Origin: Thermoanaerobaculia bacterium | GTDB lineage: Bacteria; Acidobacteriota; Thermoanaerobaculia; Gp7-AA8 | Assembly (NCBI GenBank): GCA_036399015.1 | Contig: DASWNW010000086.1 | Location: forward strand, 722-64,721 | Direction of reading: 5' to 3' | DNA: 64,000 nucleotides | Translations under genes and position numbers: made by a program | Notes under the pieces: model-generated | The model's database searches: none | Seen by the model: only the letters and a program-made list of their open reading frames with translations | Told to the model about the DNA's origin: nothing | Shown: in pieces, positions 1 through 64,000 of the stretch | How positions within the stretch are numbered: position 1 is the stretch's first letter | Layout of the letters: the number at the start of each line of letters is the position of its first letter

Positions 1-608
1 GCGCCGGCGAGCCAGGTGCCGATCTGGAAGGCGGTGGCGAGATTCACGAGTGCGACGACGGCGCCGCAGAAGAGCACGAAGAGCAGCGCGAAGAGGGTGC
101 CGAGGCGGTTCGAGTAGCGGACGATCAGCGCGAAGGGGCGGGTCAGGCTCACCCGCTCGTTCAACTCGAGCGTGCCGACTGCGAGGCCCGCCACGAGCAC
201 CGCCACGACGAAGCCGGCGATGGTGAAGAGCGCGACGTAGCCGAGGAGCGTCGCGGCGGAGGCGGTGAGGATGTAGCTCGCCAGGGCGGCGGCCGGCACG
301 CGCCACGTTTCGCGTCCCGGAGTGGTACCGCGCGAGGCGGCGATGCGGCAGGCGCGCGCGTAGACGGCGCGTCCCCAGAAGGCGAGGACGATCGTAAGCA
401 CGGTCATGTTCGCGGTGGCGCCGAGGAGGTTGCCGTAGCGGGCGGCGTCGGCGCCGACCTCGATGAGCTGGTCGAGGAAGAGCGCCTGCAGGAAGCGGTA
501 GGGGAGCGAGGTCGCCATCAGCAGGCCGGCCCAGGGGGCGGCGGTCAGCGACACGACGTCGGCCGCTTCGTCGAGGACGGAGGTCGTGGAGAGCGGCGCC
601 CGGATCAA
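1..608 (-). CDS. hypothetical polytopic membrane protein; C-terminal part runs off window edge; start uncertain (possibly TTG at 608 overlapping stop of upstream gene)
   Basis: Manual translation of minus strand gives uninterrupted frame (..APLSTTSVLDEAADVVSLTAAPWAGLLMATSLPYRFLQALFLDQLIEVG..) with several hydrophobic helices and GC3-rich codons; not in ORF track because it is open at the edge. Confidence 0.35.
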   Translation of the reverse strand, partial: MIRAPLSTTSVLDEAADVVSLTAAPWAGLLMATSLPYRFLQALFLDQLIEVGADAARYGNLLGATANMTVLTIVLAFWGRAVYARACRIAASRGTTPGRETWRVPAAALASYILTASAATLLGYVALFTIAGFVVAVLVAGLAVGTLELNERVSLTRPFALIVRYSNRLGTLFALLFVLFCGAVVALVNLATAFQIGTWLAG

Positions 609-937
609 AACAGTCCCGCGATGACGGCGCCGGTCCAGACCATGACGCGTGCGCCTGCGTAGAGAAGAAAGAGGGAGGCGGTCACGACACCGATCCAGGC
701 GAAGACGGGAGAGCGCTCCCTCTTCGGTCCGCGCTTCGCGGCGAGGCATTGCGCGCAGTGCCAGATGCCGTCCCACTGCGTCGCGCATTCCTGGCAGAGC
801 GTCTTCGTGCAGGACATGCAGCGCGCGAACGCCGGCCGCTGGTCGTGCACCGAACAACGCTGCGCGGCGGTGAGCATCGCCGCGCAGTTTAGCAACGATT
901 GACAGCCGGTGACGGTCCCGCTACCCTCGCCGCACAA
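605..937 (-). CDS. Cys-rich (B-box/zinc-ribbon-like) protein with C-terminal transmembrane helix; start may be internal Met (877)
   Basis: ORF track 605..937; CxxC..CxxC..H..CxxC pattern followed by hydrophobic segment VFAWIGVVTASLFLLYAGARVMVWTGAVIAGLF. Confidence 0.4.
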   Translation of the reverse strand: MCGEGSGTVTGCQSLLNCAAMLTAAQRCSVHDQRPAFARCMSCTKTLCQECATQWDGIWHCAQCLAAKRGPKRERSPVFAWIGVVTASLFLLYAGARVMVWTGAVIAGLF

Positions 938-1040
938 TGAACTGCAACGCCCCCGCCTTCGCGTATTCGTACCGCTACTTTACGTAGCGCGGGGTCAACA
1001 CTGCCCCGACGCGAGAAGGGGCATTCGACCGAACGGCAAA

Positions 1041-1078
1041 TCGAACCTCTTCCCGCCTCGGGAAGAGGTTTTTTGTTT
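1041..1078 (+). promoter_or_regulatory. terminator-like hairpin plus U-tract immediately upstream of chorismate mutase start, sequestering its AAGAGG RBS (candidate attenuator/leader)
   Basis: GAACCTCTTCCC-GCCTC-GGGAAGAGG followed by TTTTTTGTTT then ATG at 1079. Confidence 0.35.
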
Positions 1079-1369
1079 ATGAGTCCAGTCGAAGCCGAAA
1101 CGGAACTGAGGCGCCTGCGCGATGCGATCGACCGCGTCGACGAGGTGCTGGTCAAGCTCCTCAACCAGCGCGCCAAGTACGCCGTCGAGATCGGGGAGCT
1201 GAAGGGCATCCTCGGGTTGCCGATCTACGCGCCGGAACGGGAGAAGGAAGTACTGAGCCACGCCGAGGCGACCTCCGAGGGGCCGCTCGACGCTGCCGCC
1301 GTCCGCCGGCTGTTCGAGCGAATCATCGACGAATCGAGAAGAGTCGAGCGCGAGTCCGCGCAGCGATAG
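1079..1369 (+). CDS. chorismate mutase (AroQ class, monofunctional)
   Basis: ORF 1073..1369; ATG at 1079; typical AroQ helical sequence LRRLRDAIDRVDEVLVKLLNQRAKYAVEIGELK; adjacent to DAHP synthase. Confidence 0.85.
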   Translation: MSPVEAETELRRLRDAIDRVDEVLVKLLNQRAKYAVEIGELKGILGLPIYAPEREKEVLSHAEATSEGPLDAAAVRRLFERIIDESRRVERESAQR

Positions 1370-1377
1370 GAGAACCC

Positions 1378-2391
1378 ATGGTCATCGTGATGCAGAAACA
1401 TGCCCCCGAGGCGAGCATCGAGCGCGTCGTCGCGGAGCTCAGCTCGCGCGGCTTCGACGTCCACCGTTCCACCGGCTCCGACCAGACCGTCCTCGGCGTC
1501 GTCGGCCACGTCGAAACCATCGATCCGCGCGAGTTCGAGTTGTTCGAGGGCGTGCAGGAGGCGGTGCGCGTGAGCGAGCCGTACAAGCTCACCAGCCGCA
1601 CGTTCAAGCGGGAGAACACCGTCGTGCGCGCGCGCGGAGTCGACATCGGCGGCGACAAGGTCGTGGTCATGGCCGGCCCCTGCACGATCGAGAACGAGGA
1701 GCAGATGTTCGAGACCGCGCGCCGTGTGGCCCGCGCCGGCGCGAGGGTCCTCCGCGGCGGGGCGTACAAGCCGCGCAGTTCGCCGTACGCCTTCCAGGGG
1801 ATGGGCGTGGAGGGGCTGAAGCTGCTGCGCGCCGCGGGCGACGAGAACGACATGGCCACGATCTCAGAGGTGATGGAGATCAGCCAGATCGACAAGATGC
1901 TCGAGTACGTCGACATCCTGCAGGTCGGCGCGCGGAACATGCAGAACTTCAATCTGCTGGCGGCGCTCGGGCAGATCCGGAAGCCGGTCCTCCTCAAGCG
2001 CGGGATGTCGGCGACGATCCAGGAATGGCTGCTCGCCGCCGAGTACATCATGAGCGGCGGCAATTACGACGTGATCCTTTGCGAGCGCGGCATCCGGACG
2101 TTCGAGACGTATACGCGCAACACGCTCGACATCTCCGCGATCCCGGTGCTCAACAAGCTCTCGCACCTGCCGGTGATCGGCGACCCGTCGCACGCGGTCG
2201 GCCGGCGCGACAAGGTCATGCCGCTCGCACGCGCCGTGGTCGCCGCCGGCGGAGACGGATTGCTGATCGAGGTGCACCACGACCCCGAGAAAGCGGTATG
2301 CGACGGTCCGCAATCGCTCTACCCCGAACAATTCGCGCGGCTGATGGACGAATTGCGCATCATCGTGCCGGCGGTGGGGCGGAGGATTTGA
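1378..2391 (+). CDS. 3-deoxy-7-phosphoheptulonate (DAHP) synthase, type I-beta with N-terminal ferredoxin-like regulatory domain
   Basis: 337 aa; strong similarity pattern to Thermotoga/Bacillus AroA(G)-type DAHPS/KDO8PS fold ([32 protein letters not shown]). Confidence 0.85.
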
Positions 2392-2476
2392 GCGCGTGCG
2401 CTCCGCTTATGGGGGCGGCACGAGCCACTCGAATCTCGCGGGCGGGTACGGCAGTTGCTCGCTTCGGTAGCACTCC

Positions 2477-2989
2477 ATGAACGCGGCGGCGCTGTTCCTG
2501 ACCTCGATCGTCACGTTGTCGGTTGCGACGAACGTCGTGCTGATGATTCACAGTTACGTTCAGGGCGGCCGCCCATCGCGAGCTGCCGGCTTCGCGGCCC
2601 TGGCTCGCGTCCGTCGGCAGATCGCGGCCTACCTCATCGACGGATGCGTCTTGGTGATCCTGACGCTTCTTCTCGCGTCGACGTACGGTTCCGCGGCGGC
2701 TTTGGTGTCGCCAATCGTGTTCTTCATCTTCGCGTTTCTTTATCCGCTCGTCCTCTACAGGTTCGCTGCACGAACCTGGGGCCAGATGGCAATGAAGCTT
2801 CGCCGCCCGATGGCTCGGTCGTTCAGCGAGACGGCGGCCGCGCGAGCGGTCCTCGCGTTCCTGCTGACCGTCTACGGCTTCCCGTTCGGGTTCTTATGCG
2901 CGCTCGTTGACGCCGAGCGCCGGACCATCGACGAGAAGATCGTCGGTTTGCGGTTCTCGACGGAGGGGACGGGCGAGCTGACGGCGTGA
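2477..2989 (+). CDS. hypothetical membrane protein (RDD-like?)
   Basis: ORF 2477..2989 with 3-4 hydrophobic helices; overlapping alternative frame 2455..2910 judged less likely. Confidence 0.35.
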   Translation: MNAAALFLTSIVTLSVATNVVLMIHSYVQGGRPSRAAGFAALARVRRQIAAYLIDGCVLVILTLLLASTYGSAAALVSPIVFFIFAFLYPLVLYRFAARTWGQMAMKLRRPMARSFSETAAARAVLAFLLTVYGFPFGFLCALVDAERRTIDEKIVGLRFSTEGTGELTA

Positions 2990-3016
2990 AACTGCCGCGC
3001 GCTATCATCCCGCCCC

Positions 3017-3619
3017 GTGCGCCGCTATCTCCTTGCCTTGATCCTCCTCGCCAGTTGCGCCCCCGCGCCCGCTCCGGTTGGACCGCCGGTCGCGCCCGCG
3101 CCGCCACTGCCGTCCGCCGCGGCGCCGGCGGCGGAGGAGGCGGTCACCGGGACCGTCTACGTCACCGCCTCCGCGCTCAACGTGCGGGCGGAGCCGTCGA
3201 CGCAGGCGGGCATCGTGGCGACGGCGAAGCGGGGGGCGGCGCTGGCGGTGCTGGCGAACGGGAACGGGTGGCTGAAGGTGCGGCTCGCGAACGGCCGCGA
3301 GGGGTGGGTGGCGGAGCGCTTCGTCGGGACGCAGGCGGAGACGAAAAAGTCGGTGAAGCGCGACTGCGAGTCGGATTACTCGTTCATCCAGACCCCGACG
3401 CTCTCCTTCACCGAGCAGGACGCCCACGGGCTGGTGGTGGTCGAGGCGACGGTGAACGCGAAGGGCGTGGTGACGTCGACGAAGGTCATCTCGAACAACA
3501 CCGGGGACAGGAACGCCGGCGCGGTCGCGGAGCGGGAGATCCGCTCCGCGAGGTTCTCACCGCCGATGAGGAACTGCCAGCCGCGGTCGTTCATCTTCAC
3601 GTACCGGCGAACGTTTTAG
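3017..3619 (+). CDS. lipoprotein with bacterial SH3 (SH3b) domain and C-terminal TonB_C-like domain
   Basis: Signal/lipobox LILLASCAP; Pro/Ala-rich linker; SH3b-like VYVTASALNVRAEPS..GWLKVRLANGREGWV; C-terminal segment resembles TonB C-terminal fold. Confidence 0.5.
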   Translation: MRRYLLALILLASCAPAPAPVGPPVAPAPPLPSAAAPAAEEAVTGTVYVTASALNVRAEPSTQAGIVATAKRGAALAVLANGNGWLKVRLANGREGWVAERFVGTQAETKKSVKRDCESDYSFIQTPTLSFTEQDAHGLVVVEATVNAKGVVTSTKVISNNTGDRNAGAVAEREIRSARFSPPMRNCQPRSFIFTYRRTF

Positions 3620-3628
3620 CGAAAGCAC

Positions 3629-4270
3629 ATGAGAAATCCCTGCTCGCCGATCGTCCTCGCCGCTGTCTTCATTGCGGCCGCGGCCGGATGCAAGCCGGCG
3701 CGCGTCGTCAGTCCGCGTGACGCCGCGCCAGCGCAAGCACATACGGTCACCCCGCCGCCCATTCTGTCCCCCACGGAGATTCTCGACTTCGATCCGCAGC
3801 CCGATCCCGAGGCGGCGCGGTTGTGGCGCCGGCTCATGGCGGGAGAGCGGGGGACGGTGCGGGCCGAGCTTGCCGCGCGCTACGAGGCGCAACGGTACCG
3901 TGCCGCGGCAGCGTTCGTGCGGGCGGCGGGTGAAGCGGAAAAGGGGGTCCCTGCCGAGCGATGGCTTCCCGAACTGCTGCAGACTGACCTCGGGCCCGGC
4001 GTGATCCGCGGGTGCGATCGCTACGACTCGAACGTCATACGCCCGATCCTCGAGCAGATGTTTCGTCTCACGACTGCCAGTCGCTACCTTGAGGCGCGCG
4101 ACGCCGGGCTCTCGGGGATGCAGGAGGTGGGGCGCCTCTGTCCGCTCGTCGTCCAGACCGCGTTCGCCACGATCGCGGCGGCGGCGGAACGCAAACCCGT
4201 TTCGGACGAGGAGTTCGAGCTCGCCCGGCGAGCCACGATCACGGGCGACATCGGATGGACCAGTTTGTGA
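3629..4270 (+). CDS. hypothetical lipoprotein
   Basis: ORF 3629..4270; lipoprotein signal VLAAVFIAAAAGC; no recognisable domain. Confidence 0.45.
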   Translation: MRNPCSPIVLAAVFIAAAAGCKPARVVSPRDAAPAQAHTVTPPPILSPTEILDFDPQPDPEAARLWRRLMAGERGTVRAELAARYEAQRYRAAAAFVRAAGEAEKGVPAERWLPELLQTDLGPGVIRGCDRYDSNVIRPILEQMFRLTTASRYLEARDAGLSGMQEVGRLCPLVVQTAFATIAAAAERKPVSDEEFELARRATITGDIGWTSL

Positions 4271-4460
4271 CGCAGGGCGGTGTCACGGCCTACCAGTTTG
4301 CCGCGCTTCATCTGCTGGATCAGGGCGATCCGGCCTCTGCGGTCGTGGCAGCGGAGTTGGGCGTCGCGCGTGAAAAGAAGACGTTCCCGAATTCCGTCGG
4401 ATCGAAGATCGTAGGCATTGCAGACAAGGCCTGGAAGGCGCTCGAGGGACGGCGATGACG

Positions 4461-4522
4461 CCGGTTCCTCGGGTTCCTCGGCGTAACCGCACCCGAGGAA
4501 CTCCGAGGAACCGAGGAACCCC
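4461..4522. repeat. tandem-unit hairpin repeat, unit GTTCCTCGG / CCGAGGAAC (family shared with 22179-22218 and 27474-27563)
   Basis: ggttcctcgggttcctcgg..loop..ccgaggaactccgaggaaccgaggaacc between convergent genes. Confidence 0.7.
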
Positions 4523-4528
4523 GCGCCC

Positions 4529-5986
4529 TCACTCCTTGTCGATCGTGATGTTCCCGTTCGCGTTCGTCAGGTCGAGCTGGCAACCGCCGCGGCCGATGGT
4601 GCCGACGAGCGTGTTCTCATTCACGCCGTTCGTCGTCACCGGGAGGGCGCTCTTGATCGACCCGAACGAGGTGCGGGCGTTGACGCTGTAGCTCGAGCCT
4701 GCCGGCACCGACACCTTGATCGGGCTGAAGTTCGTGCGCAGCGCGACGGGGCGGCAGCCGGTGCCGCGGAGGCCGGCGACGGAGATGGCGCCGTTCGAGT
4801 TCTCGACCCGCACCGGGCCGCCGGCGCCGTCGATCTTCACCCAGCCGAAGCTCGAGCGGACCGTCGCGGCATTGCCCATCTCGTTCAGCGTCACGTTGCC
4901 GTTCTGGTTGTCGACCGTCGCCGCGCCGCGCACCCGGTCCGCCTGAACGTCGGCGAAGCGGGTGGTGGCGGTGAACGCGCCGGTGATGTCGCTGACCTTG
5001 ATGCTGCCGTTGCTGTTCTTCACGGTCGCCGCGCCACTGACCTTGCTCAGCGTCACGGCGCCGAAGGCCGTCTCGACGACCGCGGCGCCGGAGATGTTCG
5101 TCGCCTCGACCCCCGAGTTGCTGCCGTCGACGGTGAGGGTGCCGCCGACCGTGTTCACGACCACGGAGCCGAACGAGTTCCGCACCGTCGCCGCGCCGCC
5201 GACGTTCGCCAGTTCGACGCGGGCGTTGCTGGTGGTGACGTCGGCGCCGCCGCGCACCGTCGACGCCTTGACGTTCCCGAACGTGCTGACGGCCTTGAGG
5301 CCTCCGCCGATGTCGACCACGTCGATCGAGCCGTTCGCGTTCGTGATCGTGGCGCCGCGTCCGACGTTCGACACCTCCACCGACCCGAAGCGATTCGTGA
5401 CGGTGAGGGCGCCGTCGACTTTCTCGACGTCGATCGAGCCGTTCTGGTTGTGGACCGTGAGGTCGCCGCGGTTCGTCTTGACGTCGATCGAGCCGAAGGA
5501 GTTCGAGAGGGTGTGCGCGCCCCGTCCGTCGAAGAAGGAGATCGAGCCCTGCTTGTTCTCGATCGTGCTGGACGCGCCGAGGCCGCGCGCGTCGATGTTG
5601 CCGAAGCTGTTCCGCGCCGTCACCGGCGCGTTCGCCGGCACCGTCACCGTCATGTCGACGGAGTACGACACGTGCCCGAACATCTTCTTCACCTCGGGGA
5701 TCGTCGTCGTGATGCTCACGCCCGACGGGCTCTCGGTCGTGGTGATGCGGATGGCCTTGCCGATCTCGTCGTCGGACGAGCGGATGACCGCACGCACCTG
5801 CACCTGCGAGCTGTCGTGCGTGCGGAGGGTGAGGTCGCCCGCCGCGTGCTGAATCGTGACGCGTCCGCCGCTGAACGTGGCGTTCTTGCCGTAGCGGGTT
5901 TCGAAGCGCGACTCGTCGTCCTCTGCCAGGAGAGGCAGGGCGAGGAGCAGCGAGAGTGCGAGGAGCAAATTACGGAGTCGAAGCAT
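4529..5986 (-). CDS. secreted DUF4097-type repeat protein (putative adhesin), downstream of anti-sigma factor
   Basis: 485 aa; signal peptide; ~20 tandem N-x-F/NG-S-I-x-V beta-strand repeats typical of DUF4097; operon position after ECF sigma/anti-sigma. Confidence 0.6.
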   Translation of the reverse strand: MLRLRNLLLALSLLLALPLLAEDDESRFETRYGKNATFSGGRVTIQHAAGDLTLRTHDSSQVQVRAVIRSSDDEIGKAIRITTTESPSGVSITTTIPEVKKMFGHVSYSVDMTVTVPANAPVTARNSFGNIDARGLGASSTIENKQGSISFFDGRGAHTLSNSFGSIDVKTNRGDLTVHNQNGSIDVEKVDGALTVTNRFGSVEVSNVGRGATITNANGSIDVVDIGGGLKAVSTFGNVKASTVRGGADVTTSNARVELANVGGAATVRNSFGSVVVNTVGGTLTVDGSNSGVEATNISGAAVVETAFGAVTLSKVSGAATVKNSNGSIKVSDITGAFTATTRFADVQADRVRGAATVDNQNGNVTLNEMGNAATVRSSFGWVKIDGAGGPVRVENSNGAISVAGLRGTGCRPVALRTNFSPIKVSVPAGSSYSVNARTSFGSIKSALPVTTNGVNENTLVGTIGRGGCQLDLTNANGNITIDKE

Positions 5987-6602
5987 GGGAGTCCTCCCGC
6001 AGCACGTCGTGCAAGGTGATCTGCTTTTCGGTGTACATGGCCAGCAGTTGCTTGCGGAGGTGCGCGTTCTGTCGGTTCTGTTCGATGTTCGCCTCGCATT
6101 CGGCGATGGCGTCGTCGAGCAGCATCAGTTTTTCCTTGTACGAGACGATGAGCGGTGATTCGGCGGCGTCGAGCTTGTCGTCGGTGAGTCGCTCGAGTTT
6201 CTCGATGGCGGCGACGTGCTCCCGCTCCGCCCGTTCGACGTCGTCGAGGGCGGTGATGCGCAGGATGTCGCTGTCGAACGCTGCCTCGTGCGTCTGCACG
6301 CGCAGCGCGTAGAACATGGTGCCGCCGAGGGCAAACGTGAGGACCGCGGCGGCGGCGAACGAACGGAAGCGGCGAACGGGACGGCGGCGCTGCTCGTCGC
6401 GGATCGAGCGCTCGATCCGGGGCCAGAGCATGTCGTTCGTCCAGGACATCTGCATCGAGCGGGCGGTTGCGGAGATGTCGTTCCACGACGCCAGCTTTTC
6501 GGCGCAGGCAGGGCAGTCCTGCGCGTGGCGCTCCGCCGTCTCCATGGCGAGCGGCGAGGCGTCGAAAAGAAGGTCGTCGAGCTGACTGCACGTGACGTTC
6601 AT
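5970..6602 (-). CDS. anti-sigma factor, zf-HC2 type, single-pass membrane
   Basis: ORF 5970..6656, start taken at Met19 (6602) overlapping sigma stop (ATGA); H..C..C zinc motif HAQDCPACAEK then TM helix. Confidence 0.6.
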   Translation of the reverse strand: MNVTCSQLDDLLFDASPLAMETAERHAQDCPACAEKLASWNDISATARSMQMSWTNDMLWPRIERSIRDEQRRRPVRRFRSFAAAAVLTFALGGTMFYALRVQTHEAAFDSDILRITALDDVERAEREHVAAIEKLERLTDDKLDAAESPLIVSYKEKLMLLDDAIAECEANIEQNRQNAHLRKQLLAMYTEKQITLHDVLREDSHASTP

Positions 6603-7174
6603 TGGGATGTCTTCCACTTTTCCTGAAGCTCTTTCTTGGTGGCGAAGAGGATCCACTTGGAGTTCCCCTCGCTGATGCCGAGGACCTGGCCGATCTCGGC
6701 GTGACTGAGTCCCTCGATCTCGAAGAGGGTGAAAACGCTGCGGCGCTGCTCGGGCAGCTCGTCGAGGAGCCGGCGCAGGGCGATGCGCTTCATGTCGTCG
6801 ACGCTGGCGCTGCTGCGCTCCAGCTCGTCGTCGATCGGCGTCTCCTCCACGCGCCGCTTGCGCTTACGGAGGATGTCGTAGCAGGTGTTGACGAGGATCC
6901 GGAACACCCAGGTGGCGAAGGAGGCCTCGCCGGTGAAGGTGGTGGCGGAGCGGTGCACCTTGAGGAAGGTCTCCTGCACCGCATCCTCGGCGTCGCTGCT
7001 GTTGCCGAGGTGGTTCCAGGCGATGCTCTTCATCCGGTCGCCGAAGCGGCGGTAGATCTCCTCGAACGCCCGCGAGTCGCCCGCCACGCAGGCCGACGCC
7101 AGCCGCTGGTCTTCGGCGTCCGGCGCGGCGGTCGCGGCGAGGTGCAGCATCGGTGTCATGGCGGCGTGGAGCAT
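6599..7174 (-). CDS. RNA polymerase ECF sigma factor (sigma-70 regions 2 and 4)
   Basis: 191 aa; AFEEIYRRF..., region 2 and region 4 HTH (LSHAEIGQVLGISEGNSK). Confidence 0.8.
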   Translation of the reverse strand: MLHAAMTPMLHLAATAAPDAEDQRLASACVAGDSRAFEEIYRRFGDRMKSIAWNHLGNSSDAEDAVQETFLKVHRSATTFTGEASFATWVFRILVNTCYDILRKRKRRVEETPIDDELERSSASVDDMKRIALRRLLDELPEQRRSVFTLFEIEGLSHAEIGQVLGISEGNSKWILFATKKELQEKWKTSQ

Positions 7175-7218
7175 TGTTCTGCCCGGATAGACGCGGGGGG
7201 AAGGGAAACGTTAGAAAG

Positions 7219-7350
7219 GGTTGCTGGTTGCTGGTTGCTCGTGTCGGTTGTCAGTTGCTCGTTGTCAGTTGTCGGTTGTCGGTTGTCCGTGGAGTGTCGC
7301 CCGGGCGGGAACCCACGTCGACAACTGACAACCGACAACCGACAACACAA
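7219..7350. repeat. composite tandem-unit hairpin: 3x GTTGCTG units then long GTTGTCG/CGACAAC palindrome (stem ~27 bp)
   Basis: ggttgctggttgctggttgctc..gttgtcagttgtcggttgtcggttgtcc-loop-gacaactgacaaccgacaaccgacaac between fpg 3' end and ECF sigma start. Confidence 0.75.
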
Positions 7351-8232
7351 CTAAAGCTCATCGATCGACTTCGGCCAATCCCCCTTCAGCAGGCGCGATA
7401 AAGCACGGTCTGCCAGCAACTTGCCTCCGGTCTGGCAGCGCGCGCAGTAGTTCGTCTCGTTCTCCGCGTGGACGATGCGCTGGACGGGGGTGCCGCAGAC
7501 GGGGCAGGGGAGGTTGTAGCGGCCGTGGACGGCCATCTCCGGGCGGAAGGCGGTGACCTTCTCGGGGAAGCGGCTGCCGGTCTCGGTGCCGAGGCGGTCG
7601 ATCCACTCGAGGAGGACCTCCCGGATCGCCGCGTAGAGACGCGCCAGCTCGTCGGCGGAGAGGTTCGTCGTCATCTGCACCGGCGACAGCCGCGCCCGGT
7701 GGAGGATCTCGTCCGAGTAGGCGTTCCCGATGCCGCTGAAGACGTGCGGATCGGTGAGGGTGCGCTTGAGGGTGTGGCGCTCGCGGGTCAGGGCGGCCCG
7801 GAACTCGTCCAGCGACATCTCCAGTGGCTCGATGCCGCCCGGATCGTGGCCCCGGAGCGCCTCCGCTCCCCGCACGATATGGATGGCCGCGCGCCGCTTC
7901 GACCCGGCCTCGGTCAGGACGAGCGTGCCGTTCTCGAAGTCGAGCGCCGCCAGGCCGAGCTTGCCCGGCACCTTCGCCCCCGCCGCCAACCAGCGAAAGC
8001 GGCCGGCGATCATGAGGTGGATGACGACGAAGAGGTCGTCCTCGAGACCGAACACGATGCGCTTGCCGAGGCGGCGCAGGGAGAGCACCCGCTTCCCGAT
8101 CAAATCGGCCGGAGCGGGGTCGACCGTACGGAGCACGAACGGGTTGGCGAGCCGGAGCTTTTCGACCGTACGGCCGAGCACGCGCTCCTGCAGAGCCCGT
8201 AAGTAGATCTCCACGTCGGGAAGTTCAGGCAC
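7351..8232 (-). CDS. mutM: formamidopyrimidine-DNA glycosylase (Fpg/MutM)
   Basis: ORF 7351..8265; start set at GTG 8232 to give canonical N-terminus (M)PELPDVE; C-terminal zinc finger CPVCGTPV..CARCQ. Confidence 0.85.
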   Translation of the reverse strand: MPELPDVEIYLRALQERVLGRTVEKLRLANPFVLRTVDPAPADLIGKRVLSLRRLGKRIVFGLEDDLFVVIHLMIAGRFRWLAAGAKVPGKLGLAALDFENGTLVLTEAGSKRRAAIHIVRGAEALRGHDPGGIEPLEMSLDEFRAALTRERHTLKRTLTDPHVFSGIGNAYSDEILHRARLSPVQMTTNLSADELARLYAAIREVLLEWIDRLGTETGSRFPEKVTAFRPEMAVHGRYNLPCPVCGTPVQRIVHAENETNYCARCQTGGKLLADRALSRLLKGDWPKSIDEL

Positions 8233-8255
8233 GATCCGGCCATTATCTTCGGTAC

Positions 8256-8846
8256 ATGCGCACATTGAAGGTACTGGTTGCCGGCTGGCTGGCCGGAGGC
8301 GCGTTCATCGTGCTGCTGTCGCTGTGGCCGAAAACGGCGGCCGTGGCGGTCGCCGATGGGCCGGTTGCCGCTTCCCCGTTGCCGGCGGCCAGCGGCTCTG
8401 CCGTCCACATGCTGGTTCCCGTCTCCGGCATCGCCCCCTCGGCGCTGCGCGACAACTTCACGCAGCCTCGCGGCAACGGGCGCCTGCACCACGCCATCGA
8501 CATCATGGCGCCGCATGGAACTCCGGTCGTGGCGGCGGTCTCGGGGACGATCCGCAAGCTCTTCACCAGCAAGGCGGGCGGGCTGACGATCTACCAGTTC
8601 GACGAGGCGGAGGAGCGCGTCTACTACTACGCGCACCTGCAGCGCTACGCGAACGGGATCGCCGAGGGGATGGTCGTCGAGCAGGGGACGGTGATCGGGT
8701 ACGTCGGCGTCACCGGCAACTCGGCCAAGGACGCGCCGCATCTCCACTTCTCCGTCGAGGTGCTGGGGCCGACGAAGGAGTGGTGGAAGGGGACGCCGTT
8801 GAATCCCTACCCGCTGCTCACCGCACGCGCTTCAGCGCTTCCGTGA
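8256..8846 (+). CDS. M23 family (LytM-type) metallopeptidase, secreted
   Basis: HHAIDI..., HLHF motifs (HxxxD / HxH) and signal/TM at N-terminus. Confidence 0.75.
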   Translation: MRTLKVLVAGWLAGGAFIVLLSLWPKTAAVAVADGPVAASPLPAASGSAVHMLVPVSGIAPSALRDNFTQPRGNGRLHHAIDIMAPHGTPVVAAVSGTIRKLFTSKAGGLTIYQFDEAEERVYYYAHLQRYANGIAEGMVVEQGTVIGYVGVTGNSAKDAPHLHFSVEVLGPTKEWWKGTPLNPYPLLTARASALP

Positions 8847-9684
8847 TGTTCTTGTCGCCGGGCATGAGCTTGTTCGCGTTCGTGAAGCTCTGCTTCGCGT
8901 CGCCTTTCTTGCCCTGCTTCTCCTGAAGCATCCCCAGCCAGTACCAGGCGTTCCCGAGCCCCGGCTCTTCGTCGGAGGGCTTGTACGCGAGGTACTTCCT
9001 CAGCGACGCCTCGGCGCGGGCCTGGTCGCCGCCGGTCAGCACGAGCGTCTGGCCGATGCGCAGGTACGCCGGCATGTAGGCGGCGTCGAGCTTCTGCGCC
9101 ATCTCGAACTCGTGCAGCGCGGCCGGGTGGTTCTTCTGGCTGAGATAGAACATGCCGAGGGACTGGTGCGCGCGGGGGTTGTTCGGGTCCTCGCGGACGG
9201 CGTCAACCATCTCCTTGCGGGCGAGGTCCAGCTTCTCCTGGCGCGCGTAGATGCGGGCGTAGGCGCGGTGACCCGCGAGCTTGTCGCGCTTCCGGATCTC
9301 GGCCGCCTGCGCGAGCGCCTTCTCCTCGCTGCCGCCCACGATGGCGGGGGCGATGGTGTAGTACTCGACGAGCGCGAAGCGGGCGTTGACGTGATCGGGA
9401 TCGAGCTGCACCGCCGTCTCCAGCGCCGCCTTTGCCTTCTTCGCCAGCGACGCTTTTCCGAGCAGCCCCGCCTCCTGCGCCTGTCTGCCGTAGGCGCCAC
9501 CGAGGAGGTAGTGCGCCTCGGCATTCTTCGGGTTGGCGGCGAGCGCCTTTTCAAACGCGGTCGCGGCCGCGTTCCAGTCGCGGCGCTCCATGGCGGCGCG
9601 TCCGGCGGCCAGCGGGTCGGCATGCGCGGCAAGAGAGAGGAGAGAAGAGAGAAGGAGGAGGGCGAACGCGTTTCGCATGGTCAC
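8818..9684 (-). CDS. secreted TPR-repeat protein
   Basis: 288 aa; signal peptide; multiple TPR-like A/Y/L repeats. Confidence 0.6.
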   Translation of the reverse strand: MTMRNAFALLLLSSLLSLAAHADPLAAGRAAMERRDWNAAATAFEKALAANPKNAEAHYLLGGAYGRQAQEAGLLGKASLAKKAKAALETAVQLDPDHVNARFALVEYYTIAPAIVGGSEEKALAQAAEIRKRDKLAGHRAYARIYARQEKLDLARKEMVDAVREDPNNPRAHQSLGMFYLSQKNHPAALHEFEMAQKLDAAYMPAYLRIGQTLVLTGGDQARAEASLRKYLAYKPSDEEPGLGNAWYWLGMLQEKQGKKGDAKQSFTNANKLMPGDKNITEALKRVR

Positions 9685-9725
9685 GTGTACGTAATTTGCT
9701 GAGATAAGATTCGCGACCTCGTGTA

Positions 9726-11675
9726 ATGACGACCACTACGGAAATACTCCCGCCCTCTTCCACGACGCAGCGCGCCACCATCCCGATCTTCGATGCCGCA
9801 GAGATCTCCAGAGCATCGGAGGAGGCGCTCGCCCGCGCGCGCGAACTGCTGTCCCGGATCGAGACGCTGCCGCTCGAAGAGGTGAGCGTGGAGCGGGTGC
9901 TCGACGCCTGGGACGAGACGGCGACCGTGCTCGAAGACGCGTTCGGGCCGATCTCGCTCCTCAACAGCGTCCATCCGGACAAGGACGTGCGCGACGCGTC
10001 CGACGTGGCGTTGGTGGCGGAGTCGTCGTTCCTCACTGAGGTCTTTCAGAACGAGGCGTTCTACGAGCGGGTGCGGCGCGTGGAGCCCGACAGCGTGGCC
10101 GCGCGCGAGATGCAGAAGCAGCTCATCGAAGCCTTCGAGGACAGCGGCGTCTCGCTGCCGCCGGAGAAGCGGAAGCGCTTCAAGGAGATCTCCGACCGCC
10201 TCACGGAGCTGGGGCAGGAGTTCGCCAAGAACGTGCGCGAGAACGACACCCGCCTCCGCTTCACGCCCGACGAATGCCGGGGGATGCCGCAGTCGTGGCT
10301 GGAGCGGATGCCGCGCGACGAACAGGGCAACTACGTCGCCGGCTTCGACTACCCCGACTACGTCCCGTTCCTCATGAACGCGCAGGACGAGGAGGCGCGC
10401 CGCCGCTACTGGACGGCGAACACGCTGCGGGGGACGGAGCGGAACCTCGCGGTGCTCGACGAGATCGTGGCGCTGCGGAAGGAGATCGCGGAGCTGTACG
10501 AGGTGCCGAGCTTCGCCCACTACGTCACCAAGCGGCGGATGGTCGAGAACCCCGACACCGTGACCCGCTTCCTCGACGAGGTGCGGAACGTCGTCACCGA
10601 GGCGGAGCTGCGCGACCTGCGCGACCTGGCGGAGCTCAAGGCCGAGCTCACCGGCGACGCGAACGCGCGGATCCACCGCTGGGACGTCCCCTACTACCGC
10701 GAGCGGCTGCGCGAGCGGCGCTACGCCATCGACCAGGAAGAGCTGCGGAGCTACTTCCCCTCCGAGCCGACCGTCCGCTGGATGCTGGACATCAGCGAAC
10801 GGCTGTACGGCGTCCGCTTCACCCGCGGCACCGTGCCGGTGTGGCACGACGACGTCATTTACCTCGACGTCACCGACGCCTCGACCGGCGCGTTCATCGG
10901 CGGCATCTTCCTCGATCTCTACCCGCGCGACGGCAAGTACAAGCATGCCGCGGCCTGGCCGGTGCGCGGCGTCAGCCGCCGGACGGGGCGCAAGCCGATC
11001 AGCGTCCTGGTCACGAACTTCGACCGAAAGGGGCTGACGCACGACGAGCTGGAGACGCTGCTGCACGAGTTCGGGCACGTCCTGCACGGCGTGCTGTCCG
11101 ACACCTATTACATCGGCCATTCGGGGACGAGCGTGCAGCGCGACTTCGTGGAGGCGCCGTCGCAGATGTACGAGGAGTGGGCGAGCCGGATGGAGAGCCT
11201 CTCGCTGCTGCGCGACCACTGCAGCGGCTGCCCCGCCATCGACGCGTCGCTCGTCGACCGCCTGAACGCTGCGAAGAAGTTCGGCTCCGGCATCGACTAC
11301 GGCCGGCAGTGGCTCTACGCCTCCTTCGACATGGCGCTGTCGAGCGAGACGCCGGGGCGCTCGCTGGACGTCTGGGCGGAGATGGAGGGGGCGACGCCGA
11401 TGGGTCACGTTGCGGGGACGCAGTTCCCCGGCACGTTCGAGCACATCGCCAGCGGCTACGCGGCCGGCTACTACGGCTACATGTGGGCGAAGGTGATCGC
11501 GCTCGACCTGGTGTCGGCGTTCGGGAGCGACCTGATGAACAGCGAGACCGGCCGCCGCTTCCGGGAGCTGATCCTGAGCCGCGGCAGCGAGGAGCCGGCG
11601 CGCGACCTCGTGGAACGGTTCCTCGGCAGGCCCGTGGCCAGCGACGCGTTCTTCAATCACATCCGCGGCGTGTGA
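9726..11675 (+). CDS. M3 family zinc metallopeptidase (oligopeptidase A / peptidyl-dipeptidase Dcp-like)
   Basis: 649 aa; HEFGHVLHG HExxH motif and M3-type downstream E; overall M3 length/architecture. Confidence 0.85.
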   Translation: MTTTTEILPPSSTTQRATIPIFDAAEISRASEEALARARELLSRIETLPLEEVSVERVLDAWDETATVLEDAFGPISLLNSVHPDKDVRDASDVALVAESSFLTEVFQNEAFYERVRRVEPDSVAAREMQKQLIEAFEDSGVSLPPEKRKRFKEISDRLTELGQEFAKNVRENDTRLRFTPDECRGMPQSWLERMPRDEQGNYVAGFDYPDYVPFLMNAQDEEARRRYWTANTLRGTERNLAVLDEIVALRKEIAELYEVPSFAHYVTKRRMVENPDTVTRFLDEVRNVVTEAELRDLRDLAELKAELTGDANARIHRWDVPYYRERLRERRYAIDQEELRSYFPSEPTVRWMLDISERLYGVRFTRGTVPVWHDDVIYLDVTDASTGAFIGGIFLDLYPRDGKYKHAAAWPVRGVSRRTGRKPISVLVTNFDRKGLTHDELETLLHEFGHVLHGVLSDTYYIGHSGTSVQRDFVEAPSQMYEEWASRMESLSLLRDHCSGCPAIDASLVDRLNAAKKFGSGIDYGRQWLYASFDMALSSETPGRSLDVWAEMEGATPMGHVAGTQFPGTFEHIASGYAAGYYGYMWAKVIALDLVSAFGSDLMNSETGRRFRELILSRGSEEPARDLVERFLGRPVASDAFFNHIRGV

Positions 11676-11682
11676 GATCGCG

Positions 11683-13098
11683 CTACCGCATCTCCACGTC
11701 CACCTCCGCCGTCCCCGTCGCCACCACCCGCACCACGATCGCCTGCTCCAGCGGCGTCACGGCGGTGGCCTGGATCGCGTTCGCCTGCCCCTTCATCACC
11801 ACCCCCGGCGCGAGGGTCCGGTTCAGCGCCCGCGTCACCTCGGCGCGCAGCTCCTGCATGCGGGGGGCGAGGTCGAACAGCGCCGACTGGCGCAGCCGCT
11901 GGCGGATCGACTCGTGCGCGGCCCGCTCGGCGATGCGGGCGAAGAAGCCGCGGCGCTTCGGGTCGAGCGAGTACTCGAGGTCAGGCACGAGGATGCGCGA
12001 CGTCGCGGGATCGAAGCGGGGCGTCCCTTCCAGGAAGACCGCGCCGCGGTAATTGCGCAGCAGCCCGCCCTTGTAGTCGATCTGCGCCTCGACCAGCACC
12101 CGCCCGTTCCCCGAGGGCGACATCCGCACCGACTCGATCGTCAGCGGCTTGCCGTCCACCTGGTACGTGCGCGCGCCGAACAGGCGGCCGGCCTCCTCGT
12201 ACGGCAACTGCACGTCCGCCGGCATGCGGATCGCGCCCGGCGTCGCGGCGGCGACGCGCAGCGCCGGCAGCGGCTTCCGTCCGACCACGGGACGCTCGCC
12301 GACGACCACCCGCGTCTGCGCCCGCAGCACGAGCGTGGAGGTGACGGTGGGGCCGGACCCGCCGATCGGCGTCAGCGCCACGTCGACCGGCTCCAGCACC
12401 AGCCAGGTGCGCGGCGCGAGCTCCTCCGGCGTCTGCAGCGAGGTCCAGATCTCCTGCGCGTGCGGCCGCAGGTTCGCGAGCGACGGCGTGTTCCGGTCGA
12501 TGATTTTGGCGACGTTGCCGAGCTGCTCCTCGACCACCGGCGCCACGAAGCGGCGGGTGATGTCGATGTCCAGCCAGGTGACCTCGCAGGGGCGGGCGTA
12601 GTGCACCGGCAGGAGGCGTGTGGTCGAGCGCAGCCGCCACGACGGATCCCAGTCGAGCTTCGACTGCAGCCGGATGTCGGCGACGCGGCGCGCCTCGCCG
12701 TAGCCGCAGGAGATGCAGGGGAAGCGGCCGCGGCATGCCTCGAGCGCGTACTTCATCGTGGTCGTGGCGTGGAGGCTGCCGCCGATCATCTCCAGCTTCA
12801 CCGGGTCGCGCGCCACCTCGTAGCGGATGTCGATCCCCCGCTCGGCCGCCTTCCCGTTGAACCGCGGCGGGACGCGTTTCTCGATCTCGGGGGAGAGCGA
12901 GACGAGGCTGGTCCGGATCGGCACCACGATCGTCGAGATCTCGGGCGGCGGTGGAGCGGCGGGCGGCACTCCGCCGGCGTCCCGCGGCACGACCGCCCCC
13001 TGCCCCGTGCATGCAACAATGAAGAGGAGAGGGAAGAAGAGGCGCGGCGCGCGCGATCTACTCCAGAGCGACATGTCGGATACGACCACCCGCGGCAT
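11683..13098 (-). CDS. hypothetical lipoprotein (DUF4403-like?); start possibly at Met9 (13074)
   Basis: ORF 11683..13098; lipobox LFIVACTG; no confident family assignment. Confidence 0.4.
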   Translation of the reverse strand: MPRVVVSDMSLWSRSRAPRLFFPLLFIVACTGQGAVVPRDAGGVPPAAPPPPEISTIVVPIRTSLVSLSPEIEKRVPPRFNGKAAERGIDIRYEVARDPVKLEMIGGSLHATTTMKYALEACRGRFPCISCGYGEARRVADIRLQSKLDWDPSWRLRSTTRLLPVHYARPCEVTWLDIDITRRFVAPVVEEQLGNVAKIIDRNTPSLANLRPHAQEIWTSLQTPEELAPRTWLVLEPVDVALTPIGGSGPTVTSTLVLRAQTRVVVGERPVVGRKPLPALRVAAATPGAIRMPADVQLPYEEAGRLFGARTYQVDGKPLTIESVRMSPSGNGRVLVEAQIDYKGGLLRNYRGAVFLEGTPRFDPATSRILVPDLEYSLDPKRRGFFARIAERAAHESIRQRLRQSALFDLAPRMQELRAEVTRALNRTLAPGVVMKGQANAIQATAVTPLEQAIVVRVVATGTAEVDVEMR

Positions 13099-13450
13099 CA
13101 GGATCGAAGTGGAGAGCGAGTATCTTGCCGACCGCAGCGATCGCGAGACCTACTACTTCGCGTACCACGTCACGATCACCAACGAGGGGGACGAGACGGC
13201 GCAGCTCGTCAGCCGCGAATGGGTCATCACCGACGAGAACGGAAACGTCGAGCGGGTGCAGGGTCCGGGGGTCGTCGGTGAGACGCCGGTGCTCGAGCCG
13301 GGCGACACGTTCGAGTACAGCAGTTTCTGCCCGCTGCCGACCTCCATGGGGACGATGCACGGCAGCTACACGATGCGGACGCGCGGCGGCGAGTCCTTCC
13401 AGGCGCGCATCGACCCCTTCACCCTCGCCGTCCCGGGAGTCGTCAACTGA
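13073..13450 (+). CDS. apaG: ApaG (DUF525) protein
   Basis: Start at Met83 of ORF 12827..13450; 125 aa; conserved ApaG pattern YYFAYHVTITNEG..SREWVITDENG..GPGVVGETPVLEPGDTFEYSS. Confidence 0.8.
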   Translation: MSDTTTRGIRIEVESEYLADRSDRETYYFAYHVTITNEGDETAQLVSREWVITDENGNVERVQGPGVVGETPVLEPGDTFEYSSFCPLPTSMGTMHGSYTMRTRGGESFQARIDPFTLAVPGVVN

Positions 13451-13584
13451 GACGGCTCCCGTTCCTGCCGCTCTTCTTCACCGTCCTCGGCATCCTCTTC
13501 GTCGCGGCGGTCTGGCTCCGGCTGCGCTCCTACGAGCCGATCGACGCCGCAAGCGCCGCACCGGGTGCCTCCAGCGCGCCGGTC

Positions 13585-15003
13585 GTGGCGAACGGCACGG
13601 GTGAAGAGGGGACGCCCGCGCCGCGGACGAGCGCCGACTACACGATCGTGACGGAAGGGCCGGGCACGCGGCGCCCGTCCAACGCGAGCGAGCGCGAGCG
13701 ACGCTACCAGGAGCTGCTGCGCTCCGCGCCGCCGGGCGCGCCGCCGCCACCGCCGCCGCAACAGCCGGCGCCGTCGCTGCTCGACCGGATGGTCGCGCCG
13801 ATTGCGAACGCGCTGGGGATGCGCCAGAAGCCGCAGCCGCAGGCGCCGCCACCGCCCGTGCAGCCGCGGCAGGAGCGCGCCGCCGAAAAGCCGGGGACCA
13901 ATCCGCGGAACACCACCACGACCGATCCGAACGTCGACCCGAACGATCCCGACACCGACGTCGTCGCTCCGCAACTGATGTCGGTGGCCTTCAATCCGCC
14001 GGAGATCCAGGACGGGGGGGAGACCATCCTCACCATCCTGGCCAATGACAACCTCTCCGGCGTCCGCAGCGTCTCCGGCGTGATCGCCAGCCCGAGCGGC
14101 TCGATGCAGGGCTTCGCCTGCACGCGGGAGGGGGAGACGAACCAGTTCGTGACGCGGGTGGCGGTGCCGAAGGATGCGCCCTCGGGCGTGTGGCAGGTGA
14201 AGTACCTGACCATCCTCGACAACGCCAGCAACAGCGCGCACCTCAACGCCGCGCAGGGGGCGCTGCCGATGACGGCGCGGTTCACCGTCGCGTCGGCCGA
14301 TTCCGACGCCAGCGGTCCGCAGCTCAAGGCGGTCTGGCTCGACAAGCCGGCCATGCGCGCCGGCGACCGGAACGTGCTCTTCGTGCAGGCGGAGGACGAG
14401 AAGTCGGGCGTGTCGCTGGTGAGCGGCGTCTTCGTCAGCCCCAGCCGCACCGCGCGCATCGGCTTCGGCTGCCGCCTCGGCGGGACGGGGGCGTGGGAGT
14501 GCGCCGTGACACCGCCGACCTGCCTCGACTGCGGCGTCTGGAAGCTCGAGCAGATCCAGTTGCAGGACAAGGCCAACAACATGACCACCTTCCGCAACGA
14601 CAACCAGGTGGTGAGCGCGGTCGTGCTCGACATCGCGGGAGAGCGCTGCGACTCGGCGGCGCCGGTGGTGACGCAGTTCCTCCTCGCGCCGACCGTGGTG
14701 TCGAACGCGGAGCCGACGGTGATCCGTGTGCAGGCCACGGCGATGGACGACGGCGGCTGCGGCGTGGCCAGTCTGAGCGGGCTCGCGGTCCCGCCCGGCG
14801 GCATCGGCGGACAGCGGCGCTACATCACGTTCGAGCCGTCGCCCGACGGGCAGAACTTCACCGGGAAGCTGGAGATCCCGCAGTTCGCGGCGAAGGGGCA
14901 GTGGACGATCGCCTGGATCCAGGCCCTCGACAAGGGCCACAACCTGCGGGCGTACTCGGCGAACGAGCCGGTGGTGGCGAGGGCGACGTTCCGCGTGGAG
15001 TGA
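13585..15003 (+). CDS. Pro-rich, Cys-containing secreted/membrane-anchored protein of unknown function; true start probably upstream (~13447, non-canonical)
   Basis: ORF 13585..15003; in-frame upstream sequence encodes RRLPFLPLFFTVLGILFVAAVWL (signal-anchor) with no ATG/GTG/TTG. Confidence 0.5.
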   Translation: MANGTGEEGTPAPRTSADYTIVTEGPGTRRPSNASERERRYQELLRSAPPGAPPPPPPQQPAPSLLDRMVAPIANALGMRQKPQPQAPPPPVQPRQERAAEKPGTNPRNTTTTDPNVDPNDPDTDVVAPQLMSVAFNPPEIQDGGETILTILANDNLSGVRSVSGVIASPSGSMQGFACTREGETNQFVTRVAVPKDAPSGVWQVKYLTILDNASNSAHLNAAQGALPMTARFTVASADSDASGPQLKAVWLDKPAMRAGDRNVLFVQAEDEKSGVSLVSGVFVSPSRTARIGFGCRLGGTGAWECAVTPPTCLDCGVWKLEQIQLQDKANNMTTFRNDNQVVSAVVLDIAGERCDSAAPVVTQFLLAPTVVSNAEPTVIRVQATAMDDGGCGVASLSGLAVPPGGIGGQRRYITFEPSPDGQNFTGKLEIPQFAAKGQWTIAWIQALDKGHNLRAYSANEPVVARATFRVE

Positions 15004-15011
15004 CGGCCCCG

Positions 15012-15045
15012 TCTCTCCCTGGAGCGACGGGCTCTCAGCCCGTCG
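15012..15045. repeat. small palindromic element (CTCTGGAGCGACGGGCTCTCAGCCCGTC family) just after stop codon
   Basis: tctctccctggagcgacgggctctcagcccgtcg; same element at 22141, 26594, 30788, 63164. Confidence 0.7.
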
Positions 15046-15063
15046 GCATAGGCCGCGTCGGGC

Positions 15064-15103
15064 AAAAAAATAAGGGCCCGCGGCTTCTAGTCCCGCGGGC
15101 CCA
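15064..15103 (-). terminator. intrinsic-terminator-like hairpin with U-tract on minus strand (no annotated minus-strand gene ends here)
   Basis: minus strand reads GGGCCCGCGGGACTAGAAGCCGCGGGCCC then TTATTTTTTT. Confidence 0.4.
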
Positions 15104-15438
15104 TTCCCGATCCGTTAACAGCTACTAGAACGCATCCGGACCGAACTCGTTCCGCCTCGCCTCTGCCCGCCGGAACTCCGCGATTCGTTGACAGCTGCAG
15201 AGGAGCATCCGAATCGCCCGCCGCTGAGTCCATCGCACTCGGTGGCGCCCCTTCAGGCCGTTGACATCGTGCGTGGCGCATCCGATCTGAAGGTGAATTT
15301 CAATCTGCGTTCGCCCCCTGCGAACGTCAAGTAGACGACGAAAATTTTTTTCCCTATGCACCCGTTGTCGTCGTACGATACGCACCCCAACCGTTCCCAC
15401 GACCGGGAACCAATCACTGAAAGGTAACGCACACCCCC

Positions 15439-16854
15439 ATGAGTCAGTCGAGAGAGAACGCCGAGGCTACGTCTTTTGCCGAGGCGATGGAGAATCTGGA
15501 CCTCAAAACCCCGCAGCAGGGTGAGCTGCTCCGTGGCACGATCGTCTCGATCTCGGGCGAAGACGCCTACATCTCCTACGGCGGTCCTTCCGAGGCCGTG
15601 ATGGATACCGCGGAGCTCGAGGGTCTCGACATCGGCGATTCAATCGAGGCGACCGTGGTCAAGACCGGCGCCGAGATCCGCGTCTCGCGCAAGCTGATCA
15701 AGGGGAAGGCATCGCTCGACCAGCTCCGCACCGCGTTCGAGAGCCGTCTCCCCGTCGAAGGCAAGGTCACCGGCCGCAACAAGGGCGGCTTCGAAGTGAA
15801 CATCAGCGGCCTCCGCGTGTTCTGCCCCCTGTCACAGATCGCCCTCGGCAAGATCGAGAACCCTGACGCGTTCGTGAACCAGAACATCGAGTTCCGCGTC
15901 ACCGAGATGTCCGATGACGGCCGCCGCATCGTCGTCTCCCGCGCCGCCCTGCTGAAGGAAGCGGCCGCCGAGCGCGCCGCCGAGACCCGCGCACGCATCG
16001 TCCCGGGCGCCGAGCTCACCGGACGCGTCAAGACCCTCACCCCCTTCGGCGCCTTCGTCGACCTGGGCGGCGTGGACGGCCTGCTGCACGTCTCCGAGAT
16101 GAGCCGCCGCCGCGTCACCAATCCCCAGGACGTCGTCCAGATCGGACAGGAAGTCCACGTCAAGGTCATCAAGATCGAGAACGACGGCAAGCGCATCTCG
16201 CTGTCGATGAAGGATCAGGAGCCGGATCCCTGGTACGACGTGGCCGAGCGCTTCACGCCGGGCACGCAGTTCTCCGGCCGCATCGTCCGCTCGACCGACT
16301 TCGGCTTCTTCGTCGAGGTGGAGCCGGGCGTCGACGGGCTCGTGCACGTCTCGCAGCTCCCGCACGGCGTCAAGCCGGGCGACGCGGAAGTGGCCATCGG
16401 CACGCACGTGCAGGGCTGGGTCCGCGAGGTCGATCCCTCGAAGAAGCGCCTCTCGCTCTCCCTCCGCGCCATCGCGGTGGACGATCCGTGGGAGACCGCC
16501 ACGCAGCGCTACTCGGTCGGCAAGGTCGTGAACGGCACCGTCGACCACGGCGCCGCCCCCGGCATCTTCGTCGAGCTCGAGCCGGGCCTCACCGGCCTGA
16601 TCCCGAACTCCGAGATCGCCGCCCCGTCCGGGGTCGATCCGGCCGAGGCACACCAGCCGGGCGAGAAGCTGATGGTGCGCATCATGAGCATCGACCCGCA
16701 GCGCAAGCGCATCTCCCTCTCGCACGAAGCCGCGAAAGCAGCCGCCGAGCGGGAGGAGTACACGAAGTTCATGGACGAGCGCAACGACGAAGCCAGCAGC
16801 GAGTCGGCCATGGCGCTGGCGTTCAAACGAGCAATGGAAAAGAAGAACCGGTAA
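15439..16854 (+). CDS. rpsA: 30S ribosomal protein S1 (six S1 domains)
   Basis: 471 aa; repeated S1 RNA-binding domain signatures (GxV..FGAFV..G..GLLHVSE); followed by canonical terminator. Confidence 0.85.
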   Translation: MSQSRENAEATSFAEAMENLDLKTPQQGELLRGTIVSISGEDAYISYGGPSEAVMDTAELEGLDIGDSIEATVVKTGAEIRVSRKLIKGKASLDQLRTAFESRLPVEGKVTGRNKGGFEVNISGLRVFCPLSQIALGKIENPDAFVNQNIEFRVTEMSDDGRRIVVSRAALLKEAAAERAAETRARIVPGAELTGRVKTLTPFGAFVDLGGVDGLLHVSEMSRRRVTNPQDVVQIGQEVHVKVIKIENDGKRISLSMKDQEPDPWYDVAERFTPGTQFSGRIVRSTDFGFFVEVEPGVDGLVHVSQLPHGVKPGDAEVAIGTHVQGWVREVDPSKKRLSLSLRAIAVDDPWETATQRYSVGKVVNGTVDHGAAPGIFVELEPGLTGLIPNSEIAAPSGVDPAEAHQPGEKLMVRIMSIDPQRKRISLSHEAAKAAAEREEYTKFMDERNDEASSESAMALAFKRAMEKKNR

Positions 16855-16858
16855 GAAA

Positions 16859-16882
16859 GGCCGCCCTCCGGGCGGCCTTTTT
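16859..16882 (+). terminator. rho-independent terminator of rpsA
   Basis: GGCCGCCC-TCC-GGGCGGCC followed by TTTTTG, 5 nt after stop. Confidence 0.8.
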
Positions 16883-16953
16883 GTTGCTAGTTGCTGGTTG
16901 CTGGTGCCTTCGGCCGCCACATCACAAGCAACCAGCAACCAGTAACCAGCAAC
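16883..16953. repeat. GTTGCTG-unit tandem hairpin repeat
   Basis: gttgctagttgctggttgctggtg-loop-caaccagcaaccagtaaccagcaac. Confidence 0.75.
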
Positions 16954-16958
16954 TGAAC

Positions 16959-17801
16959 ATGCGCATCTTCCTCACCGGTGCCACCGGTTACATCGGCTCC
17001 TCCGTCGCCGCCGCTCTCCGTCGGGCGGGTCACGACGTCGGCGCGCTCGTGCGCCCCGACGCCGACTCCCACGCGCTGCGCGAGCAGGGGGTCGTGCTCC
17101 TCTCGGGCGATCTCGAGTCGCTGCCCTCGCTGCGCGAGCAGCTCGACGGCGCCTACGACGCGTACATCCACACCGCGGCATCGAAGACCGACAAGGTGGC
17201 GGCCGACCGCGCGGCGGTGGACACGTTCACGGCGCTCGGCGGCTACTTCCTCTACACCTCCGGCGTCTGGGTCCTCGGCAACAACAAGGCTGCCGACGAG
17301 GCCTCCGACGTCAATCCGCTCGAGCTGGTGAAGTGGCGTCCCGCGCACGAGGAGCTCGTGATCGGCGCCGGCGGCGGCGTCCTCCGTCCCGGCTGCGTCT
17401 ACGGCGGCAGGCAGTCGCTGCTCGCCGACTGGTTCGCCGCCGCCGAGCAGGGGAGGCCGCTGAAGCTCGTCGGCGACGGGACGAACCGCTGGGCGCTCGT
17501 CGACGTCCACGAGCTCGCCGACCTCTACGTCCGCGCCGTCGAGCAGCGCGCGACGGGCGTGCTGCACGGAATCGACGACACCGACGCCACGCTCGGGGAG
17601 TGCGCCGGCGCCGTCGCGCCAGACGCCTCGATCGAGTACACGCCGCTCGACGCCGCGCGCGAGCATCTCGGCCCGTTCGCCGACGCGCTGGCGATCGACC
17701 AGCGGGTCTCCAGCACCGAGACGCGGAGCAAGACCGGCTGGTCGCCGCGGCGGACGTTCCTCGACTCGGTCGAAGAGCAGTGGCGCGAGTGGCGGTCGTG
17801 A
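16959..17801 (+). CDS. NAD(P)-dependent epimerase/dehydratase (NmrA-like) family protein
   Basis: Start at Met158 of ORF 16488..17801; Rossmann motif MRIFLTGATGYIGSSV. Confidence 0.7.
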   Translation: MRIFLTGATGYIGSSVAAALRRAGHDVGALVRPDADSHALREQGVVLLSGDLESLPSLREQLDGAYDAYIHTAASKTDKVAADRAAVDTFTALGGYFLYTSGVWVLGNNKAADEASDVNPLELVKWRPAHEELVIGAGGGVLRPGCVYGGRQSLLADWFAAAEQGRPLKLVGDGTNRWALVDVHELADLYVRAVEQRATGVLHGIDDTDATLGECAGAVAPDASIEYTPLDAAREHLGPFADALAIDQRVSSTETRSKTGWSPRRTFLDSVEEQWREWRS

Positions 17802-17807
17802 CCGCGG

Positions 17808-18599
17808 TCAGCGGGCGAAGCCGATCAGCAGCTCGTTGACCCGCTCCGCGGCGTCGTGCTGCGCGAAGTGGCCGATCTCCGGCAGCCGCTCGATGCGCAC
17901 GTTCGTCACCCACTGCCCGATGTCCTCCAGCGCCTGGGGGAGGAACACCGGCTCGCGCTCGCCCCAGACGATCATGGTCGGGACGTCGATGCGGCTGTGG
18001 CGCATGCGCATCTCCGTGCGCGACTTCCGGATGGCGCGGTAGTAGTGGATCATCGGCGTAAGGCCGCCGCGCCGCCACTGGCGGATGTAGGTCTCGATCT
18101 CCTCGTCGGTGAAGCGCGCCGCCCGGCGCAGGAAGTGGCGGCCGAAGAGGCGCATCACCAGCTCCGGGAGCAGCGGGAGCTGAAAGAAGACCTGGTAGAG
18201 GAGGTTCACCTTCTGCCGCGTGCTCCGTCTCACCTCGCGCGCGATCGCGGCGGGATGGGGGACGTTGATGATGACGAGCTTGCGCAGGAGATCGGGGCGC
18301 TGCATCGCGATGCCCCAGGCGGCCGCCGCGCCCCAGTCGTGTCCGACGAGCACGCACGGCGTGCTGCCGAGCGACTCGATCAGCTCGATCACGTCGCCGG
18401 CGACGTCCGTCATGCGGTAGGAGCCGATGCCGGCGGGCTTGGGGGACTCGCCGTAGCCGCGCAGGTCGGGGGCGACGGCGCGGAAGCCGGCTCGCGCGAG
18501 GGCGGGCAGTTGCCGCTTCCACGAGATCCGGTATTCCGGGAAGCCATGAAGGAGGACGACGAGAGGCCCGTCGCCCTCCGAGTCATAGTGCAGCTTCAA
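17808..18599 (-). CDS. alpha/beta hydrolase (epoxide hydrolase-like)
   Basis: 263 aa; HGFPE..., nucleophile elbow GHDWG, C-terminal His. Confidence 0.75.
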   Translation of the reverse strand: MKLHYDSEGDGPLVVLLHGFPEYRISWKRQLPALARAGFRAVAPDLRGYGESPKPAGIGSYRMTDVAGDVIELIESLGSTPCVLVGHDWGAAAAWGIAMQRPDLLRKLVIINVPHPAAIAREVRRSTRQKVNLLYQVFFQLPLLPELVMRLFGRHFLRRAARFTDEEIETYIRQWRRGGLTPMIHYYRAIRKSRTEMRMRHSRIDVPTMIVWGEREPVFLPQALEDIGQWVTNVRIERLPEIGHFAQHDAAERVNELLIGFAR

Positions 18600-19552
18600 G
18601 AGCGGTTGGGATCGTAGCCGGTGTTGCCGCCGCCGGTGCCGCCCGTGCCGCCGGTGCCACCGGTACCGCTGGTGCCGCCGGTTCCACGGTAGTCGGCGCC
18701 GCCCGTACCACCCGTACCGCGATAGTCCGTGCCGCCCGTGCCGGCCGTGCCGCCGGTGCCGCGATAGTCGGTGCCGCGGTCGTAGCCCGGTCCGCGGTCA
18801 AAGTCCGCGCCGGCGACCGTGGTCGTCGTCTCATCCTTCCCGCGATTCACCGCCGCGTAGATCAGGCCTGCGCCGAGGGCGAGGGCCGCTACGCCGGCAG
18901 CAACCTTGGCCGGGTTCTCACGCGTGTACGACGTCACCTTGCTGCTCGAGCCCTTGAGGTAGTCGCGCGCCGTGTTGAGGTACTCGTCGACGTCGACGTT
19001 CTCGAACTGCGAGCGGAGGCTGCCGAGCAGGCCTTCGATGCCGCCGGCCTTGCTGAGCGACTGTCCGCAGTGCGTGCAGAAGTGGTCTTCCCCGGTGTCG
19101 GACGAGGAGCCGGTCGAGCCGGTGCCCGCCGTGCTGCCGCCGCCGTCGCCGACACCACCGCTGCCGCTGCCGCCACCGAGGCCGCTGCCAGCGAGGCCGC
19201 TGCTGCCGGTGCTGCCACCGAGGCCACTGCCACCGAGACCGCTGCTGCCGGTGCTGCCTCCGAGACCGCTGCCGCCGCTGCTGCCGCTGCTGCCGGAGCC
19301 GGCGCCACCGGAGCCATACGAGCCGCTGCCGCTGCCGCTGCCCGGGTTGAGCGAGCCGCCGGAGCTGCTGCCGCCGCCCGTTCCCGAGCTGCTGCCGCCG
19401 CTGCCGGTGGTCATGCCGCCGCCCGACGACATGCCGGTGCCGGTGCCGCCGGAGCCGTAGCCGGCCCCGGTGGACGTGCCGCCCGAGCCGCTGTTCCCTG
19501 TGGTTCCGCCGCTGATGCCGGAGATGGGGTCGTTAGGATCGTTCTGAGCCAT
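18596..19552 (-). CDS. Gly/Ser/Thr-rich low-complexity protein with DUF883 (ElaB/YqjD)-like C-terminal membrane anchor and DYRGTGGT repeats
   Basis: Start set at Met16 (19552) preceded by GGAGG RBS; ..YTRENPAKVAAGVAALALGAGLIYAAVNRG resembles ElaB/YqjD tail anchor. Confidence 0.5.
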   Translation of the reverse strand: MAQNDPNDPISGISGGTTGNSGSGGTSTGAGYGSGGTGTGMSSGGGMTTGSGGSSSGTGGGSSSGGSLNPGSGSGSGSYGSGGAGSGSSGSSGGSGLGGSTGSSGLGGSGLGGSTGSSGLAGSGLGGGSGSGGVGDGGGSTAGTGSTGSSSDTGEDHFCTHCGQSLSKAGGIEGLLGSLRSQFENVDVDEYLNTARDYLKGSSSKVTSYTRENPAKVAAGVAALALGAGLIYAAVNRGKDETTTTVAGADFDRGPGYDRGTDYRGTGGTAGTGGTDYRGTGGTGGADYRGTGGTSGTGGTGGTGGTGGGNTGYDPNRS

Positions 19553-19568
19553 TCGTGATACCTCCTCG

Positions 19569-20003
19569 TTACTCGCGCGATTCGATGGTCGACTCACCCG
19601 GCTCGTACGTCCGCCGGTGCGTGCCGATCCGCGGATCGCCCGACTTGTTGGTCAGACGGTCTTCGTCGTTCCAGCGCTCGTCGGAAACGCCGTACGCGAA
19701 CTCCTGATCGTTCTGATGGTCTGCTCCGTCGCTGCGGAATCCTGCCTTGCCGCCGGTGAAGGGCGGGGTGTAGGTGCGGCCGATGAGGTCGAGCGGGATG
19801 TCGGTCTCACGCCGCGTGGTGCGTGCCGGTGTGGGTGTCGTGTTGCTGCTGCCGCGGTCCGCCGCTTCCGGCGCCGCCGCCATCATGGTTTCGTTCGTGG
19901 TGGTGGACTCTTCGCGGCCGCGTCCGAAGACCCTGCGGACCGCGCTTGCAACCCGCTGCAACGTGCCGAGCTGCATCGTGGAATTCTCAGTTTTCTGTGC
20001 CAT
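19569..20003 (-). CDS. highly hydrophilic, disordered small protein (hydrophilin/LEA-like; putative stress protein)
   Basis: Start set at Met44 (20003) preceded by AGGGAGG RBS; 144 aa rich in T/E/R/D/G with no hydrophobic core; upstream residues of track ORF derive from repeat. Confidence 0.45.
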   Translation of the reverse strand: MAQKTENSTMQLGTLQRVASAVRRVFGRGREESTTTNETMMAAAPEAADRGSSNTTPTPARTTRRETDIPLDLIGRTYTPPFTGGKAGFRSDGADHQNDQEFAYGVSDERWNDEDRLTNKSGDPRIGTHRRTYEPGESTIESRE

Positions 20004-20066
20004 CCAACCTCCCTTTCGTGGTGCGTTGTCGCACTCCCATCCATTGCAAGGAAGGTGCTGGAAACG

Positions 20067-20175
20067 GCAGTCGCAGAGTCGCAGAGTCGCAAAGTCGCAG
20101 AGGAGGGAGCGCAGCCTTTGAGCCTCTGACACTCTGAGACTCCGCGACTTTGAGACTCTGCGACTCTGCGACTAC
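20067..20175. repeat. tandem-unit hairpin repeat, unit GCAGAGTC / GACTCTGC, ~45-bp stem, in divergent promoter region
   Basis: cagtcgcagagtcgcagagtcgcaaagtcgcagagg-loop-cctctgacactctgagactccgcgactttgagactctgcgactctgcgact. Confidence 0.75.
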
Positions 20176-20184
20176 GATCCGGCC

Positions 20185-22128
20185 ATGAAACGGCTCATTG
20201 TCGTGCTCGCCCTGGCCGCCGCCGCCGCTCCCCTCATCGCCCAGACCCGCACCCAGAAGCCACCGCTCCACGGCGCGCACTGGATGGCCATCACGGGCAA
20301 GCCGCTCGCCGCGACCGCCGGCGCGATGATGTTCCAGAAGGGCGGCAACGCCGTCGACTCCGCCGCGGCGATGCTCGCCGCCACCTGCACCCTCTGGGAC
20401 ACCCTCGGCTGGGGCGGCGAGACGCAGGCGCTCATCTTCGACCCCCGCACGAAAAAGGTCATCGGCATCAACGCACTCGGCGTCGCCCCCTCCGGCGCCA
20501 CCGCCGACTACTACAAGTCGAAGGGGATGCAGTACCCGCCCGAGTACGGCCCGCTCTCCGCCGTCACTCCCGGCACGCCCGGCGGCCTGATGGTGATGCT
20601 GGCCGAGTACGGGACGCTGTCGCTGAAGGAGGTCCTCGCGCCGTCGATCCAGCTCGCCGACGGCTTCCCGATCGAGGCGCAGCTCGCGAACGGCATCGAG
20701 CGGCAGAAGTCGTGGCTCAAGCAGTGGCCCTATTCACGCGCCGTGATGCTGCCGCATGGTGGGGTGGCGCCCGCTTCGGGCGCCTCGTCGTCTGCGGCGG
20801 CCGGAGCGGCCGCCGCGCCACAGAGCATCACTCCGTCGCACGACGTCGTGACCACCGCTGCCGCCACCACGGGGCGCGAGGCGCCGCATCCCGGCGAGAT
20901 GTTCCGCCAGCCCGATCTCGCGGCGACGCTGCGGAAGCTCGTCGAGGCGGAGCAGCAGGCGCTCCAGCGCGGCAGGTCGCGCAAGGAGGCGATCTACGCC
21001 GCGTACGACCGCTTCTACAAGGGAGACATCGCGCAGGAGATCGCGCGCGGGACGCAGGAGCAGGGAGGGCTGATCACCGCCGCCGACCTCGCGAACTGGC
21101 GCGTGCGCACCGAGGAGCCGGTGAAGACCAGCTACAAAGGGATCGACGTCTACAAGCTGACGGTCTGGACGCAGGGGCCGTCGATGCTGCAGGCGCTGAA
21201 CATCCTCGAGAACTTCGACGTCAAGTCGATGGGCTACAACAGCGCGCGCTACATCCACACGCTCTACCAGGCGCTCAGCCTCGCCTACGCCGACCGCGAC
21301 TTCTACTACGGCGATCCCTACTTCCCGCCGGCGGAGCCGGTGGCCGGGCTGCTGTCGAAGGAGTACGCGCGCGAGCGGGCGAAGCTGGTGAACCCGGAGC
21401 GGAACGATCCGAACATCGGACCGGGCGATCCCTATCCGTTCCAGCGCGAGACGAACCCGTTCCTGGAGACGCTGCGCAACTGGAGCAAGACCGCCACCCA
21501 GCCGCGCACGTCGGCGGCGTTGCAGTCGTTCGACGAGTCGTTCCGCCTCGGCACGACGTCGATCGAGGCGGCGGACGAGCAGGGGTGGGTGGTGTCGATC
21601 ACGCCGAGCGGCGGCTGGGTGCCGGCGGTGATCGCCGGCCGCACCGGCGTCGGTCTCTCGCAGCGGGCGCAGAGCTTCGACACCGACCCGGCGCAGAACC
21701 CGTACAACGTGATCGAGCCGGGCAAGCGCCCGCACGTGACGCTCACGCCGACGCTCGCCTTGAAGGACGGCGCGCCCTACCTTGCCTTCGCGGTGCAGGG
21801 GGGCGACACGCAGGACCAGAACCTCCTGCAGTTCTTCCTCAATGTCGTGGAGTTCGGGATGACCCCGCAGGAGGCGGCCGAGGCGGCGAACTTCAATACG
21901 TTCCAGGTGCGCAAATGGCTCGGCGACCGCCAGTCGATCCCCGGCCGCATCCTCCTGCACGAGGCGACGCCGCCGTGGGTGCGCAACGACCTGCGCAGGA
22001 TGGGCTACGACATGACGTTCGAGGAGCGGACCTCGGGCCCGATCAACGCGATTCTCTTCGACCGCAAGCACGGCACGATGTGGGGCGGCAGCTCGAACCA
22101 TGGGGAGGACTACGGGATCGCCTGGTAA
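20185..22128 (+). CDS. ggt: gamma-glutamyltransferase (Ntn-hydrolase)
   Basis: 647 aa; signal peptide; catalytic Thr region GTTSIEAADEQG; GGT family length and motifs. Confidence 0.85.
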   Translation: MKRLIVVLALAAAAAPLIAQTRTQKPPLHGAHWMAITGKPLAATAGAMMFQKGGNAVDSAAAMLAATCTLWDTLGWGGETQALIFDPRTKKVIGINALGVAPSGATADYYKSKGMQYPPEYGPLSAVTPGTPGGLMVMLAEYGTLSLKEVLAPSIQLADGFPIEAQLANGIERQKSWLKQWPYSRAVMLPHGGVAPASGASSSAAAGAAAAPQSITPSHDVVTTAAATTGREAPHPGEMFRQPDLAATLRKLVEAEQQALQRGRSRKEAIYAAYDRFYKGDIAQEIARGTQEQGGLITAADLANWRVRTEEPVKTSYKGIDVYKLTVWTQGPSMLQALNILENFDVKSMGYNSARYIHTLYQALSLAYADRDFYYGDPYFPPAEPVAGLLSKEYARERAKLVNPERNDPNIGPGDPYPFQRETNPFLETLRNWSKTATQPRTSAALQSFDESFRLGTTSIEAADEQGWVVSITPSGGWVPAVIAGRTGVGLSQRAQSFDTDPAQNPYNVIEPGKRPHVTLTPTLALKDGAPYLAFAVQGGDTQDQNLLQFFLNVVEFGMTPQEAAEAANFNTFQVRKWLGDRQSIPGRILLHEATPPWVRNDLRRMGYDMTFEERTSGPINAILFDRKHGTMWGGSSNHGEDYGIAW

Positions 22129-22140
22129 GGGCGGCGTATT

Positions 22141-22176
22141 CGCCGGGCTGAGAGCCCGGCGCTCCAGAGAGACCGA
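22141..22176. repeat. small palindromic element (inverted orientation) after ggt stop
   Basis: cgccgggctgagagcccggcgctccagagagaccg = reverse complement of CTCTCTGGAGCGCCGGGCTCTCAGCCCGGCG. Confidence 0.7.
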
Positions 22177-22178
22177 AA

Positions 22179-22218
22179 CCCGAGGAACTCCGAGGAACTC
22201 CGAGGAACCCGAGGAACC
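22179..22218. repeat. four direct CCGAGGAAC units (one arm only)
   Basis: cccgaggaactccgaggaactccgaggaacccgaggaacccc. Confidence 0.65.
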
Positions 22219-22219
22219 C

Positions 22220-22684
22220 CTACGCCGCCGGCGGTGACGCCAGGTCAACTGCCAGCGGCTGCGCCGCGCGCTCCACGGCCGGCTTCCGGAACCCCCACAC
22301 CGCGAGCGCGGTGCCAGCGATCGCGGCGACGGAGAGGCTCTGCAGCAGGAACGCGACCACCGCTTCCGCGAGCGACGTCCCGGTCGTGCCGGCGCCGGCG
22401 ATCGGGGTGAAGCGGCTCGCGCCTGTCATCGCGCCGAGGAGGCAGGCGGCCCAGTTGGCCCACGCCGCATAGACCCACGCCCACATCATCATCTTCGCGG
22501 AGCGCGGCGCGAGCGCGAACGACGCAGCGAGCGCGCCGAGGGCGATCAGCACCAGGCCGCCGGTGATGGCGACGATGTGCGCGGCGAGGCCGAGCCGCGG
22601 GTTCGTGTACAGCGGCATCCCGAACCCGGTGAACAGGCCCACCAGGATCAGCACGAATCCCAACTGGATCTGGAGACGATTCAT
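22220..22684 (-). CDS. hypothetical membrane protein (4 TM)
   Basis: 154 aa with four hydrophobic helices. Confidence 0.45.
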   Translation of the reverse strand: MNRLQIQLGFVLILVGLFTGFGMPLYTNPRLGLAAHIVAITGGLVLIALGALAASFALAPRSAKMMMWAWVYAAWANWAACLLGAMTGASRFTPIAGAGTTGTSLAEAVVAFLLQSLSVAAIAGTALAVWGFRKPAVERAAQPLAVDLASPPAA

Positions 22685-22772
22685 GGTTCCTCCGGACGAC
22701 TTTTGCTTGGTTGTGCCGCTGAGTTTAGCTCCAGCAGGCCGTTCGCGGCATCATGTACGTCGGGATCCGCCG

Positions 22773-23036
22773 ATGACCGACCGCCGAACCCTGCTCCTGA
22801 CCCGGCGCGCGGTGCGCGTGAAGGGGCGGCGTGTCATCGCCCGCTTCGTCTTGCAGCCGGGTCGCGCCGCGGTGATCACGCTCCCGACGCACAACGACGC
22901 CCGCCGCGCCGCCGCCCGCCTCATCACGCAGTTGCGCCTGACGAAGACCGACGAGGAGTGGGACGACCTCCTCACCTTTCGCGTGGAGCTCATCCGCGCG
23001 ATGTACACGGTGGGGGAGGGCAACGAGGAGGAGTGA
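22773..23036 (+). CDS. small hypothetical protein (88 aa)
   Basis: Internal ATG of ORF 22563..23036; arginine-rich; weak support. Confidence 0.25.
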   Translation: MTDRRTLLLTRRAVRVKGRRVIARFVLQPGRAAVITLPTHNDARRAAARLITQLRLTKTDEEWDDLLTFRVELIRAMYTVGEGNEEE

Positions 23037-23045
23037 GCCGCCCGC

Positions 23046-24251
23046 TCACCGGACGCGCAGCAGCGAGTCCAGCTCGTCCGGCCGCGACGAGCGCACCCGC
23101 GCGTCCTCGACGGTGATCAACCCATCGCGCACGAGCGTCGCCAGCGAGTCCTCCAGCGAGATCATGCCGGCCCGTTTGCCGAGGGTGATCTCCGTGGCGA
23201 GGTTCTGCAGCTTCTCGGTGCGGATGTGATTGCGCACGGCGTGATTCGCGAGCAGCACCTCCACCGCCACCGCCCGCCCCTTCCCGTCCGAGCGGGGGAT
23301 GAGGTGCTGCACGACGATCGCGTTCAGGCTGAGCGCGAGCTGCTGCCGGATCTGCGTCTGCTGCGACGGCGGGAAGACGTCCACGATCCGGTGGAGGGCC
23401 TGCGCCGCGTCGCTGGTGTGCAGCGTCGAGAGGATGAGATGTCCCGTCTCCGCGGCGGTGAGCGCGGTGGCGACGGTCTCGAGGTCGCGCATCTCGCCGA
23501 CGTGGATGACGTCGGGATCCTGGCGCAGCGACGCGCGCAGCGCCGCTGCGAACGACGGCGCGTCGCGTCCGACTTCCACCTGCTCGATGATCGAGGCGGT
23601 GTTGCGGTGCTCGTACTCGATCGGGTCTTCGATGGTGATGATGTGCCGCGCCTCGTTCCGGTTGATCTCTCCGATCAGCGCGGCGAGGGTGGTCGACTTG
23701 CCGGAGCCGGTCGGGCCGCAGACGAGCAGCAGTCCCCGTTGCGGTTTGACGAGCTCCGCGAGCGATGGCGGCAGCCGCAACTGCTGGAGCGTCGGCACGT
23801 CGGTCGGCAGCGCGCGGATCGAGGCCGCGAGCGTCCCCCGCTGGCGATGCACGTTCACCCGGAAGCGCCAGGCGCGCCGGTCTTCGTCGGAGGCCGCACG
23901 CCCCAGGCGCAGCGAGAAGTCGGCGGCCCCCTCGGCGTCCACCTTCTCCCGCAGCCGCGCCGAGACGAGCGGGGCCAGCAGTCCGTTGATGTCATCCGTC
24001 GAGAAGGCGGCGTCGGTGGTGCGAGCGAGGCGCCCCGCGATCCGGAACACCGGCGGGACGCCGGCCACGAGGAGGAGGTCGCTCGCCCCCCGCTGCGCCA
24101 TGTCGATCAGCAGCCCCTCCAGCGCGTTCCCCTCGGGGACGCTCGCCGGCGGCCACGCCGCGGCAGCCCGCGTTTCGTCGGTAGCCGGCTCCTTGTCGTT
24201 GAGCTCCCTTACCAGCGCCTCGAGCTCCGGGTCACGGATCAGCTTCGTCAT
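23046..24251 (-). CDS. PilT/PilU-family type IV pilus retraction ATPase homolog (orphan)
   Basis: Start at Met35 (24251); Walker A GPTGSGKST, Asp box, His box typical of PilT. Confidence 0.75.
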   Translation of the reverse strand: MTKLIRDPELEALVRELNDKEPATDETRAAAAWPPASVPEGNALEGLLIDMAQRGASDLLLVAGVPPVFRIAGRLARTTDAAFSTDDINGLLAPLVSARLREKVDAEGAADFSLRLGRAASDEDRRAWRFRVNVHRQRGTLAASIRALPTDVPTLQQLRLPPSLAELVKPQRGLLLVCGPTGSGKSTTLAALIGEINRNEARHIITIEDPIEYEHRNTASIIEQVEVGRDAPSFAAALRASLRQDPDVIHVGEMRDLETVATALTAAETGHLILSTLHTSDAAQALHRIVDVFPPSQQTQIRQQLALSLNAIVVQHLIPRSDGKGRAVAVEVLLANHAVRNHIRTEKLQNLATEITLGKRAGMISLEDSLATLVRDGLITVEDARVRSSRPDELDSLLRVR

Positions 24252-24446
24252 CCCATTCACTATACGAATGAAGCATGCCATTGGTATCGACTGACCCACC
24301 TGGTCATGAATTGATCCGCAATGACGCCCATAAAGGATCGAAATATGATCCATCTCGAAGTGCTTTTCAATGGAATCAACAACTTACGCGCTGGCGCGTC
24401 CGTTGCCCTTAGCTGGCCTCCGCTAACCAATGAGGAAGGGACTTCA

Positions 24447-26579
24447 ATGAAGAGAACTTTTGTCACGCTGATGGTGCTCCTGACGGCTGTGGGGGCATTC
24501 GCCCAAGAGAGAAACTTCCGGGCGCTCCGCGCGCATGTCGATGAGAACGGCGTCCCGTCGTTCGTCGGCGGCGAGCTTGGCCGCCTCAGCGGGGGAGACG
24601 TCGGCGCTGCCGCCCGTCAGTTCCTTCGCGGCCAGAAAGAGGTCCTCCAGGGCACCGGCACCGAGGACTTCGAGCCGGTCTCGACCTTCAACGACGACTT
24701 CGGTCAGACGCACGTCCGCCTGCAGCAGCGGGTGAACGGCCTCCCGGTCGTCGGCGCCGAGTACATCGTGCACGCCGACTCGACCGGCCGCGTCTTCGCG
24801 ATGAACGGCCGCTTCTCGCCGGACCGCGACCTGCCGCGCCACGCGGAGCTCAACGGCTGGGACGCCATCGAGCGCGCCATCGGCCAGGCCGGCATCCAGC
24901 AGCCGGCGTACAACGGCATGCCGCGTTTGACGTACGTCGTCAACGAGCGTGGCAACACCTTCCTCGCGTTCGTCGTCGAGGCTTCCTACGTCAACGACCA
25001 GGGCGAGCAGCGCGACCTCGTCTACGCGGACGCCCTCACCGGCGACCTCGTGCTGCGCGACGCGCAGATCCACCGCGCCCGCAACCGCCGCACGTACAAC
25101 GGTAACCGCACCACCACGCTGCCGGGCACGCTCGTCCTGCAGGAGACCAGCGGCTCGACGACGGACTCCGCCATCTCGACCGCGCACGCCCACGCGGCGA
25201 GCTCCTACGACTACTACAGCAGCGTGCACGGCCGCGACTCCTTCAACGGCGCGGGCGCGATCATCTCCACGACCGTCCACCACGACGTGAACTACAACAA
25301 CGCGTTCTGGAACGGCTCGCAGCTCGTCTACGGCGACGGCGACGGCACGACCTTCTCCTCGCTCGGCAACTCGCTCGACGTCGGTGCGCACGAGTTCACG
25401 CACGCCGTCACCGACTACAGCGCCGACCTGGTCTACGCCAACGAGTCCGGCGCCCTCAACGAGGCCACCTCGGACATCATGGCTTCCGCCCTCGAGGCCT
25501 GGAAGGACGGCTCCGTCAACACCGACACCTGGAAGATCGGCGAGGACATCTACACCCCCGCCACCGCCGGTGACGCCCTCCGCTACATGAACGACCCGGC
25601 CGCGGGCGGCGACTACGACTACTACCCGACCCGTTACGTCGGTACCGACGACGACGGCGGCGTGCACTGGAACAGCGGCATCGCGAACCTCGCGTTCAAG
25701 CTGATGGTCACCGGCGGCACGCACCCCCGCAGCAAGACCACGGTCAGCGTCCCGGCGCTCAGCGCCACCGCGCTCACCTCGATCGACATGGGCGCGAAGA
25801 TCTGGTATCGCGCGCTCACCGTCTACATGAACTCCTCGACGAATTTCCTCGGCGCCCGCAACGCCACCGCGCAGGCCGCCACCGACCTGTACGGCGCGAC
25901 CGCGGCCAACGCCGTGCAGCTCGCGTGGGACGCCGTCGGCGTGCCGCGCCCGGCGCCGACCGTCACGCTCTCCAACGGCGTGGCCGTCACCGGCATCGGC
26001 GCCTCCACCGGCACCTGGAAGCACTACAAGATCGCCGTGCCCTCGGGCCAGTCGAAGCTGGACATCGTGATGTCGGGCGGCACCGGCGACGGCGACATGT
26101 ACGTCAAGCGCGGCGCGCAGCCGACCTCGTCGAGCTACGACTACCGTCCGTACCTCAGCGGCAACGCCGAGAGCGTCGCCGTCACCAACCCGGTCGCGGG
26201 CGACTGGTACATCAGCATCTACGCCTACTCGACCTTCGCCAGCGTCACCCTGAAGGCGACCTACACCGGCACCGTCACGCCGCCGGCCTGCACGAGCGTC
26301 ACCAGCTCGCTCTCCGGCAGCGGCGCGAACTACTACACCGCGCAATACACGTCGAGCATCAGCGGCTCGCACACCGGAAAGCTGACCGGCCCCTCCGGCA
26401 CCGACTTCGACCTGTACCTGCAGAAGTGGAACGGCTCGTCGTGGGCCATCGTGGGACGCGGTGAGACGTCCACCTCGACCGAGAACGTGACCTACAGCGG
26501 CACGTCCGGCCAGTACCGGTGGCGCGTCTACTCGTACAGCGGCAGCGGTTCGTTCACGCTCTGCACGACCAAGCCGTAA
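24447..26579 (+). CDS. secreted M4 (thermolysin/vibriolysin-like) metalloprotease with two C-terminal PPC-type domains
   Basis: Start at Met43 with RBS; HEFTHAV HExxH, GALNEATSD, GGVHWNSGI thermolysin signatures. Confidence 0.85.
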   Translation: MKRTFVTLMVLLTAVGAFAQERNFRALRAHVDENGVPSFVGGELGRLSGGDVGAAARQFLRGQKEVLQGTGTEDFEPVSTFNDDFGQTHVRLQQRVNGLPVVGAEYIVHADSTGRVFAMNGRFSPDRDLPRHAELNGWDAIERAIGQAGIQQPAYNGMPRLTYVVNERGNTFLAFVVEASYVNDQGEQRDLVYADALTGDLVLRDAQIHRARNRRTYNGNRTTTLPGTLVLQETSGSTTDSAISTAHAHAASSYDYYSSVHGRDSFNGAGAIISTTVHHDVNYNNAFWNGSQLVYGDGDGTTFSSLGNSLDVGAHEFTHAVTDYSADLVYANESGALNEATSDIMASALEAWKDGSVNTDTWKIGEDIYTPATAGDALRYMNDPAAGGDYDYYPTRYVGTDDDGGVHWNSGIANLAFKLMVTGGTHPRSKTTVSVPALSATALTSIDMGAKIWYRALTVYMNSSTNFLGARNATAQAATDLYGATAANAVQLAWDAVGVPRPAPTVTLSNGVAVTGIGASTGTWKHYKIAVPSGQSKLDIVMSGGTGDGDMYVKRGAQPTSSSYDYRPYLSGNAESVAVTNPVAGDWYISIYAYSTFASVTLKATYTGTVTPPACTSVTSSLSGSGANYYTAQYTSSISGSHTGKLTGPSGTDFDLYLQKWNGSSWAIVGRGETSTSTENVTYSGTSGQYRWRVYSYSGSGSFTLCTTKP

Positions 26580-26602
26580 TCAGTCTCTGAGGTTTCTCTG
26601 GA

Positions 26603-26636
26603 GGGACGGGCGTTCAGCCCGTCCCTTTTCTTTTTG
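26603..26636 (+). terminator. intrinsic terminator of the M4 protease gene built from the small palindromic element
   Basis: GGGACGGGCGTTCAGCCCGTCCC followed by TTTTCTTTTTG. Confidence 0.6.
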
Positions 26637-26697
26637 TTCACACCTCGCGGTTTCGTCCCGGACGGCGGTGCGCTCCAACAAACCAAAGGAGACACCC

Positions 26698-27465
26698 ATG
26701 TTCGAGACATCGGTCGTACAGGTCCGCGCGCAGTCCGGCGCCAGACTGAGCCTGCTGTCGGTTTCCGTCATCGCCCACAGCGCGGTCGTCATCGGCGCCA
26801 TCGCGATGAGCATCGCATCCACCGAGTTCCCGACGAACGCGCCGAAGGCGTTCGAGCTGGCGCCGGTGTTCCGCATGCCGCCGCCGTTGGGCACGCTCGG
26901 CGGCAGCAGCCGTCCGCCCGAGCCGAAGCCGCCGCAGCCGCAGCAGAAGCAGCCCGCCGCGCCGGTACAGCCGAATGAGGTGACCGCACCGCAGACGGTC
27001 CCCGACACGATCCAGAACGCGAAGCCGGCAGCGTCGGCGTTGCCGTCGTCGACGCCAGGCACTGGCGACTCATCCGTGGTGTCGAACGGACCCGGCGTGC
27101 CGTGGGGCACGAAGGGCGCGACGGGCGACCTCGACGCCCCTCCCGGACCTCTCGCGACGGCTGAGCCGGAGCCGGAGAAGATCTACGAGGTGCACGAGGT
27201 CAAGGCGCCGGTGCCGCTCTACAAGCCCGACCCGCAGTACCCGCCGCACCTGGTCCGCACGCGGATGCCGGCGACGGTGGTGGTGCGCTGCATCATCGAC
27301 AAGAACGGCCACGTCCGCGACCCGCGCCTCGTCCAGTCCGGCCTCCCGCCGTTCAACAAGGCAGTGCTCGACGTGATCTCGACCTGGCGCTACACGCCCG
27401 GCTCGCGGAACGGGGTGGCGGTGGAGACGTACCTCGACGTGACGGTGAGATTCGGGGTGAATTGA
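26698..27465 (+). CDS. tonB: TonB family energy transducer (TM anchor, Pro-rich spacer, TonB_C)
   Basis: Start Met11 with AAGGAGA RBS; PPPLG..PEPKPPQPQQK proline-rich region; C-terminal ..YPPHL..VVRCIIDKNGHV..VQSGLPPFNKAVLDVI. Confidence 0.75.
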   Translation: MFETSVVQVRAQSGARLSLLSVSVIAHSAVVIGAIAMSIASTEFPTNAPKAFELAPVFRMPPPLGTLGGSSRPPEPKPPQPQQKQPAAPVQPNEVTAPQTVPDTIQNAKPAASALPSSTPGTGDSSVVSNGPGVPWGTKGATGDLDAPPGPLATAEPEPEKIYEVHEVKAPVPLYKPDPQYPPHLVRTRMPATVVVRCIIDKNGHVRDPRLVQSGLPPFNKAVLDVISTWRYTPGSRNGVAVETYLDVTVRFGVN

Positions 27466-27473
27466 GCGAGGCG

Positions 27474-27563
27474 GTTCCTCGGAGTTCCTCGGCAGTTCCT
27501 CGGGTTCCTCAGCCGACCTCCCCCGAGGAACCCCGAGGAACCCCGAGGAACCCCGAGGAACCC
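27474..27563. repeat. GTTCCTCGG x4 / CCGAGGAAC x4 hairpin repeat after tonB
   Basis: ggttcctcggagttcctcggcagttcctcgggttcctc-loop-ccccgaggaa x4. Confidence 0.75.
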
Positions 27564-27594
27564 TTTTGGCGTGCCCGGTGCAACCTCCCGAAGC

Positions 27595-27918
27595 ATGCCG
27601 ATACAAGGAAAAAAAGAAAGCAAACAACGAGCGATCAAGGGCGTCCAGACGTCCGGGAACACCACCGGACGCGGCGCCCTTGGCGCTCTCGTCACTCCCA
27701 GTCCCGAGCTCGCCCACATCGTCGGCTCCTCGCCGCTCACCCGCGGCGACGCCATGAAGCGCCTCTGGGATTACATCAAGAAGCACAACCTGCAGGACCC
27801 GGCGAACAAGCGGCGGATCATCGCCGACGACAACCTGCGGCCGATCTTCGAGAACAACGACTCGCTGAGCATGTTCGAGATGACGGCGTACGTGTCGCGG
27901 CACCTGCACAAGCAGTAG
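27595..27918 (+). CDS. SWIB/MDM2 domain protein
   Basis: ATG at 27595 within ORF 27571..27918; Lys-rich N-term then SWIB signature PSPELAHIVGSSPLTRGDAMKRLWDYIKKHNLQDPANKRRIIADDNLRPIF..SMFEM. Confidence 0.7.
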   Translation: MPIQGKKESKQRAIKGVQTSGNTTGRGALGALVTPSPELAHIVGSSPLTRGDAMKRLWDYIKKHNLQDPANKRRIIADDNLRPIFENNDSLSMFEMTAYVSRHLHKQ

Positions 27919-27921
27919 GTC

Positions 27922-28791
27922 TCACGCCTCCGGCGCGACCTCATCGGCCGCCACGGTGCGCTTCGCGAGCGACGTCACGTAGACGACGCCGACCACGCCA
28001 CCGATCGTCAGCACCGCCCCCAGCGCGGCGGTTGCGCTGATGGTCTCCCCGATGAGCGTCGCGCCGAGGGCCATGGAGACGACCACCGCAAGCTGCGAAA
28101 TCACCCCGACCGTCATCGCGTCGACCCACCGCAGGCTGAACGTCAGCAGGAGTTGCGCGCCGATGGCGAACAGCGACGTCGCGGCGAGGTAGAACCACTC
28201 CGCCGCGGTCGGGTTCTTCCACGTCGCCACCGCCAGCGGCGCGGTGAGGAGCGTGCCGAAGAGGCAGAAGCTCGTGTAGACGGCCCAGGAGTTCTCCCCC
28301 TTGCGCGCGGCGCGCATCGCCGTTACCGCGGCGCCGGAGAGGATGCCGGAGCAGAGGCCGACCAGCTCCCATATCCCGAAGCCGAGCACGTCGCCGGGAC
28401 GGGCGTTCGCCCGCACGACCAGGTAGACGCCCGCGAGCGCGACCGGCATCGGGATCAGCACCTTGCTGCTGATGCGCTCCCGCAGGAAGAGCACCGACAG
28501 GATGCCACTGAACAGCGGTGAGGTGTAGTTGAGGAGCGTGGCCACGCCGACGCTGATCTTCTCGATGGCGATGAAGTAGCAGAGCACCGCGCTGCCCCCG
28601 AAGAGCCCGCGGTAGAAGAGGAGGTCGAGCCGCTTGAAGGTGAACGCGCTGGCGCGGAACCGCGGCACCAGCAGCGCGGGGAGGAGGCCGGTGACGAAGC
28701 GGATCAGCGCGACTTCGGACCCCGAGAGGCCGCGCGAGGCCAGCTTGGCGGCGAACGCCATCCCGCCGAACAGCAGCGCCGACGCGGTCAT
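27922..28791 (-). CDS. EamA/DMT family transporter (10 TM)
   Basis: Start at Met62 to avoid overlap with divergent GNAT; two EamA-like halves. Confidence 0.7.
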   Translation of the reverse strand: MTASALLFGGMAFAAKLASRGLSGSEVALIRFVTGLLPALLVPRFRASAFTFKRLDLLFYRGLFGGSAVLCYFIAIEKISVGVATLLNYTSPLFSGILSVLFLRERISSKVLIPMPVALAGVYLVVRANARPGDVLGFGIWELVGLCSGILSGAAVTAMRAARKGENSWAVYTSFCLFGTLLTAPLAVATWKNPTAAEWFYLAATSLFAIGAQLLLTFSLRWVDAMTVGVISQLAVVVSMALGATLIGETISATAALGAVLTIGGVVGVVYVTSLAKRTVAADEVAPEA

Positions 28792-28864
28792 GAGCAGGAG
28801 CGCCCGCTGCGTGTCGCGCGCCGCCGGCGAGGGGTCTGATATCGTCACCGCGCGGAGAATATCA

Positions 28865-29320
28865 ATGAGCGATTTTGAATACCGCGAGGCGACTTCCGAC
28901 GACGCCGGCGCGATCGTCGAGTTCCAGCTCGCCATGGCACGCGAGACCGAGGAGCTGGAGCTCGACCGCGACACCCTCAGCCGCGGAGTCGCCGCCGTTT
29001 TCGCGAACGCCGCGCTGGGCCGCTACTTCGTCGCCACCGAGGAGGAGGACGTGATCGCCTCCCTCATGGTCACGTACGAATGGAGCGACTGGCGCAACGG
29101 CATGGTCTGGTGGATCCAGAGCGTCTACGTCGTCCCCACCTTCCGCCGCCGCGGCGTCTACGCGGGCCTCTACCGCCACGTGCGCGCCTTCGTCGAAGCC
29201 GACGCCGCCATCCGCGGCATCCGCCTGTACGTCGACGAGCGGAACAAGGCGGCACAGGAGGTTTACGCGAGGCTGGGGATGAATGGGGAACACTACCGGG
29301 TGTTTGAGTGGATGAAATGA
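28865..29320 (+). CDS. GNAT family N-acetyltransferase
   Basis: Start Met78 of ORF 28634..29320; acetyl-CoA-binding motif RRRGVYAGLYRHV. Confidence 0.7.
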   Translation: MSDFEYREATSDDAGAIVEFQLAMARETEELELDRDTLSRGVAAVFANAALGRYFVATEEEDVIASLMVTYEWSDWRNGMVWWIQSVYVVPTFRRRGVYAGLYRHVRAFVEADAAIRGIRLYVDERNKAAQEVYARLGMNGEHYRVFEWMK

Positions 29321-29322
29321 CG

Positions 29323-29414
29323 GAATGAAGAATTTCGAATGAAGAATGAAGAGGTTGTTCACGGCCGCCGGCTGGACTTTATTCTTCATTCTTCATTCGA
29401 ACCTCTTCATTCGA
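29323..29414. repeat. tandem-unit hairpin repeat, unit GAATGAAGA / TCTTCATTC
   Basis: gaatgaagaatttcgaatgaagaatgaagag-loop-ttcttcattcttcattcgaacctcttcattcg. Confidence 0.75.
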
Positions 29415-29424
29415 TTGGAGCCAC

Positions 29425-32160
29425 ATGCGACGAGCCGTCACCCTCGCGATCCTCCTCCTCTCCCTCTCCCTCCACGCCCTCCCTCCAAACGTCGAAAAGA
29501 TCGACTCCTTCCGCGGCATCGACCAGTACCGCCTCAAGTCCAACGACATGACCATCCTGCTGGTGCCGAACCACGCCAGCCCGGTCGTCACGTTCATGGT
29601 GGTCTACCACGTCGGCTCGCGGAACGAGGCGCCGGGGAACACCGGCTCGGCGCACCTGCTCGAGCACATGATCTTCAACAAGTCGACCGAGAACTTCGGC
29701 CGCGCCAAGGGCCACAAGACGTTTCAGGAAGTGCTCTATGAGGCGGGCGCCGACTATTCGTCGACGAACATGACCACCTGGAACGACCGGATGAACGGCT
29801 ACTCCACGCTGCCGTCCGACAAGCTGGAGCTGGCCATGAAGATCGAGGCCGACCGGCTCGGCCGCGGCCTCATCCTCGACAGCGAGCGGCAGTCGGAGAT
29901 GTCGGTCGTCCGCAACGAGTACGAGATCGGCGAGAACGACCCGTCGAACGCGCTCTGGAAGAACGTCATCGCCACGGCCATCCAGGCGCACCCCTATCAC
30001 TGGGACACGATCGGCTACCGCTCCGACATCGAGGGCGTGACGACCGAGAAGCTGCGCGAGCACTACAAGACGTTCTTCTGGCCCGACAACGCGGAGGCCA
30101 TCCTGGTCGGCGACTTCGACACGGAGCAGGCGCTGGCGATGTTCGACCGCGAGTTCGGCGCCTTCAAGAAGAGCGACAAGCCGATCCCGCAGGTGATCAC
30201 CGTCGAGCCGCCGCAGGAAGGGGAGCGCCGCGTCGTCGTGCAGCGCCCCGGCACGGTCGGCATCGTGCAGATCGGCTACATGCGTCCCGGCGCGCTCGAT
30301 CCCGACTTCATCGTCCTCGACGTGCTCAGCTCCATCCTCGGCGACGGCGTGAACTCGCGCCTCTACCGTGCGCTCGTCGAGAAGCAGCTCGCCACCAGCG
30401 TCAGCTCGCACAACTTCACGCTCCGCGATCCCTACCCGCTGATGATCGAGGCGAACCTCGCCGCCGGAAAGGCCCACACCGACGTGGAGCAGGGCATCAA
30501 GGCCGCGGTCGCCGAGGTCGTCGCCAAAGGGGTGACGGACGAAGAGGTGAAACGCGCGCAGCAGCAGATCGAGGTCGCCGTCATCCGCAGCCGCGACGGC
30601 ACCTTCAACTACGCCTCCAACCTCGGCGAGTCGGTGGCGTCGACGAACTGGAAGTGGTTCCTGACCTACGTCGACAACGTCAAGGCCGTGACCGCCGCGG
30701 ATGTGAAGCGCGTCGCGTCGGCCTACCTGACGCCGGAGCGGGCGACCGTCGGCTGGTTCGTCCCGGGGACCGCCGTGAAGCCCGTCCCCTCTGGAGCGAC
30801 GGCCTCTCAGGCCGTCGCCGCGAAGACGGAGAGCCGGGCTGAGAGCCCGGCCGTGCAGAGAGAGACCAAACCCGCCGCCGGCTCCTTCGCCCAGCGCACC
30901 ACCCGCCGCGTCCTCCCGAACGGCATCATCGTCGACGTCGTCGAGAACCACGCCGTCCCCACCGTCGCCATCCGCGCCCTCGCGTTCGCGGGCGACATCG
31001 CCGCGCCTGCCGGGAAGCCGGCCGTCCCCGCGCTCACCGCGAAGATGCTCGCCCGCGGTACGAAGTCGCGCACGAAGGAGCAGATCGGCAAGCTGCTCGA
31101 CGACGTCGGCGCGACCCGCTCCTACGCGACTAACCTCACCGAGGCGCTGGTGAGCGCGAACGGGATGTCGCGCGACCTGCCGCTGCTGCTGGAAGTCCTC
31201 GGCGACGAATTGAAGAACCCCGCCTTCACGGCCGAGGAGCTGGAGAAGGCGAAGAACGAGCTCGAGAACGACTACCTGCGCGCCGACGATCAGACCAGCG
31301 CCCGCGCGATGCAGCGCCTCAGCCAGCTCGTCTACCGTGAGAACCATCCGTACTACGCCTTCGGCCGGGCGAAGCTCGTCGAGAGCGCGAAAGCGGCGAC
31401 CGCGGACGACCTCCGCGGCTTCCATCGCGCCCGCTACGCCGGCGCGGGGCTGATCGTGGCCATCGTCGGCGACGTCGACACCGCGAAGACGCTGGCGCTG
31501 GTCGAGAAGCAGCTCGGCGGCCTGCCGAAAGGGGAGCGGATCTCGTTCGCGCAGCTCCCACGCACCACTCCCGCCGCGAAGGGCGTGCGCGAGGCGGTGA
31601 CGATGCCCGGCAAGGCGAACATGAACATCGTCATGGGCACCGCCTCCGGTCTCCGCCGCAACGATCCCGACTACGAGGCCGCGCTCATCGCCAACGCCGC
31701 GCTCGGGCAGACGGCGCTCTCGTCACGCATCGGCCGCCGCGTGCGCGACACCGAGGGCTTGTCGTACAACCTCGCGTCGCGCTTCTGGAACAGCGACGTG
31801 CTCGACGGCGTCTGGTGGGTGAACGTCAACGTCGCGCCGCAGAACCTCGAGAAGGCGATGAAGTCGACCTACGAGGAGATCGTGAAGTTCGGCCGCGAGG
31901 GGGTCACCGACGAAGAGGTGGCGGCGCAGAAGAGCTTCTTCGCCGGCAACTACAAGGTCGGCCTCGGCTCGAACGCCGGCGTCGCCACGGCCCTCGTGAC
32001 GGCGGAGAAGTTCGGCTTCGGCCCCCGCTACCTCGACGAGTTTCCCGCGCGCATCAACGCCGTGACGAAGGACCAGGTGAACGCCGCCATGCGCAAGTAC
32101 CTCTTCCCCGACCGGCTGCACGTGATCGTGGCGGGAGATCTGGAGAAGGTGCCTGATTAG
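29425..32160 (+). CDS. secreted M16 (pitrilysin/insulinase) family zinc peptidase, double-module (911 aa), carrying in-frame palindromic-element insertion in the inter-module linker
   Basis: Signal peptide; inverted zinc motif HLLEHMIF (HxxEH); second M16-like half; linker residues ..PSGATASQAVAAKTESRAESPAVQRETKP.. are encoded by two copies of the palindromic element. Confidence 0.85.
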   Translation: MRRAVTLAILLLSLSLHALPPNVEKIDSFRGIDQYRLKSNDMTILLVPNHASPVVTFMVVYHVGSRNEAPGNTGSAHLLEHMIFNKSTENFGRAKGHKTFQEVLYEAGADYSSTNMTTWNDRMNGYSTLPSDKLELAMKIEADRLGRGLILDSERQSEMSVVRNEYEIGENDPSNALWKNVIATAIQAHPYHWDTIGYRSDIEGVTTEKLREHYKTFFWPDNAEAILVGDFDTEQALAMFDREFGAFKKSDKPIPQVITVEPPQEGERRVVVQRPGTVGIVQIGYMRPGALDPDFIVLDVLSSILGDGVNSRLYRALVEKQLATSVSSHNFTLRDPYPLMIEANLAAGKAHTDVEQGIKAAVAEVVAKGVTDEEVKRAQQQIEVAVIRSRDGTFNYASNLGESVASTNWKWFLTYVDNVKAVTAADVKRVASAYLTPERATVGWFVPGTAVKPVPSGATASQAVAAKTESRAESPAVQRETKPAAGSFAQRTTRRVLPNGIIVDVVENHAVPTVAIRALAFAGDIAAPAGKPAVPALTAKMLARGTKSRTKEQIGKLLDDVGATRSYATNLTEALVSANGMSRDLPLLLEVLGDELKNPAFTAEELEKAKNELENDYLRADDQTSARAMQRLSQLVYRENHPYYAFGRAKLVESAKAATADDLRGFHRARYAGAGLIVAIVGDVDTAKTLALVEKQLGGLPKGERISFAQLPRTTPAAKGVREAVTMPGKANMNIVMGTASGLRRNDPDYEAALIANAALGQTALSSRIGRRVRDTEGLSYNLASRFWNSDVLDGVWWVNVNVAPQNLEKAMKSTYEEIVKFGREGVTDEEVAAQKSFFAGNYKVGLGSNAGVATALVTAEKFGFGPRYLDEFPARINAVTKDQVNAAMRKYLFPDRLHVIVAGDLEKVPD
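30788..30868. repeat. two inverted copies of small palindromic element inside M16 peptidase CDS (in frame)
   Basis: ctctggagcgacggcctctcaggccgtcgcc ... gagccgggctgagagcccggccgtgcagagagag. Confidence 0.7.
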
Positions 32161-32240
32161 TTACTGGTTGCTGGTTGCTGGTTCCTTGTGAGTCGTTGAG
32201 CGCGGGCAAACCAGCAACCAGCAACTAGCAACCAGCAACG
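32161..32240. repeat. GTTGCTG-unit tandem hairpin repeat between convergent genes; right arm overlaps last codons of methyltransferase
   Basis: ttactggttgctggttgctggttcc-loop-aaaccagcaaccagcaactagcaaccagcaac. Confidence 0.75.
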
Positions 32241-32734
32241 CGCCTCATCACCAGTTCTCCGATCTCCCCCTCCCGCGAATGCAGCAACTCCCATCCCTCG
32301 AAGAACGACCCCAGCTCTCCCGGGCTGGCTGCGAACCGCCCCTTCATCCGGGCGGCGGTGACGAGCAGTCCGCCCGGGCGGAGCACCCGCTTCGCTTCCG
32401 CGAAGAGCGGGCGGTGCAGGTAATAGAGGATGAGTACGAGGTCGAACGACTCGTCCTCGAAGGGGAGCGGCGCGCCGGTCTCGAGGTCGAGCACGCGCGC
32501 GTCGACCGCCGGTTCGTGCTCCCGCAGCAGGCGGATCGCCTCCTCGGCGCCGTCGATCGCCACCACCTCCCACCCTCCGCGCGCGAGCCAGATGGCGTTC
32601 CGGCCGGCGCCGCAGGCGAGGTCGAGTGCGCGTCCGGGGGCGACGCCGCGCAGCGCATCGACGAGGAGTTCCGCCGGGCGGTCGTCGATGTCGTCGCGCG
32701 TGCGGTAGCGCTGGTTCCACTCGTCGAGACTCAC
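32225..32734 (-). CDS. class I SAM-dependent methyltransferase, TehB-like (tellurite/selenite methyltransferase family)
   Basis: 169 aa; motif I VLDLACGAGRNAIWLARGG; small TehB-like size; C-terminal VAGC-stop encoded by the GTTGCTG repeat. Confidence 0.7.
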   Translation of the reverse strand: MSLDEWNQRYRTRDDIDDRPAELLVDALRGVAPGRALDLACGAGRNAIWLARGGWEVVAIDGAEEAIRLLREHEPAVDARVLDLETGAPLPFEDESFDLVLILYYLHRPLFAEAKRVLRPGGLLVTAARMKGRFAASPGELGSFFEGWELLHSREGEIGELVMRRVAGC

Positions 32735-32799
32735 GGGCCTACAATACCCGCATGACCATCCGCGGAATCATCCAGGCGCTCACCCGTGGGGAGGGAAAG

Positions 32800-33237
32800 A
32801 TGCTCGAGCCCGGCCAGCAGGCACCCGACTTCGACGTACGCGATCACCAGGGGAACAACGTCCGCCTCCGCGACCTTCGCGGCAAGAAGGTCGTGCTCTG
32901 GTTCTACCCGAAGGCCGACACACCCGGTTGAACGCGGGAAGGTTCCGGGTTCCGGGACCTCATCGGCGAGTACGAGCAGAAGAACACCCGCGTCCTCGGC
33001 GTCAGCTTCGACGACGAGCAGGCCAACCGGCGCTTCGCGGAAAAGTACAACTTCCCCTTCCCGCTCCTCTGCGACACCGACCGCTCGATCGGCGTGGCGT
33101 ATGGCGCCGCCGAGTCGGGGAAGGACGAGTACGCGCGCCGCATCGCGTACGTCATCGACGAGGAAGGGAAGATCGCGCAGGCGCATGCGAAGGTGGATGC
33201 GTCGAGCTACCCGCGGGAGCAACTGAAGAGTTTGTAA
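32800..33237 (+). CDS. bcp: Bcp/PrxQ-type peroxiredoxin with in-frame TGA (32929-32931) at the peroxidatic Cys position: candidate selenocysteine-containing peroxiredoxin
   Basis: ATG 32800 with GGGGAGGGAAAG RBS; N-term MLEPGQQAPDF..KKVVLWFYPKADTPG-[TGA]-TREGSGFRDL..VLGVSFDDEQANRRFAEKYNFPFPLLCDTD.. colinear with Bcp; frame intact to TAA at 33235; hairpin AGGUUCCGG-GUU-CCGGGACCU 9 nt after UGA. Confidence 0.7.
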
Positions 33238-33302
33238 CACTCTCCCTGCAACCAATTCGCTACGGCTACGTTTAAACGCTCCAGACAACGAGGAGTGTTC
33301 AG

Positions 33303-34523
33303 ATGAGCGCGAAGCGGAAACGGAAAGTCACCATTGTCTCGGTCATCCTGCTGCTGGTGGTGATCGGCGGCACCGTCGCCATCAAGGCCAACGGCAAGGA
33401 CAAGAAGGCGCCCGAGTCGCCGGTCAAGGTTGCGAAGGCCGAAGTCGGCGACGTGCAGGTCAAGGTCACGGAAGTCGGCACCGTCGAGCCGGAAGTGAAG
33501 GTGGAAGTGAAGTCCGCCATTTCCGGCAAAGTCATCGAGATCCTGCACCGCGACGGCGACGTCGTGAAGCGTGGCCAGGTGCTGGCGCGCGTGGAGCCCG
33601 ATCTCAACCAGGCGCAGTCGCTCGCCGACACGAAGAACTCCGTCGCCTCCGCCGAGATCCGTTTCAGCGAGGCGAAGAAGAACTGGGAAGCCGACAACAA
33701 CCTCCTCCTGCAGGGGCTCCTCGCGCCGAAGCAGGCGCGCGACGCCGAGACCGAGTACCTCGAGGCGCGCCAGGACTTCGAGAAGGCGCGCGAGAAGTAC
33801 ACGCTCGCCGAGAAGAGCGGCATCCCCATCGGCCAGTCGGCCGCCAGCTTCCAGGGCTCCAGCATCGTCGCGCCGATGGACGGCCTCGTGCTGACCAAGG
33901 ACGTGGAGATCGGCGAGTCGATCACCTCCGGCGTGTCGTCGTTCAACGGCGGCACGGTGCTGTTCACCGTCGCCGACACCTCGCGCATGATCGTGAAGGC
34001 CGGCGTGAACGAGGTCGACATCGGCAAGATCCGCGTCGCGATGCCGGTGCGCGTGACCCTCGACGCCTATCCGAAGGTCCTCTTCAACGGCAAGATCGAC
34101 CGCATCGCGCCCGCCGTCCGGCTCGACGACAAGGTCCGCGTCTTCGACATCGAAGTGCGCCTCGACGCGCAGGGCCGCGAGCTCCGCTCCGGCATGACCG
34201 CGAACATCGAGGTCATCGGCGAGAAGAAGGAGAAAGTCCTCACCATCCCCGTCGAGTCGGTCTTCAAGCGCGACGAGCAGGAAGTGGTCTACGTGAAGAA
34301 GGCCATCGACCCCGCCGCGTTCGCGAAGCAGGCGAAGAAGGACGACAAGGAAAAGAAGGACGACAAGGACGCCTGGAAGCAGTTCTTCGACCGCCGCACC
34401 ATCACCACCGGCCTCGCCGACAACGCCCGCGTCGAAGTGCTCAGCGGGTTGAAGGCAGGGGACGAAGTGGCGCTGGAAGATCCGACCCTGTCGAAGAAGG
34501 ATCAGGACGAGAACGACGATTAA
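33303..34523 (+). CDS. efflux transporter periplasmic adaptor subunit (HlyD/MacA family)
   Basis: 406 aa; N-terminal TM, coiled-coil and lipoyl/beta-barrel segments; first gene of ABC efflux operon. Confidence 0.8.
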   Translation: MSAKRKRKVTIVSVILLLVVIGGTVAIKANGKDKKAPESPVKVAKAEVGDVQVKVTEVGTVEPEVKVEVKSAISGKVIEILHRDGDVVKRGQVLARVEPDLNQAQSLADTKNSVASAEIRFSEAKKNWEADNNLLLQGLLAPKQARDAETEYLEARQDFEKAREKYTLAEKSGIPIGQSAASFQGSSIVAPMDGLVLTKDVEIGESITSGVSSFNGGTVLFTVADTSRMIVKAGVNEVDIGKIRVAMPVRVTLDAYPKVLFNGKIDRIAPAVRLDDKVRVFDIEVRLDAQGRELRSGMTANIEVIGEKKEKVLTIPVESVFKRDEQEVVYVKKAIDPAAFAKQAKKDDKEKKDDKDAWKQFFDRRTITTGLADNARVEVLSGLKAGDEVALEDPTLSKKDQDENDD

Positions 34524-34540
34524 TACGCGCCTACGGCGCG

Positions 34541-34621
34541 GTTGCTGGTTGCTGGTTGCTCGTGAACTCCCAGCCACACGGCGCCATAGCAACCAGCAAC
34601 CAGTAACCAGTAACCAGCAAC
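34541..34621. repeat. GTTGCTG-unit tandem hairpin repeat inside efflux operon (between adaptor and ATPase genes)
   Basis: gttgctggttgctggttgctcgtg-loop-caaccagcaaccagtaaccagtaaccagcaac. Confidence 0.75.
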
Positions 34622-34638
34622 GCGAGCGGAGCGAGCCA

Positions 34639-35394
34639 ATGAGCGCAGTCTTCAAATTCGAATCCTGGCAGGAATCCGAGCCCGTGGCGCCGACCGCGGT
34701 GGCGGTCGACAAGTCGCTCATCCAGCTCGAGCGCGTCTTCAAGACCTACGACTCCGGCGAGAACGCCGTGCAGGCGCTGCGCGGCGTCGACCTGAAGATC
34801 GGCGCCGGCGAGTTCTGCGCGATCATCGGCCCCTCCGGCTCCGGCAAGTCGACCCTCATGCACATCCTCGGCTGCCTCGACTCGCCGACCGAGGGGCGGT
34901 ACTGGCTCGACGGCGAAGACGTCGCGGCGATGACGGGCAAGCAGCTCGCCCGCATCCGCAACAAGAAGCTCGGGTTCGTCTTCCAGACCTTCAACCTCCT
35001 GCCGCGCGCCACGATCTGGAAGAACGTCGAGCTGCCGCTGCTCTACGCCGGCGTCGACGGCGACGAGCGCCGCGAGCGGGCGTACAAGGCGCTCGAGCGG
35101 GTCGGGCTCGCCGACCGCGCCAAGCACCGCCCGAACCAGTTGTCGGGCGGCCAGCGACAGCGCGTCGCCGTGGCGCGTGCCCTCGTGAACGCCCCCTCGC
35201 TGATCCTCGCAGACGAGCCGACCGGGAACCTCGACCAGAAGACCGGCGGCGACATCATCCGCCTCTTCGAGGAAGTGGCGGCCGGCGGGCAGACCATCGT
35301 CCTCGTCACGCACGATCCCGCGATCGCCGCGCGCACGCACCGCCGCATCCGCATCGTGGACGGTCTCGTGGCGGACGGCGACGAGCTGGAGTAG
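34639..35394 (+). CDS. ABC transporter ATP-binding protein (MacB/LolD-like)
   Basis: Start Met31 of ORF 34549..35394; Walker A GPSGSGKST, signature LSGGQRQRVAVARAL, Walker B ILADEPTGNLD. Confidence 0.85.
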   Translation: MSAVFKFESWQESEPVAPTAVAVDKSLIQLERVFKTYDSGENAVQALRGVDLKIGAGEFCAIIGPSGSGKSTLMHILGCLDSPTEGRYWLDGEDVAAMTGKQLARIRNKKLGFVFQTFNLLPRATIWKNVELPLLYAGVDGDERRERAYKALERVGLADRAKHRPNQLSGGQRQRVAVARALVNAPSLILADEPTGNLDQKTGGDIIRLFEEVAAGGQTIVLVTHDPAIAARTHRRIRIVDGLVADGDELE

Positions 35395-35397
35395 GCC

Positions 35398-36627
35398 ATG
35401 TTGATCTTCGAATCGATCGTCGACGGCATCCGCGACATCAAGGACCACTTCGGCCGGACGCTGCTCCAGCTCTTCGGCGTCATCCTCGGGACCGGCTCGA
35501 TCATCGCCACCTTCTCGCTCTCGGTGGCGGGCAAAGAGGCCTCGATGAAGTTCTACCGCGTCAGCGGCGGGATCGAGCGCATCTGGATCGGCAACAAGCC
35601 GACCGGCAAGGTCACGCTCGACGCGAAGGCGCTCGCCTCCGACGGCCTGACTTACAAAGACGCGCTGGCGCTGCGCGCGGAAGGGAAGGAGATCGACCTC
35701 GTCTCCCCGGTGGCGCAGGACTCCATGAGCGTCCGGTACGGCGCGATCGAGAAGAAGCGCGACGTCATGGGCGTCACGCCGGCGTATTCGCCGATCAGCT
35801 TCTTCCACGTCGAGCGCGGCCGCTTCATCACCGACTACGACCTGCAGAGCGCGGCGCGCGTCGTCGTCCTCGGCACCGCGCGCGCCGAGGAGTTCTTCGG
35901 GAGCGACAACCCCATCGGCAAGACCATGATCATCAACGGCGCCGGCTACCTCGTGGTCGGCGTCATGGAAGAGAAGTACTTCAGCTTCGACCAGCGGCGG
36001 AACGTGCTGCGCTGGATGAACCGGCAGATGTACATGCCGATCACCACCATGACCACGCGCCAGGGGCAGCCGCTGCAGAACGGCAAGCTCTCGTTCATGC
36101 ACGCGCGCATGAAGGACGTGAAGCGTCACAAGGAAGCGGTTGCCGAGATCGAGCGCATTCTCCAGCGCCAGCACGGCGTCAAGGACTTCCAGGTCTTCTC
36201 GCGCGTCGCCAACCTGGCCAAGAACGAGAGCGAGAACAAGATGTACGACGTCACCTTCATGATCTGCGGGATCATCTCGCTGCTCGTCGGCGGGATCGTG
36301 ATCATGAACATCCAGCTGGCCTCCTTCAACGAGCGGGTGCGGGAGATCGGCACGCGCAAGGCGGTCGGCGCGACCCCCGCGCAGATCTTCTTCCAGATGC
36401 TCACGGAGTCGGTGCTGGTGTCGGTCCTCGGCGGTCTCCTCGGCATCTTCGCCGGCAAGTTCTTCACCCAGGGCATCTCCATGCTCACCCGCAATCCCGC
36501 GATCATCACCCCCGGCGTCATCGTGAATGCACTGATCTTCGCCGCCGGGACCGGGTTGTTCTTCGGCATGTACCCGGCCATCCGCGCGTCGCGGCTCAAT
36601 CCGATCGAGGCACTGAGAACCGAATGA
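35398..36627 (+). CDS. ABC transporter permease, FtsX/MacB-type (4 TM with large periplasmic domain)
   Basis: 409 aa; MacB_PCD-like periplasmic region and C-terminal FtsX-like TMs. Confidence 0.8.
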   Translation: MLIFESIVDGIRDIKDHFGRTLLQLFGVILGTGSIIATFSLSVAGKEASMKFYRVSGGIERIWIGNKPTGKVTLDAKALASDGLTYKDALALRAEGKEIDLVSPVAQDSMSVRYGAIEKKRDVMGVTPAYSPISFFHVERGRFITDYDLQSAARVVVLGTARAEEFFGSDNPIGKTMIINGAGYLVVGVMEEKYFSFDQRRNVLRWMNRQMYMPITTMTTRQGQPLQNGKLSFMHARMKDVKRHKEAVAEIERILQRQHGVKDFQVFSRVANLAKNESENKMYDVTFMICGIISLLVGGIVIMNIQLASFNERVREIGTRKAVGATPAQIFFQMLTESVLVSVLGGLLGIFAGKFFTQGISMLTRNPAIITPGVIVNALIFAAGTGLFFGMYPAIRASRLNPIEALRTE

Positions 36628-36632
36628 GAGCT

Positions 36633-36722
36633 GTTGCTGGTTGCTGGTGGCTGGTTCCTTGTGAGGTGTTCCTCCACGCACCCACTGCGTCACGAGCAAC
36701 AAGCAACGAGCAACCAGCAACC
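36633..36722. repeat. GTTGCTG-unit tandem hairpin repeat between the two permease genes
   Basis: gttgctggttgctggtggctggttcc-loop-gagcaacaagcaacgagcaaccagcaacc. Confidence 0.75.
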
Positions 36723-36742
36723 GCGAGCGAAGCGAGCGCAAT

Positions 36743-37969
36743 ATGAACATCTCCGAATCCGTCCGCACCTCCTACGAAGAAGTGAAGGGGCACCCGCTGC
36801 GGTCGCTCTTCACGCTGATCGGCGTCATCCTCGGCACGCTCGCGCTGGTGGTGGTCATGTCCGTGCTCGACGGCATTCAGATGTCGGTCCTGAAGGGCAT
36901 CAACGACCTCGGACTCGACGGCGTGGTCATCGCGTCGCAGCGCGAGCCGGTCGACCCGGTCGAGAAGGCGAAGGCGCATCTCTCGCGCGGCCTGCGCATC
37001 GAGGACGTGAAGGCGTTCGAGAACGCCGACTACATCCGCGCCATGTCGCCGGTCGGGGAGTCGCGCGCCGTCGTCACCGGCGGGACCACCACCCGCCGCA
37101 TCGACGTTTTCGGCGTGATGCCGGAGTACGCCGACATCCGCAACCGCACCGTGTCGTCGGGACGCTGGATCAGCGAGCGCGACGTGGCCACGAACGCCTC
37201 CGTCGCCGTGATCGGGTGGGAGCTCAAGCACAAGCTGTTCGGCGGCGAGGACGCCCTCGGGCAGAAGATCAACATCGGCGGACGCCGCGTGACGGTGATC
37301 GGCGTCGGCTCCAAGTTCGACATGACCTTCGTCGACGACGACGACATGCGCAAGGAGACCGCGGGCGCGTACGTCCCCTGGACCGTCTTCCGCGACATGT
37401 TCGGTCGCGTGAGCGCGATCTCGTACATGCTCGCCAAAGCCACGACGCCGGAGCAGAGCGTTGACGCCGAGGACGAGGCCGCGGCTCGGTTCCGTCAGGC
37501 GCACAACGGCATCCGCGACGTGCGCATCAACAACATCGGCAAGGAGATCCTCAAGGAGCGCGGGCAGATCGAGGTGATCCTGCGCAACTGGCGCATCGTC
37601 TTCTTCTCCATCGCCGGCGTCTCGCTGCTGATCGGCGGCGTAGGGATCTTCTCGGTCCTCAAGATCTCCATCTCCGAGCGCCTCTTCGAGATCGGCCTCC
37701 GCAAGTCGCTCGGCGCCACAAACGCCGAGATCTTCATGCAGTTCCTGATCGAGTCGGTGACGCTCTCCGTCGCCGGCGCCGCCATCGGCCTCGCCCTCGG
37801 TATCGGCCTCGTAAAAGTCGTCGGCGGCTTCTTCCCCGCCGGCCTCCCGGTGTCGACGTTCGGCCTCACCCTGGCCAGCAGCTTCGCCATCAGCGTCGGC
37901 CTCTTCGCCGGCCTCTACCCGTCCCTGACCGCGGCCCGCCTGGAGCCCGTCGAAGCGCTCCGCGCGTAG
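36743..37969 (+). CDS. second FtsX/MacB-type ABC transporter permease
   Basis: 408 aa paralogous to preceding permease. Confidence 0.8.
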   Translation: MNISESVRTSYEEVKGHPLRSLFTLIGVILGTLALVVVMSVLDGIQMSVLKGINDLGLDGVVIASQREPVDPVEKAKAHLSRGLRIEDVKAFENADYIRAMSPVGESRAVVTGGTTTRRIDVFGVMPEYADIRNRTVSSGRWISERDVATNASVAVIGWELKHKLFGGEDALGQKINIGGRRVTVIGVGSKFDMTFVDDDDMRKETAGAYVPWTVFRDMFGRVSAISYMLAKATTPEQSVDAEDEAAARFRQAHNGIRDVRINNIGKEILKERGQIEVILRNWRIVFFSIAGVSLLIGGVGIFSVLKISISERLFEIGLRKSLGATNAEIFMQFLIESVTLSVAGAAIGLALGIGLVKVVGGFFPAGLPVSTFGLTLASSFAISVGLFAGLYPSLTAARLEPVEALRA

Positions 37970-38005
37970 TGGCGAAGAGTGACGCGGAGATAGACTCTTC
38001 AGCGC

Positions 38006-38242
38006 ATGCCGTCGGTTCGAATCGAGGGGCCATACGACGTTTACTTCACGAGTCACGATCGAGGCGAACCACCTCACGTGCACGTCGACCGAGAGAGCAT
38101 GGCGGCCAAGGTCTGGCTTCAGCCAGTAGCCGTCGCCTACAATCTTGGCTTCGCGCGGCACGAGCTCCGGAAGATCGAGCAGTTGATCGCCCAGAACCGC
38201 GAGCTCTGTCTCAGAAAGTGGCATGAGTACTTCGGAACCTAA
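38006..38242 (+). CDS. DUF4160 domain protein
   Basis: 78 aa; YFTSHDRGEPPHVHV motif typical of DUF4160; lower local GC. Confidence 0.6.
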   Translation: MPSVRIEGPYDVYFTSHDRGEPPHVHVDRESMAAKVWLQPVAVAYNLGFARHELRKIEQLIAQNRELCLRKWHEYFGT

Positions 38243-38492
38243 AGCAGGGGAGCGCATCACAGCCGTTCGCGTGACGGATGATGCCCTCACGGTCGATCTC
38301 CTCGATGGCCGGACGATGACGGTGCCGCTCGCCTGGTATCCGCGCCTCCTGCACGCGTCCGAAGCGGAGAGAAATAACTTCCGGATCATCGGCGGCGGCT
38401 TCGTGATTCATTGGCTGGACGTCGACGAGCACCTATCCGCCCAAGGGCTCCTGGCCGGAGCTCCAGCGCCGAATCTCGCCGCCATCTCCTGA
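38223..38492 (+). CDS. DUF2442 domain protein (overlaps DUF4160 gene by 20 nt)
   Basis: 89 aa; ..LLDGRTMTVPLAWYPRL..GGGFVIHWLDVDEHLS typical DUF2442. Confidence 0.6.
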   Translation: MSTSEPKAGERITAVRVTDDALTVDLLDGRTMTVPLAWYPRLLHASEAERNNFRIIGGGFVIHWLDVDEHLSAQGLLAGAPAPNLAAIS

Positions 38493-38550
38493 CGCACGTC
38501 GTCTCCGTTGCCTTGCTCCGCCACCGTCCCTCACGCGGTATGCTCCCCCG

Positions 38551-39828
38551 ATGCGCATGCTCCTCAAGATCGGACTCGCCGTCGCTGCTGTTGCTGTGGT
38601 TGCTGCCGTGGTCATGGCGCAGCCGGCGCCGGCGAAGAACGATGCAGCGGCGCCGCGGTCCGAGGACAAGCGGTTCGAGGTGCAGATCACGGACGAGATG
38701 GTCCGGCACAGCCGGATCCGCGACACGCTGTACTTCGTCAACATCGCCTGGTCCCTCGTCGTCATGCTCGGGCTGTTGTTCAGCGGGGCGTCGCGGAAGA
38801 TGCGCGACCTGGCGGCCCGCTGGGTGAAGCGGCCGTACTGGCAGGCGGCCATCTACATCGTCCTCTTCATCCTCGCCACCACCATCATCGACTTCCCGCT
38901 GTCGTACTACTCCGGCTTCGTCGTGCCGCATCAGTTCGACCTCACCGAGCAGTCCTTCGGCTCCTGGATGGGAGACCTGGCCAAGGGGCTCGCGGTCGGG
39001 CTCGCGATCATGCCGCTCCTCGGCGCGTGGGCGCTGCTCGGCATCCGCAAGGTGAAGAACTGGTGGGCGGTCCTCTGGGCGGTCTCCATCCCGCTCATCG
39101 TCCTGCTGGTGGTCATCCAGCCGATCGTCCTCGACCCGATCTTCAACAAGTTCGAGCCGCTGCAGGACCAGGTGCTCCGGCAGAAGCTCCTCGACCTCGC
39201 CTCGCGCGCCGGCATCGAGGGCGGCCGGATCTACCAGGTCAACAAATCGAAGCAGACGAAGACGATGAACGCGTACGTGAACGGCATCGGCCCGACGAAC
39301 CGCATCGTCATGTGGGACACGCTGCTCGCGAAGATGACGCACGACGAAGTCCTGGCCGTGATGGGCCACGAGATGGGCCACTACGTCATGAGGCACATCT
39401 GGAAAGGGCTCGCGTTCTCGCTGGCCGTCTCGTTCGTCGTCTTCTTCCTCGTGCAGCGCATCCACGATCCGGGGCTGCGCAAGTGGGGGCCGCGCTGGGG
39501 CTTCACCACGCCGGGCGATCCGGCGTCGGTGCCCTGGCTGCTCCTCATCGCGGGAGTCGTGTCGCTCTTCCTCTCGCCGGTGACGAGCGGCTACTCCCGC
39601 TCGATGGAGCACAAGTCCGACATGTTCGCGCTCGAGGTCACGCACCTCAACGAGCCGCTGGCGACCGCGTTCCGCAAGATGGCCGAGGACTCCAAGCGCG
39701 ATCCGAGCCCCCACCCGTTCATCGAGTTCTGGCTCTACTCGCACCCGCCTATCGCGAAGCGCATCCCCTTCGCCCTCTCGTACAAACCGTGGGAGAAGGG
39801 GGAGCCTAATCGGATGTGGCAGCCATGA
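38551..39828 (+). CDS. M48 family (Ste24/HtpX-like CAAX-protease type) membrane metallopeptidase
   Basis: 425 aa; multiple TM; HEMGHYVM HExxH zinc motif and downstream E. Confidence 0.8.
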   Translation: MRMLLKIGLAVAAVAVVAAVVMAQPAPAKNDAAAPRSEDKRFEVQITDEMVRHSRIRDTLYFVNIAWSLVVMLGLLFSGASRKMRDLAARWVKRPYWQAAIYIVLFILATTIIDFPLSYYSGFVVPHQFDLTEQSFGSWMGDLAKGLAVGLAIMPLLGAWALLGIRKVKNWWAVLWAVSIPLIVLLVVIQPIVLDPIFNKFEPLQDQVLRQKLLDLASRAGIEGGRIYQVNKSKQTKTMNAYVNGIGPTNRIVMWDTLLAKMTHDEVLAVMGHEMGHYVMRHIWKGLAFSLAVSFVVFFLVQRIHDPGLRKWGPRWGFTTPGDPASVPWLLLIAGVVSLFLSPVTSGYSRSMEHKSDMFALEVTHLNEPLATAFRKMAEDSKRDPSPHPFIEFWLYSHPPIAKRIPFALSYKPWEKGEPNRMWQP

Positions 39829-40462
39829 CGGCGGCGACGACCCGGTCGCAGCGGCTGTTGCCGAACGCGAACAGCGTCTCCAGGGTCACACCCGCGCGCC
39901 GGTAAAGCCGGTCGCGCAGCAACGTGCGGGCGCGGGAGAGCCGCGTCTTCACCAGGTCCTCGGAGATGCCGAGGCATTCGGCGGTCTCGGAAGTGCTGAG
40001 CCCCTCGACGTCGCGCAGCATGAGCACGGCGCGGAACGTGTCGGGCAGCGCCGCGACCTGCCGCTGCATGACGTCGCGCAGCTCGGACGCGAACGTCTCC
40101 TGCTCCGGATCGGGAGCATTCGATTCGACGAGCTGGATCATCGCGTCGTCCCCTCCTGCGAATGGCTGTCTCTTCCCGCGGCGCGCAATGGCCTCGTTCA
40201 CCGCGATGCGCGTCAGCCAGGTCGAGAACTGCGCGCGCCCGGCGTACTGCCGGAGACTGCGGTAGGCATTGAGATACGCCTGCTGCATGACGTCCTCGAC
40301 CTCTTCCTCGTTGCCGAGGACGGCGCGGACGGCGCGGTAGATGCGCTGGTTGTACCGGCGCATGACGATCTCGAAGAGAGCGTGGTCGCCGGCGGTGATG
40401 CGCTCGACCAGCTCCTCGTCTGTCAAGTGGTCGCGGATCGCTGCGATCGGAACGGTGGTCAT
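39806..40462 (-). CDS. ECF-type sigma-70 family sigma factor
   Basis: Start at second Met (40462) with AGGAGA RBS; regions 2 and 4 (LSTSETAECLGISEDLVKTRLSRAR). Confidence 0.75.
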   Translation of the reverse strand: MTTVPIAAIRDHLTDEELVERITAGDHALFEIVMRRYNQRIYRAVRAVLGNEEEVEDVMQQAYLNAYRSLRQYAGRAQFSTWLTRIAVNEAIARRGKRQPFAGGDDAMIQLVESNAPDPEQETFASELRDVMQRQVAALPDTFRAVLMLRDVEGLSTSETAECLGISEDLVKTRLSRARTLLRDRLYRRAGVTLETLFAFGNSRCDRVVAAVMAATSD

Positions 40463-40560
40463 CGAGAGTCTCCTGTCCATTAGAGCAGCGTCCCGGGAAA
40501 AGGTGACAGTGTCACCCGTTGCACGCTTGGCCGCTCCAATCGGGCAGGAGGAAACAAACA

Positions 40561-40971
40561 ATGGACTCACGACTCAACTCCGTCTTCTGGTCTCTCCGCC
40601 TCGCGTTCGGCCTGACCGCGTTCCTGGCCGGCCTCGACAAGTTCCTGAACCTGCTCACCAACTGGGAGCAGTACGCGAGCCCGCTCGTGCTGCGCATGGT
40701 GCCGCTGAGTGCCGGCTCGCTCATGCGCGTCGCCGGCGTGATCGAGATGCTCGTCGGCATCGCCGTGCTGGCCGGCCTCACGCGCCTCGGAGGTTACGTC
40801 GTCGCGGCCTGGCTCACGCTCATCGCGGTCAGCCTCGTGACGACCGGACAGTACTTCGACGTCGCGGTGCGCGACCTGGTGATGGCCGTCGGCGCGTTCG
40901 CGCTGGCGCGGCTGTCCGAGGTGCGGGAGCCGGCGGCAGTGCGCACGCCGTTGCAGGCGCGGACCGCCTGA
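40561..40971 (+). CDS. DoxX family membrane protein
   Basis: Start Met15 with AGGAGG RBS; 136 aa, 4 TM DoxX-like. Confidence 0.65.
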   Translation: MDSRLNSVFWSLRLAFGLTAFLAGLDKFLNLLTNWEQYASPLVLRMVPLSAGSLMRVAGVIEMLVGIAVLAGLTRLGGYVVAAWLTLIAVSLVTTGQYFDVAVRDLVMAVGAFALARLSEVREPAAVRTPLQARTA

Positions 40972-41011
40972 GCATCGGAAGCGGCAGGAGCGGCGGGTCG
41001 AGGCGATCGCG

Positions 41012-41446
41012 TCAGACCCGCCGCGACAAATCCCTCAGCCGCTCCACCAGCAGCTCGCTCATCGCCACTGCGAACTTCGCCAGCAGCTGCGGGTCGAACG
41101 CCAGCGCCTCGGAGAGCGTGCGCTTGTCCCACGCCCGCACCGTCGTCTCCTCGCGCGCCCGCACCGAGACGGTCCGTGGCGAGTCGTCGATGAACGACAC
41201 CTCGCCGATGACGTCGCCCGCACCGACCGTGGCCAGCACGGTCTGCCGCCCGTCGTCGATTCCGATGATGTCGAGATGTCCGTCCTCGACCGCGAAGAGC
41301 GTCGAGTCGGCGTCGCCCGCGCGGATGAGGAAGTCGCCCTCGGCGATCTTCTGCACCTGCGCGATGCCTTCGATCCGCCCCCGCTCCCGCTCCGTGAAGT
41401 AGCGGAAGAGGGGATGGTCGGATTCCATGGGGAAGATCTTGTTCAA
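41012..41446 (-). CDS. cyclic nucleotide-binding (cNMP) domain protein
   Basis: FLIRAGDADSTLFAVEDGHLDII...GAGDVIGEVSF..RTVSVRA pattern of CAP-family cNMP-binding fold. Confidence 0.6.
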   Translation of the reverse strand: MNKIFPMESDHPLFRYFTERERGRIEGIAQVQKIAEGDFLIRAGDADSTLFAVEDGHLDIIGIDDGRQTVLATVGAGDVIGEVSFIDDSPRTVSVRAREETTVRAWDKRTLSEALAFDPQLLAKFAVAMSELLVERLRDLSRRV

Positions 41447-41447
41447 T

Positions 41448-42014
41448 TCAACTCCAACGGAGCGTCCATTCGCAGTAGGGTCCGCCCTTCGCGTAGCACT
41501 GCGTCTGCTCCACCTTGATGTTCTTGACTCCGGTCAGCTCCGCCATCCGCTCGATCCAGCCGGTCACGCGCGAGCAGCCGGCCAGCTCCGAGGGGAAGTT
41601 CAGCAGGCGGATGCGCGCGTTGCGCTCCCCCTGCTCGTCGACGCGCAGCTCGCCGCGGTTGTAGAGGGAGCTCCACAATTGCGACGCCTTCCCGAGCAGC
41701 GCCGGCGGCGTCATCACCAGCGCGAAGAAGCGGTAGATCCCCTTCACCGCGTCGCCCGCCGCCTCGCGTCCGGCGCGGCGCGCGAACGTGTCCACCGCCT
41801 CTCCCTTCGCCTTCGCCGCCTCTTCGGTAAAGCGGTTGAGCATGTGCACCGGTACCACCTCGGTCGCCAGCACCGGCGTGCGGAAGCGCGTGGCGTACTC
41901 GGGGGGAAGGCTGCGCAGGACGGTTTCGCGCTGCTCCGGCGTCAGCTCGGCGTCGATGAATCGCTGGAGACTTCGTACGGGAGAACCTTTGACCGTGACG
42001 CTCTCGTCCACCAT
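41448..42014 (-). CDS. hypothetical protein (possibly DUF2378/TIGR02265-like; uncertain)
   Basis: Start at Met104 of ORF 41448..42323; 188 aa; C-terminal C-x6-C; immediately upstream of cNMP-binding protein gene. Confidence 0.4.
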
Positions 42015-42123
42015 GTCGCTCTCTCCGCGCGGGGCGTTCGGGTCCCGAAGTTGCCTGACGTGCCACGAGTATAATCCGCTTTCTTCACAGCGCCGTCCGG
42101 CGCAGTCGCAGGAGGAATCTCGA

Positions 42124-44241
42124 ATGCAGGACCCGACACCCGGCAGCACCGCAGCCGAAGGTGCCGCGGCGATTTCCGTCGCAGAAGACAGCAACCGGCC
42201 GGTCCTCGGCCGCAAGGACAAGCTCGAAGAGCTGTGCGTCAACACCATCCGCTTCCTGTCGGTCGACGCGGTCGAGAAGGCGCATTCCGGCCACCCCGGC
42301 ACCCCCATGGGCATGGCCGACATGGCCTACGTCCTTTGGACCGACTTCCTCCGCCACGACCCGCTCGAGCCAAAGTGGAAGAACCGCGACCGCTTCATCC
42401 TCTCGGCCGGCCACGCCTCGATGCTCATCTACTCGCTCCTCCATCTGACCGGCTATCCGGACATGACGCTGGACGAGCTCAAGCAGTTCCGCCAGTGGGG
42501 CTCGCGCACGGCCGGCCATCCCGAGTACGGCCACGCCAGCGGCGTCGAGGTCACGACCGGCCCGCTCGGCCAGGGCTTCGCGCACGGCGTCGGCATGGCC
42601 CTCGGCGCGAAGATGCTCGCCGCGCGCTTCAACGGCGAAGACCCGTTCAAGCCGGTCGAGCACTTCATCTACTCCATCTGCTCCGACGGCGACCTGATGG
42701 AAGGCATCAGCTCCGAGGCGGCGTCGTTCGCCGGCCACGTCGGACTGGGCAACCTCATCTACCTCTACGACGACAACAACATCTCCATCGAAGGGGAGAC
42801 GCGGCTCGCCTTCTCCGAGGAAGTGAAGAAGCGCTTCGAGAGCTTCGGCTGGCACGTGCTCGCCATCGACGGCCACGACCGCGCCATGATCCGCAAGGCC
42901 ATCAAGCGCGCGCAGAAGGAGACCGCGCGTCCTTCGCTGATCATCTGCAGGACCGTCATCGGCTGGGGCAGCCCGAAGTTCCACGGCACCGCACGCGCGC
43001 ACGGCGAGCCCCTCGGCGCCGATGAAGTGAAGGCGACCAAGCAGGCGCTCGGCTGGCCGCAGGAGCCGACGTTCCACGTCCCCGCCGAAGTGCGCGCCGA
43101 GTTCGAGCGCAAGACGCGCAAGCTCGCCCGCATGCGCAAGCTGTGGGACCGCGAGATGGCCGCCTGGCGCGCGCGCCATCCGGAGATGGCCGAGGATTGG
43201 GACCGCTACTGGTCACAGTGGGTGCCGGACGGCTTCGAGCTCCCGCTGCTCGACGCCGCCAAGTCCGACAAGGCCATCGCCACCCGCGCGCTGTCGGGAC
43301 AGGTCATCCAGAAGCTGGCCACCGTCGCGCCGTTCCTCGTCGGCGGCTCCGCCGACCTGGCGCCGTCGACGAACACGCTCATCAAGGACGCGGCGAGCAT
43401 CGAGCGGGCGAAGGGCTCCGAGAAGGCGTTGCCGGCGGCCGATGTCTTCCGCGGCCGCAATCTCCACTTCGGCATCCGCGAGCATGCGATGGGAGCGATC
43501 GTGAACGGCATGACGCTGTACGGCGCCTGGCGCTGCTACGGCGCGACGTTCCTGATCTTCTCCGACTACATGCGCCCGTCCGTGCGTCTCGCCGCGCTGA
43601 TGGGCATCCCCTCGATCTTCGTCTACACGCACGACTCGGTGTTCCTCGGCGAAGACGGTCCGACGCACCAGCCGGTCGAGCAGCTCTGGTCGCTGCGTCT
43701 CATCCCGAACATGACCCTCTTCCGCCCCGCCGACGGCGCGGAGGTGGCGATGGCGTGGGCGCACGCGATCCGCTCCACGAGCGGCCCGACGCTGCTCGTG
43801 CTGACGCGCCAGAAGCTCGAGCCGATCGCCCGCCCGCTGGAGTTCGACCCGCAGCGCATCCTCCGCGGCGCGTACGTCCTCGACGGCTACACCGAAGGCG
43901 AGATCACGCTCGTCGCCACCGGGTCCGAGGTGCCGCTGGCGGTGAAGACCGCCGAGCTGCTGAAGGCCGAGGGGCTCGGCGCGCGCGTCGTCTCGGCACC
44001 CTGTCTCGACCTCTTCGACCGCCAGCCGCCGTCCTACCAGGACGAGGTCCTCGGCGACCGCAGCAAGCTCGTTTGCATCGAGGCCGGCCGCACCGACGGC
44101 TGGTACAAGTACGCGGGCCAGGACGCGCTCGTGATCGGCATCGACCGCTTCGGCGCCAGCGCGCCATACGAGCGGCTCGCGGAGGAGCTCGGGTTCACGC
44201 CGGAGAAGGTGGCCGCGCGCATTCGGGAGTGGAGAGGATGA
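42124..44241 (+). CDS. tkt: transketolase
   Basis: Start Met113 of ORF 41788..44241; [19 protein letters not shown] thiamine-PP motifs; 705 aa. Confidence 0.9.
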
Positions 44242-45268
44242 AGAAGGCGCTGGCGCTGTTGCTGCTCGCGGCGGCGCCGGTCTTCGCATCCGACGAGGAC
44301 GTCCGCAAGGGGCTGCAGAACCTGCAGAAGCTGCACGAGCTCGCGCAGCTCGTCGAGGGGTTCCTGCTGGTGAACCAGACGCCCGCGATGCCGCAGGATC
44401 CGTGGGGCACGCCGTACCGCCTCACGGTCACGGAGGGCCGCTACACGATCGCCTCCGCCGGCAGCGACAAGACCTTCGACGAGTCGGCCTGGGCGACCGT
44501 CGAGCAGTTCTCCGGGCTCGAAGGCGACGTCGTCCTGTCGGACGGCAAAGTCCTGCGCTCGAATCGCAACTGGCTCTATCCGCAAGTCACCGATGCGACG
44601 CGCAGTGCGCTGGAGAACCTGATCCGCGCGGAAGTGCACGTGATGATGTCGCGCAATCCGACGATGTACGCGCTCGAGCGGCGCCGCGCGACCGCAAACC
44701 TGATGCAACTGCTCGGTGGCGAGCTCGCGCGCGACGCGTGGGGTACCCCGGTGCGCAAGATCGGCGAGGGCCACAACGCGCGCATCGTCAGCGCCGCCGC
44801 CGACAAGACGTTCGACGAGTCGAGCTGGGACAAGCCTCCCGCGGCGGACGTGAACGAGGACATCGTCTACGAGCACGGCACGGTCAAGCGGGTCGTCGAC
44901 GAGCGGGCGGTGCTCGAGGCGACGAAGCCGGCCGCCGTGGCGATCCCGCAGCCCTCCGATCCGCCGCTCGCGCTTGACTGGCCGCCGATCGAGAAGGGCA
45001 CGATCGAGGCGCCGAAGGTCGTGAACCGCCCGGACCCGCAGTATCCGCCGATCTACCGGCTTGCCCGCATCACCGGCACCGCCCACATCGAGGCGGCGAT
45101 CTCGGACCGGGGGAAGGTCGAGGCGGCGCGCGTGCTGAAGAGCGTGGCGCCGGAGCTCGACATGGCCGCGCTGAAGGCGCTCCGGCAGTGGACGTTCGAG
45201 CCGGCGACGAAGGACGGCAAACCGGTACCGGTGCTGTTCAGGCTGACGATCAACTTCAAGCTGCGCGA

Positions 45269-45272
<4 letters not shown>
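44238..45272 (+). CDS. secreted protein with two pseudopilin (T2SS GspG)-like repeats and C-terminal TonB_C domain
   Basis: ATG overlaps tkt stop (ATGA); signal peptide; twice [20 protein letters not shown]; C-terminal ..[55 protein letters not shown]. Confidence 0.5.
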
Positions 45273-47932
<2,660 letters not shown>

Positions 47933-47972
47933 TCGGGTCGGTGCGGCGCGATGGTAGCAAACCGGCCGTTCT

Positions 47973-48542
47973 TTACTCGACCGGAATCCCCGTGACCGCC
48001 ACCTGGTATCCCTGCAGCGTGGTGGTCTGTCCGTACATCGCCGCCGGCGTGTAGTCGGTGCGGTGGTTGACGTACGAGTAGTACTTCGTGCCGAGGAACT
48101 TCGTGCCGTTCGTGCTGTGGATGCCGTCGATCGTCGAGACGATCCATTCCGGCTCACCGCGCTCCGCGTGCGGCGGGCGCTCGAAGACCAGCCAGTACTC
48201 GCCGGCGGGGAGGTCGAGCCCGTCGAAGAGGATCCAGGAGCCGTCGAACGACGGCGGCAGCTCGTACGACGTCTGCGCCACCTCCGCGCTCTTGCTGGTC
48301 GACGGGCCGATGCGCCGCATGAGGTACGTCGTCACGATCGAGTAGTCGTCGTAGCCGCTGTCGGCGCGGACGGAGATCGTGACGTTGCGGTGGGGGAGGG
48401 CGAACGCCCAGCCGATCGCCAGGGCGTCGGCCTTGCTGCCACGGGTGTCCCCGCCGCGGGCGGCGAAGAGGAGGGGACAGTGTTCCCCGGCGGACAGCGA
48501 CAGTGGAAGGCAGAGGAGCGCGGCCAGCACTGCGGACTTCAT
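47973..48542 (-). CDS. hypothetical secreted protein
   Basis: Start at Met25 giving signal peptide MKSAVLAALLCLPLSLSAGE. Confidence 0.4.
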   Translation of the reverse strand: MKSAVLAALLCLPLSLSAGEHCPLLFAARGGDTRGSKADALAIGWAFALPHRNVTISVRADSGYDDYSIVTTYLMRRIGPSTSKSAEVAQTSYELPPSFDGSWILFDGLDLPAGEYWLVFERPPHAERGEPEWIVSTIDGIHSTNGTKFLGTKYYSYVNHRTDYTPAAMYGQTTTLQGYQVAVTGIPVE

Positions 48543-48657
48543 GCGGCCCGTCATCAGCGGCCGGCATGCCATGGCCGCGCTCTCTGCGGGGGTGGGAGAT
48601 AGGGGCGCGAACATCCTCGATTGCGGACGTTCGCGCCCCCGCTTCAGGACAGCCGGT

Positions 48658-48954
48658 TTACTGCTGGGCGGGCGGGTTCGTCGCGGCCGGGTCGGTCGTG
48701 ACGGTATCCGTCGTGGAGGTGGTGGTCGTCGACGTGCCGTCGGTCGCCGTCGGCGCCGGTGCAGCCGTGTCGGACGGTACCGCCGTGTCGGACGGAGTCG
48801 TCGTCACGTCGGTCGTGGTCGTGCTGGTCTCCGACACCGTGGCGGTGTTCTCCACGGGCGCCGGGTCGGTGGTCTTCGGCTCGCTCTGACAGGCGATGCT
48901 GCCGGCGACGAGCAGGGCGATGGCGGTGAGCTGGGTGAGTTTCTTCATGTTCAT
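48658..48954 (-). CDS. Thr/Ser-rich small lipoprotein
   Basis: ATG at 48954 with AAGGAGACC RBS; lipobox LLVAGSIAC; 98 aa; embedded in long spurious ORF 48658..50568. Confidence 0.5.
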   Translation of the reverse strand: MNMKKLTQLTAIALLVAGSIACQSEPKTTDPAPVENTATVSETSTTTTDVTTTPSDTAVPSDTAAPAPTATDGTSTTTTSTTDTVTTDPAATNPPAQQ

Positions 48955-49035
48955 GGTCTCCTTGAGTGTCAAGATCGCTCCGAACGCGGCGGGAGTCTTG
49001 AAACACGCGTGGGAGAGTTCTGGGAAAGTTCTGGG

Positions 49036-50694
49036 ATGAGGCTCCTCTTCGGCGACTGCACGTTCGACTCGGATTCGCGCACGCTGGCGCGCAACGGCGA
49101 GCCGGTGCGCGTGACCGGCAAGGCGTTCCAGCTCCTCGAGCTGCTGCTCGCGGCCCGGCCGAAGCCGGTCGAGAAGACGGAGCTCTTCGCCAAGCTGTGG
49201 CCCGACACGTTCGTCTCCGAGGCGAACCTGGCCAGCCTGGTCAAGGAGATCCGCGCCGCCATCGGCGACGATGCCCGCGCCCCCCGCTTCGTCCGCACCG
49301 TGCATCGCTTCGGCTACGCCTTCAGCGGCGCCGTCACCGAGACGCCGGAGCGCAACACGATCGACTCGATTGCGGTGCTGCCGTTCGCGAATCGCTCCGG
49401 CCTGACCGACCTCGACTACCTCGCCGACGGCCTCGCGGAGTCGCTGATCAACACGCTCGCCTCCATCGAAGGGCTGCGCGTCGCGCCTCGCGGGTCGTCG
49501 TTCCGCTACACGGAGAACGATCTCCCCGCGCTGCGGCGGGAGCTGAACGTGCGCGCGGCGCTCACGGGACGCATTCGCGTGGTCGGCGACTCGGTGCAGT
49601 TGCAGGTCGAGCTGAACGACCTGGTGCGCGACGCGCAGCTCTGGGGGCGGCAGTTCCAGGCGCCGCTGGCGGGGCTCTTCGCACTGGAGGAGGAGCTCTC
49701 GCGCGACGTCGTCACGGCGCTCCGCTTCCGCATCACCGGCGAGACCGACCGCCGCCTGCGCAAGCGCTACACGGAGAACGCGGCCGCGTATCAGCTCTAC
49801 CTCAAGGGACGGCACCACTGGAACCGCCGTACGGCCGAGGGGATCGAGCGGGCGATCTTCTTCTTCGAGTCGGCGATCGGCGTCGACGCGGCGTATGCGC
49901 CGGCGTACTCGGGACTCGCCGACTGCTACATCGCCCTCGCCAGCCGCGATCTCTACCCGCCGTTGCAGCTCTTCCCGAAGGCGGAGGCGGCGGCGCGGAA
50001 GGCGCTGGAGCTCGATGCGGAGCTGGCCGAGGCGCACGCGTCGATGGGAGCGATCCACGAGGTCTTCCACTGGAATTGGGAGCGGGCGCTGGAGGAGTAC
50101 GTGACGGCGCTGCGCCTCAATCCCGGCTACGTGACGGCGCGGCAGTGGTACGCGCTGGCGCTCGCGCACCGCGGAAGGATCGCCGAGGCGCTGGTGCAGA
50201 TGCAGGTGGCGGCGGAGGGGGACCCGCTGTCGTTCATGATCAACGCGAACATCGCGGTGATCCACTACCTCGGCCGCGATTACGAGTTGGCGGTCGAGCA
50301 CTGCCACCGCGCGCTGGAGATCAACCCTCACCACGAGCCGGCGCACTTCACCCTCGGCCTGGCGATGCAGCAGCGCGAGCGGCCGGAGGAGGCGCGCGCG
50401 GCGCTGGAGAAAGCGCTGGCGATCTCCCGCGGCGAGCCGCACGTCGTCGCCGCCCTCGGCGCCCTCGACCGCGATGCAGCGGCGCTGGAGAAGCTCGCCG
50501 AGCTCTCCCTCACCCGCGACGTCTCCCCCGTCCACTTCGCCACCGTCCACACCGCCCTCGGCGACCACGACGCCGCGCTCGACTGGCTGGAGAAGGCGAG
50601 GGAAGCCCGCTCCGGCTGGCTCGTCTACCTGAGGACGGAGCCGCGGTTCGATCCGTTGCGTGGGGATGAGCGGTTCACGCGGTTGCTGAGCTGA
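49036..50694 (+). CDS. CadC/OmpR-family winged-helix transcriptional regulator fused to TPR domain
   Basis: Start Met220 of ORF 48379..50694; trans_reg_C-like N-terminus (..VRVTGKAFQLLELLLAARPKPVEKTELFAKLWPDTFVSE..RFGY), then TPR repeats. Confidence 0.7.
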   Translation: MRLLFGDCTFDSDSRTLARNGEPVRVTGKAFQLLELLLAARPKPVEKTELFAKLWPDTFVSEANLASLVKEIRAAIGDDARAPRFVRTVHRFGYAFSGAVTETPERNTIDSIAVLPFANRSGLTDLDYLADGLAESLINTLASIEGLRVAPRGSSFRYTENDLPALRRELNVRAALTGRIRVVGDSVQLQVELNDLVRDAQLWGRQFQAPLAGLFALEEELSRDVVTALRFRITGETDRRLRKRYTENAAAYQLYLKGRHHWNRRTAEGIERAIFFFESAIGVDAAYAPAYSGLADCYIALASRDLYPPLQLFPKAEAAARKALELDAELAEAHASMGAIHEVFHWNWERALEEYVTALRLNPGYVTARQWYALALAHRGRIAEALVQMQVAAEGDPLSFMINANIAVIHYLGRDYELAVEHCHRALEINPHHEPAHFTLGLAMQQRERPEEARAALEKALAISRGEPHVVAALGALDRDAAALEKLAELSLTRDVSPVHFATVHTALGDHDAALDWLEKAREARSGWLVYLRTEPRFDPLRGDERFTRLLS

Positions 50695-50743
50695 GGCGAT
50701 CCTTCAGGCCGGCAGGCGACCGGTTGCGCGTCGGCCGCGGCAG

Positions 50744-51232
50744 GTGTCCAACCGAAAAATGCCGATCCTCGAGCGAACGTTCGTCGTGGCGAATACCACC
50801 GCCAGGAATCGCGCGCCCGAGCATTGGCTCCGCTTGTTCGGCGCCGTCTGCGCCACGCTGCACTTCGTCGTCTTCATCGTCGTCGTCTCGATCGTACCGA
50901 TCGTCCCGCTGCCCGCCTTCATCGACTTCCCCTCCGCCGCCTCCGCAGAGAAGTCTCCTGAGTTCGAGCACGACGTGACCGTGACCGTGCGCGCGAATGG
51001 CGACGTGTTTCTGCAGTCCCGGCCAGTCGCGATGGCGTCCCTTGCGCGGGAGCTCGAGGCGTCACGCCTTCATCGCCTTCACGCGCCGGTGCTTCGACTG
51101 CGCATCGACCGGTCGGCGCCATTTGGCGTTGTCCGCGGCGTGGCCGTCGCTGCCGGCGTCGCCGGCTTTGAGCGCGTCACGGTGATGGTTCGGCACATCC
51201 CGTCGGCGGAGGCGCATATCATCCGCCGATGA
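50744..51232 (+). CDS. ExbD/TolR-like membrane protein (weak)
   Basis: N-terminal TM followed by periplasmic segment VTVRANGDVFLQSRPV..LRLRIDRSAPFGVVRGVAVAAGVAGFERVTVMV. Confidence 0.3.
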   Translation: MSNRKMPILERTFVVANTTARNRAPEHWLRLFGAVCATLHFVVFIVVVSIVPIVPLPAFIDFPSAASAEKSPEFEHDVTVTVRANGDVFLQSRPVAMASLARELEASRLHRLHAPVLRLRIDRSAPFGVVRGVAVAAGVAGFERVTVMVRHIPSAEAHIIRR

Positions 51233-52089
51233 TCGTTCGCCGCCTTCTCCTCATCCTGACCATCCTCGCGACGCTGCCCGGTGTTGCGGAGGTCGTGACC
51301 GATGCTGACGTGAAGGCGTATCACGACTGCGTTACAGCCGCGTCCGATCCAGACGGCACTCCCGGGAAAGCCGTTGAGCTGTGTCTCGGACCGGCGAAGG
51401 TCGGCATCCCTGGCGCTCAGTACGCGCTCGGCGCCTGGCTCGTCAACAGAAACGAGGCTGGCGATCGCACGGCCGGCATCCAGTGGCTGGAGAAGTCGGC
51501 CGCGTCGGGCAATCCCGCGGCGGCGTTCACGCTGGCCGGTATTCTTCTGCAGGAGGAATCGCCCGCAGCGCAAGCGCGAGGAAGCGCCGCTCTCAAAGCA
51601 GCGGTCTGTGCGGGGTATCCGCATGCGCTCGCCGCGCTTCGCGACGGTGGCGTGGAACGGGCGAACGTTGGTTGTCCGCCGGTGCCGGAAGAGGACTTTA
51701 ACGGTGAATGGCTTGCCGACCTGAAGCCGGTGAAGAACGGCGCAGCGGCTGCCGAAGCCGAGAAGTACCAACTGAAGGTCGTCATCGAGGGCGACGTGCC
51801 GCGCGTGTTTGCAAACGACGACGGCACGTGGAACGAGGTGAAGCCGGGTCGCTTTACGCTCGAAAAGCACGGGCAATCGGCCACGGTCGTCGCGATCGAC
51901 CGCGGGTGGGATTTCGACGGCGAATGGATCGAGTCCTGGACGATTCAGCTTCTCAGGACCGCGCCTGATGAAGCACACGTGGCGTATCTGAGAACCGTCA
52001 ATAATCCCTATATGCCTCGAACGTTCGAGTGGCGAGCGTTCTCGTCGTTCTCCGAGGGAAGCGCCCGGCGTGCGAAGCGGCCCACATAG
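51229..52089 (+). CDS. secreted Sel1-like repeat protein
   Basis: Signal peptide; Sel1 repeats (GAQYALGAWL.., GNPAAAFTLAGILL..). Confidence 0.55.
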   Translation: MIVRRLLLILTILATLPGVAEVVTDADVKAYHDCVTAASDPDGTPGKAVELCLGPAKVGIPGAQYALGAWLVNRNEAGDRTAGIQWLEKSAASGNPAAAFTLAGILLQEESPAAQARGSAALKAAVCAGYPHALAALRDGGVERANVGCPPVPEEDFNGEWLADLKPVKNGAAAAEAEKYQLKVVIEGDVPRVFANDDGTWNEVKPGRFTLEKHGQSATVVAIDRGWDFDGEWIESWTIQLLRTAPDEAHVAYLRTVNNPYMPRTFEWRAFSSFSEGSARRAKRPT

Positions 52090-52789
52090 TGTTGACCGGA
52101 TGAGCCACGCCGCGCCGTCGACGCTGAGGTACATCGCTCGTGTTCTCACCGGTCGCTTTACCGCGGACGACGTGGCGCTGGCCGGCACGCCGCACCTCCT
52201 CGTCGGGCTCGCGTTTACGTGGCTCGCCGGCGTCGGCCGGTACTGGGACAATCCGCGCGCGAGCCTGCTGCAACATCTCGGGGTGGGGTCGCTGGCCTAT
52301 GTCGTCGTCCTTTCCGCCTTCCTCTGGTTGCTGTTGTTGCCGCTGCGGCCGGCGCGGTGGTCGTACCGCTCGATCCTCACCTTCATCTGCGCGGTGTCAC
52401 CGCCGGCGATTCTGTACGCCGTACCGGTCGAGCGGTTCCTGTCGCTCGAGAGCGCACGCACGGCCAACGTCTGGTTCCTCGCCGTCGTTGCCGCATGGCG
52501 CGTGACGTTGTACGTCATCTTCCTCGCGCGCTACGCGGCATTCCGCAACCTGCATCTCCTCGTCGCGTCGGCGTTACCGCTCTCCCTGATCGTGGCAGGC
52601 CTCGCGGCTCTCAACCTCGAGAAAGCGGTGTTCGACGTCATGGCGGGCCTCGATCCCGCCGCGGGCACTTCGGCAGACTCCGCGTACGCCGTACTGTTCC
52701 TGCTGACGTTCATCGCGTTCACTGTCGCGCCGGCAGTGGTCCTGCTCTATCTGGTGGCGATTTTCGTTTCGTACCGCGCCTCCCGCTGA
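52070..52789 (+). CDS. hypothetical polytopic membrane protein (start uncertain)
   Basis: ORF 52070..52789 with 6-7 hydrophobic helices. Confidence 0.4.
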   Translation: MRSGPHSVDRMSHAAPSTLRYIARVLTGRFTADDVALAGTPHLLVGLAFTWLAGVGRYWDNPRASLLQHLGVGSLAYVVVLSAFLWLLLLPLRPARWSYRSILTFICAVSPPAILYAVPVERFLSLESARTANVWFLAVVAAWRVTLYVIFLARYAAFRNLHLLVASALPLSLIVAGLAALNLEKAVFDVMAGLDPAAGTSADSAYAVLFLLTFIAFTVAPAVVLLYLVAIFVSYRASR

Positions 52790-52863
52790 GACGAACGCTG
52801 CCGCCGCGCCGCGCAATGCGGCTACTGCCTTGCATTGGCAAGTAGCAAGGAGCAGCGAAACCA

Positions 52864-53298
52864 ATGGGACTTTTCAAAAATATCCTCAACAAGATTTTTC
52901 ATGCGGGCGGGAATGCGGAAGCGCCGCCTGACGCGCTGAAGCCGGGGCAGGGTACCGAGTCGCGCGTCGAGACGGCCGCGCGGACCGGAGTGCCGATCGG
53001 CACCGCCGGCGCACAGGCGGCGACCGCTACCGCGAAAAACGTCGACGTCGAGGCGATCCTCAATGGTTTGGCCGCGAAAAACCCGGAAAAACTCGACTGG
53101 AAGCACTCCATCGTCGACCTGCTCAAGCTCATCGGCATGGACAGCAGTCTCGGCGAGCGCAAGGAGCTCGCCGCCGATCTCAAGTACAGCGGCGACACGA
53201 ACGACTCGGCGACGATGAACATGTGGCTGCACAAGGAAGTGATGCGCAAGCTCGCGGAGAACGGCGGGAGGGTCCCGGCAGAGCTGTTGGCTCACTGA
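52864..53298 (+). CDS. DUF3597 domain protein
   Basis: 144 aa; N-term MGLFKNILNKIF and C-term LDWKHSIVDLLKLIGMDSSLGERKELAADL..MNMWLHKEVMRKLAENGG match DUF3597. Confidence 0.65.
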   Translation: MGLFKNILNKIFHAGGNAEAPPDALKPGQGTESRVETAARTGVPIGTAGAQAATATAKNVDVEAILNGLAAKNPEKLDWKHSIVDLLKLIGMDSSLGERKELAADLKYSGDTNDSATMNMWLHKEVMRKLAENGGRVPAELLAH

Positions 53299-53305
53299 GA
53301 CCATC

Positions 53306-53848
53306 ATGACCTCCGTCCTCGACGCAGTTCGCCAGCAACTCGGACCCGACACCATTCAACAATTGAGCGGCGCCCTCGGCGCCGATCCCGCCACGACGTC
53401 CAACGCCATCTCTGCCGCGTTGCCGGCGCTGCTCGGCGGTCTCGCGCAGAACGCGGCGCAACCGGAAGGCGCCGCCGCGCTCGACAGCGCGCTCGACCAG
53501 CATGACGGCAGCATTCTCGACAACCTCGGCAGCGCATTTGGCGGCGGCGGGAACGGTGCCGGCGCCGGCGCGCTCGGCGGCATCGGCGGCGCGATTCTCG
53601 GCCACATCTTCGGCGGCCGGCGCGGCCCGGTCGAAGAGGGCGTCGGCAAGGCCTCGGGCCTCAATGCCGCGCAGGTCGCTCAGCTCATGGCCCTGCTCGC
53701 GCCCATCGTGATGGGAGTCCTCGGCCGGATGAAACAGACGAAGAAGCTCGACGCGAATCGCCTGCCCGAAGTCCTCAACGACGGCGGCGGTGGGGCGGTC
53801 GGCAGCTTAGGCTCCATCCTCGGCGGGTTCTTCGGGCAGAAAGCGTGA
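53306..53848 (+). CDS. DUF937 (YidB-like) domain protein
   Basis: 180 aa Gly/Ala-rich; MTSVLDAVRQQLGPDTIQQLSGALG..ISAALPALLGGLA typical DUF937. Confidence 0.6.
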   Translation: MTSVLDAVRQQLGPDTIQQLSGALGADPATTSNAISAALPALLGGLAQNAAQPEGAAALDSALDQHDGSILDNLGSAFGGGGNGAGAGALGGIGGAILGHIFGGRRGPVEEGVGKASGLNAAQVAQLMALLAPIVMGVLGRMKQTKKLDANRLPEVLNDGGGGAVGSLGSILGGFFGQKA

Positions 53849-53925
53849 TGCCGGCGCCCGGCAAATCGTAAAGTCACACGGCTCGCCTCGCGCCTCGCGA
53901 GGCGGGCCAACTGCCCCCACCTCAC

Positions 53926-54186
53926 GATGGATATGGGGTCATGTCCATCGCCACGGCCGCGACGATGTGAGCGCGTCCGCCCGTACTCGCGAGGGACATG
54001 GGGTGATGTCCCTCGCCGCTGCCGCGACGACGTGAGTGCGTCCGTCCGTGCTCGCGAGGGACATGGGGTGATATCCATCGCGGCTGTCGCGACGATCTGC
54101 GTGACGCCGCCGCGGCGCAAATCGAGGTCGAGTGACCTCGAGCGCGACGTCCGTGGGACTGACGATGGACATCCCCCCATGTCCCT
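53926..54186. repeat. array of four 24-bp palindromes (GAGGGACAT-N6-ATGTCCCTC type) within ~64-bp tandem units upstream of serine-hydrolase gene
   Basis: P1 53926, P2 53990, P3 54056, P4 54163; inter-palindrome segments also mutually similar (gccgcgacgatgtgagcgcgtccg..ctcgcgag). Confidence 0.7.
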
Positions 54187-54278
54187 CGCGGCCGCGGCGA
54201 CGATGTAAAAGAACGTCACGGTCGCTCGCGCATCGCAGCCGCCCCGTCCCGCCAACGACGCGTGCGACAATCGCGTCC

Positions 54279-55172
54279 ATGCGCCTGATCCTGATCCTGC
54301 TGCTCGCTCTCCCCGTCAGCGCGAGCTACCGTGAGTTCATCGACCTGCTGCCCGACCCGTCGATCGAGACGAGGTTGCGCATGGCGGCCGACGCGACGCT
54401 GAAGGCGTATCCGAAACTGAAGGCGGACGATCTCGCCATCACCGTCATCGACGTCACCAAGCCGGCGCTGCTCGCCCGCGGCGACTATCACGGCGACGTC
54501 CCGTTCTACCCCGCGTCGGTGATCAAGCTGTTCTTCATGTCCGACGTCTTTCTGACCAGGAAAGAAGCGGTCGGCGACGTCCGCCGAGCGCTGAAGGAGA
54601 TGATCGTCGTCTCCGACAACGACGCCACCGCCTACCTCGTCGACATCCTCGCCAACACCGTCCCCGGTCCGCCGCTGCAGGGGCGCGCGCTCGACCGCTA
54701 CATCGGCCGCCGCCGCGAGATCAATCGCCGCTTCGAGCGCCTCGGCTACACCGGCAACGTCAGCGCGATGATGAAACCCTGGAGCTTCGGCCCCTACGGC
54801 GTCGACCTGCAGGTCCTCGGCGAAAACCGCGTCAACCGCAACAAGCTCACCGCGAACGCCACCGCGTCGCTGCTGCTCTGGATCGTCCGCCGCCGCGCTC
54901 CCGGCGCCGAAGAGATGATGTCGCTCCTCGAGCGCCCGCTCTCTCCCGTGCGCGAGGAGGAGAACCAGGTCAAGGAGTTCATCGGCGAGGCGCTGCCGAC
55001 GACGGCGAGACTCTGGTCGAAGGCGGGGTGGACCAGCGAGGTGCGCCACGATGCCGCGTACGTCGAGCTCCCGGACGGGCGCAAGCTCATCCTGGTGATC
55101 TTCACACGCGGCACCGCGGACGACCTCACCCTCATCCCTGCGATCGCGCGGAACGTGCTGGAACAGCTTTGA
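54279..55172 (+). CDS. class A beta-lactamase-like serine hydrolase
   Basis: Start Met50 of ORF 54132..55172; signal peptide; SVIK (SxxK), SDN, KAG(W)T motifs. Confidence 0.65.
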   Translation: MRLILILLLALPVSASYREFIDLLPDPSIETRLRMAADATLKAYPKLKADDLAITVIDVTKPALLARGDYHGDVPFYPASVIKLFFMSDVFLTRKEAVGDVRRALKEMIVVSDNDATAYLVDILANTVPGPPLQGRALDRYIGRRREINRRFERLGYTGNVSAMMKPWSFGPYGVDLQVLGENRVNRNKLTANATASLLLWIVRRRAPGAEEMMSLLERPLSPVREEENQVKEFIGEALPTTARLWSKAGWTSEVRHDAAYVELPDGRKLILVIFTRGTADDLTLIPAIARNVLEQL

Positions 55173-56082
55173 GCGCTGCCTCGAGCGCCTGCTCGGCCGG
55201 CACCGCGACGTCGGGAATCACGCCCGTCGACTGCCATCCGGTGCGCGTCTTCGGGTGCGTCACCGTTCCGATCGACACCGACACCGTGTAGCCGCCGCCG
55301 ATGTCGACGAAGCGGTTCGGCCGGCCGCCGCCGCGCGTCTTCGCGCCGACCACCTTCGCCCGGCCGTACTGCTGCAGCAGGTATGCGAACGCTTCCCCCG
55401 CCGAGAAGGTCTTCTCGCTGATCAGGATCGTCAGCGGCACATTCTCGAACTTCCGCGTCGGCGTCTCCATGACGTACCCGGTCATCGGCTTCGGCATGTG
55501 CCGCGTGCGCATCGTCATCAGCTCCCGCCCGTCCGCGGGAAAAAAGTAGCTGGCCAGGAAGTCGACGAGGTGCTGCGAGCCGCCGCCGTTCTTCCGGAGG
55601 TCGACGATCACCGACGACGCCCCCTCGATGACCTTCATCGCATCGGCGAGCTGGTCCTGCGCCGCGGGCGTCGGCTGGAACGTCGGCACCTCGATGTAGC
55701 CGACGCCTCCGTCGAGCATGCGCGACGACACCACCGCGACCGGGCCGGCACTCTTCTTCGGCACCTGCGGCGCGTCGAGGCGCGCGCGCAGCTCGTCCCG
55801 CGAGAGCAGCGGCTCCGTGGCCTTCGCCTCGTTGAACTTCACGTTGAGGTGGCCGTCGTCTTCGATCGACCAGAGGGCATCGGTGACCGCCTTCGCGAGC
55901 GCCGGGCCGGCGAGCGTCGCGTCCAGCTTCTTCGCGCGCAGCGCCGCGGCGATGGCGCGTCCGCGCTCGGCGTCGAAGAACGCCTCCTCGACCACGAACG
56001 CGGTCGAGTCGAGCACCTGCGCCGGCTCTGCGGCGGAGGCGGTGAGGGAGAGGAGAACCGTGAGGAGTGTCAGGATCTTCAT
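55132..56082 (-). CDS. S41 family peptidase (C-terminal processing peptidase-like), secreted
   Basis: 316 aa; signal peptide; VIVDLRKNGGGS and SAGEAF S41 motifs. Confidence 0.8.
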   Translation of the reverse strand: MKILTLLTVLLSLTASAAEPAQVLDSTAFVVEEAFFDAERGRAIAAALRAKKLDATLAGPALAKAVTDALWSIEDDGHLNVKFNEAKATEPLLSRDELRARLDAPQVPKKSAGPVAVVSSRMLDGGVGYIEVPTFQPTPAAQDQLADAMKVIEGASSVIVDLRKNGGGSQHLVDFLASYFFPADGRELMTMRTRHMPKPMTGYVMETPTRKFENVPLTILISEKTFSAGEAFAYLLQQYGRAKVVGAKTRGGGRPNRFVDIGGGYTVSVSIGTVTHPKTRTGWQSTGVIPDVAVPAEQALEAALKAVPARSARSQG

Positions 56083-56123
56083 GCGCCGAGCCTAGGAGGC
56101 TCTCATGAAGAAATGATGAACCT

Positions 56124-56492
56124 CTAGGCCGCGCACTCCCGGACGCTCGCCAGCAGCGCGTCGACGTCGAACGGCTTGCGCATCACCGCGTGCACCTGCG
56201 ACACGTCGAAGCCGTTCAGCGTGGCCTGCGACGCGGCGGTCAGGACGATCACCCGCGGCGACATGGCCGGCCGCTCCGCGTTCAGGAAACGGATGACGTC
56301 GAAGCCGAACTGGCCCGGCAGCATCAGGTCGAGCAGGATGGCGTCGTATCCGTTCGTGCGCAGCATCCGCACCGCGTCGTTGCCGTCGCCGCAGACTTCG
56401 GGCGAGTAGCCGTCGCGCGACAACAGGGTCACCAGGAACGAGCGGATGGCGGCGTCGTCTTCGACGATGAGTACCTTTTTCTCCGGGGACAT
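56124..56492 (-). CDS. single-domain response regulator (REC)
   Basis: 122 aa CheY-like; D-D..D(55)..T..K signature (VLIVEDD, ILLDLMLPG). Confidence 0.8.
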   Translation of the reverse strand: MSPEKKVLIVEDDAAIRSFLVTLLSRDGYSPEVCGDGNDAVRMLRTNGYDAILLDLMLPGQFGFDVIRFLNAERPAMSPRVIVLTAASQATLNGFDVSQVHAVMRKPFDVDALLASVRECAA

Positions 56493-56549
56493 GGACGAGC
56501 ACAGTGTGCCCGATCGTGCCTTCCAAATCTGTACGAACCCGTACGATCG

Positions 56550-58244
56550 TCAGGCCGGTTTGCCCCAGAAATAACCCTGGCCGTACTCGATCCCCAGCGA
56601 CCGCACAACCTCCAGCTCGCCAGCCGTCTCGATCCCCTCGGCGACGATGGCGCAGCCGAGCGTCCGCGCCACCCCGACGTACCGCCGCAACTGCTCGATC
56701 CGGGCACGGTCGCCGACGATCCCGATCACACACCGCTTGTCGATCTTGATGATCTCCGGCTGCAGCAGGATCAGGCTCTCCAGGCAACTGCTGCCGAAGC
56801 CGACGTCGTCGATGGCGATCATCACCCCCGCCGCCCGCAGCGCCTGCACCGCCGGCAGCAGGTACGACGGGTCGCCGATGATCTGCTGCTCGCTGATCTC
56901 CAGGCAGAACGTCTCCGCCGGCAGCGGCTTCGGGAAGAGGTCGAGCAGATGCTCCACCGGCACCGCCAGCAGCGTGGTCGGGAAGATGTTCAGGTGGAAG
57001 CGGGCATACGGCGGCAGTTGCATGGCCGCGCTCATCGCCGAGCGGAGGCAGGCGTGGTCGACGAGCGTGAGGATGTTCTTCTCCGAGCAGACGCGGAAGA
57101 AGTTCTCCGGCAGCTCCAGGCCGCCGTTCGAGTAGCGGCTCAGGAACTCGTATCCGATCGGGCTCTCGCCGGCGAGCTCGAAGATCGGCTGCTTCACCGT
57201 GAGGATGTGCCGTCCGCGCGAGAGATTGCCGCACATGTCCGTCTGCGCGCGCATGCGGCGGTCGGTGTCGTCGAAATCGGCGGCGGCCGACACGACCCGG
57301 TTCTTCCCCTCGCTCTTCGCCCGCGCCAGGAGCATGTGCGCGCGCGCCAGCAACTGATCGACCGCCGGCATGTCCTCGGTGAGCAGCATCGCGGCAATCG
57401 AGGCGGTGAGCGTCACCGTCCCGGTGCTGTGCTGGATCATCGCCGTGGCGATCGCCAGGCGGATCCGCTCGGCGACGCGCATCACCTCGGCCGGCTCGGT
57501 CTCCGGCAGCAGGAGCATGAACTCGTCGCCGCCGATGCGTCCGACGTAGTCGACCGCGCGGATCGACGCGCGCAGCCGCCGCCCCACTTCCTTCAGCACG
57601 ACGTCGCCCGCCGCGTGGCCGAGGTGGTCGTTGATGTGCTTGAAGTCGTCGAGGTCGACGAGCAGCACCGCGCTCGACGCCGCCGCGCGGTTCATGTGCT
57701 GCACCTCGCGCGAGAGCGCCTGCTGCAGTCCGCGCCGGTTGAGCAGCTCCGTCAGCGGCTCGACCAGCGTGAGCCGCTCGAGGTCGCGGTTGACGTTCTC
57801 CAGCTCCTTCTTCACCCGCGCCAGGTCGCGCACGCCGCGGTGCCGCTCGACGGCATAGCGGATCGAGCGGATGAGCGAGTCGAAGTCGATCGCCCCCTTG
57901 CGCAGGTAATCCTCCGCGCCGAAATGCAGCGCGTCGCTCGCGAGCGTGTCGTCGCCGCGGCCGGTGAGCACGATGACCGGGATCTCGTGCACCGCCGCCT
58001 CGAGCCGGATCAGCGCCTGCAGGTCGGTCGCGTCGGGCAGGCCGAGGTCGAGGATCACGACGTCGAGATCGCCGCCGCGCACCGCCTCGCAGGCGGCGGC
58101 CGCGCTGGTGACGTGCCGGATCGTGAACTGCGGATCGCCCGACACCTCGAGCAACGCGCGCAGGGAACGGGCCGAGCTGAGGTCGTCCTCGACGATCAGC
58201 AGCCGAAGGACGTGCGCCGCGGTAGCTGAATGAGAGACTGCCAT
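56550..58244 (-). CDS. response regulator with REC, GGDEF and EAL domains
   Basis: 564 aa from ATG 58244; GGDEF motif RIGGDEF; EAL-domain motifs (EFLSR, DDVGFG, EGIE..GQGYFW). Confidence 0.85.
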   Translation of the reverse strand: MAVSHSATAAHVLRLLIVEDDLSSARSLRALLEVSGDPQFTIRHVTSAAAACEAVRGGDLDVVILDLGLPDATDLQALIRLEAAVHEIPVIVLTGRGDDTLASDALHFGAEDYLRKGAIDFDSLIRSIRYAVERHRGVRDLARVKKELENVNRDLERLTLVEPLTELLNRRGLQQALSREVQHMNRAAASSAVLLVDLDDFKHINDHLGHAAGDVVLKEVGRRLRASIRAVDYVGRIGGDEFMLLLPETEPAEVMRVAERIRLAIATAMIQHSTGTVTLTASIAAMLLTEDMPAVDQLLARAHMLLARAKSEGKNRVVSAAADFDDTDRRMRAQTDMCGNLSRGRHILTVKQPIFELAGESPIGYEFLSRYSNGGLELPENFFRVCSEKNILTLVDHACLRSAMSAAMQLPPYARFHLNIFPTTLLAVPVEHLLDLFPKPLPAETFCLEISEQQIIGDPSYLLPAVQALRAAGVMIAIDDVGFGSSCLESLILLQPEIIKIDKRCVIGIVGDRARIEQLRRYVGVARTLGCAIVAEGIETAGELEVVRSLGIEYGQGYFWGKPA

Positions 58245-58288
58245 ACAGTACGGATACAGCCGCGCCGGGCGGGCGAACGTGACGGCGG

Positions 58289-58927
58289 TCACGCCGGACG
58301 CAGCGCGAGGCTCTCGCGCCGGCGCAGTACCTCCCATCCGAGGAGCGCGAAGCTCAGCCCGAGCGCCACGTCGCAGGCCCCCAGCGCCCACTCCAGCCGC
58401 ACCGCCCGCCCGACCGGGAACAGCACGCCGCCGGCCACCAGCAGCGCACCGATCGCGCGGTGTACCGGGGCGGTGGCGACCAGCGCCGCGCCGAGCACGA
58501 TCAGCCCGAGCGGGAACATCAGCCCCATCGGCACGATGCTCAGCCAGACGACCGGCGCGGCGGTGAACATCTTGTCCAGCGTGTCGGCCGGCACGCCGGT
58601 GACGCCGCTCTGCAGCAGCGACTCCAGTTGCCCCAGGACGATGATCCGGCAGCCGACGGTCCAGCCGGCGATGGTCAGCGCGCCTCCGATCAGCCCCGTA
58701 CGATCGGCGCGCGCGCGCAGCAACTCCGCGATTCCGAACACGACGCCAACCAGCAGCACCATCGTGAACGGCACCACGAACCCGCTCGCTGCGATCCTCG
58801 CGGGAGACGCCGGCCCGCCGCGCGCGATCAGATGCGTGAGCGGATTCGAGAGAAACAGCAACGCCAGCGCCGCGAAACAGAAGCCGGAGAGGATGCGCCG
58901 GCGGGTCACGTCGTTCGATTCGGTCAT
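58289..58927 (-). CDS. hypothetical membrane protein
   Basis: Start Met17 with GGAGGAAG RBS; 5-6 TM helices. Confidence 0.45.
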   Translation of the reverse strand: MTESNDVTRRRILSGFCFAALALLFLSNPLTHLIARGGPASPARIAASGFVVPFTMVLLVGVVFGIAELLRARADRTGLIGGALTIAGWTVGCRIIVLGQLESLLQSGVTGVPADTLDKMFTAAPVVWLSIVPMGLMFPLGLIVLGAALVATAPVHRAIGALLVAGGVLFPVGRAVRLEWALGACDVALGLSFALLGWEVLRRRESLALRPA

Positions 58928-58981
58928 GAGCTTCCTCCAACTGACGTAGCGACGTGGGCGAGGGAAAGTGTTCACTCTGAT

Positions 58982-59070
58982 GTTGTCGGTTGTCGGTTCT
59001 CAGTTGTCCGGGGCTCCTCGTCACCCCAACACCGCAGACAACCGACAACCGACAACCGACAACCGACAAC
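58982..59070. repeat. GTTGTCG / CGACAAC tandem-unit hairpin repeat in divergent promoter region; followed by direct repeat cgcaggccgcgcc x2
   Basis: gttgtcggttgtcggttctcagttgtcc-loop-gacaaccgacaaccgacaaccgacaaccgacaacc. Confidence 0.75.
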
Positions 59071-59121
59071 CGCGGCCGCAGGCCGCGCCCGCAGGCCGCG
59101 CCGCCTGCTACCATCTTCCCG

Positions 59122-59688
59122 ATGCCCGACATCACGCGGCTTCTCGCCGGCTGGCGCGCCGGTGACCGCTCCGCCTTCGAGCAGCTCACGCCGCTCGTGT
59201 ACGCCGAGCTGCGGCACATCGCCGCGCGTCAGCTCGGGCGCGAGGAGGCGGGCCACACGCTGCAGCCGACCGCATTGGTCAACGAGGCCTTCATCCGCCT
59301 CTGCGGCAGCACGCCGGCCGCCTGGCAGGACCGGTCGCACTTTTTCGCCGTCTGCGCGCAGGTGATGCGGCACATCCTCACCGATCACGCCCGGGCGCGG
59401 CTGCGCGTGAAGCGGGGGGCGGGGGCGGTGCACGTCCCGCTCGACGCGGCGGCCACGGTGATCCAGCAGGAGCCGTCGCTCGACCACGCCGCGCTCGACG
59501 ACGCGCTGCGCGCGCTCGAGACGCTCGATCCCCGCAAGGGGCGCATCGTCGAGCTCCGCTACTTCGCCGGCCTCGGCATCGAGGAGACGGCGGAGCTGCT
59601 GAACGTCTCCGCGATGACGGTGCGCCGGGAGTGGACGCGCGCGAAGGCCTGGCTCTATCGCGAGCTGGCCGAGGGAGGCAGCCGTTAA
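59122..59688 (+). CDS. ECF sigma factor of the Ser/Thr-kinase-associated type (TIGR02999-like)
   Basis: Start Met45 of ORF 58990..59688; ..ITRLLAGWRAGDRSAFEQL.., region 4 HTH; followed by cognate kinase gene. Confidence 0.8.
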   Translation: MPDITRLLAGWRAGDRSAFEQLTPLVYAELRHIAARQLGREEAGHTLQPTALVNEAFIRLCGSTPAAWQDRSHFFAVCAQVMRHILTDHARARLRVKRGAGAVHVPLDAAATVIQQEPSLDHAALDDALRALETLDPRKGRIVELRYFAGLGIEETAELLNVSAMTVRREWTRAKAWLYRELAEGGSR

Positions 59689-59797
59689 GACCGAGCGCTG
59701 GCGGCGGATCGACGGGCTCTTCGCGTCCGCCCTGGAGCTGGAGGGGAGCGCGCTGCAGCGTTTCCTCACCGAGGAATGCGGCGAGGACCGCGCCGAG

Positions 59798-62482
59798 GTG
59801 GAGTCGATGCTGCGCTTCGCCCGCGCGTCGAGCGATTTCCTCGAGACGCCGGCGCTCAGCGACCGCACCACCCTCGCCGTCTTCGACGACGAGCCGACGC
59901 GGCAGCAGCCGGCGACCGATCCGCGCCGCATCGACGACACCCGCTTCATCCCCGGCGACGTCGTCGCCGGCCGCTACCGCATCGTCGGCCTCCTCGGCCG
60001 CGGCGGGATGGGGGAGGTCTACCGCGCCGACGACCTCAAGCTCGCGCAGCCGGTCGCGCTGAAGTTCCTCGCGGAGTCGCTGTCGTCGAACGGCGCCGCG
60101 CTGGCGCGCTTCCACCGCGAGGTCAGCCTCTCGCGCCAGATCTCCCACCGCCACGTCTGCCGCGTCTACGACATCGGCGAGCACGCCGGGATGCACTTCC
60201 TGTCGATGGAGTACGTGCGCGGCGAGGAGCTGTCGTCGCTGCTCAAGCGCATCGGCCGCCTCCCGCTCGACAAGGCGCTCGAGACGGCGCGGCAGTTGTG
60301 CGCCGGCCTCGCCGCCATCCACGCCGCCGGCGTGCTTCATCGCGATCTGAAGCCGGCCAACGTGATGATCGACGAGCACGGCGACGTGCGCATCACCGAC
60401 TTCGGCATCGCCGCGCTCGCCGAGGGGGTGAGCGGGCGGGAGGCGATGATCGGCACGCCGGTGTACATGTCGCCCGAACAACTCTCGGGCGGCGAGCTCT
60501 CCGTGCGCAGCGACATCTACGCCCTCGGGCTGGTGCTGTACGAGACCTTCACCGGCAAGCGGCCGTTCGCCGCGACGACGCTGCCCGACATCATCCGCGA
60601 CCGCCTCGGCGAGACCACGCCCACCAGCCCCTCCGACTGGATCGCCGACCTCGATCCGCTCGCCGAGCGGGTGATCCTGCGCTGCCTCGAGAAGGATCCC
60701 GACCGCCGCCCCGCCTCGGCGCTGCACGTCGCGGCCGCGCTTCCGGGAGGCGATCCGCTCGCGGCCGCACTGGCGGCGGGGGAGACACCGTCGCCGCAGA
60801 TGGTCGCCGCGGCGCAGAAGGAGGGTGGGCTGCGGCCGCTCGCCGCGGTGCTGCTGCTGGCCTCCATCTTCCTCATCTTCGTAGCCGGCGCGCTCGTCTC
60901 GCACCGGTCGTCGCTGCACCACTACCTCGGGCTGGAGCTGTCGCGCGAGCTGCTGCAGGCGCGGGCGGTCGACATCATCCGCGAGGCCGGCTACACCGCG
61001 CCGCCCGCCGACCGCGCCTCCGGGTTCATGGCCGACAACGAGCTGTTCATCCGCCTCCGCGACGGCCAGCAGACCGAGTCGTGGGAGCGTTTTCGCGCGG
61101 CGCCGCTGCCGCTCCTTCCGTACTGGTACCGGCAGAGCCCGCGCCCACTCGTGCCGTACGACGTCTGGGAGGTCAGGGACTTCAACCCGCCCAATGACAG
61201 CGCCGGAATGGTGCGCCTCCGTCTCGACCTGAAGGGCCGCCTGCTCTTCTTCGAGGCCGTACCGCCGCAGGATGACGCCGCACCGCGCGGAGCGAGGCCC
61301 GCGCCGTGGGCCCGTTTCTTCGAGCGCGCCGGCCTGACGATGACCGCGTTCCGGCCGGCGGACCCGCGGTGGACGCCGCCGCACCACAGCGATCGGCGGC
61401 TGGCCTGGACCGGCGTCCATCCGACCCGGCCGGAACTGCCACTGCGCGTCGAGGCGGCGTCGTACCGGGGAGTGCCGGTGTGGTTTCAGGTGATCTTCCC
61501 CTGGCAGGAGGCGGACGGCGCGCTGGCGGAGGCCTCGCTGGACATGAGCCGGCCGTTCCTGATGGCGCTGATCTGCTTCTACTTCGCCGCGATAGCGCTC
61601 GCGGCGCTGCTGGCGTGGAAGAACGTCCGCCTCGGACGAGGCGACCGGCGCGGGACATGGCGCCTCATGGCCTTCGTCTTCGTCTCCCGCCTCATCTACT
61701 GGCTGTTCATGTTCCACCACGTCGCCGCTCTCGGGGAGATCGACGCGTTCGTGACCGCGTTGCAGTCGGCGCTCTACTGGTCGGGGGTGATCGGATTGCT
61801 CTACATGGCGCTGGAGCCGTTCATTCGCCGCCGGTGGCCGGAGCGGCTGATCTCCTGGAGCCGTCTACTCCGCGGCGATCTGCGCGACCCGCTCGTGGGC
61901 CGCGACGTGCTGATCGGCGGCGCGCTCGGCGTGACCGCGGACCTCTCCTCCAACCATCTCTCCGCCCTCGTCCCGCAACTCTTCGGCTGGACGATTCGCA
62001 TGCCGATCCCCCATTCCGATCTGCTCTACCGGCACGGCCTCGACGGCGCGCGCGGCTTCGTCGCGCTGGTGATGAACCAGACCGCCGCGGCGATCATGTT
62101 TCCGCTGATCATGCTGTCGATCGTGCTCTTCTTCGCGATGCTCACCCGCCGGAACGCGCTCGGCTTCGCGGTGACGTGGCTGCTCGTCTACCTCGTGCTC
62201 AACCTCAACTCCATCGACCCGTCGCCGGTGCGCTACGTCATGGGTCTGATCTTCCCCACACTCATCTTCTTCACCCTGTACCGGTTCGGACTCCTCGCGC
62301 TGATGTCGCTGGTCTTCTTCAACCACGTCTCGGTGTTCTACCCGGTCACCACCGACCTCGGCGCCTGGTACGCCACGTCGTACCTGCTGCACCTCGCGCT
62401 GCTCACGGCGATCGCGCTGTACGCGTTCCGCGTCTCGCTGGCGGGGCAGAAGCTGATGCAGCGCTCGCTGTTCGATGACTGA
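59798..62482 (+). CDS. ECF-sigma-associated Ser/Thr protein kinase with large C-terminal polytopic membrane domain; real N-terminus probably begins ~59690 (no canonical start)
   Basis: Kinase subdomains GRGGMGEVY..ALK, HRDLKPANV, DFG, MSPEQ; ~10 predicted TM helices after residue ~350; conserved ERWRRIDGLF..ALEL motif lies upstream of first GTG. Confidence 0.8.
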   Translation: MESMLRFARASSDFLETPALSDRTTLAVFDDEPTRQQPATDPRRIDDTRFIPGDVVAGRYRIVGLLGRGGMGEVYRADDLKLAQPVALKFLAESLSSNGAALARFHREVSLSRQISHRHVCRVYDIGEHAGMHFLSMEYVRGEELSSLLKRIGRLPLDKALETARQLCAGLAAIHAAGVLHRDLKPANVMIDEHGDVRITDFGIAALAEGVSGREAMIGTPVYMSPEQLSGGELSVRSDIYALGLVLYETFTGKRPFAATTLPDIIRDRLGETTPTSPSDWIADLDPLAERVILRCLEKDPDRRPASALHVAAALPGGDPLAAALAAGETPSPQMVAAAQKEGGLRPLAAVLLLASIFLIFVAGALVSHRSSLHHYLGLELSRELLQARAVDIIREAGYTAPPADRASGFMADNELFIRLRDGQQTESWERFRAAPLPLLPYWYRQSPRPLVPYDVWEVRDFNPPNDSAGMVRLRLDLKGRLLFFEAVPPQDDAAPRGARPAPWARFFERAGLTMTAFRPADPRWTPPHHSDRRLAWTGVHPTRPELPLRVEAASYRGVPVWFQVIFPWQEADGALAEASLDMSRPFLMALICFYFAAIALAALLAWKNVRLGRGDRRGTWRLMAFVFVSRLIYWLFMFHHVAALGEIDAFVTALQSALYWSGVIGLLYMALEPFIRRRWPERLISWSRLLRGDLRDPLVGRDVLIGGALGVTADLSSNHLSALVPQLFGWTIRMPIPHSDLLYRHGLDGARGFVALVMNQTAAAIMFPLIMLSIVLFFAMLTRRNALGFAVTWLLVYLVLNLNSIDPSPVRYVMGLIFPTLIFFTLYRFGLLALMSLVFFNHVSVFYPVTTDLGAWYATSYLLHLALLTAIALYAFRVSLAGQKLMQRSLFDD

Positions 62483-63485
62483 CCGCCTGCACAGCCACCT
62501 CCTCGCCGGAAACGGTCTCGCCACGCCGCACGACGTCGTCGCCCACTTCGGCGCCATGCAGGCGCAGGACTACCTCGGCGCGCTCTGGGCCGTCGGCGTG
62601 CGCATGAAGGGCGACGCGACGGAAGGGGAGATCGAGCGGGCGATCGCGGAGCGGAGGATCGTCCGCTGCTGGCCGATGCGCGGCACGCTGCACTTCGTCG
62701 CCGCGGAAGACGTGCGCTGGATGCTCGAGTTGCTCGCGCCGCGCGTCCTGCGCCGCCACCGCACGCGCCTGGAGCGCGACTTCGGTCTCGACACCCGCAC
62801 GCTCCGCCGCTGCCGCACGGCCGCCGAGCGGACGCTCCGCGGCGGCAACGCATCGACGCGCCCGGAGCTGTACGCCGCGTTCGAGGCGGCGGGGATCGCC
62901 ACGAAGGGGGGCCGCGGCCTCCACATCCTCTTCGCGCTGGCGCACGAGCGCGTGCTCTGCTTCGGCGCCCGCCGCGGCAAACAGCCGGCGTTCGTCCTCC
63001 TCGACGAGTGGGTCGCGCCGTCGAAGCCGAAGCCGCGCGAGGAGGCGCTCGCGGAGCTGGCGACGCGCTACTTCCGCAGCCACGCCCCCGCCACCCCCGC
63101 CGACTTTGCCTGGTGGTCCGGCCTCCCGCTGAAGGAAGCCAAGGAGGCGATCGATCTCTCTGGACCGACGGCCTCTCAGGCCGTCGCAAAGGTGAAATCC
63201 CTCCACCTCCTCCCCCCCTTCGACGAATACACCGTCGCCTACAAAGACCGCACGGCGATTCTCGATCCAAGCTTCGCAAAACGCGTCAACGCCGGCGGCG
63301 GCATCCTCAACGCCGTCGTAATCATCGACGGCACCGTCACCGGCACCTGGAAACGCACCCTCCGCCGTGACACGGTGGACGTGACCCTCGCCCCCTTCCG
63401 GCCGCTTACGGCCCGCGAGACGCGCGCCGTCGACCGCGAGATCGCGCGCTACGCGGCCTTCCTCGGCAGTAGGATCGCGACGTGA
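62475..63485 (+). CDS. winged-helix (HTH_42/DUF1006) AlkZ/YcaQ-family putative DNA glycosylase, with in-frame palindromic-element insertion
   Basis: 336 aa; QAQ (Q-phi-Q) motif in AMQAQDYLGALWA; DUF1006-like length; residues ..LSGPTASQAVAKV.. are encoded by the palindromic element. Confidence 0.55.
   Translation: MTDRLHSHLLAGNGLATPHDVVAHFGAMQAQDYLGALWAVGVRMKGDATEGEIERAIAERRIVRCWPMRGTLHFVAAEDVRWMLELLAPRVLRRHRTRLERDFGLDTRTLRRCRTAAERTLRGGNASTRPELYAAFEAAGIATKGGRGLHILFALAHERVLCFGARRGKQPAFVLLDEWVAPSKPKPREEALAELATRYFRSHAPATPADFAWWSGLPLKEAKEAIDLSGPTASQAVAKVKSLHLLPPFDEYTVAYKDRTAILDPSFAKRVNAGGGILNAVVIIDGTVTGTWKRTLRRDTVDVTLAPFRPLTARETRAVDREIARYAAFLGSRIAT
63164..63187. repeat. small palindromic element inside AlkZ/YcaQ-like CDS
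   Basis: ctctctggaccgacggcctctcaggccgtcgc. Confidence 0.7.
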
Positions 63486-64000
63486 GCGGGCAAAAGAAGG
63501 TCGTGATCATTGCCGGCCCGAACGGCGCCGGGAAGACGACCTTCGCCCGCGAGTTTCTGCCGCGCGAGGCGGGCCTGCCGACGTTCGTCAACGCCGACCT
63601 GATTGCGGCCGGGCTGTCGCCCTTCGATCCCGGCGCTGCCGCGATTCGCGCAGGGCGGATGATGCTCGCGGAGATCGACCGTCACGCCGCCGAAGGACGG
63701 AGCTTCGCGTTCGAGACGACGTTGTCGGGGCATACGTATCTGCGGCGGATCGGCTCGTGGCGCGCCGCCGGTTACGTCGTGAAACTGATCTTCCTGTCGC
63801 TTCGCGCACCCGACGACGCCATCGCCCGCGTGGCGATGCGCGTGCGGCAGGGAGGCCACGATGTTGCACCCGATGTCGTGCGGAGGCGCTTCGCGAGCGG
63901 TATGCGAACTTTCTTGACGTCTATCGCCAGCGGGTGGACTTCTGGCAGTGGTACGACAACAGCGGCGAAGAGCCACAACTACTGGAGGAGGGGGCGAATG
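63482..64000 (+). CDS. zeta-toxin-like / AAA ATPase (P-loop kinase) family protein; 3' end continues beyond window; apparent frameshift near 63893
   Basis: GTG start overlapping upstream stop; Walker A GPNGAGKTT; conserved C-terminal ..RYANFLDVYRQRVDFWQWYDNSGEEPQLL is in a different frame from the N-terminal part. Confidence 0.5.
   Translation, partial: MSGQKKVVIIAGPNGAGKTTFAREFLPREAGLPTFVNADLIAAGLSPFDPGAAAIRAGRMMLAEIDRHAAEGRSFAFETTLSGHTYLRRIGSWRAAGYVVKLIFLSLRAPDDAIARVAMRVRQGGHDVAPDVVRRRFASGMRTFLTSIASGWTSGSGTTTAAKSHNYWRRGRM

Follow-up and report, generated by a model that had tools for sequence, protein, structure and literature searches.

A long hairpin with arms made of tandem heptamers occupies positions 32160-32239 of the window, by which we mean the entire 64-kb stretch of DNA that was analyzed (G+C content 68%). 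The 5' arm (32160-32187) reads GTTACTG GTTGCTG GTTGCTG GTTCC and the 3' arm (32209-32239) comprises 4.4 copies of a CAGCAAC-type unit. The first base of the element is also the final base of the TAG stop codon of an M16 peptidase gene, and the element overlaps the 3' end of the convergent methyltransferase gene. Its predicted fold is of nearly equal energy on the two strands, with -44.7 kcal/mol on the plus strand and -42.7 kcal/mol on the minus strand (z of about -5).

Including this one, the window holds four complete (GTTGCTG)n-spacer-(CAGCAAC)n hairpins. The one at 16883-16953 (5' arm 16883-16905, 3' arm 16927-16953) separates an S1-domain (rpsA-like) gene from an epimerase gene starting at 16959. 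It sits right behind a canonical intrinsic terminator on the plus strand (16839-16882), whose GC stem GGCCGCCC-TCC-GGGCGGCC is followed by T5 and which belongs to the context rather than to the family. The hairpin at 34540-34621 has three units in its 5' arm (34540-34560) and five in its 3' arm (34588-34621); it lies between an HlyD gene (stop at 34523) and an ABC ATPase gene, with an RBS-like motif, GCGAGCGGAGCGAGC, and then an ATG downstream. The last, at 36633-36722, has degenerate inner units and lies between two MacB/FtsX permease genes (stop at 36627, start at 36743), with GCGAGCGAAGCGAGC downstream. As judged by Pfam domains, the latter two are both inside a single HlyD/ABC-ATPase/MacB/MacB operon. 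As read from the sequence and with Tandem Repeats Finder (TRF), the four complete hairpins have 3-4 GTTGCTG-like units on one side of a spacer and 4-5 CAGCAAC units on the other, which pair contiguously over about 20-23 bp and further inward in extensions of the stem. Folding as RNA yields -39 to -51 kcal/mol for these four (z of -5.0 to -5.8 relative to shuffled sequences), and the whole range for the window hairpins extends to -65 kcal/mol and a z-score of -5.9.

A fifth locus, which the sequence-only reading had described as a lone left arm at 7219-7241, proved to be the outer end of a compound hairpin of 131 nt (7219-7349). It is located between the stop codon of an Fpg glycosylase gene (7351) and the start of an ECF sigma factor gene (7174), both on the minus strand. 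The 5' arm consists of about 10 units, i.e. two copies of GTTGCTG, one GTTGCTC and then GTTGTCR units, and the outer GTTGCTG units remain unpaired because the 3' arm is (CGACAAC)x4. At all five loci there are 3-5 units per arm, that is, at least three tandem copies of a unit of 7-8 nt. Allowing up to two mismatches, GTTGCTGGTTGCTG matches the window 24 times against 0.32 matches expected from dinucleotide shuffles, and all 24 are confined to these five loci. Hence, the earlier description of a repeat family with a single architecture holds, its sequences being as given, as do the gene contexts proposed for it, namely after rpsA behind a terminator, between convergent genes and inside an operon. 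The coordinates were off by one at the focal locus, which had been placed at 32161-32240. The loops had been called non-conserved; they are not wholly unrelated, as the elements at 32160 and 36633 have GGTTCCTTGTGAG in common just inside the 5' arm. The segment 5439-26854 of the window is identical, or differs by one base, in two independent metagenome assemblies (ENA and JGI). As the hairpin at the rpsA locus is identical in both and the family is also present in isolate genomes, we reject the possibility of an assembly artefact.

The GTTGCTG hairpins are one sub-family of a broader set of hairpins with tandem-heptamer arms that the window contains. At least five further hairpins share the same build of an array, a spacer and the reverse-complement array but use other units. 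For instance, a GTTGTCG/CGACAAC hairpin is found at 58982-59072 (3.9 and 5.1 copies), while a GAATGAA/TTCATTC hairpin at 29323-29398 starts 2 nt past the stop codon of a GNAT acetyltransferase gene (29320) and precedes the M16 peptidase gene. Units of 10 nt, GTTCCTCGGN and CCCCGAGGAA, form a hairpin at 27474-27563 between a TonB_C gene (stop at 27465) and a SWIB-domain gene (start at 27571), and units of 8 nt, AGTCGCAG and CTGCGACT, form one at 20068-20176 that ends 9 nt upstream of the ATG of a gamma-glutamyltranspeptidase gene (20185). A short GGTTCCTCG/CCGAGGAAC hairpin at 4463-4521 is situated between convergent genes, and so is a one-armed (CCGAGGAAC)x4 array at 22177-22219 that has no partner nearby. 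All told, about 10 intergenic hairpins of tandem-array build are found in 64 kb, and about half of the intergenic spacers of at least 60 nt contain one, an approximate figure that depends on a rough GC3-based gene map.

We searched one genome per species with the pattern GTTGCTGGTTGCTG-N15-45-AGCAACCAGCAAC and recovered at least 110 loci from seven phyla, which places the family well beyond the window, as a genome-wide search had been expected to decide. At least 74 of the loci come from Acidobacteriota, mostly Thermoanaerobaculia, with at least 21 in one MAG; Bacteroidota account for at least 22, the isolates Hymenobacter saemangeumensis and H. pini among them. The remainder are from Planctomycetota (at least six), Gemmatimonadota (at least four), KSB1 (at least two), Chloroflexota and Desulfobacterota (at least one each). 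Contigs with about 80% nucleotide identity to the window and the nearest named proteins are likewise from Thermoanaerobaculia of the Acidobacteriota. Neither the forward nor the reversed GTTGCTG-pair pattern was found in viral contigs, indicating that the hairpin is not a phage feature. Rfam yielded no match at the gathering threshold, and a permissive E-value search returned only chance matches to miRNA precursors (E 0.25-0.6).

To define the rules of the class, we ran TRF on the window together with 110 of the scan loci (~0.85 Mb) and paired the arrays with their reverse complements, thereby obtaining 160 hairpins. A period of 7 nt is seen in 153 of these; of the 56 that are built from a unit other than the search unit, 49 have it. 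Arrays of the GTTGCTG type are nearly always paired in this DNA, with 120 paired and 11 solo. A total of 725 units from the seven phyla give the consensus GTT-R-CT-N, which contains a GTTGCT core: conservation reaches about 98% at positions 1-3, 5 and 6, with G or A at position 4 and no fixed base at position 7. The fixed positions suggest that something reads the sequence. The arrays have abrupt outer ends and decay toward the loop. The perfect heptamer runs of the two arms are 14-62 nt apart (median 35), and in 35% of the hairpins, against 1.3% of shuffled ones, the stem continues inward by at least 5 bp past the perfect units, leaving a residual loop with a median of about 25 nt.

The class further shows a strict polarity, with G exceeding C in the 5' arm of all 104 GTTGCTG hairpins. 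Among the hairpins with other units the count is 50 with G over C, five with C over G and one equal, or 42:5:1 after removing eight at sites that the search itself had found, while plain perfect inverted repeats of at least 11 bp in the same DNA split 59:48. The swapped order, AGCAACCAGCAAC-N15-45-GTTGCTGGTTGCTG, occurs in only two related contigs of a whole metagenome collection, a different set from the one-genome-per-species collection that gave the forward loci. There is also a pronounced relationship to stop codons: in 73 of the 160 hairpins, no more than 5 nt separate the 5' arm from the stop of an ORF that is 100 codons or longer (5% for random positions), and in 111 the distance is at most 20 nt (10% for random positions). 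Outside the window the gene calls are crude ORF heuristics; on such calls, 82 hairpins lie between co-directional, 26 between convergent and 15 between divergent genes. The genes adjoining the hairpins have no obvious common functional theme. We found no sense-strand RNA signature in the 90 hairpins that have a single clear gene upstream; the mean fold is -53.1 kcal/mol for the sense strand and -54.0 kcal/mol for the antisense strand (p = 0.38), and the sense strand shows no excess of G.U pairs but, if anything, a deficit (137 against 202 on the antisense strand, p = 0.04).

Copies within a genome resemble each other beyond their repeat units. Eleven copies in SMAG_U12094 have in common a 48-nt core, GTTGCTGGTTCGTGGTGGCT..AGCCACCACGAACCAGCAAC, with a mean column identity of 85%; many copies of this MAG and of SMAG_U13825 carry an outer 8-mer, GTTGCTGT/ACAGCAAC; and an inner core, CTTGTGAG, is common to the window copies and those of another species, SMAG_U11946. 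Covariation among 11 paralogous copies of one MAG was not significant and no better than in shuffles, because the variation between them is too small. Between orthologous hairpins (L026/L065, L101/L024 and L014/L105) the arms are about 95-100% identical while the loops have diverged, and the number of unit copies varies.

Comparison of the HlyD-ATPase-MacB-MacB operon across eleven relatives with 84-95% protein identity revealed a rapid turnover of the elements at orthologous junctions. At the permease-permease junction (window 36633), the GTTGCTG hairpin of the window is shared by L081. At the same site, other relatives have hairpins built from GTTGTCR (L117 and L118), GGATTGA (L119), GGGATTA (L121) or GTTGCGS (L123), or a CTTTACAG-type hairpin (L075), and the junction is empty in L115 (TAA-GAC-ATG), L116 (an ATGA overlap), L120 and L122. 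An RBS-like GCGAGCGRAGCGAGC precedes the start codon after the hairpin in the window, L081, L117, L118 and L121, though not in L119 and L123; it is retained although the hairpin unit differs. The HlyD/ATPase junction (window 34540) is similarly variable: GTTGCTG is found in the window, L075 and L087, with the whole element tandemly duplicated in the last; AGCTCKC in L115 and L123; GTTGTCR in L118; GGGATTA in L121; and a one-armed AAGCCYG-type array in L117. L119, L120 and L122 have hairpins without repeats at this position, and L116 has no hairpin but keeps a single CAGCAAC unit. When a genome has both junctions filled, the unit type tends to be the same at the two, as is the case in five of seven or eight such genomes (the window, DATLOL, L118, L121 and L123). 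A further pair of filled and empty orthologous sites comes from L053 and L074, and where the window has its (GAATGAA)n hairpin, L075 has (GAATGCA)n units and L087 no more than a short GAATGGATGAAG..CTTCATTC hairpin. The presence/absence polymorphism for which the sequence-only reading suggested comparing relatives exists, in the form of filled, empty and unit-swapped junctions.

The architecture has been noticed before, in Geobacter in 2009, where even the GTTGCT core is present, and in Xanthomonas in 2015. In Geobacter metallireducens, class 1 of the putative global-regulator binding sites comprises four-unit tandem arrays of GTTGCTYN that form 24 pairs on opposite strands, and paired TCTCCGTS[Y] and heptamer MTYCTGA repeats are built likewise; all these paired-repeat classes were guessed to be IHF/HU sites (Aklujkar et al., 2009, PMC2700814). 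Class 1 resembles the window family in its GTTGCT core, opposite-strand pairs at a short variable distance, intergenic location and dozens of copies. It differs in belonging to another phylum and in its four units with a period of 8 nt rather than 7 nt, going by the consensus in the text of the paper; its polarity, relation to stop codons and turnover were not described. In Xanthomonas, about 70-75 convergent pairs of GGGAATC arrays per genome can form stem-loops, and their length varies between species while the repeat type is preserved (Rehm et al., 2015, PMC4692102). These are likewise intergenic heptamer arrays and fall among the long heptanucleotide simple sequence repeats that Mrazek (2007) found over-represented; one Thermoanaerobaculia relative (L121) has GGGATTA hairpins of this kind. 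However, the Xanthomonas arrays are G-quadruplex-prone, have been studied as G4 and are often unpaired, as opposed to the almost invariably paired GTTGCTG arrays. The window family has the features that define Geobacter classes 1-3 and the Xanthomonas arrays, with tandem units of 7-8 nt on opposite strands, a short distance apart, in intergenic DNA. Another heptamer, TAACTGA, forms direct repeats in Beggiatoaceae, Cyanobacteria and Bacteroidetes (MacGregor, 2015, PMC4679880). Along with the cyanobacterial STRR heptamers, it parallels the window family in that one heptamer makes up intergenic arrays in distant phyla by a mechanism that is not known; however, these are one-armed direct arrays mostly just 5' of start codons, with one inverted case, whereas the window family forms hairpins after stops.

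REP/BIME elements are similar in being abundant, species-specific extragenic palindromes of 3' UTRs and intercistronic regions that lie near stops, lack target-site duplications and have a plausible role as mRNA stem-loops. However, REPs measure 20-40 nt and are imperfect palindromes that have a conserved GTAG/GTGG head and lack internal tandem repeats, whereas the window-family elements are 60-130 nt long, have tandem-repeat arms and show no conserved head in their flanks. The loci examined gave no sign of a link to RAYT proteins: the conventional REP GGAGCGGCGGGCTCTTAGCCCGCCG, and not heptamer hairpins, flanks the sole Y1_Tnp gene that we found (in the relative L115), and tblastn with it detected no homologue in the window or in the other loci compared. 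Integron attC sites (RYYYAAC...GTTRRRY) have the reverse order, as here GTT comes first and AAC last, and CAGCAAC does not fit RYYYAAC nor GTTGCTG GTTRRRY. To our knowledge, the full set of units is not accounted for by Chi-like GCTGGTGG, HutP/TRAP-type NAG repeats, Hfq ARN motifs, Rho rut sites or attC. GTTGCTG repeat strings have no match in the library of papers that was searched. Hence, the family had been correctly set apart from REP/BIME, ERIC, Correia and RPE, and it has no Rfam counterpart, but the Geobacter and Xanthomonas precedents (PMC2700814, PMC4692102) mean that it is not altogether undescribed. In the literature consulted, we found no earlier report of the cross-phylum breadth, the polarity, the stop-codon rule and the turnover pattern, nor of the dominance of the 7-nt period and the absence of a U-tract, target-site duplication and sense-strand RNA signature. 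The hairpins are a real and widespread feature, a barely studied kind of paired hepta- or octanucleotide array with REP-like behavior, and any functional role for them is putative.

What might such elements be? The sequence-only reading implied a role in termination or processing, and the placement right after stop codons and between convergent genes, together with the very stable stems, would suit U-tract-less, bidirectional terminators or attenuators. We consider this improbable, as the T-tract (at least five T in the 8 nt after the stem) is absent in 145 of the 160 hairpins and present in only 15, the median loop of about 25 nt after inner extensions compares with 3-8 nt in intrinsic terminators, and a terminator scan made no calls at the hairpins. 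Copies also occur between cistrons whose orthologues overlap as ATGA, one lies directly behind a canonical terminator, others are just 5' of start codons, and canonical terminators are in use elsewhere in the window. The placement at stop codons taken together with the missing U-tract argues against a terminator role, the RNA energies show no sense-strand bias, and the hairpins would not qualify as canonical terminators. Classical MITEs, that is, deletion derivatives of IS elements with the arrays as terminal inverted repeats mobilized by a transposase in trans, would account for the sharp outer boundaries, the many dispersed copies with family-specific cores and the presence/absence polymorphism; moreover, ISGme8 and ISGme9 are placed at a fixed distance from the Geobacter sites (PMC2700814). 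Yet direct repeats of 2-5 nt flanking 120 elements are at chance level, no array pair surrounds a transposase gene and no IS with array termini was seen in ~0.85 Mb of loci, and the viral contigs contain none, all of which renders this the least probable of the alternatives, and a very unlikely one. The sequence-only reading had held that restriction to the window or a MITE-like structure with target-site duplications would tell against a distinct repeat family; since the elements extend beyond the window and lack such duplications, it stands on both counts.

It is conceivable, if rather doubtful, that there is no dispersal and each hairpin is a purely local simple sequence repeat (SSR), grown in place from an ordinary small hairpin by slippage of a 7-nt unit in both arms. 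Heptanucleotides are the most abundant long SSRs in many bacteria, which has been ascribed to polymerase slippage and possibly to a 7-nt polymerase contact (Mrazek, 2007, as summarized in PMC4679880). Moreover, the differences between the window, L075 and L087 at the (GAATGAA)n site, as well as the differing copy number among orthologues, are in line with such growth. On the other hand, copies have non-repeat cores and an 8+7+7 unit order in common, the unit type is concordant within genomes and discordant between them, the unit switches at sites with conserved flanks, and the GTTGCTG-type unit recurs in seven phyla. A somewhat stronger contender, though still unlikely in our estimate, is that the arrays are binding sites, where several copies of a conserved nucleic-acid-binding protein would read the GTT-R-CT-N units on the first-made 5' arm or the duplex and thereby control hairpin formation, DNA bending or local expression; IHF/HU or a cold-shock-domain protein, whose footprint is 6-7 nt, would be candidates. 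Favoring this are the restriction of variation to unit positions 4 and 7, the GTTGCT core shared with the 8-nt repeats of Geobacter (PMC2700814), and the invariant location of the G/T-rich arm at the 5' side in all 104 hairpins, with the reversed form limited to two contigs of the metagenome collection. Further, the preferred target of the cold-shock protein CspB is a pyrimidine-rich heptamer, GTCTTTG/T, and the protein binds bases at 6-7 subsites (PMC1904285, PMC7825780). However, cold-shock domains have low sequence selectivity, the same architecture is made from unrelated units (GAATGAA, AGCTCKC, GGGATTA, AGTCGCAG and others), sometimes at one orthologous junction from which close relatives lack the element entirely, and the neighboring genes are without an obvious functional theme.

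The explanation that we favor, while giving it only about an even chance of being right, is that the hairpins are REP-like dispersed palindromes that spread or are homogenized at the DNA level, are resized by 7-nt slippage and have only a passive role as mRNA stem-loops. The shared cores, the concordance within genomes, the sharp ends, the turnover, the lack of target-site duplications and the strand symmetry are together better explained by a dispersed palindrome than by local slippage. Under this proposal, the five loci of the window belong to a dispersed family of intergenic palindromes with a GTT-R-CT-N heptamer array at the 5' side and its complement at the 3' side of a 15-45-nt spacer, the stem often being extended by a lineage-specific core. 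Within a genome they might spread or be homogenized through a copy-and-paste process without target duplication, or through ectopic templated repair; the arms would grow and shrink by 7-nt replication slippage, their complementarity would be kept by template switching from arm to arm, and hairpin-stimulated deletion could remove entire elements. Persistence just downstream of stop codons would follow from the self-closing stem hardly disturbing expression there. When transcribed, the 20-35-bp stem may passively block 3' exonucleases or be cut by RNase III and so uncouple neighboring cistrons, as in REP/BIME; it is by analogy with REP only that we infer any such role in mRNA. Speaking against dispersal, the searches uncovered no mobilizing enzyme, the only Y1 transposase seen being the one in L115 with a different REP around it, and no full-length parent element among the loci; the missing target-site duplications and the non-significant covariation among paralogous copies also count against the model.

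The dispersed-palindrome model does not explain the strict polarity with the G-rich arm at the 5' side, the 7-nt period or the GTT-R-CT-N core shared across phyla, and it is these features, along with the fixed unit positions, that keep the binding-site explanation alive. More speculatively, and with no better prospects than local slippage, the hairpins might be the footprint of an unrecognized DNA process common to many bacteria, which writes or copies G-rich repeats at a fixed polarity and overwrites sites with the current unit of the genome. The G-rich strand would then run 5' to 3' toward the center from both sides, by analogy with head-to-head telomere arrays. A conserved binder of single strands, for instance a cold-shock-domain protein whose footprint spans 7 nt, could also recognize the widely shared GTT-R-CT-N unit on the arm that is transcribed first.

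Among long simple repeats, heptanucleotides have been reported as the most frequent in many bacterial genomes; according to the literature consulted, their role is still poorly worked out. The patterns described here indicate that many of them are halves of palindromes under strict rules, including a 7-nt period, a G-rich 5' arm, a start close to a stop codon, one unit type across the junctions of a genome and rapid replacement between species. Tandem-heptamer hairpins are intergenic palindromes of a class that evolves fast, has received little study and occurs in at least seven bacterial phyla. If the rules hold genome-wide, the genomes of Acidobacteriota, Bacteroidota, Planctomycetota and other phyla would possess a REP-like architectural layer, and the rules would offer handles on the mechanism, for example in culturable strains of Hymenobacter and Geobacter. 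The arrays also have a practical consequence for annotation. The sequence-only reading had pointed out spurious ORFs in several frames, and these are explained by GTTGCTG-type arrays having no stop codon in any frame; such lengthened ORFs can mislead gene callers on high-GC metagenome-assembled genomes.

A short palindrome, GNCGGGCTGAGAGCCCGNC, occurs three times in the window (15026-15044, 22142-22160 and 30833-30851), with two of the copies being intergenic, shortly 3' of stop codons, and the third lying within the M16 peptidase gene. These REP-like palindromes are similar to the REPs bordering a RAYT-like gene in a relative (L115). This gene encodes a Y1_Tnp protein of 158 aa (10734-11210), and GGAGCGGCGGGCTCTTAGCCCGCCG hairpins are found on either side of it (in the flanks 10560-10740 and 11205-11350). 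In this 95%-identical relative, the gene and its bordering hairpins thus make up a REP/RAYT pair of the conventional kind, which bears no relation to the heptamer hairpins.

The M16 peptidase gene and, at its 3' end, a GTTGCTG hairpin form a segment (29425-32239) that is found in two relatives (L115 and L117) and is missing in three (L075, L087 and L118). This indel, which immediately adjoins a GAATGAA/GAATGCA hairpin, is somewhat cassette-like.

Within the HlyD/ABC ATPase/MacB/MacB operon, a conserved motif, GCGAGCGRAGCGAGC (34622-34638 and 36723-36742), follows the two GTTGCTG hairpins and is also present in L081, L087, L116, L117, L118 and L121. It is positioned 2-6 nt 5' of the ATPase and second-permease start codons and looks like a ribosome-binding-site region; it is retained while the neighbouring hairpin switches unit type.

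Further heptamer hairpins were noted in other contigs. In L087 (5945-6128) the whole GTTGCTG hairpin, together with the motif trailing it, is tandemly duplicated as a 118-bp unit. Hairpins of reversed polarity, (CAGCAAY)n-loop-(RTTGCTG)n, were found only in two soil metagenome contigs that are related to each other (L113, 1437-1585; L114, 395-540); these hairpins have very long right arms. In the Thermoanaerobaculia relative L121, the units of the hairpins at 1594-1743 and 3730-3842 are GGGATTA/GGGATGA; they are G-quadruplex-prone and of the kind that has been studied in Nostoc and Xanthomonas.

Because the arrays lack stop codons, mechanical ORFs read through them on the minus strand at 32157-32720, 34531-36768, 36596-38389 and 56550-59219. 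Such arrays can thus lengthen gene calls or create false ones in this high-GC genome.

Two further repeats were noted in the window. A 65-bp tandem repeat (53921-54096; 2.7 copies, 85% identity) sits in a spacer near 53848-54105. Dense GC-rich, GCCGCCGGT-like repeats (18629-19295), whose periods are 9, 27 and 42 nt, fall inside a minus-strand protein-coding gene, per the gene calls on the matching contig, which suggests that the protein is repetitive and Gly/Thr/Ala-rich.

Follow-up and report, generated by a model that had tools for sequence, protein, structure and literature searches.

Organization of the locus and the kinase start

The analysed DNA (the window, a stretch of 64 kb) carries on the + strand a gene pair, in which an ECF43-type sigma factor (59122-59688) is followed by a receptor Ser/Thr kinase that ends at 62482. 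A small membrane protein is encoded divergently upstream. The features are, in order of position:

58289-58927, - strand: divergent 212-aa protein with about six hydrophobic segments (open reading frame, hydropathy)
58948-58975, - strand: putative ECF-type promoter motif GTGAACACTTT-N10-CGTCGCT (conservation)
59106-59114, + strand: putative extended -10-like element TGCTACCAT, 7 nt upstream of the sigma ATG
59122-59688, + strand: ECF43-type sigma factor, 188 aa (PF07638, TIGR02999)
59263-59274, + strand: region 2.2 motif Q48-P49-T50-A51, replacing the acidic DAED
59673-59678, + strand: Shine-Dalgarno sequence GGGAGG for the kinase, within the 3' end of the sigma gene
59684-62482, + strand: receptor Ser/Thr kinase, proposed coding sequence of 932 codons with GTT as start-equivalent codon
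59687-59833, + strand: N-terminal three-helix module, ERWxxIDxLFxxALE...FLxxxCxxD...EVExxL (AF2 model, profile, co-occurrence)
59975-60715, + strand: Hanks-type kinase domain (Pfam PF00069, E 9e-53)
60740-60796, + strand: near-invariant juxtamembrane motif LPGGDPLAAALAAGETPSP
60836-60910, + strand: TM1 (hydropathy peak 2.84; AF2 helix, residues 18-42 of the C-terminal model)
60911-61552, + strand: predicted periplasmic alpha/beta domain, ~215 aa, no family (non-hydrophobic; AF2 pLDDT mostly >90)
61553-62440, + strand: nine-helix membrane bundle, TM2-TM10 (AF2 model)

Judged by sequence, the sigma factor and the adjoining kinase are a standard ECF43 pair, with membership of PF07638 Sigma70_ECF (E 4e-52) and TIGR02999 (221 bits, cutoff 126) serving as a proxy for the ECF group HMMs of Casas-Pastor et al. 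(2021). The same layout, with a Hanks-type kinase adjoining the sigma gene, is found in 11 related loci, and the sigma orthologues of these 11 loci are 61-89% identical. No anti-sigma domain is encoded by the neighbouring genes, which specify the six-TM protein, for which Pfam has no family, and an AlkZ-like protein; Rfam gave 0 families within 58000-63600. The pair as such is thus of a known kind, and what is new at this locus is the putative membrane sensor module of the kinase, which matches no described family or solved structure. The preliminary description had considered that the pair might prove a standard ECF group member and its membrane domain a well-known family; the former turned out to be the case, the latter did not.

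ECF43 sigma factors have uncharged residues with a conserved threonine in place of the DAED patch of region 2.2 (PMC13147305, PMC8999054). The ECF43 consensus is QTTA and the phosphorylation site of EcfK is T51 (PMC13147305), and in EcfP it is the second threonine of an STTA motif (PMC8999054). The QPTA of the window sigma factor fits both this rule and the sites of EcfK and EcfP, and T50 (codon 59269-59271) is therefore the predicted phospho-acceptor. T50 is invariant across the 12 orthologues, as is the surrounding LQ[PA]TALVNEAF (12/12). Phosphorylation of the region 2.2 threonine restores the charge needed for binding to RNA polymerase, and the kinases of both characterised ECF43 pairs regulate positively (PMC8999054, PMC13147305, PMC8103513). 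By analogy, the sigma factor is probably switched on via phosphorylation by the neighbouring kinase. Its family membership and the QPTA motif with invariant T50 bear out the earlier assignment to the kinase-associated type.

The kinase domain is complete, as had been proposed: the PF00069 match spans profile positions 1-253 of 263, and the P-loop, the VALK lysine, the alphaC glutamate, HRDLKPxN, DFG and SPE are all present in the window, with conservation from 90% to complete invariance in a 107-sequence alignment. The columns of the juxtamembrane motif are conserved to the same degree (107-sequence and 10-sequence alignments). The closest PDB sequence matches to the kinase domain are StkP, PknA and PknB.

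The start of the kinase had been placed at 59798, which did not hold up, as the conserved N-terminal motif begins upstream of it. Position 59798 is merely the first canonical start codon of a frame that is open from 59618 and encodes KTERWRRIDGLFASALELEGSALQRFLTEECGEDRAEVE... 5' of 59798, including 14 of the 19 invariant residues of the motif alignment; no ATG, GTG or TTG precedes the motif in this frame. The public annotation begins at ATG 59807 (P0001). The true start is, from the sequence comparison, likely to be the GTT at 59684, which lies 5 nt past GGGAGG and overlaps the TAA stop codon of the sigma gene (59686-88) by one base. At this codon sister genomes read ATT or ATC and other relatives ATG; GGAGG is kept 5 nt before it in two relatives (L001, L081) and 6 nt before it in a third (L082), and throughout the clade weak or non-ATG starts (codons for I, L or V) are seen repeatedly at this position. 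GTT is not among the recognised start codons; synthesis of the full-length kinase may be poor in this genome, or the protein may be made from 59798 or 59807 and lack helices 1 and 2. As the kinase is read in the +1 frame relative to the sigma gene, a sigma-kinase fusion by programmed +1 frameshifting was also considered; it was rejected because there is no conserved slippery site, the codon is ATG in relatives and the distance from the Shine-Dalgarno sequence suits initiation.

The membrane tail and the N-terminal module

The tail had been described as a membrane domain of ~540 aa with about ten hydrophobic helices. Its length and the ten helices stand; it is, however, not one block, as TM1 is followed by the ~215-aa non-hydrophobic domain and only then by the nine-helix bundle. 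The AF2 model of the tail (pLDDT 92.9, pTM 0.92) has ten long hydrophobic helices and places both termini inside (N-in, C-in), in line with the positive-inside rule. The even number of TM segments and the positively charged inside loops are the basis on which the ~215-aa domain is predicted to be periplasmic. Invariant sequences are found in the cytoplasmic loops of the bundle (NxxxGRGDRRG and EPFxRRRWP...ISWSRLLxGDxRDPLVGRD), and an HH pair, an E and an H are conserved on its outer face.

This membrane sensor module matches no described family or solved structure, in agreement with the earlier view that it departs from the usual TPR/WD40 sensors. Pfam gave nothing for the tail (residues ~340-894) at E values up to 10, the NCBIfam matches were to kinase models only and left the tail uncovered, and no TPR repeats were matched in the kinase. 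The best result of a tail sequence profile against the PDB was one match at E 0.37, and a Foldseek search of the PDB with the tail model returned only noise (best E 0.27, TM-scores <=0.15). Neither is there a detectable internal duplication between TM2-5 and TM6-10 (hhalign probability 2%) or between the two halves of the periplasmic domain (hhalign probability 1%). The suggestion of a transporter-like module thus found no backing in the Foldseek and hhalign comparisons.

The family to which the module belongs is large, comprising 6181 clusters at 50% identity and occurring in 546 or more species genomes, almost all of them from Acidobacteriota. A sigma partner is missing from most members (57 of 66 assessable genome loci), which implies that control of a sigma factor is not what the membrane module evolved for. 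At most of the sigma-less loci a CxxC...CxxC zinc ribbon takes the place of the N-terminal three-helix motif, which is restricted to the sigma-linked minority; whichever of these output adaptors is present, the module is nearly always fused to a kinase. The zinc-ribbon members (e.g., P0063, P0065, P0085; loci L006-L080) have the same kinase, juxtamembrane motif, periplasmic domain and nine-helix bundle as the window protein, with 36-46% identity in the tail. They differ in the N-terminus and in the absence of an upstream sigma gene, and their output is therefore expected to differ from that of the sigma-linked kinase. Short matches (580-710 aa) in a scan over 1.84 billion proteins were considered as possible non-kinase architectures and discarded: six of the ten scanned were N-terminally cut kinases and one a full-length kinase, one looks like an NTP_transf_5 fusion call, and three without a Pfam match are maybe fragments.

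In the AF2 model the three helices of the N-terminal module span residues 2-16, 21-30 and 32-49, with pLDDT of 88-95 over the first 40 residues and 74 over residues 41-50. A profile of 12 N-termini matched residues 8-56 of Xanthomonas citri PknS (PDB 9EED, which is PknS(1-364); E 1.3e-5), and in phmmer the PknS alignment starts at query residue 4, while the other matches listed start only at ~86-97. On this sequence evidence the motif and the N-terminal extension of PknS are homologous. In a set of 82 related loci, all 11 motif-bearing ones that could be assessed also have an ECF43 sigma gene upstream, and the motif is found in no assessable sigma-less locus; the twelfth motif-bearing locus (L017) starts too near the contig end to show a sigma gene. 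The N-terminal region is in this sense as characteristic as had been stated, and we infer that it is a sigma-recruitment (docking) domain. Searches with the window's 57-aa motif alone gave 0 candidates, and the 12-sequence profile gave 1010 matches, those listed being short fragments that carry no architecture information.

Putative promoters and the probable divergent target gene

The 212-aa gene starts at ATG 58927, preceded by GGAGGA at 58933-58938. Homologues of its product were found by tblastn at 8 sigma-linked loci and at 0 sigma-less loci. Between this gene and the sigma gene lies GTGAACACTTT-N10-CGTCGCT, with a -35-like element at 58965-58975 and a -10-like element at 58948-58954, which points away from the sigma gene and toward the 212-aa gene and occurs only once in the window. 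A strict pattern recovered the motif, with its position unchanged, from 9 sigma-linked loci and inspection added 2 more, so that it is conserved in 11 of 12 such loci, in two classes; a first, narrow pattern missed the Pyrinomonadaceae loci, from which a k-mer comparison recovered the variant GTGGACACTTT. The genes downstream are conserved as well: in the Pyrinomonadaceae relatives the promoter precedes the gene of a DUF4440/SnoaL-like protein predicted to be secreted, alone or together with that of the six-TM protein. Its position, its conservation and its ECF-like GAAC...CGTC form, in which the AAC-to-CGT spacing of 15 nt is slightly below the usual, are what points to the ECF43-type sigma factor as the one that uses this promoter. 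The 212-aa gene is a probable local target.

The sigma gene itself is directly preceded by TAnnAT in all 12 loci, extended to TG-N-TAnnAT in 8 (e.g., TGCTACAAT and TGATAGAAT). The corresponding TGCTACCAT in the window suggests, as far as can be read from sequence, transcription by the housekeeping sigma factor and a leaderless or near-leaderless sigma mRNA. A two-hexamer scan found no sigma-70 promoter and did not detect TGCTACCAT. An intergenic heptamer palindrome was considered as a regulatory site and dropped, as a second copy is present at 7230-7346 and L001 and L081 have unrelated palindromes in its place.

Proposed signalling by the pair and alternative explanations

It seems rather probable that the locus encodes a phospho-activated ECF43 signalling unit from a member of the Thermoanaerobaculia (Acidobacteriota), in which a membrane kinase acts on a sigma factor and the sigma factor on the divergent promoter. 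This account builds on the observed family memberships, domain anatomy, motif-sigma co-occurrence and promoter conservation, and borrows phospho-activation from the characterised relatives. The sigma-kinase operon would be expressed from the housekeeping-type promoter, giving a sigma factor that, owing to QPTA in place of the acidic DAED in its region 2.2, should be inherently incapable of binding core RNA polymerase. The kinase would perceive an envelope or periplasmic cue through the periplasmic domain and the nine-helix bundle, autophosphorylate, hold the sigma factor by the three-helix module and phosphorylate it at Thr50. The phosphorylated sigma factor would then join RNA polymerase and fire GTGAACACTTT-N10-CGTCGCT to produce the 212-aa six-TM protein; in the Pyrinomonadaceae relatives the same promoter would drive the DUF4440/SnoaL-like protein, with or without the six-TM protein. 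Counting against so simple a T50 scheme, EcfK of Xanthomonas needs a second phosphorylation site, located in the linker (PMC13147305).

The closest known counterpart is EcfK/PknS of X. citri (ECF43; PDB 9EED; PMC13147305), where a sigma gene likewise lies beside that of a transmembrane Hanks kinase with a homologous extension before the kinase domain, and where the region 2.2 threonine is conserved. EcfK reads QATE and so keeps one acidic residue, whereas the window sigma factor reads QPTA; PknS carries a single TM helix with a periplasmic TPR region in place of TM1, the alpha/beta domain and the bundle, and its target is a type VI secretion cluster, while the predicted target here is a small membrane protein. 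In EcfP/PknT of Vibrio parahaemolyticus (ECF43; Iyer et al. 2020, in the summaries of PMC8999054 and PMC8103513) the sigma factor is likewise intrinsically inactive with an uncharged replacement of DAED (STTA against QPTA) and is activated by threonine phosphorylation, and the same is expected of the window sigma factor by analogy. The sensor part of PknT and its regulon (polymyxin resistance), as outlined in those published descriptions, differ from the window pair. By sequence, the kinase domain is closest to the PASTA kinases PknB, StkP and PrkC (E ~1e-44 to 1e-48; NF033483 stays below its cutoff), which share the order of an N-in kinase, a TM helix and an outside sensor. The window kinase has no PASTA repeats, however, and the PASTA kinases have neither the N-terminal extension (alignments begin at ~90) nor a dedicated sigma partner.

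The preliminary description had framed the kinase as an anti-sigma factor, in which case the three-helix module would sequester the sigma factor at the membrane until a signal releases it. A short helical bundle in strict co-occurrence with a sigma gene is what would be expected of such a binding domain, and there is no separate anti-sigma gene. We nevertheless consider this highly improbable, as the N-terminal 98 aa match no Pfam domain, anti-sigma domains included, at E values up to 10, the PDB profile search with the N-termini gave PknS alone and no anti-sigma chain, and the HxxxCxxC motif of class I anti-sigma factors (ASD/zf-HC2) is absent, the module having only one conserved cysteine. 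Moreover, a sigma factor that lacks the acidic patch of region 2.2 should be inactive even when free, and the kinase is required for activation in the two ECF43 pairs studied (PMC8999054, PMC13147305, PMC8103513), so that the anti-sigma frame appears to be the wrong one. A different objection is that the ten TM segments and the periplasmic domain might be not an input sensor but an effector controlled by the kinase, such as a transporter, a flippase or a membrane enzyme. Conservation that peaks in the charged cytoplasmic loops and in polar residues of the outer face would suit this, as would the nearly constant fusion to a kinase regardless of the N-terminal adaptor; on the other hand the module resembles no transporter or enzyme in the PDB, has no internal repeat and no Pfam or NCBIfam match, and the kinase of the sigma-linked members already has an output. 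An effector role is therefore unlikely.

It is also conceivable that the system is decaying or attenuated in this genome: a change from ATT to GTT would have cost the kinase its start and left a truncated protein, made from 59798 or 59807 and uncoupled from the sigma factor, unless the G is an assembly error. GTT is two positions away from ATG, the sister genomes have ATT or ATC, and the publicly annotated start is ATG 59807 (P0001), all of which agree with such a loss. Yet the window retains 19 of the 19 invariant residues of the N-terminal motif, its first 29 codons, aligned to L081 without gaps, show 8 synonymous and 8 non-synonymous codon differences, and GGGAGG is intact at ideal spacing. 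As I, L and V starts recur across the clade, low translation of the kinase looks like a trait rather than decay, and decay is very unlikely.

Returning to the phospho-activated unit, it is tempting to speculate, although we regard this joint reading as doubtful, that the three-helix motif is a portable sigma-recruitment domain and that the periplasmic domain and nine-helix bundle form a new membrane-embedded sensor fold. If so, the motif would give ECF43 kinases their substrate specificity, would in this family have traded places some four times or more with a zinc-ribbon adaptor through which the same sensor reaches a different output, and the kinases would be among the largest receptor-kinase families of soil Acidobacteria that lack annotation. 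Phospho-activation of sigma factors has been demonstrated mainly in EcfP/PknT and EcfK/PknS, and the reports on them (PMC13147305, PMC8999054, PMC8103513) do not account for recognition of the sigma factor by its kinase. The family offers a natural experiment on this point, since one sensor-kinase chassis is found in both sigma-linked and sigma-less form, and the two differ systematically only in the N-terminal module of ~50 residues; this difference, together with the homology to the unexplained extension of PknS, makes the module a concrete candidate docking element. To our knowledge signalling in Acidobacteriota is almost unstudied, and here a confident sensor model that has no structural or family neighbour applies to thousands of their proteins. 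For the window pair the conserved putative target promoter would provide a ready reporter.

Sigma factor and start of the kinase gene

The pair, an ECF43-type sigma gene followed by a gene for a membrane receptor Ser/Thr kinase, lies in a region of the window with about 70% G+C.

59122-59688, + strand: sigma factor, 188 aa; full-length match to PF07638 (Sigma70_ECF), E 4e-52; TIGR02999 (NCBIfam) at 221 bits, cutoff 126 bits
59798-62482, + strand: kinase ORF as called mechanically in the ORF listing

Region 2.2 of most ECF sigma factors carries an acidic DAED patch that touches the beta' subunit; in ECF43 factors it has no charge and contains a conserved Thr, which is phosphorylated by the kinase in the EcfP/PknT and EcfK/PknS pairs to render the sigma factor active (PMC8999054, PMC8103513, PMC13147305). 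The window protein has Q48-P49-T50-A51 here, followed by LVNEAF, and T50 is invariant in all 12 aligned orthologues. Judged from its sequence, the sigma factor appears to conform to the ECF43 rule, and the kinase-associated ECF type given in the preliminary description is borne out by both family matches and by QPTA with its invariant T50. As a whole, the pair falls into a known regulatory class, of which it is a typical representative. The anti-sigma framing proposed at the same time is abandoned because the ECF43 relatives EcfP/PknT and EcfK/PknS are switched on by Thr phosphorylation, and phosphorylation-driven activation would be the fitting mechanistic frame.

The kinase start at 59798 in that description was probably placed too far downstream. 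An identical public protein (P0001, 'serine/threonine-protein kinase' from a Thermoanaerobaculia metagenome-assembled genome) is annotated from ATG 59807. The frame is open upstream as far as a stop at 59615-59617 and encodes ...AAVKTERWRRIDGLFASALELEGSALQRFLTEECGEDRAEVESMLRF..., the N-terminal motif conserved among relatives with an ECF43 sigma gene upstream of the kinase (sigma-linked). In a 12-sequence alignment this motif has 19 invariant positions, all kept in the window, and 14 of them precede 59798; the kinase gene therefore probably begins earlier. Sigma-linked relatives start MK[PS][DE]RW..., and their ATG lies before the sigma stop codon or overlaps it. At this position the window has the codon GTT (59684), L001 and L081, the two closest loci with DNA, have ATT, and the related locus L082 has ATC. 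The codon is preceded by GGAGG at 5 nt (6 nt in L082), and in the window, L001 and L081 the sigma stop TAA begins on its third base. Positions 59684-59688 read GTTAA in the window, and ATTAA or an ATG overlapping TGA in relatives.

We propose a non-ATG start, apparently a novel feature, and a coding sequence at 59684-62482. ATG, GTG and TTG are all absent from the kinase frame between 59618 and 59797 (ORF listing). Since GTT is not among the accepted start codons, translation may be poor or may begin internally, or the base call may be wrong. Many annotated relatives in the clade are cut within the motif, and in others the start residue is I or L; weak or non-ATG initiation therefore looks like a recurrent trait. 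With a proposed start at GTT 59684, the variation of this residue over the clade (M, I, L or V) suggests that kinase translation is deliberately weak and coupled relative to that of the sigma factor.

Kinase architecture and the N-terminal module

The complete Hanks-type kinase domain noted earlier is confirmed (PF00069, E 9e-53, residues 60-306 of ORF 59798-62482), and beyond it this ORF gives no other recognisable Pfam or NCBIfam match. In AlphaFold2 models built on a 107-sequence alignment, the full protein reached pLDDT 88.7 and pTM 0.76, with these parts in order:

Residues 1-49, numbered from 59687: three-helix N-terminal module
After the module: disordered linker
After the linker: kinase domain
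After the kinase domain: near-invariant juxtamembrane motif LPGGDPLAAALAAGETPSP
After this motif: first transmembrane helix, TM1
After TM1: alpha/beta domain of ~215 aa, non-hydrophobic by hydropathy
C-terminal bundle: nine more long helices

Searching 82 related loci with HMMs for the sigma orthologues and the N-terminal motif found the motif in 12, with an ECF43 sigma gene upstream in 11; the twelfth, L017, starts too near a contig end to be judged. Neither was found by HMM in the remaining loci. Sigma linkage is the exception: of the 66 genome loci with enough upstream sequence, 9 have it and 57 lack it. Most sigma-less kinases have a CxxC...CxxC zinc ribbon in place of the motif, and a neighbour-joining tree of the tail places the two N-terminal types in large blocks with at least four switches. 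In most family members (loci L006-L080, e.g., L006 3996-4233) the ribbon spans ~25 aa, followed by a low-complexity linker, and no sigma gene is adjacent.

The motif profile matches residues 8-56 of PDB 9EED (E 1.3e-5), which is PknS(1-364) of Xanthomonas citri, the kinase shown to phosphorylate EcfK, an ECF43 sigma factor; the authors of that work describe an 83-residue N-terminal segment whose role is not known (PMC13147305). By this match the PknS extension is homologous to the three-helix module. With phmmer, PknS aligned from query residue 4 and the other listed kinases only from about residue 90. Similarity to anti-sigma domains was not detected in Pfam or PDB profile searches. The reality of the N-terminal region therefore follows from the co-occurrence of motif and sigma gene and from the PknS match; its earlier designation as a characteristic sigma-docking region holds as far as the motif is concerned, and there are good reasons to infer that it may dock the sigma factor. 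One new element is a clean natural correlation, which would mark this module as the part of the kinase that is specific to sigma.

The membrane tail

The tail (TM1, alpha/beta domain and bundle) modelled alone gave pLDDT 92.9 and pTM 0.92. This fold and topology prediction, suggested in the preliminary description, agrees with its count of about ten helices, as the model has ten in total; about 40% of the supposed '540-aa membrane domain' is instead the soluble ~215-aa domain. This domain should be periplasmic because the kinase is cytoplasmic, the number of TM helices is even and the inside loops are Arg-rich. Conservation in the bundle peaks in two cytoplasmic loops, NxxxGRGDRRG and EPFxRRRWP...ISWSRLLxGDxRDPLVGRD, and conserved His-His, Glu and His residues fall on its outer face, as assigned by helix order in the model. 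The favoured reading is that an envelope or periplasmic cue would be perceived by the periplasmic domain and the outer-face polar cluster and relayed to the kinase via the invariant cytoplasmic loops; the bundle may alternatively be a regulated effector.

The tail matched nothing in Pfam even at E up to 10, its sequence profile reached only E 0.37 against the PDB, Foldseek found no PDB neighbour for the model (best E 0.27, TM-scores at most 0.15), and no internal repeat was detectable. The family comprises more than 2500 clusters at 90% identity in a word-indexed search; a full scan covering 1.84 billion proteins gave 6181 representatives (50% identity, E up to 1e-3), 2112 of them at E up to 1e-30. 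The tail is fused to a kinase essentially always, and the shorter matches scanned were mostly truncated kinases. Profiling its spread, as had also been suggested, placed it in at least 546 species-level genomes; the 80 loci examined among these are nearly all from Acidobacteriota (Thermoanaerobaculia, Pyrinomonadaceae/Blastocatellia, Terriglobia, Bryobacterales and Acidoferrales). Two carry other labels, L043 (a Candidatus Saccharimonadales MAG) and L047 (a Planctomycetota MAG); either wrong binning or a rare transfer may account for them. The putative sensor module is thus a novel, large unannotated family with a confidently modelled fold that lacks a PDB neighbour.

Promoters and neighbouring genes

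58975-58948, - strand: promoter motif GTGAACACTTT-N10-CGTCGCT, intergenic, upstream of the sigma gene
ATG 58927, - strand: start of a gene for a six-TM protein, 212 aa with about six hydrophobic segments
59106-59114, + strand: TAnnAT element TGCTACCAT, 7 nt ahead of the sigma ATG

The divergent motif is of the ECF-like GAAC...CGTC form. Its only occurrence in the 64-kb window lies 20 nt upstream of ATG 58927, with GGAGGA between. In nine sigma-linked loci, drawn from two classes, the strict pattern, including the Pyrinomonadaceae variant GTGGACACTTT, recurs at the corresponding position, and two further loci have GTGGCCGCTTT or TTGGCCGCTTT with N10-CGTCGCT unchanged. The 212-aa protein matched no family; tblastn found homologues in eight sigma-linked and zero sigma-less loci. 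Behind the promoter, the Pyrinomonadaceae loci encode a DUF4440/SnoaL-like protein (152-218 aa, with an N-terminal hydrophobic, signal-peptide-like segment), alone in L005 and L022 and ahead of the six-TM protein in L002 and L016. The genes behind this promoter would form a local regulon of the sigma factor. A putative target promoter conserved in sigma-linked loci is a further novelty.

The TAnnAT element, not picked up by a simple promoter scan, is present upstream of the sigma gene in 12 of 12 loci, with TG-N directly upstream in eight, which suggests that the housekeeping sigma factor transcribes the gene constitutively; this would suit a sigma factor inert until phosphorylated. A heptamer palindrome, (GGTTGTC)n ... 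(GACAACC)n, at 58982-59070 separates the divergent promoter from the sigma gene. It was considered as a regulatory site and looks more like a REP-like insertion hotspot, given a second copy in another intergenic region (7230-7346; an 18-mer has 10 matches, 0 expected) and unrelated palindromic repeats at the same spot in L001 (~3290-3380) and L081 (~2210-2290).

An AlkZ-like DNA glycosylase gene (62475-63485, + strand; PF06224, E 3e-62) begins 8 nt ahead of the kinase stop codon and may therefore be co-transcribed; no such gene follows the kinase in L082. Just past the 212-aa gene are genes for a receiver-GGDEF-EAL protein (56550-~58400, - strand) and, downstream on the same strand, a 122-aa ORF (56124-56492). 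The GGDEF-EAL neighbour is present in L081 and missing in L082, and is therefore probably unrelated synteny. Elsewhere in the window are a second Hanks-type kinase ORF that lacks the N-terminal motif (45272-48331, - strand; phmmer match to the kinase domain at E 3e-46), and a distant sigma-like ORF (39809-40573, - strand; E 4e-5 to the ECF43 HMM).
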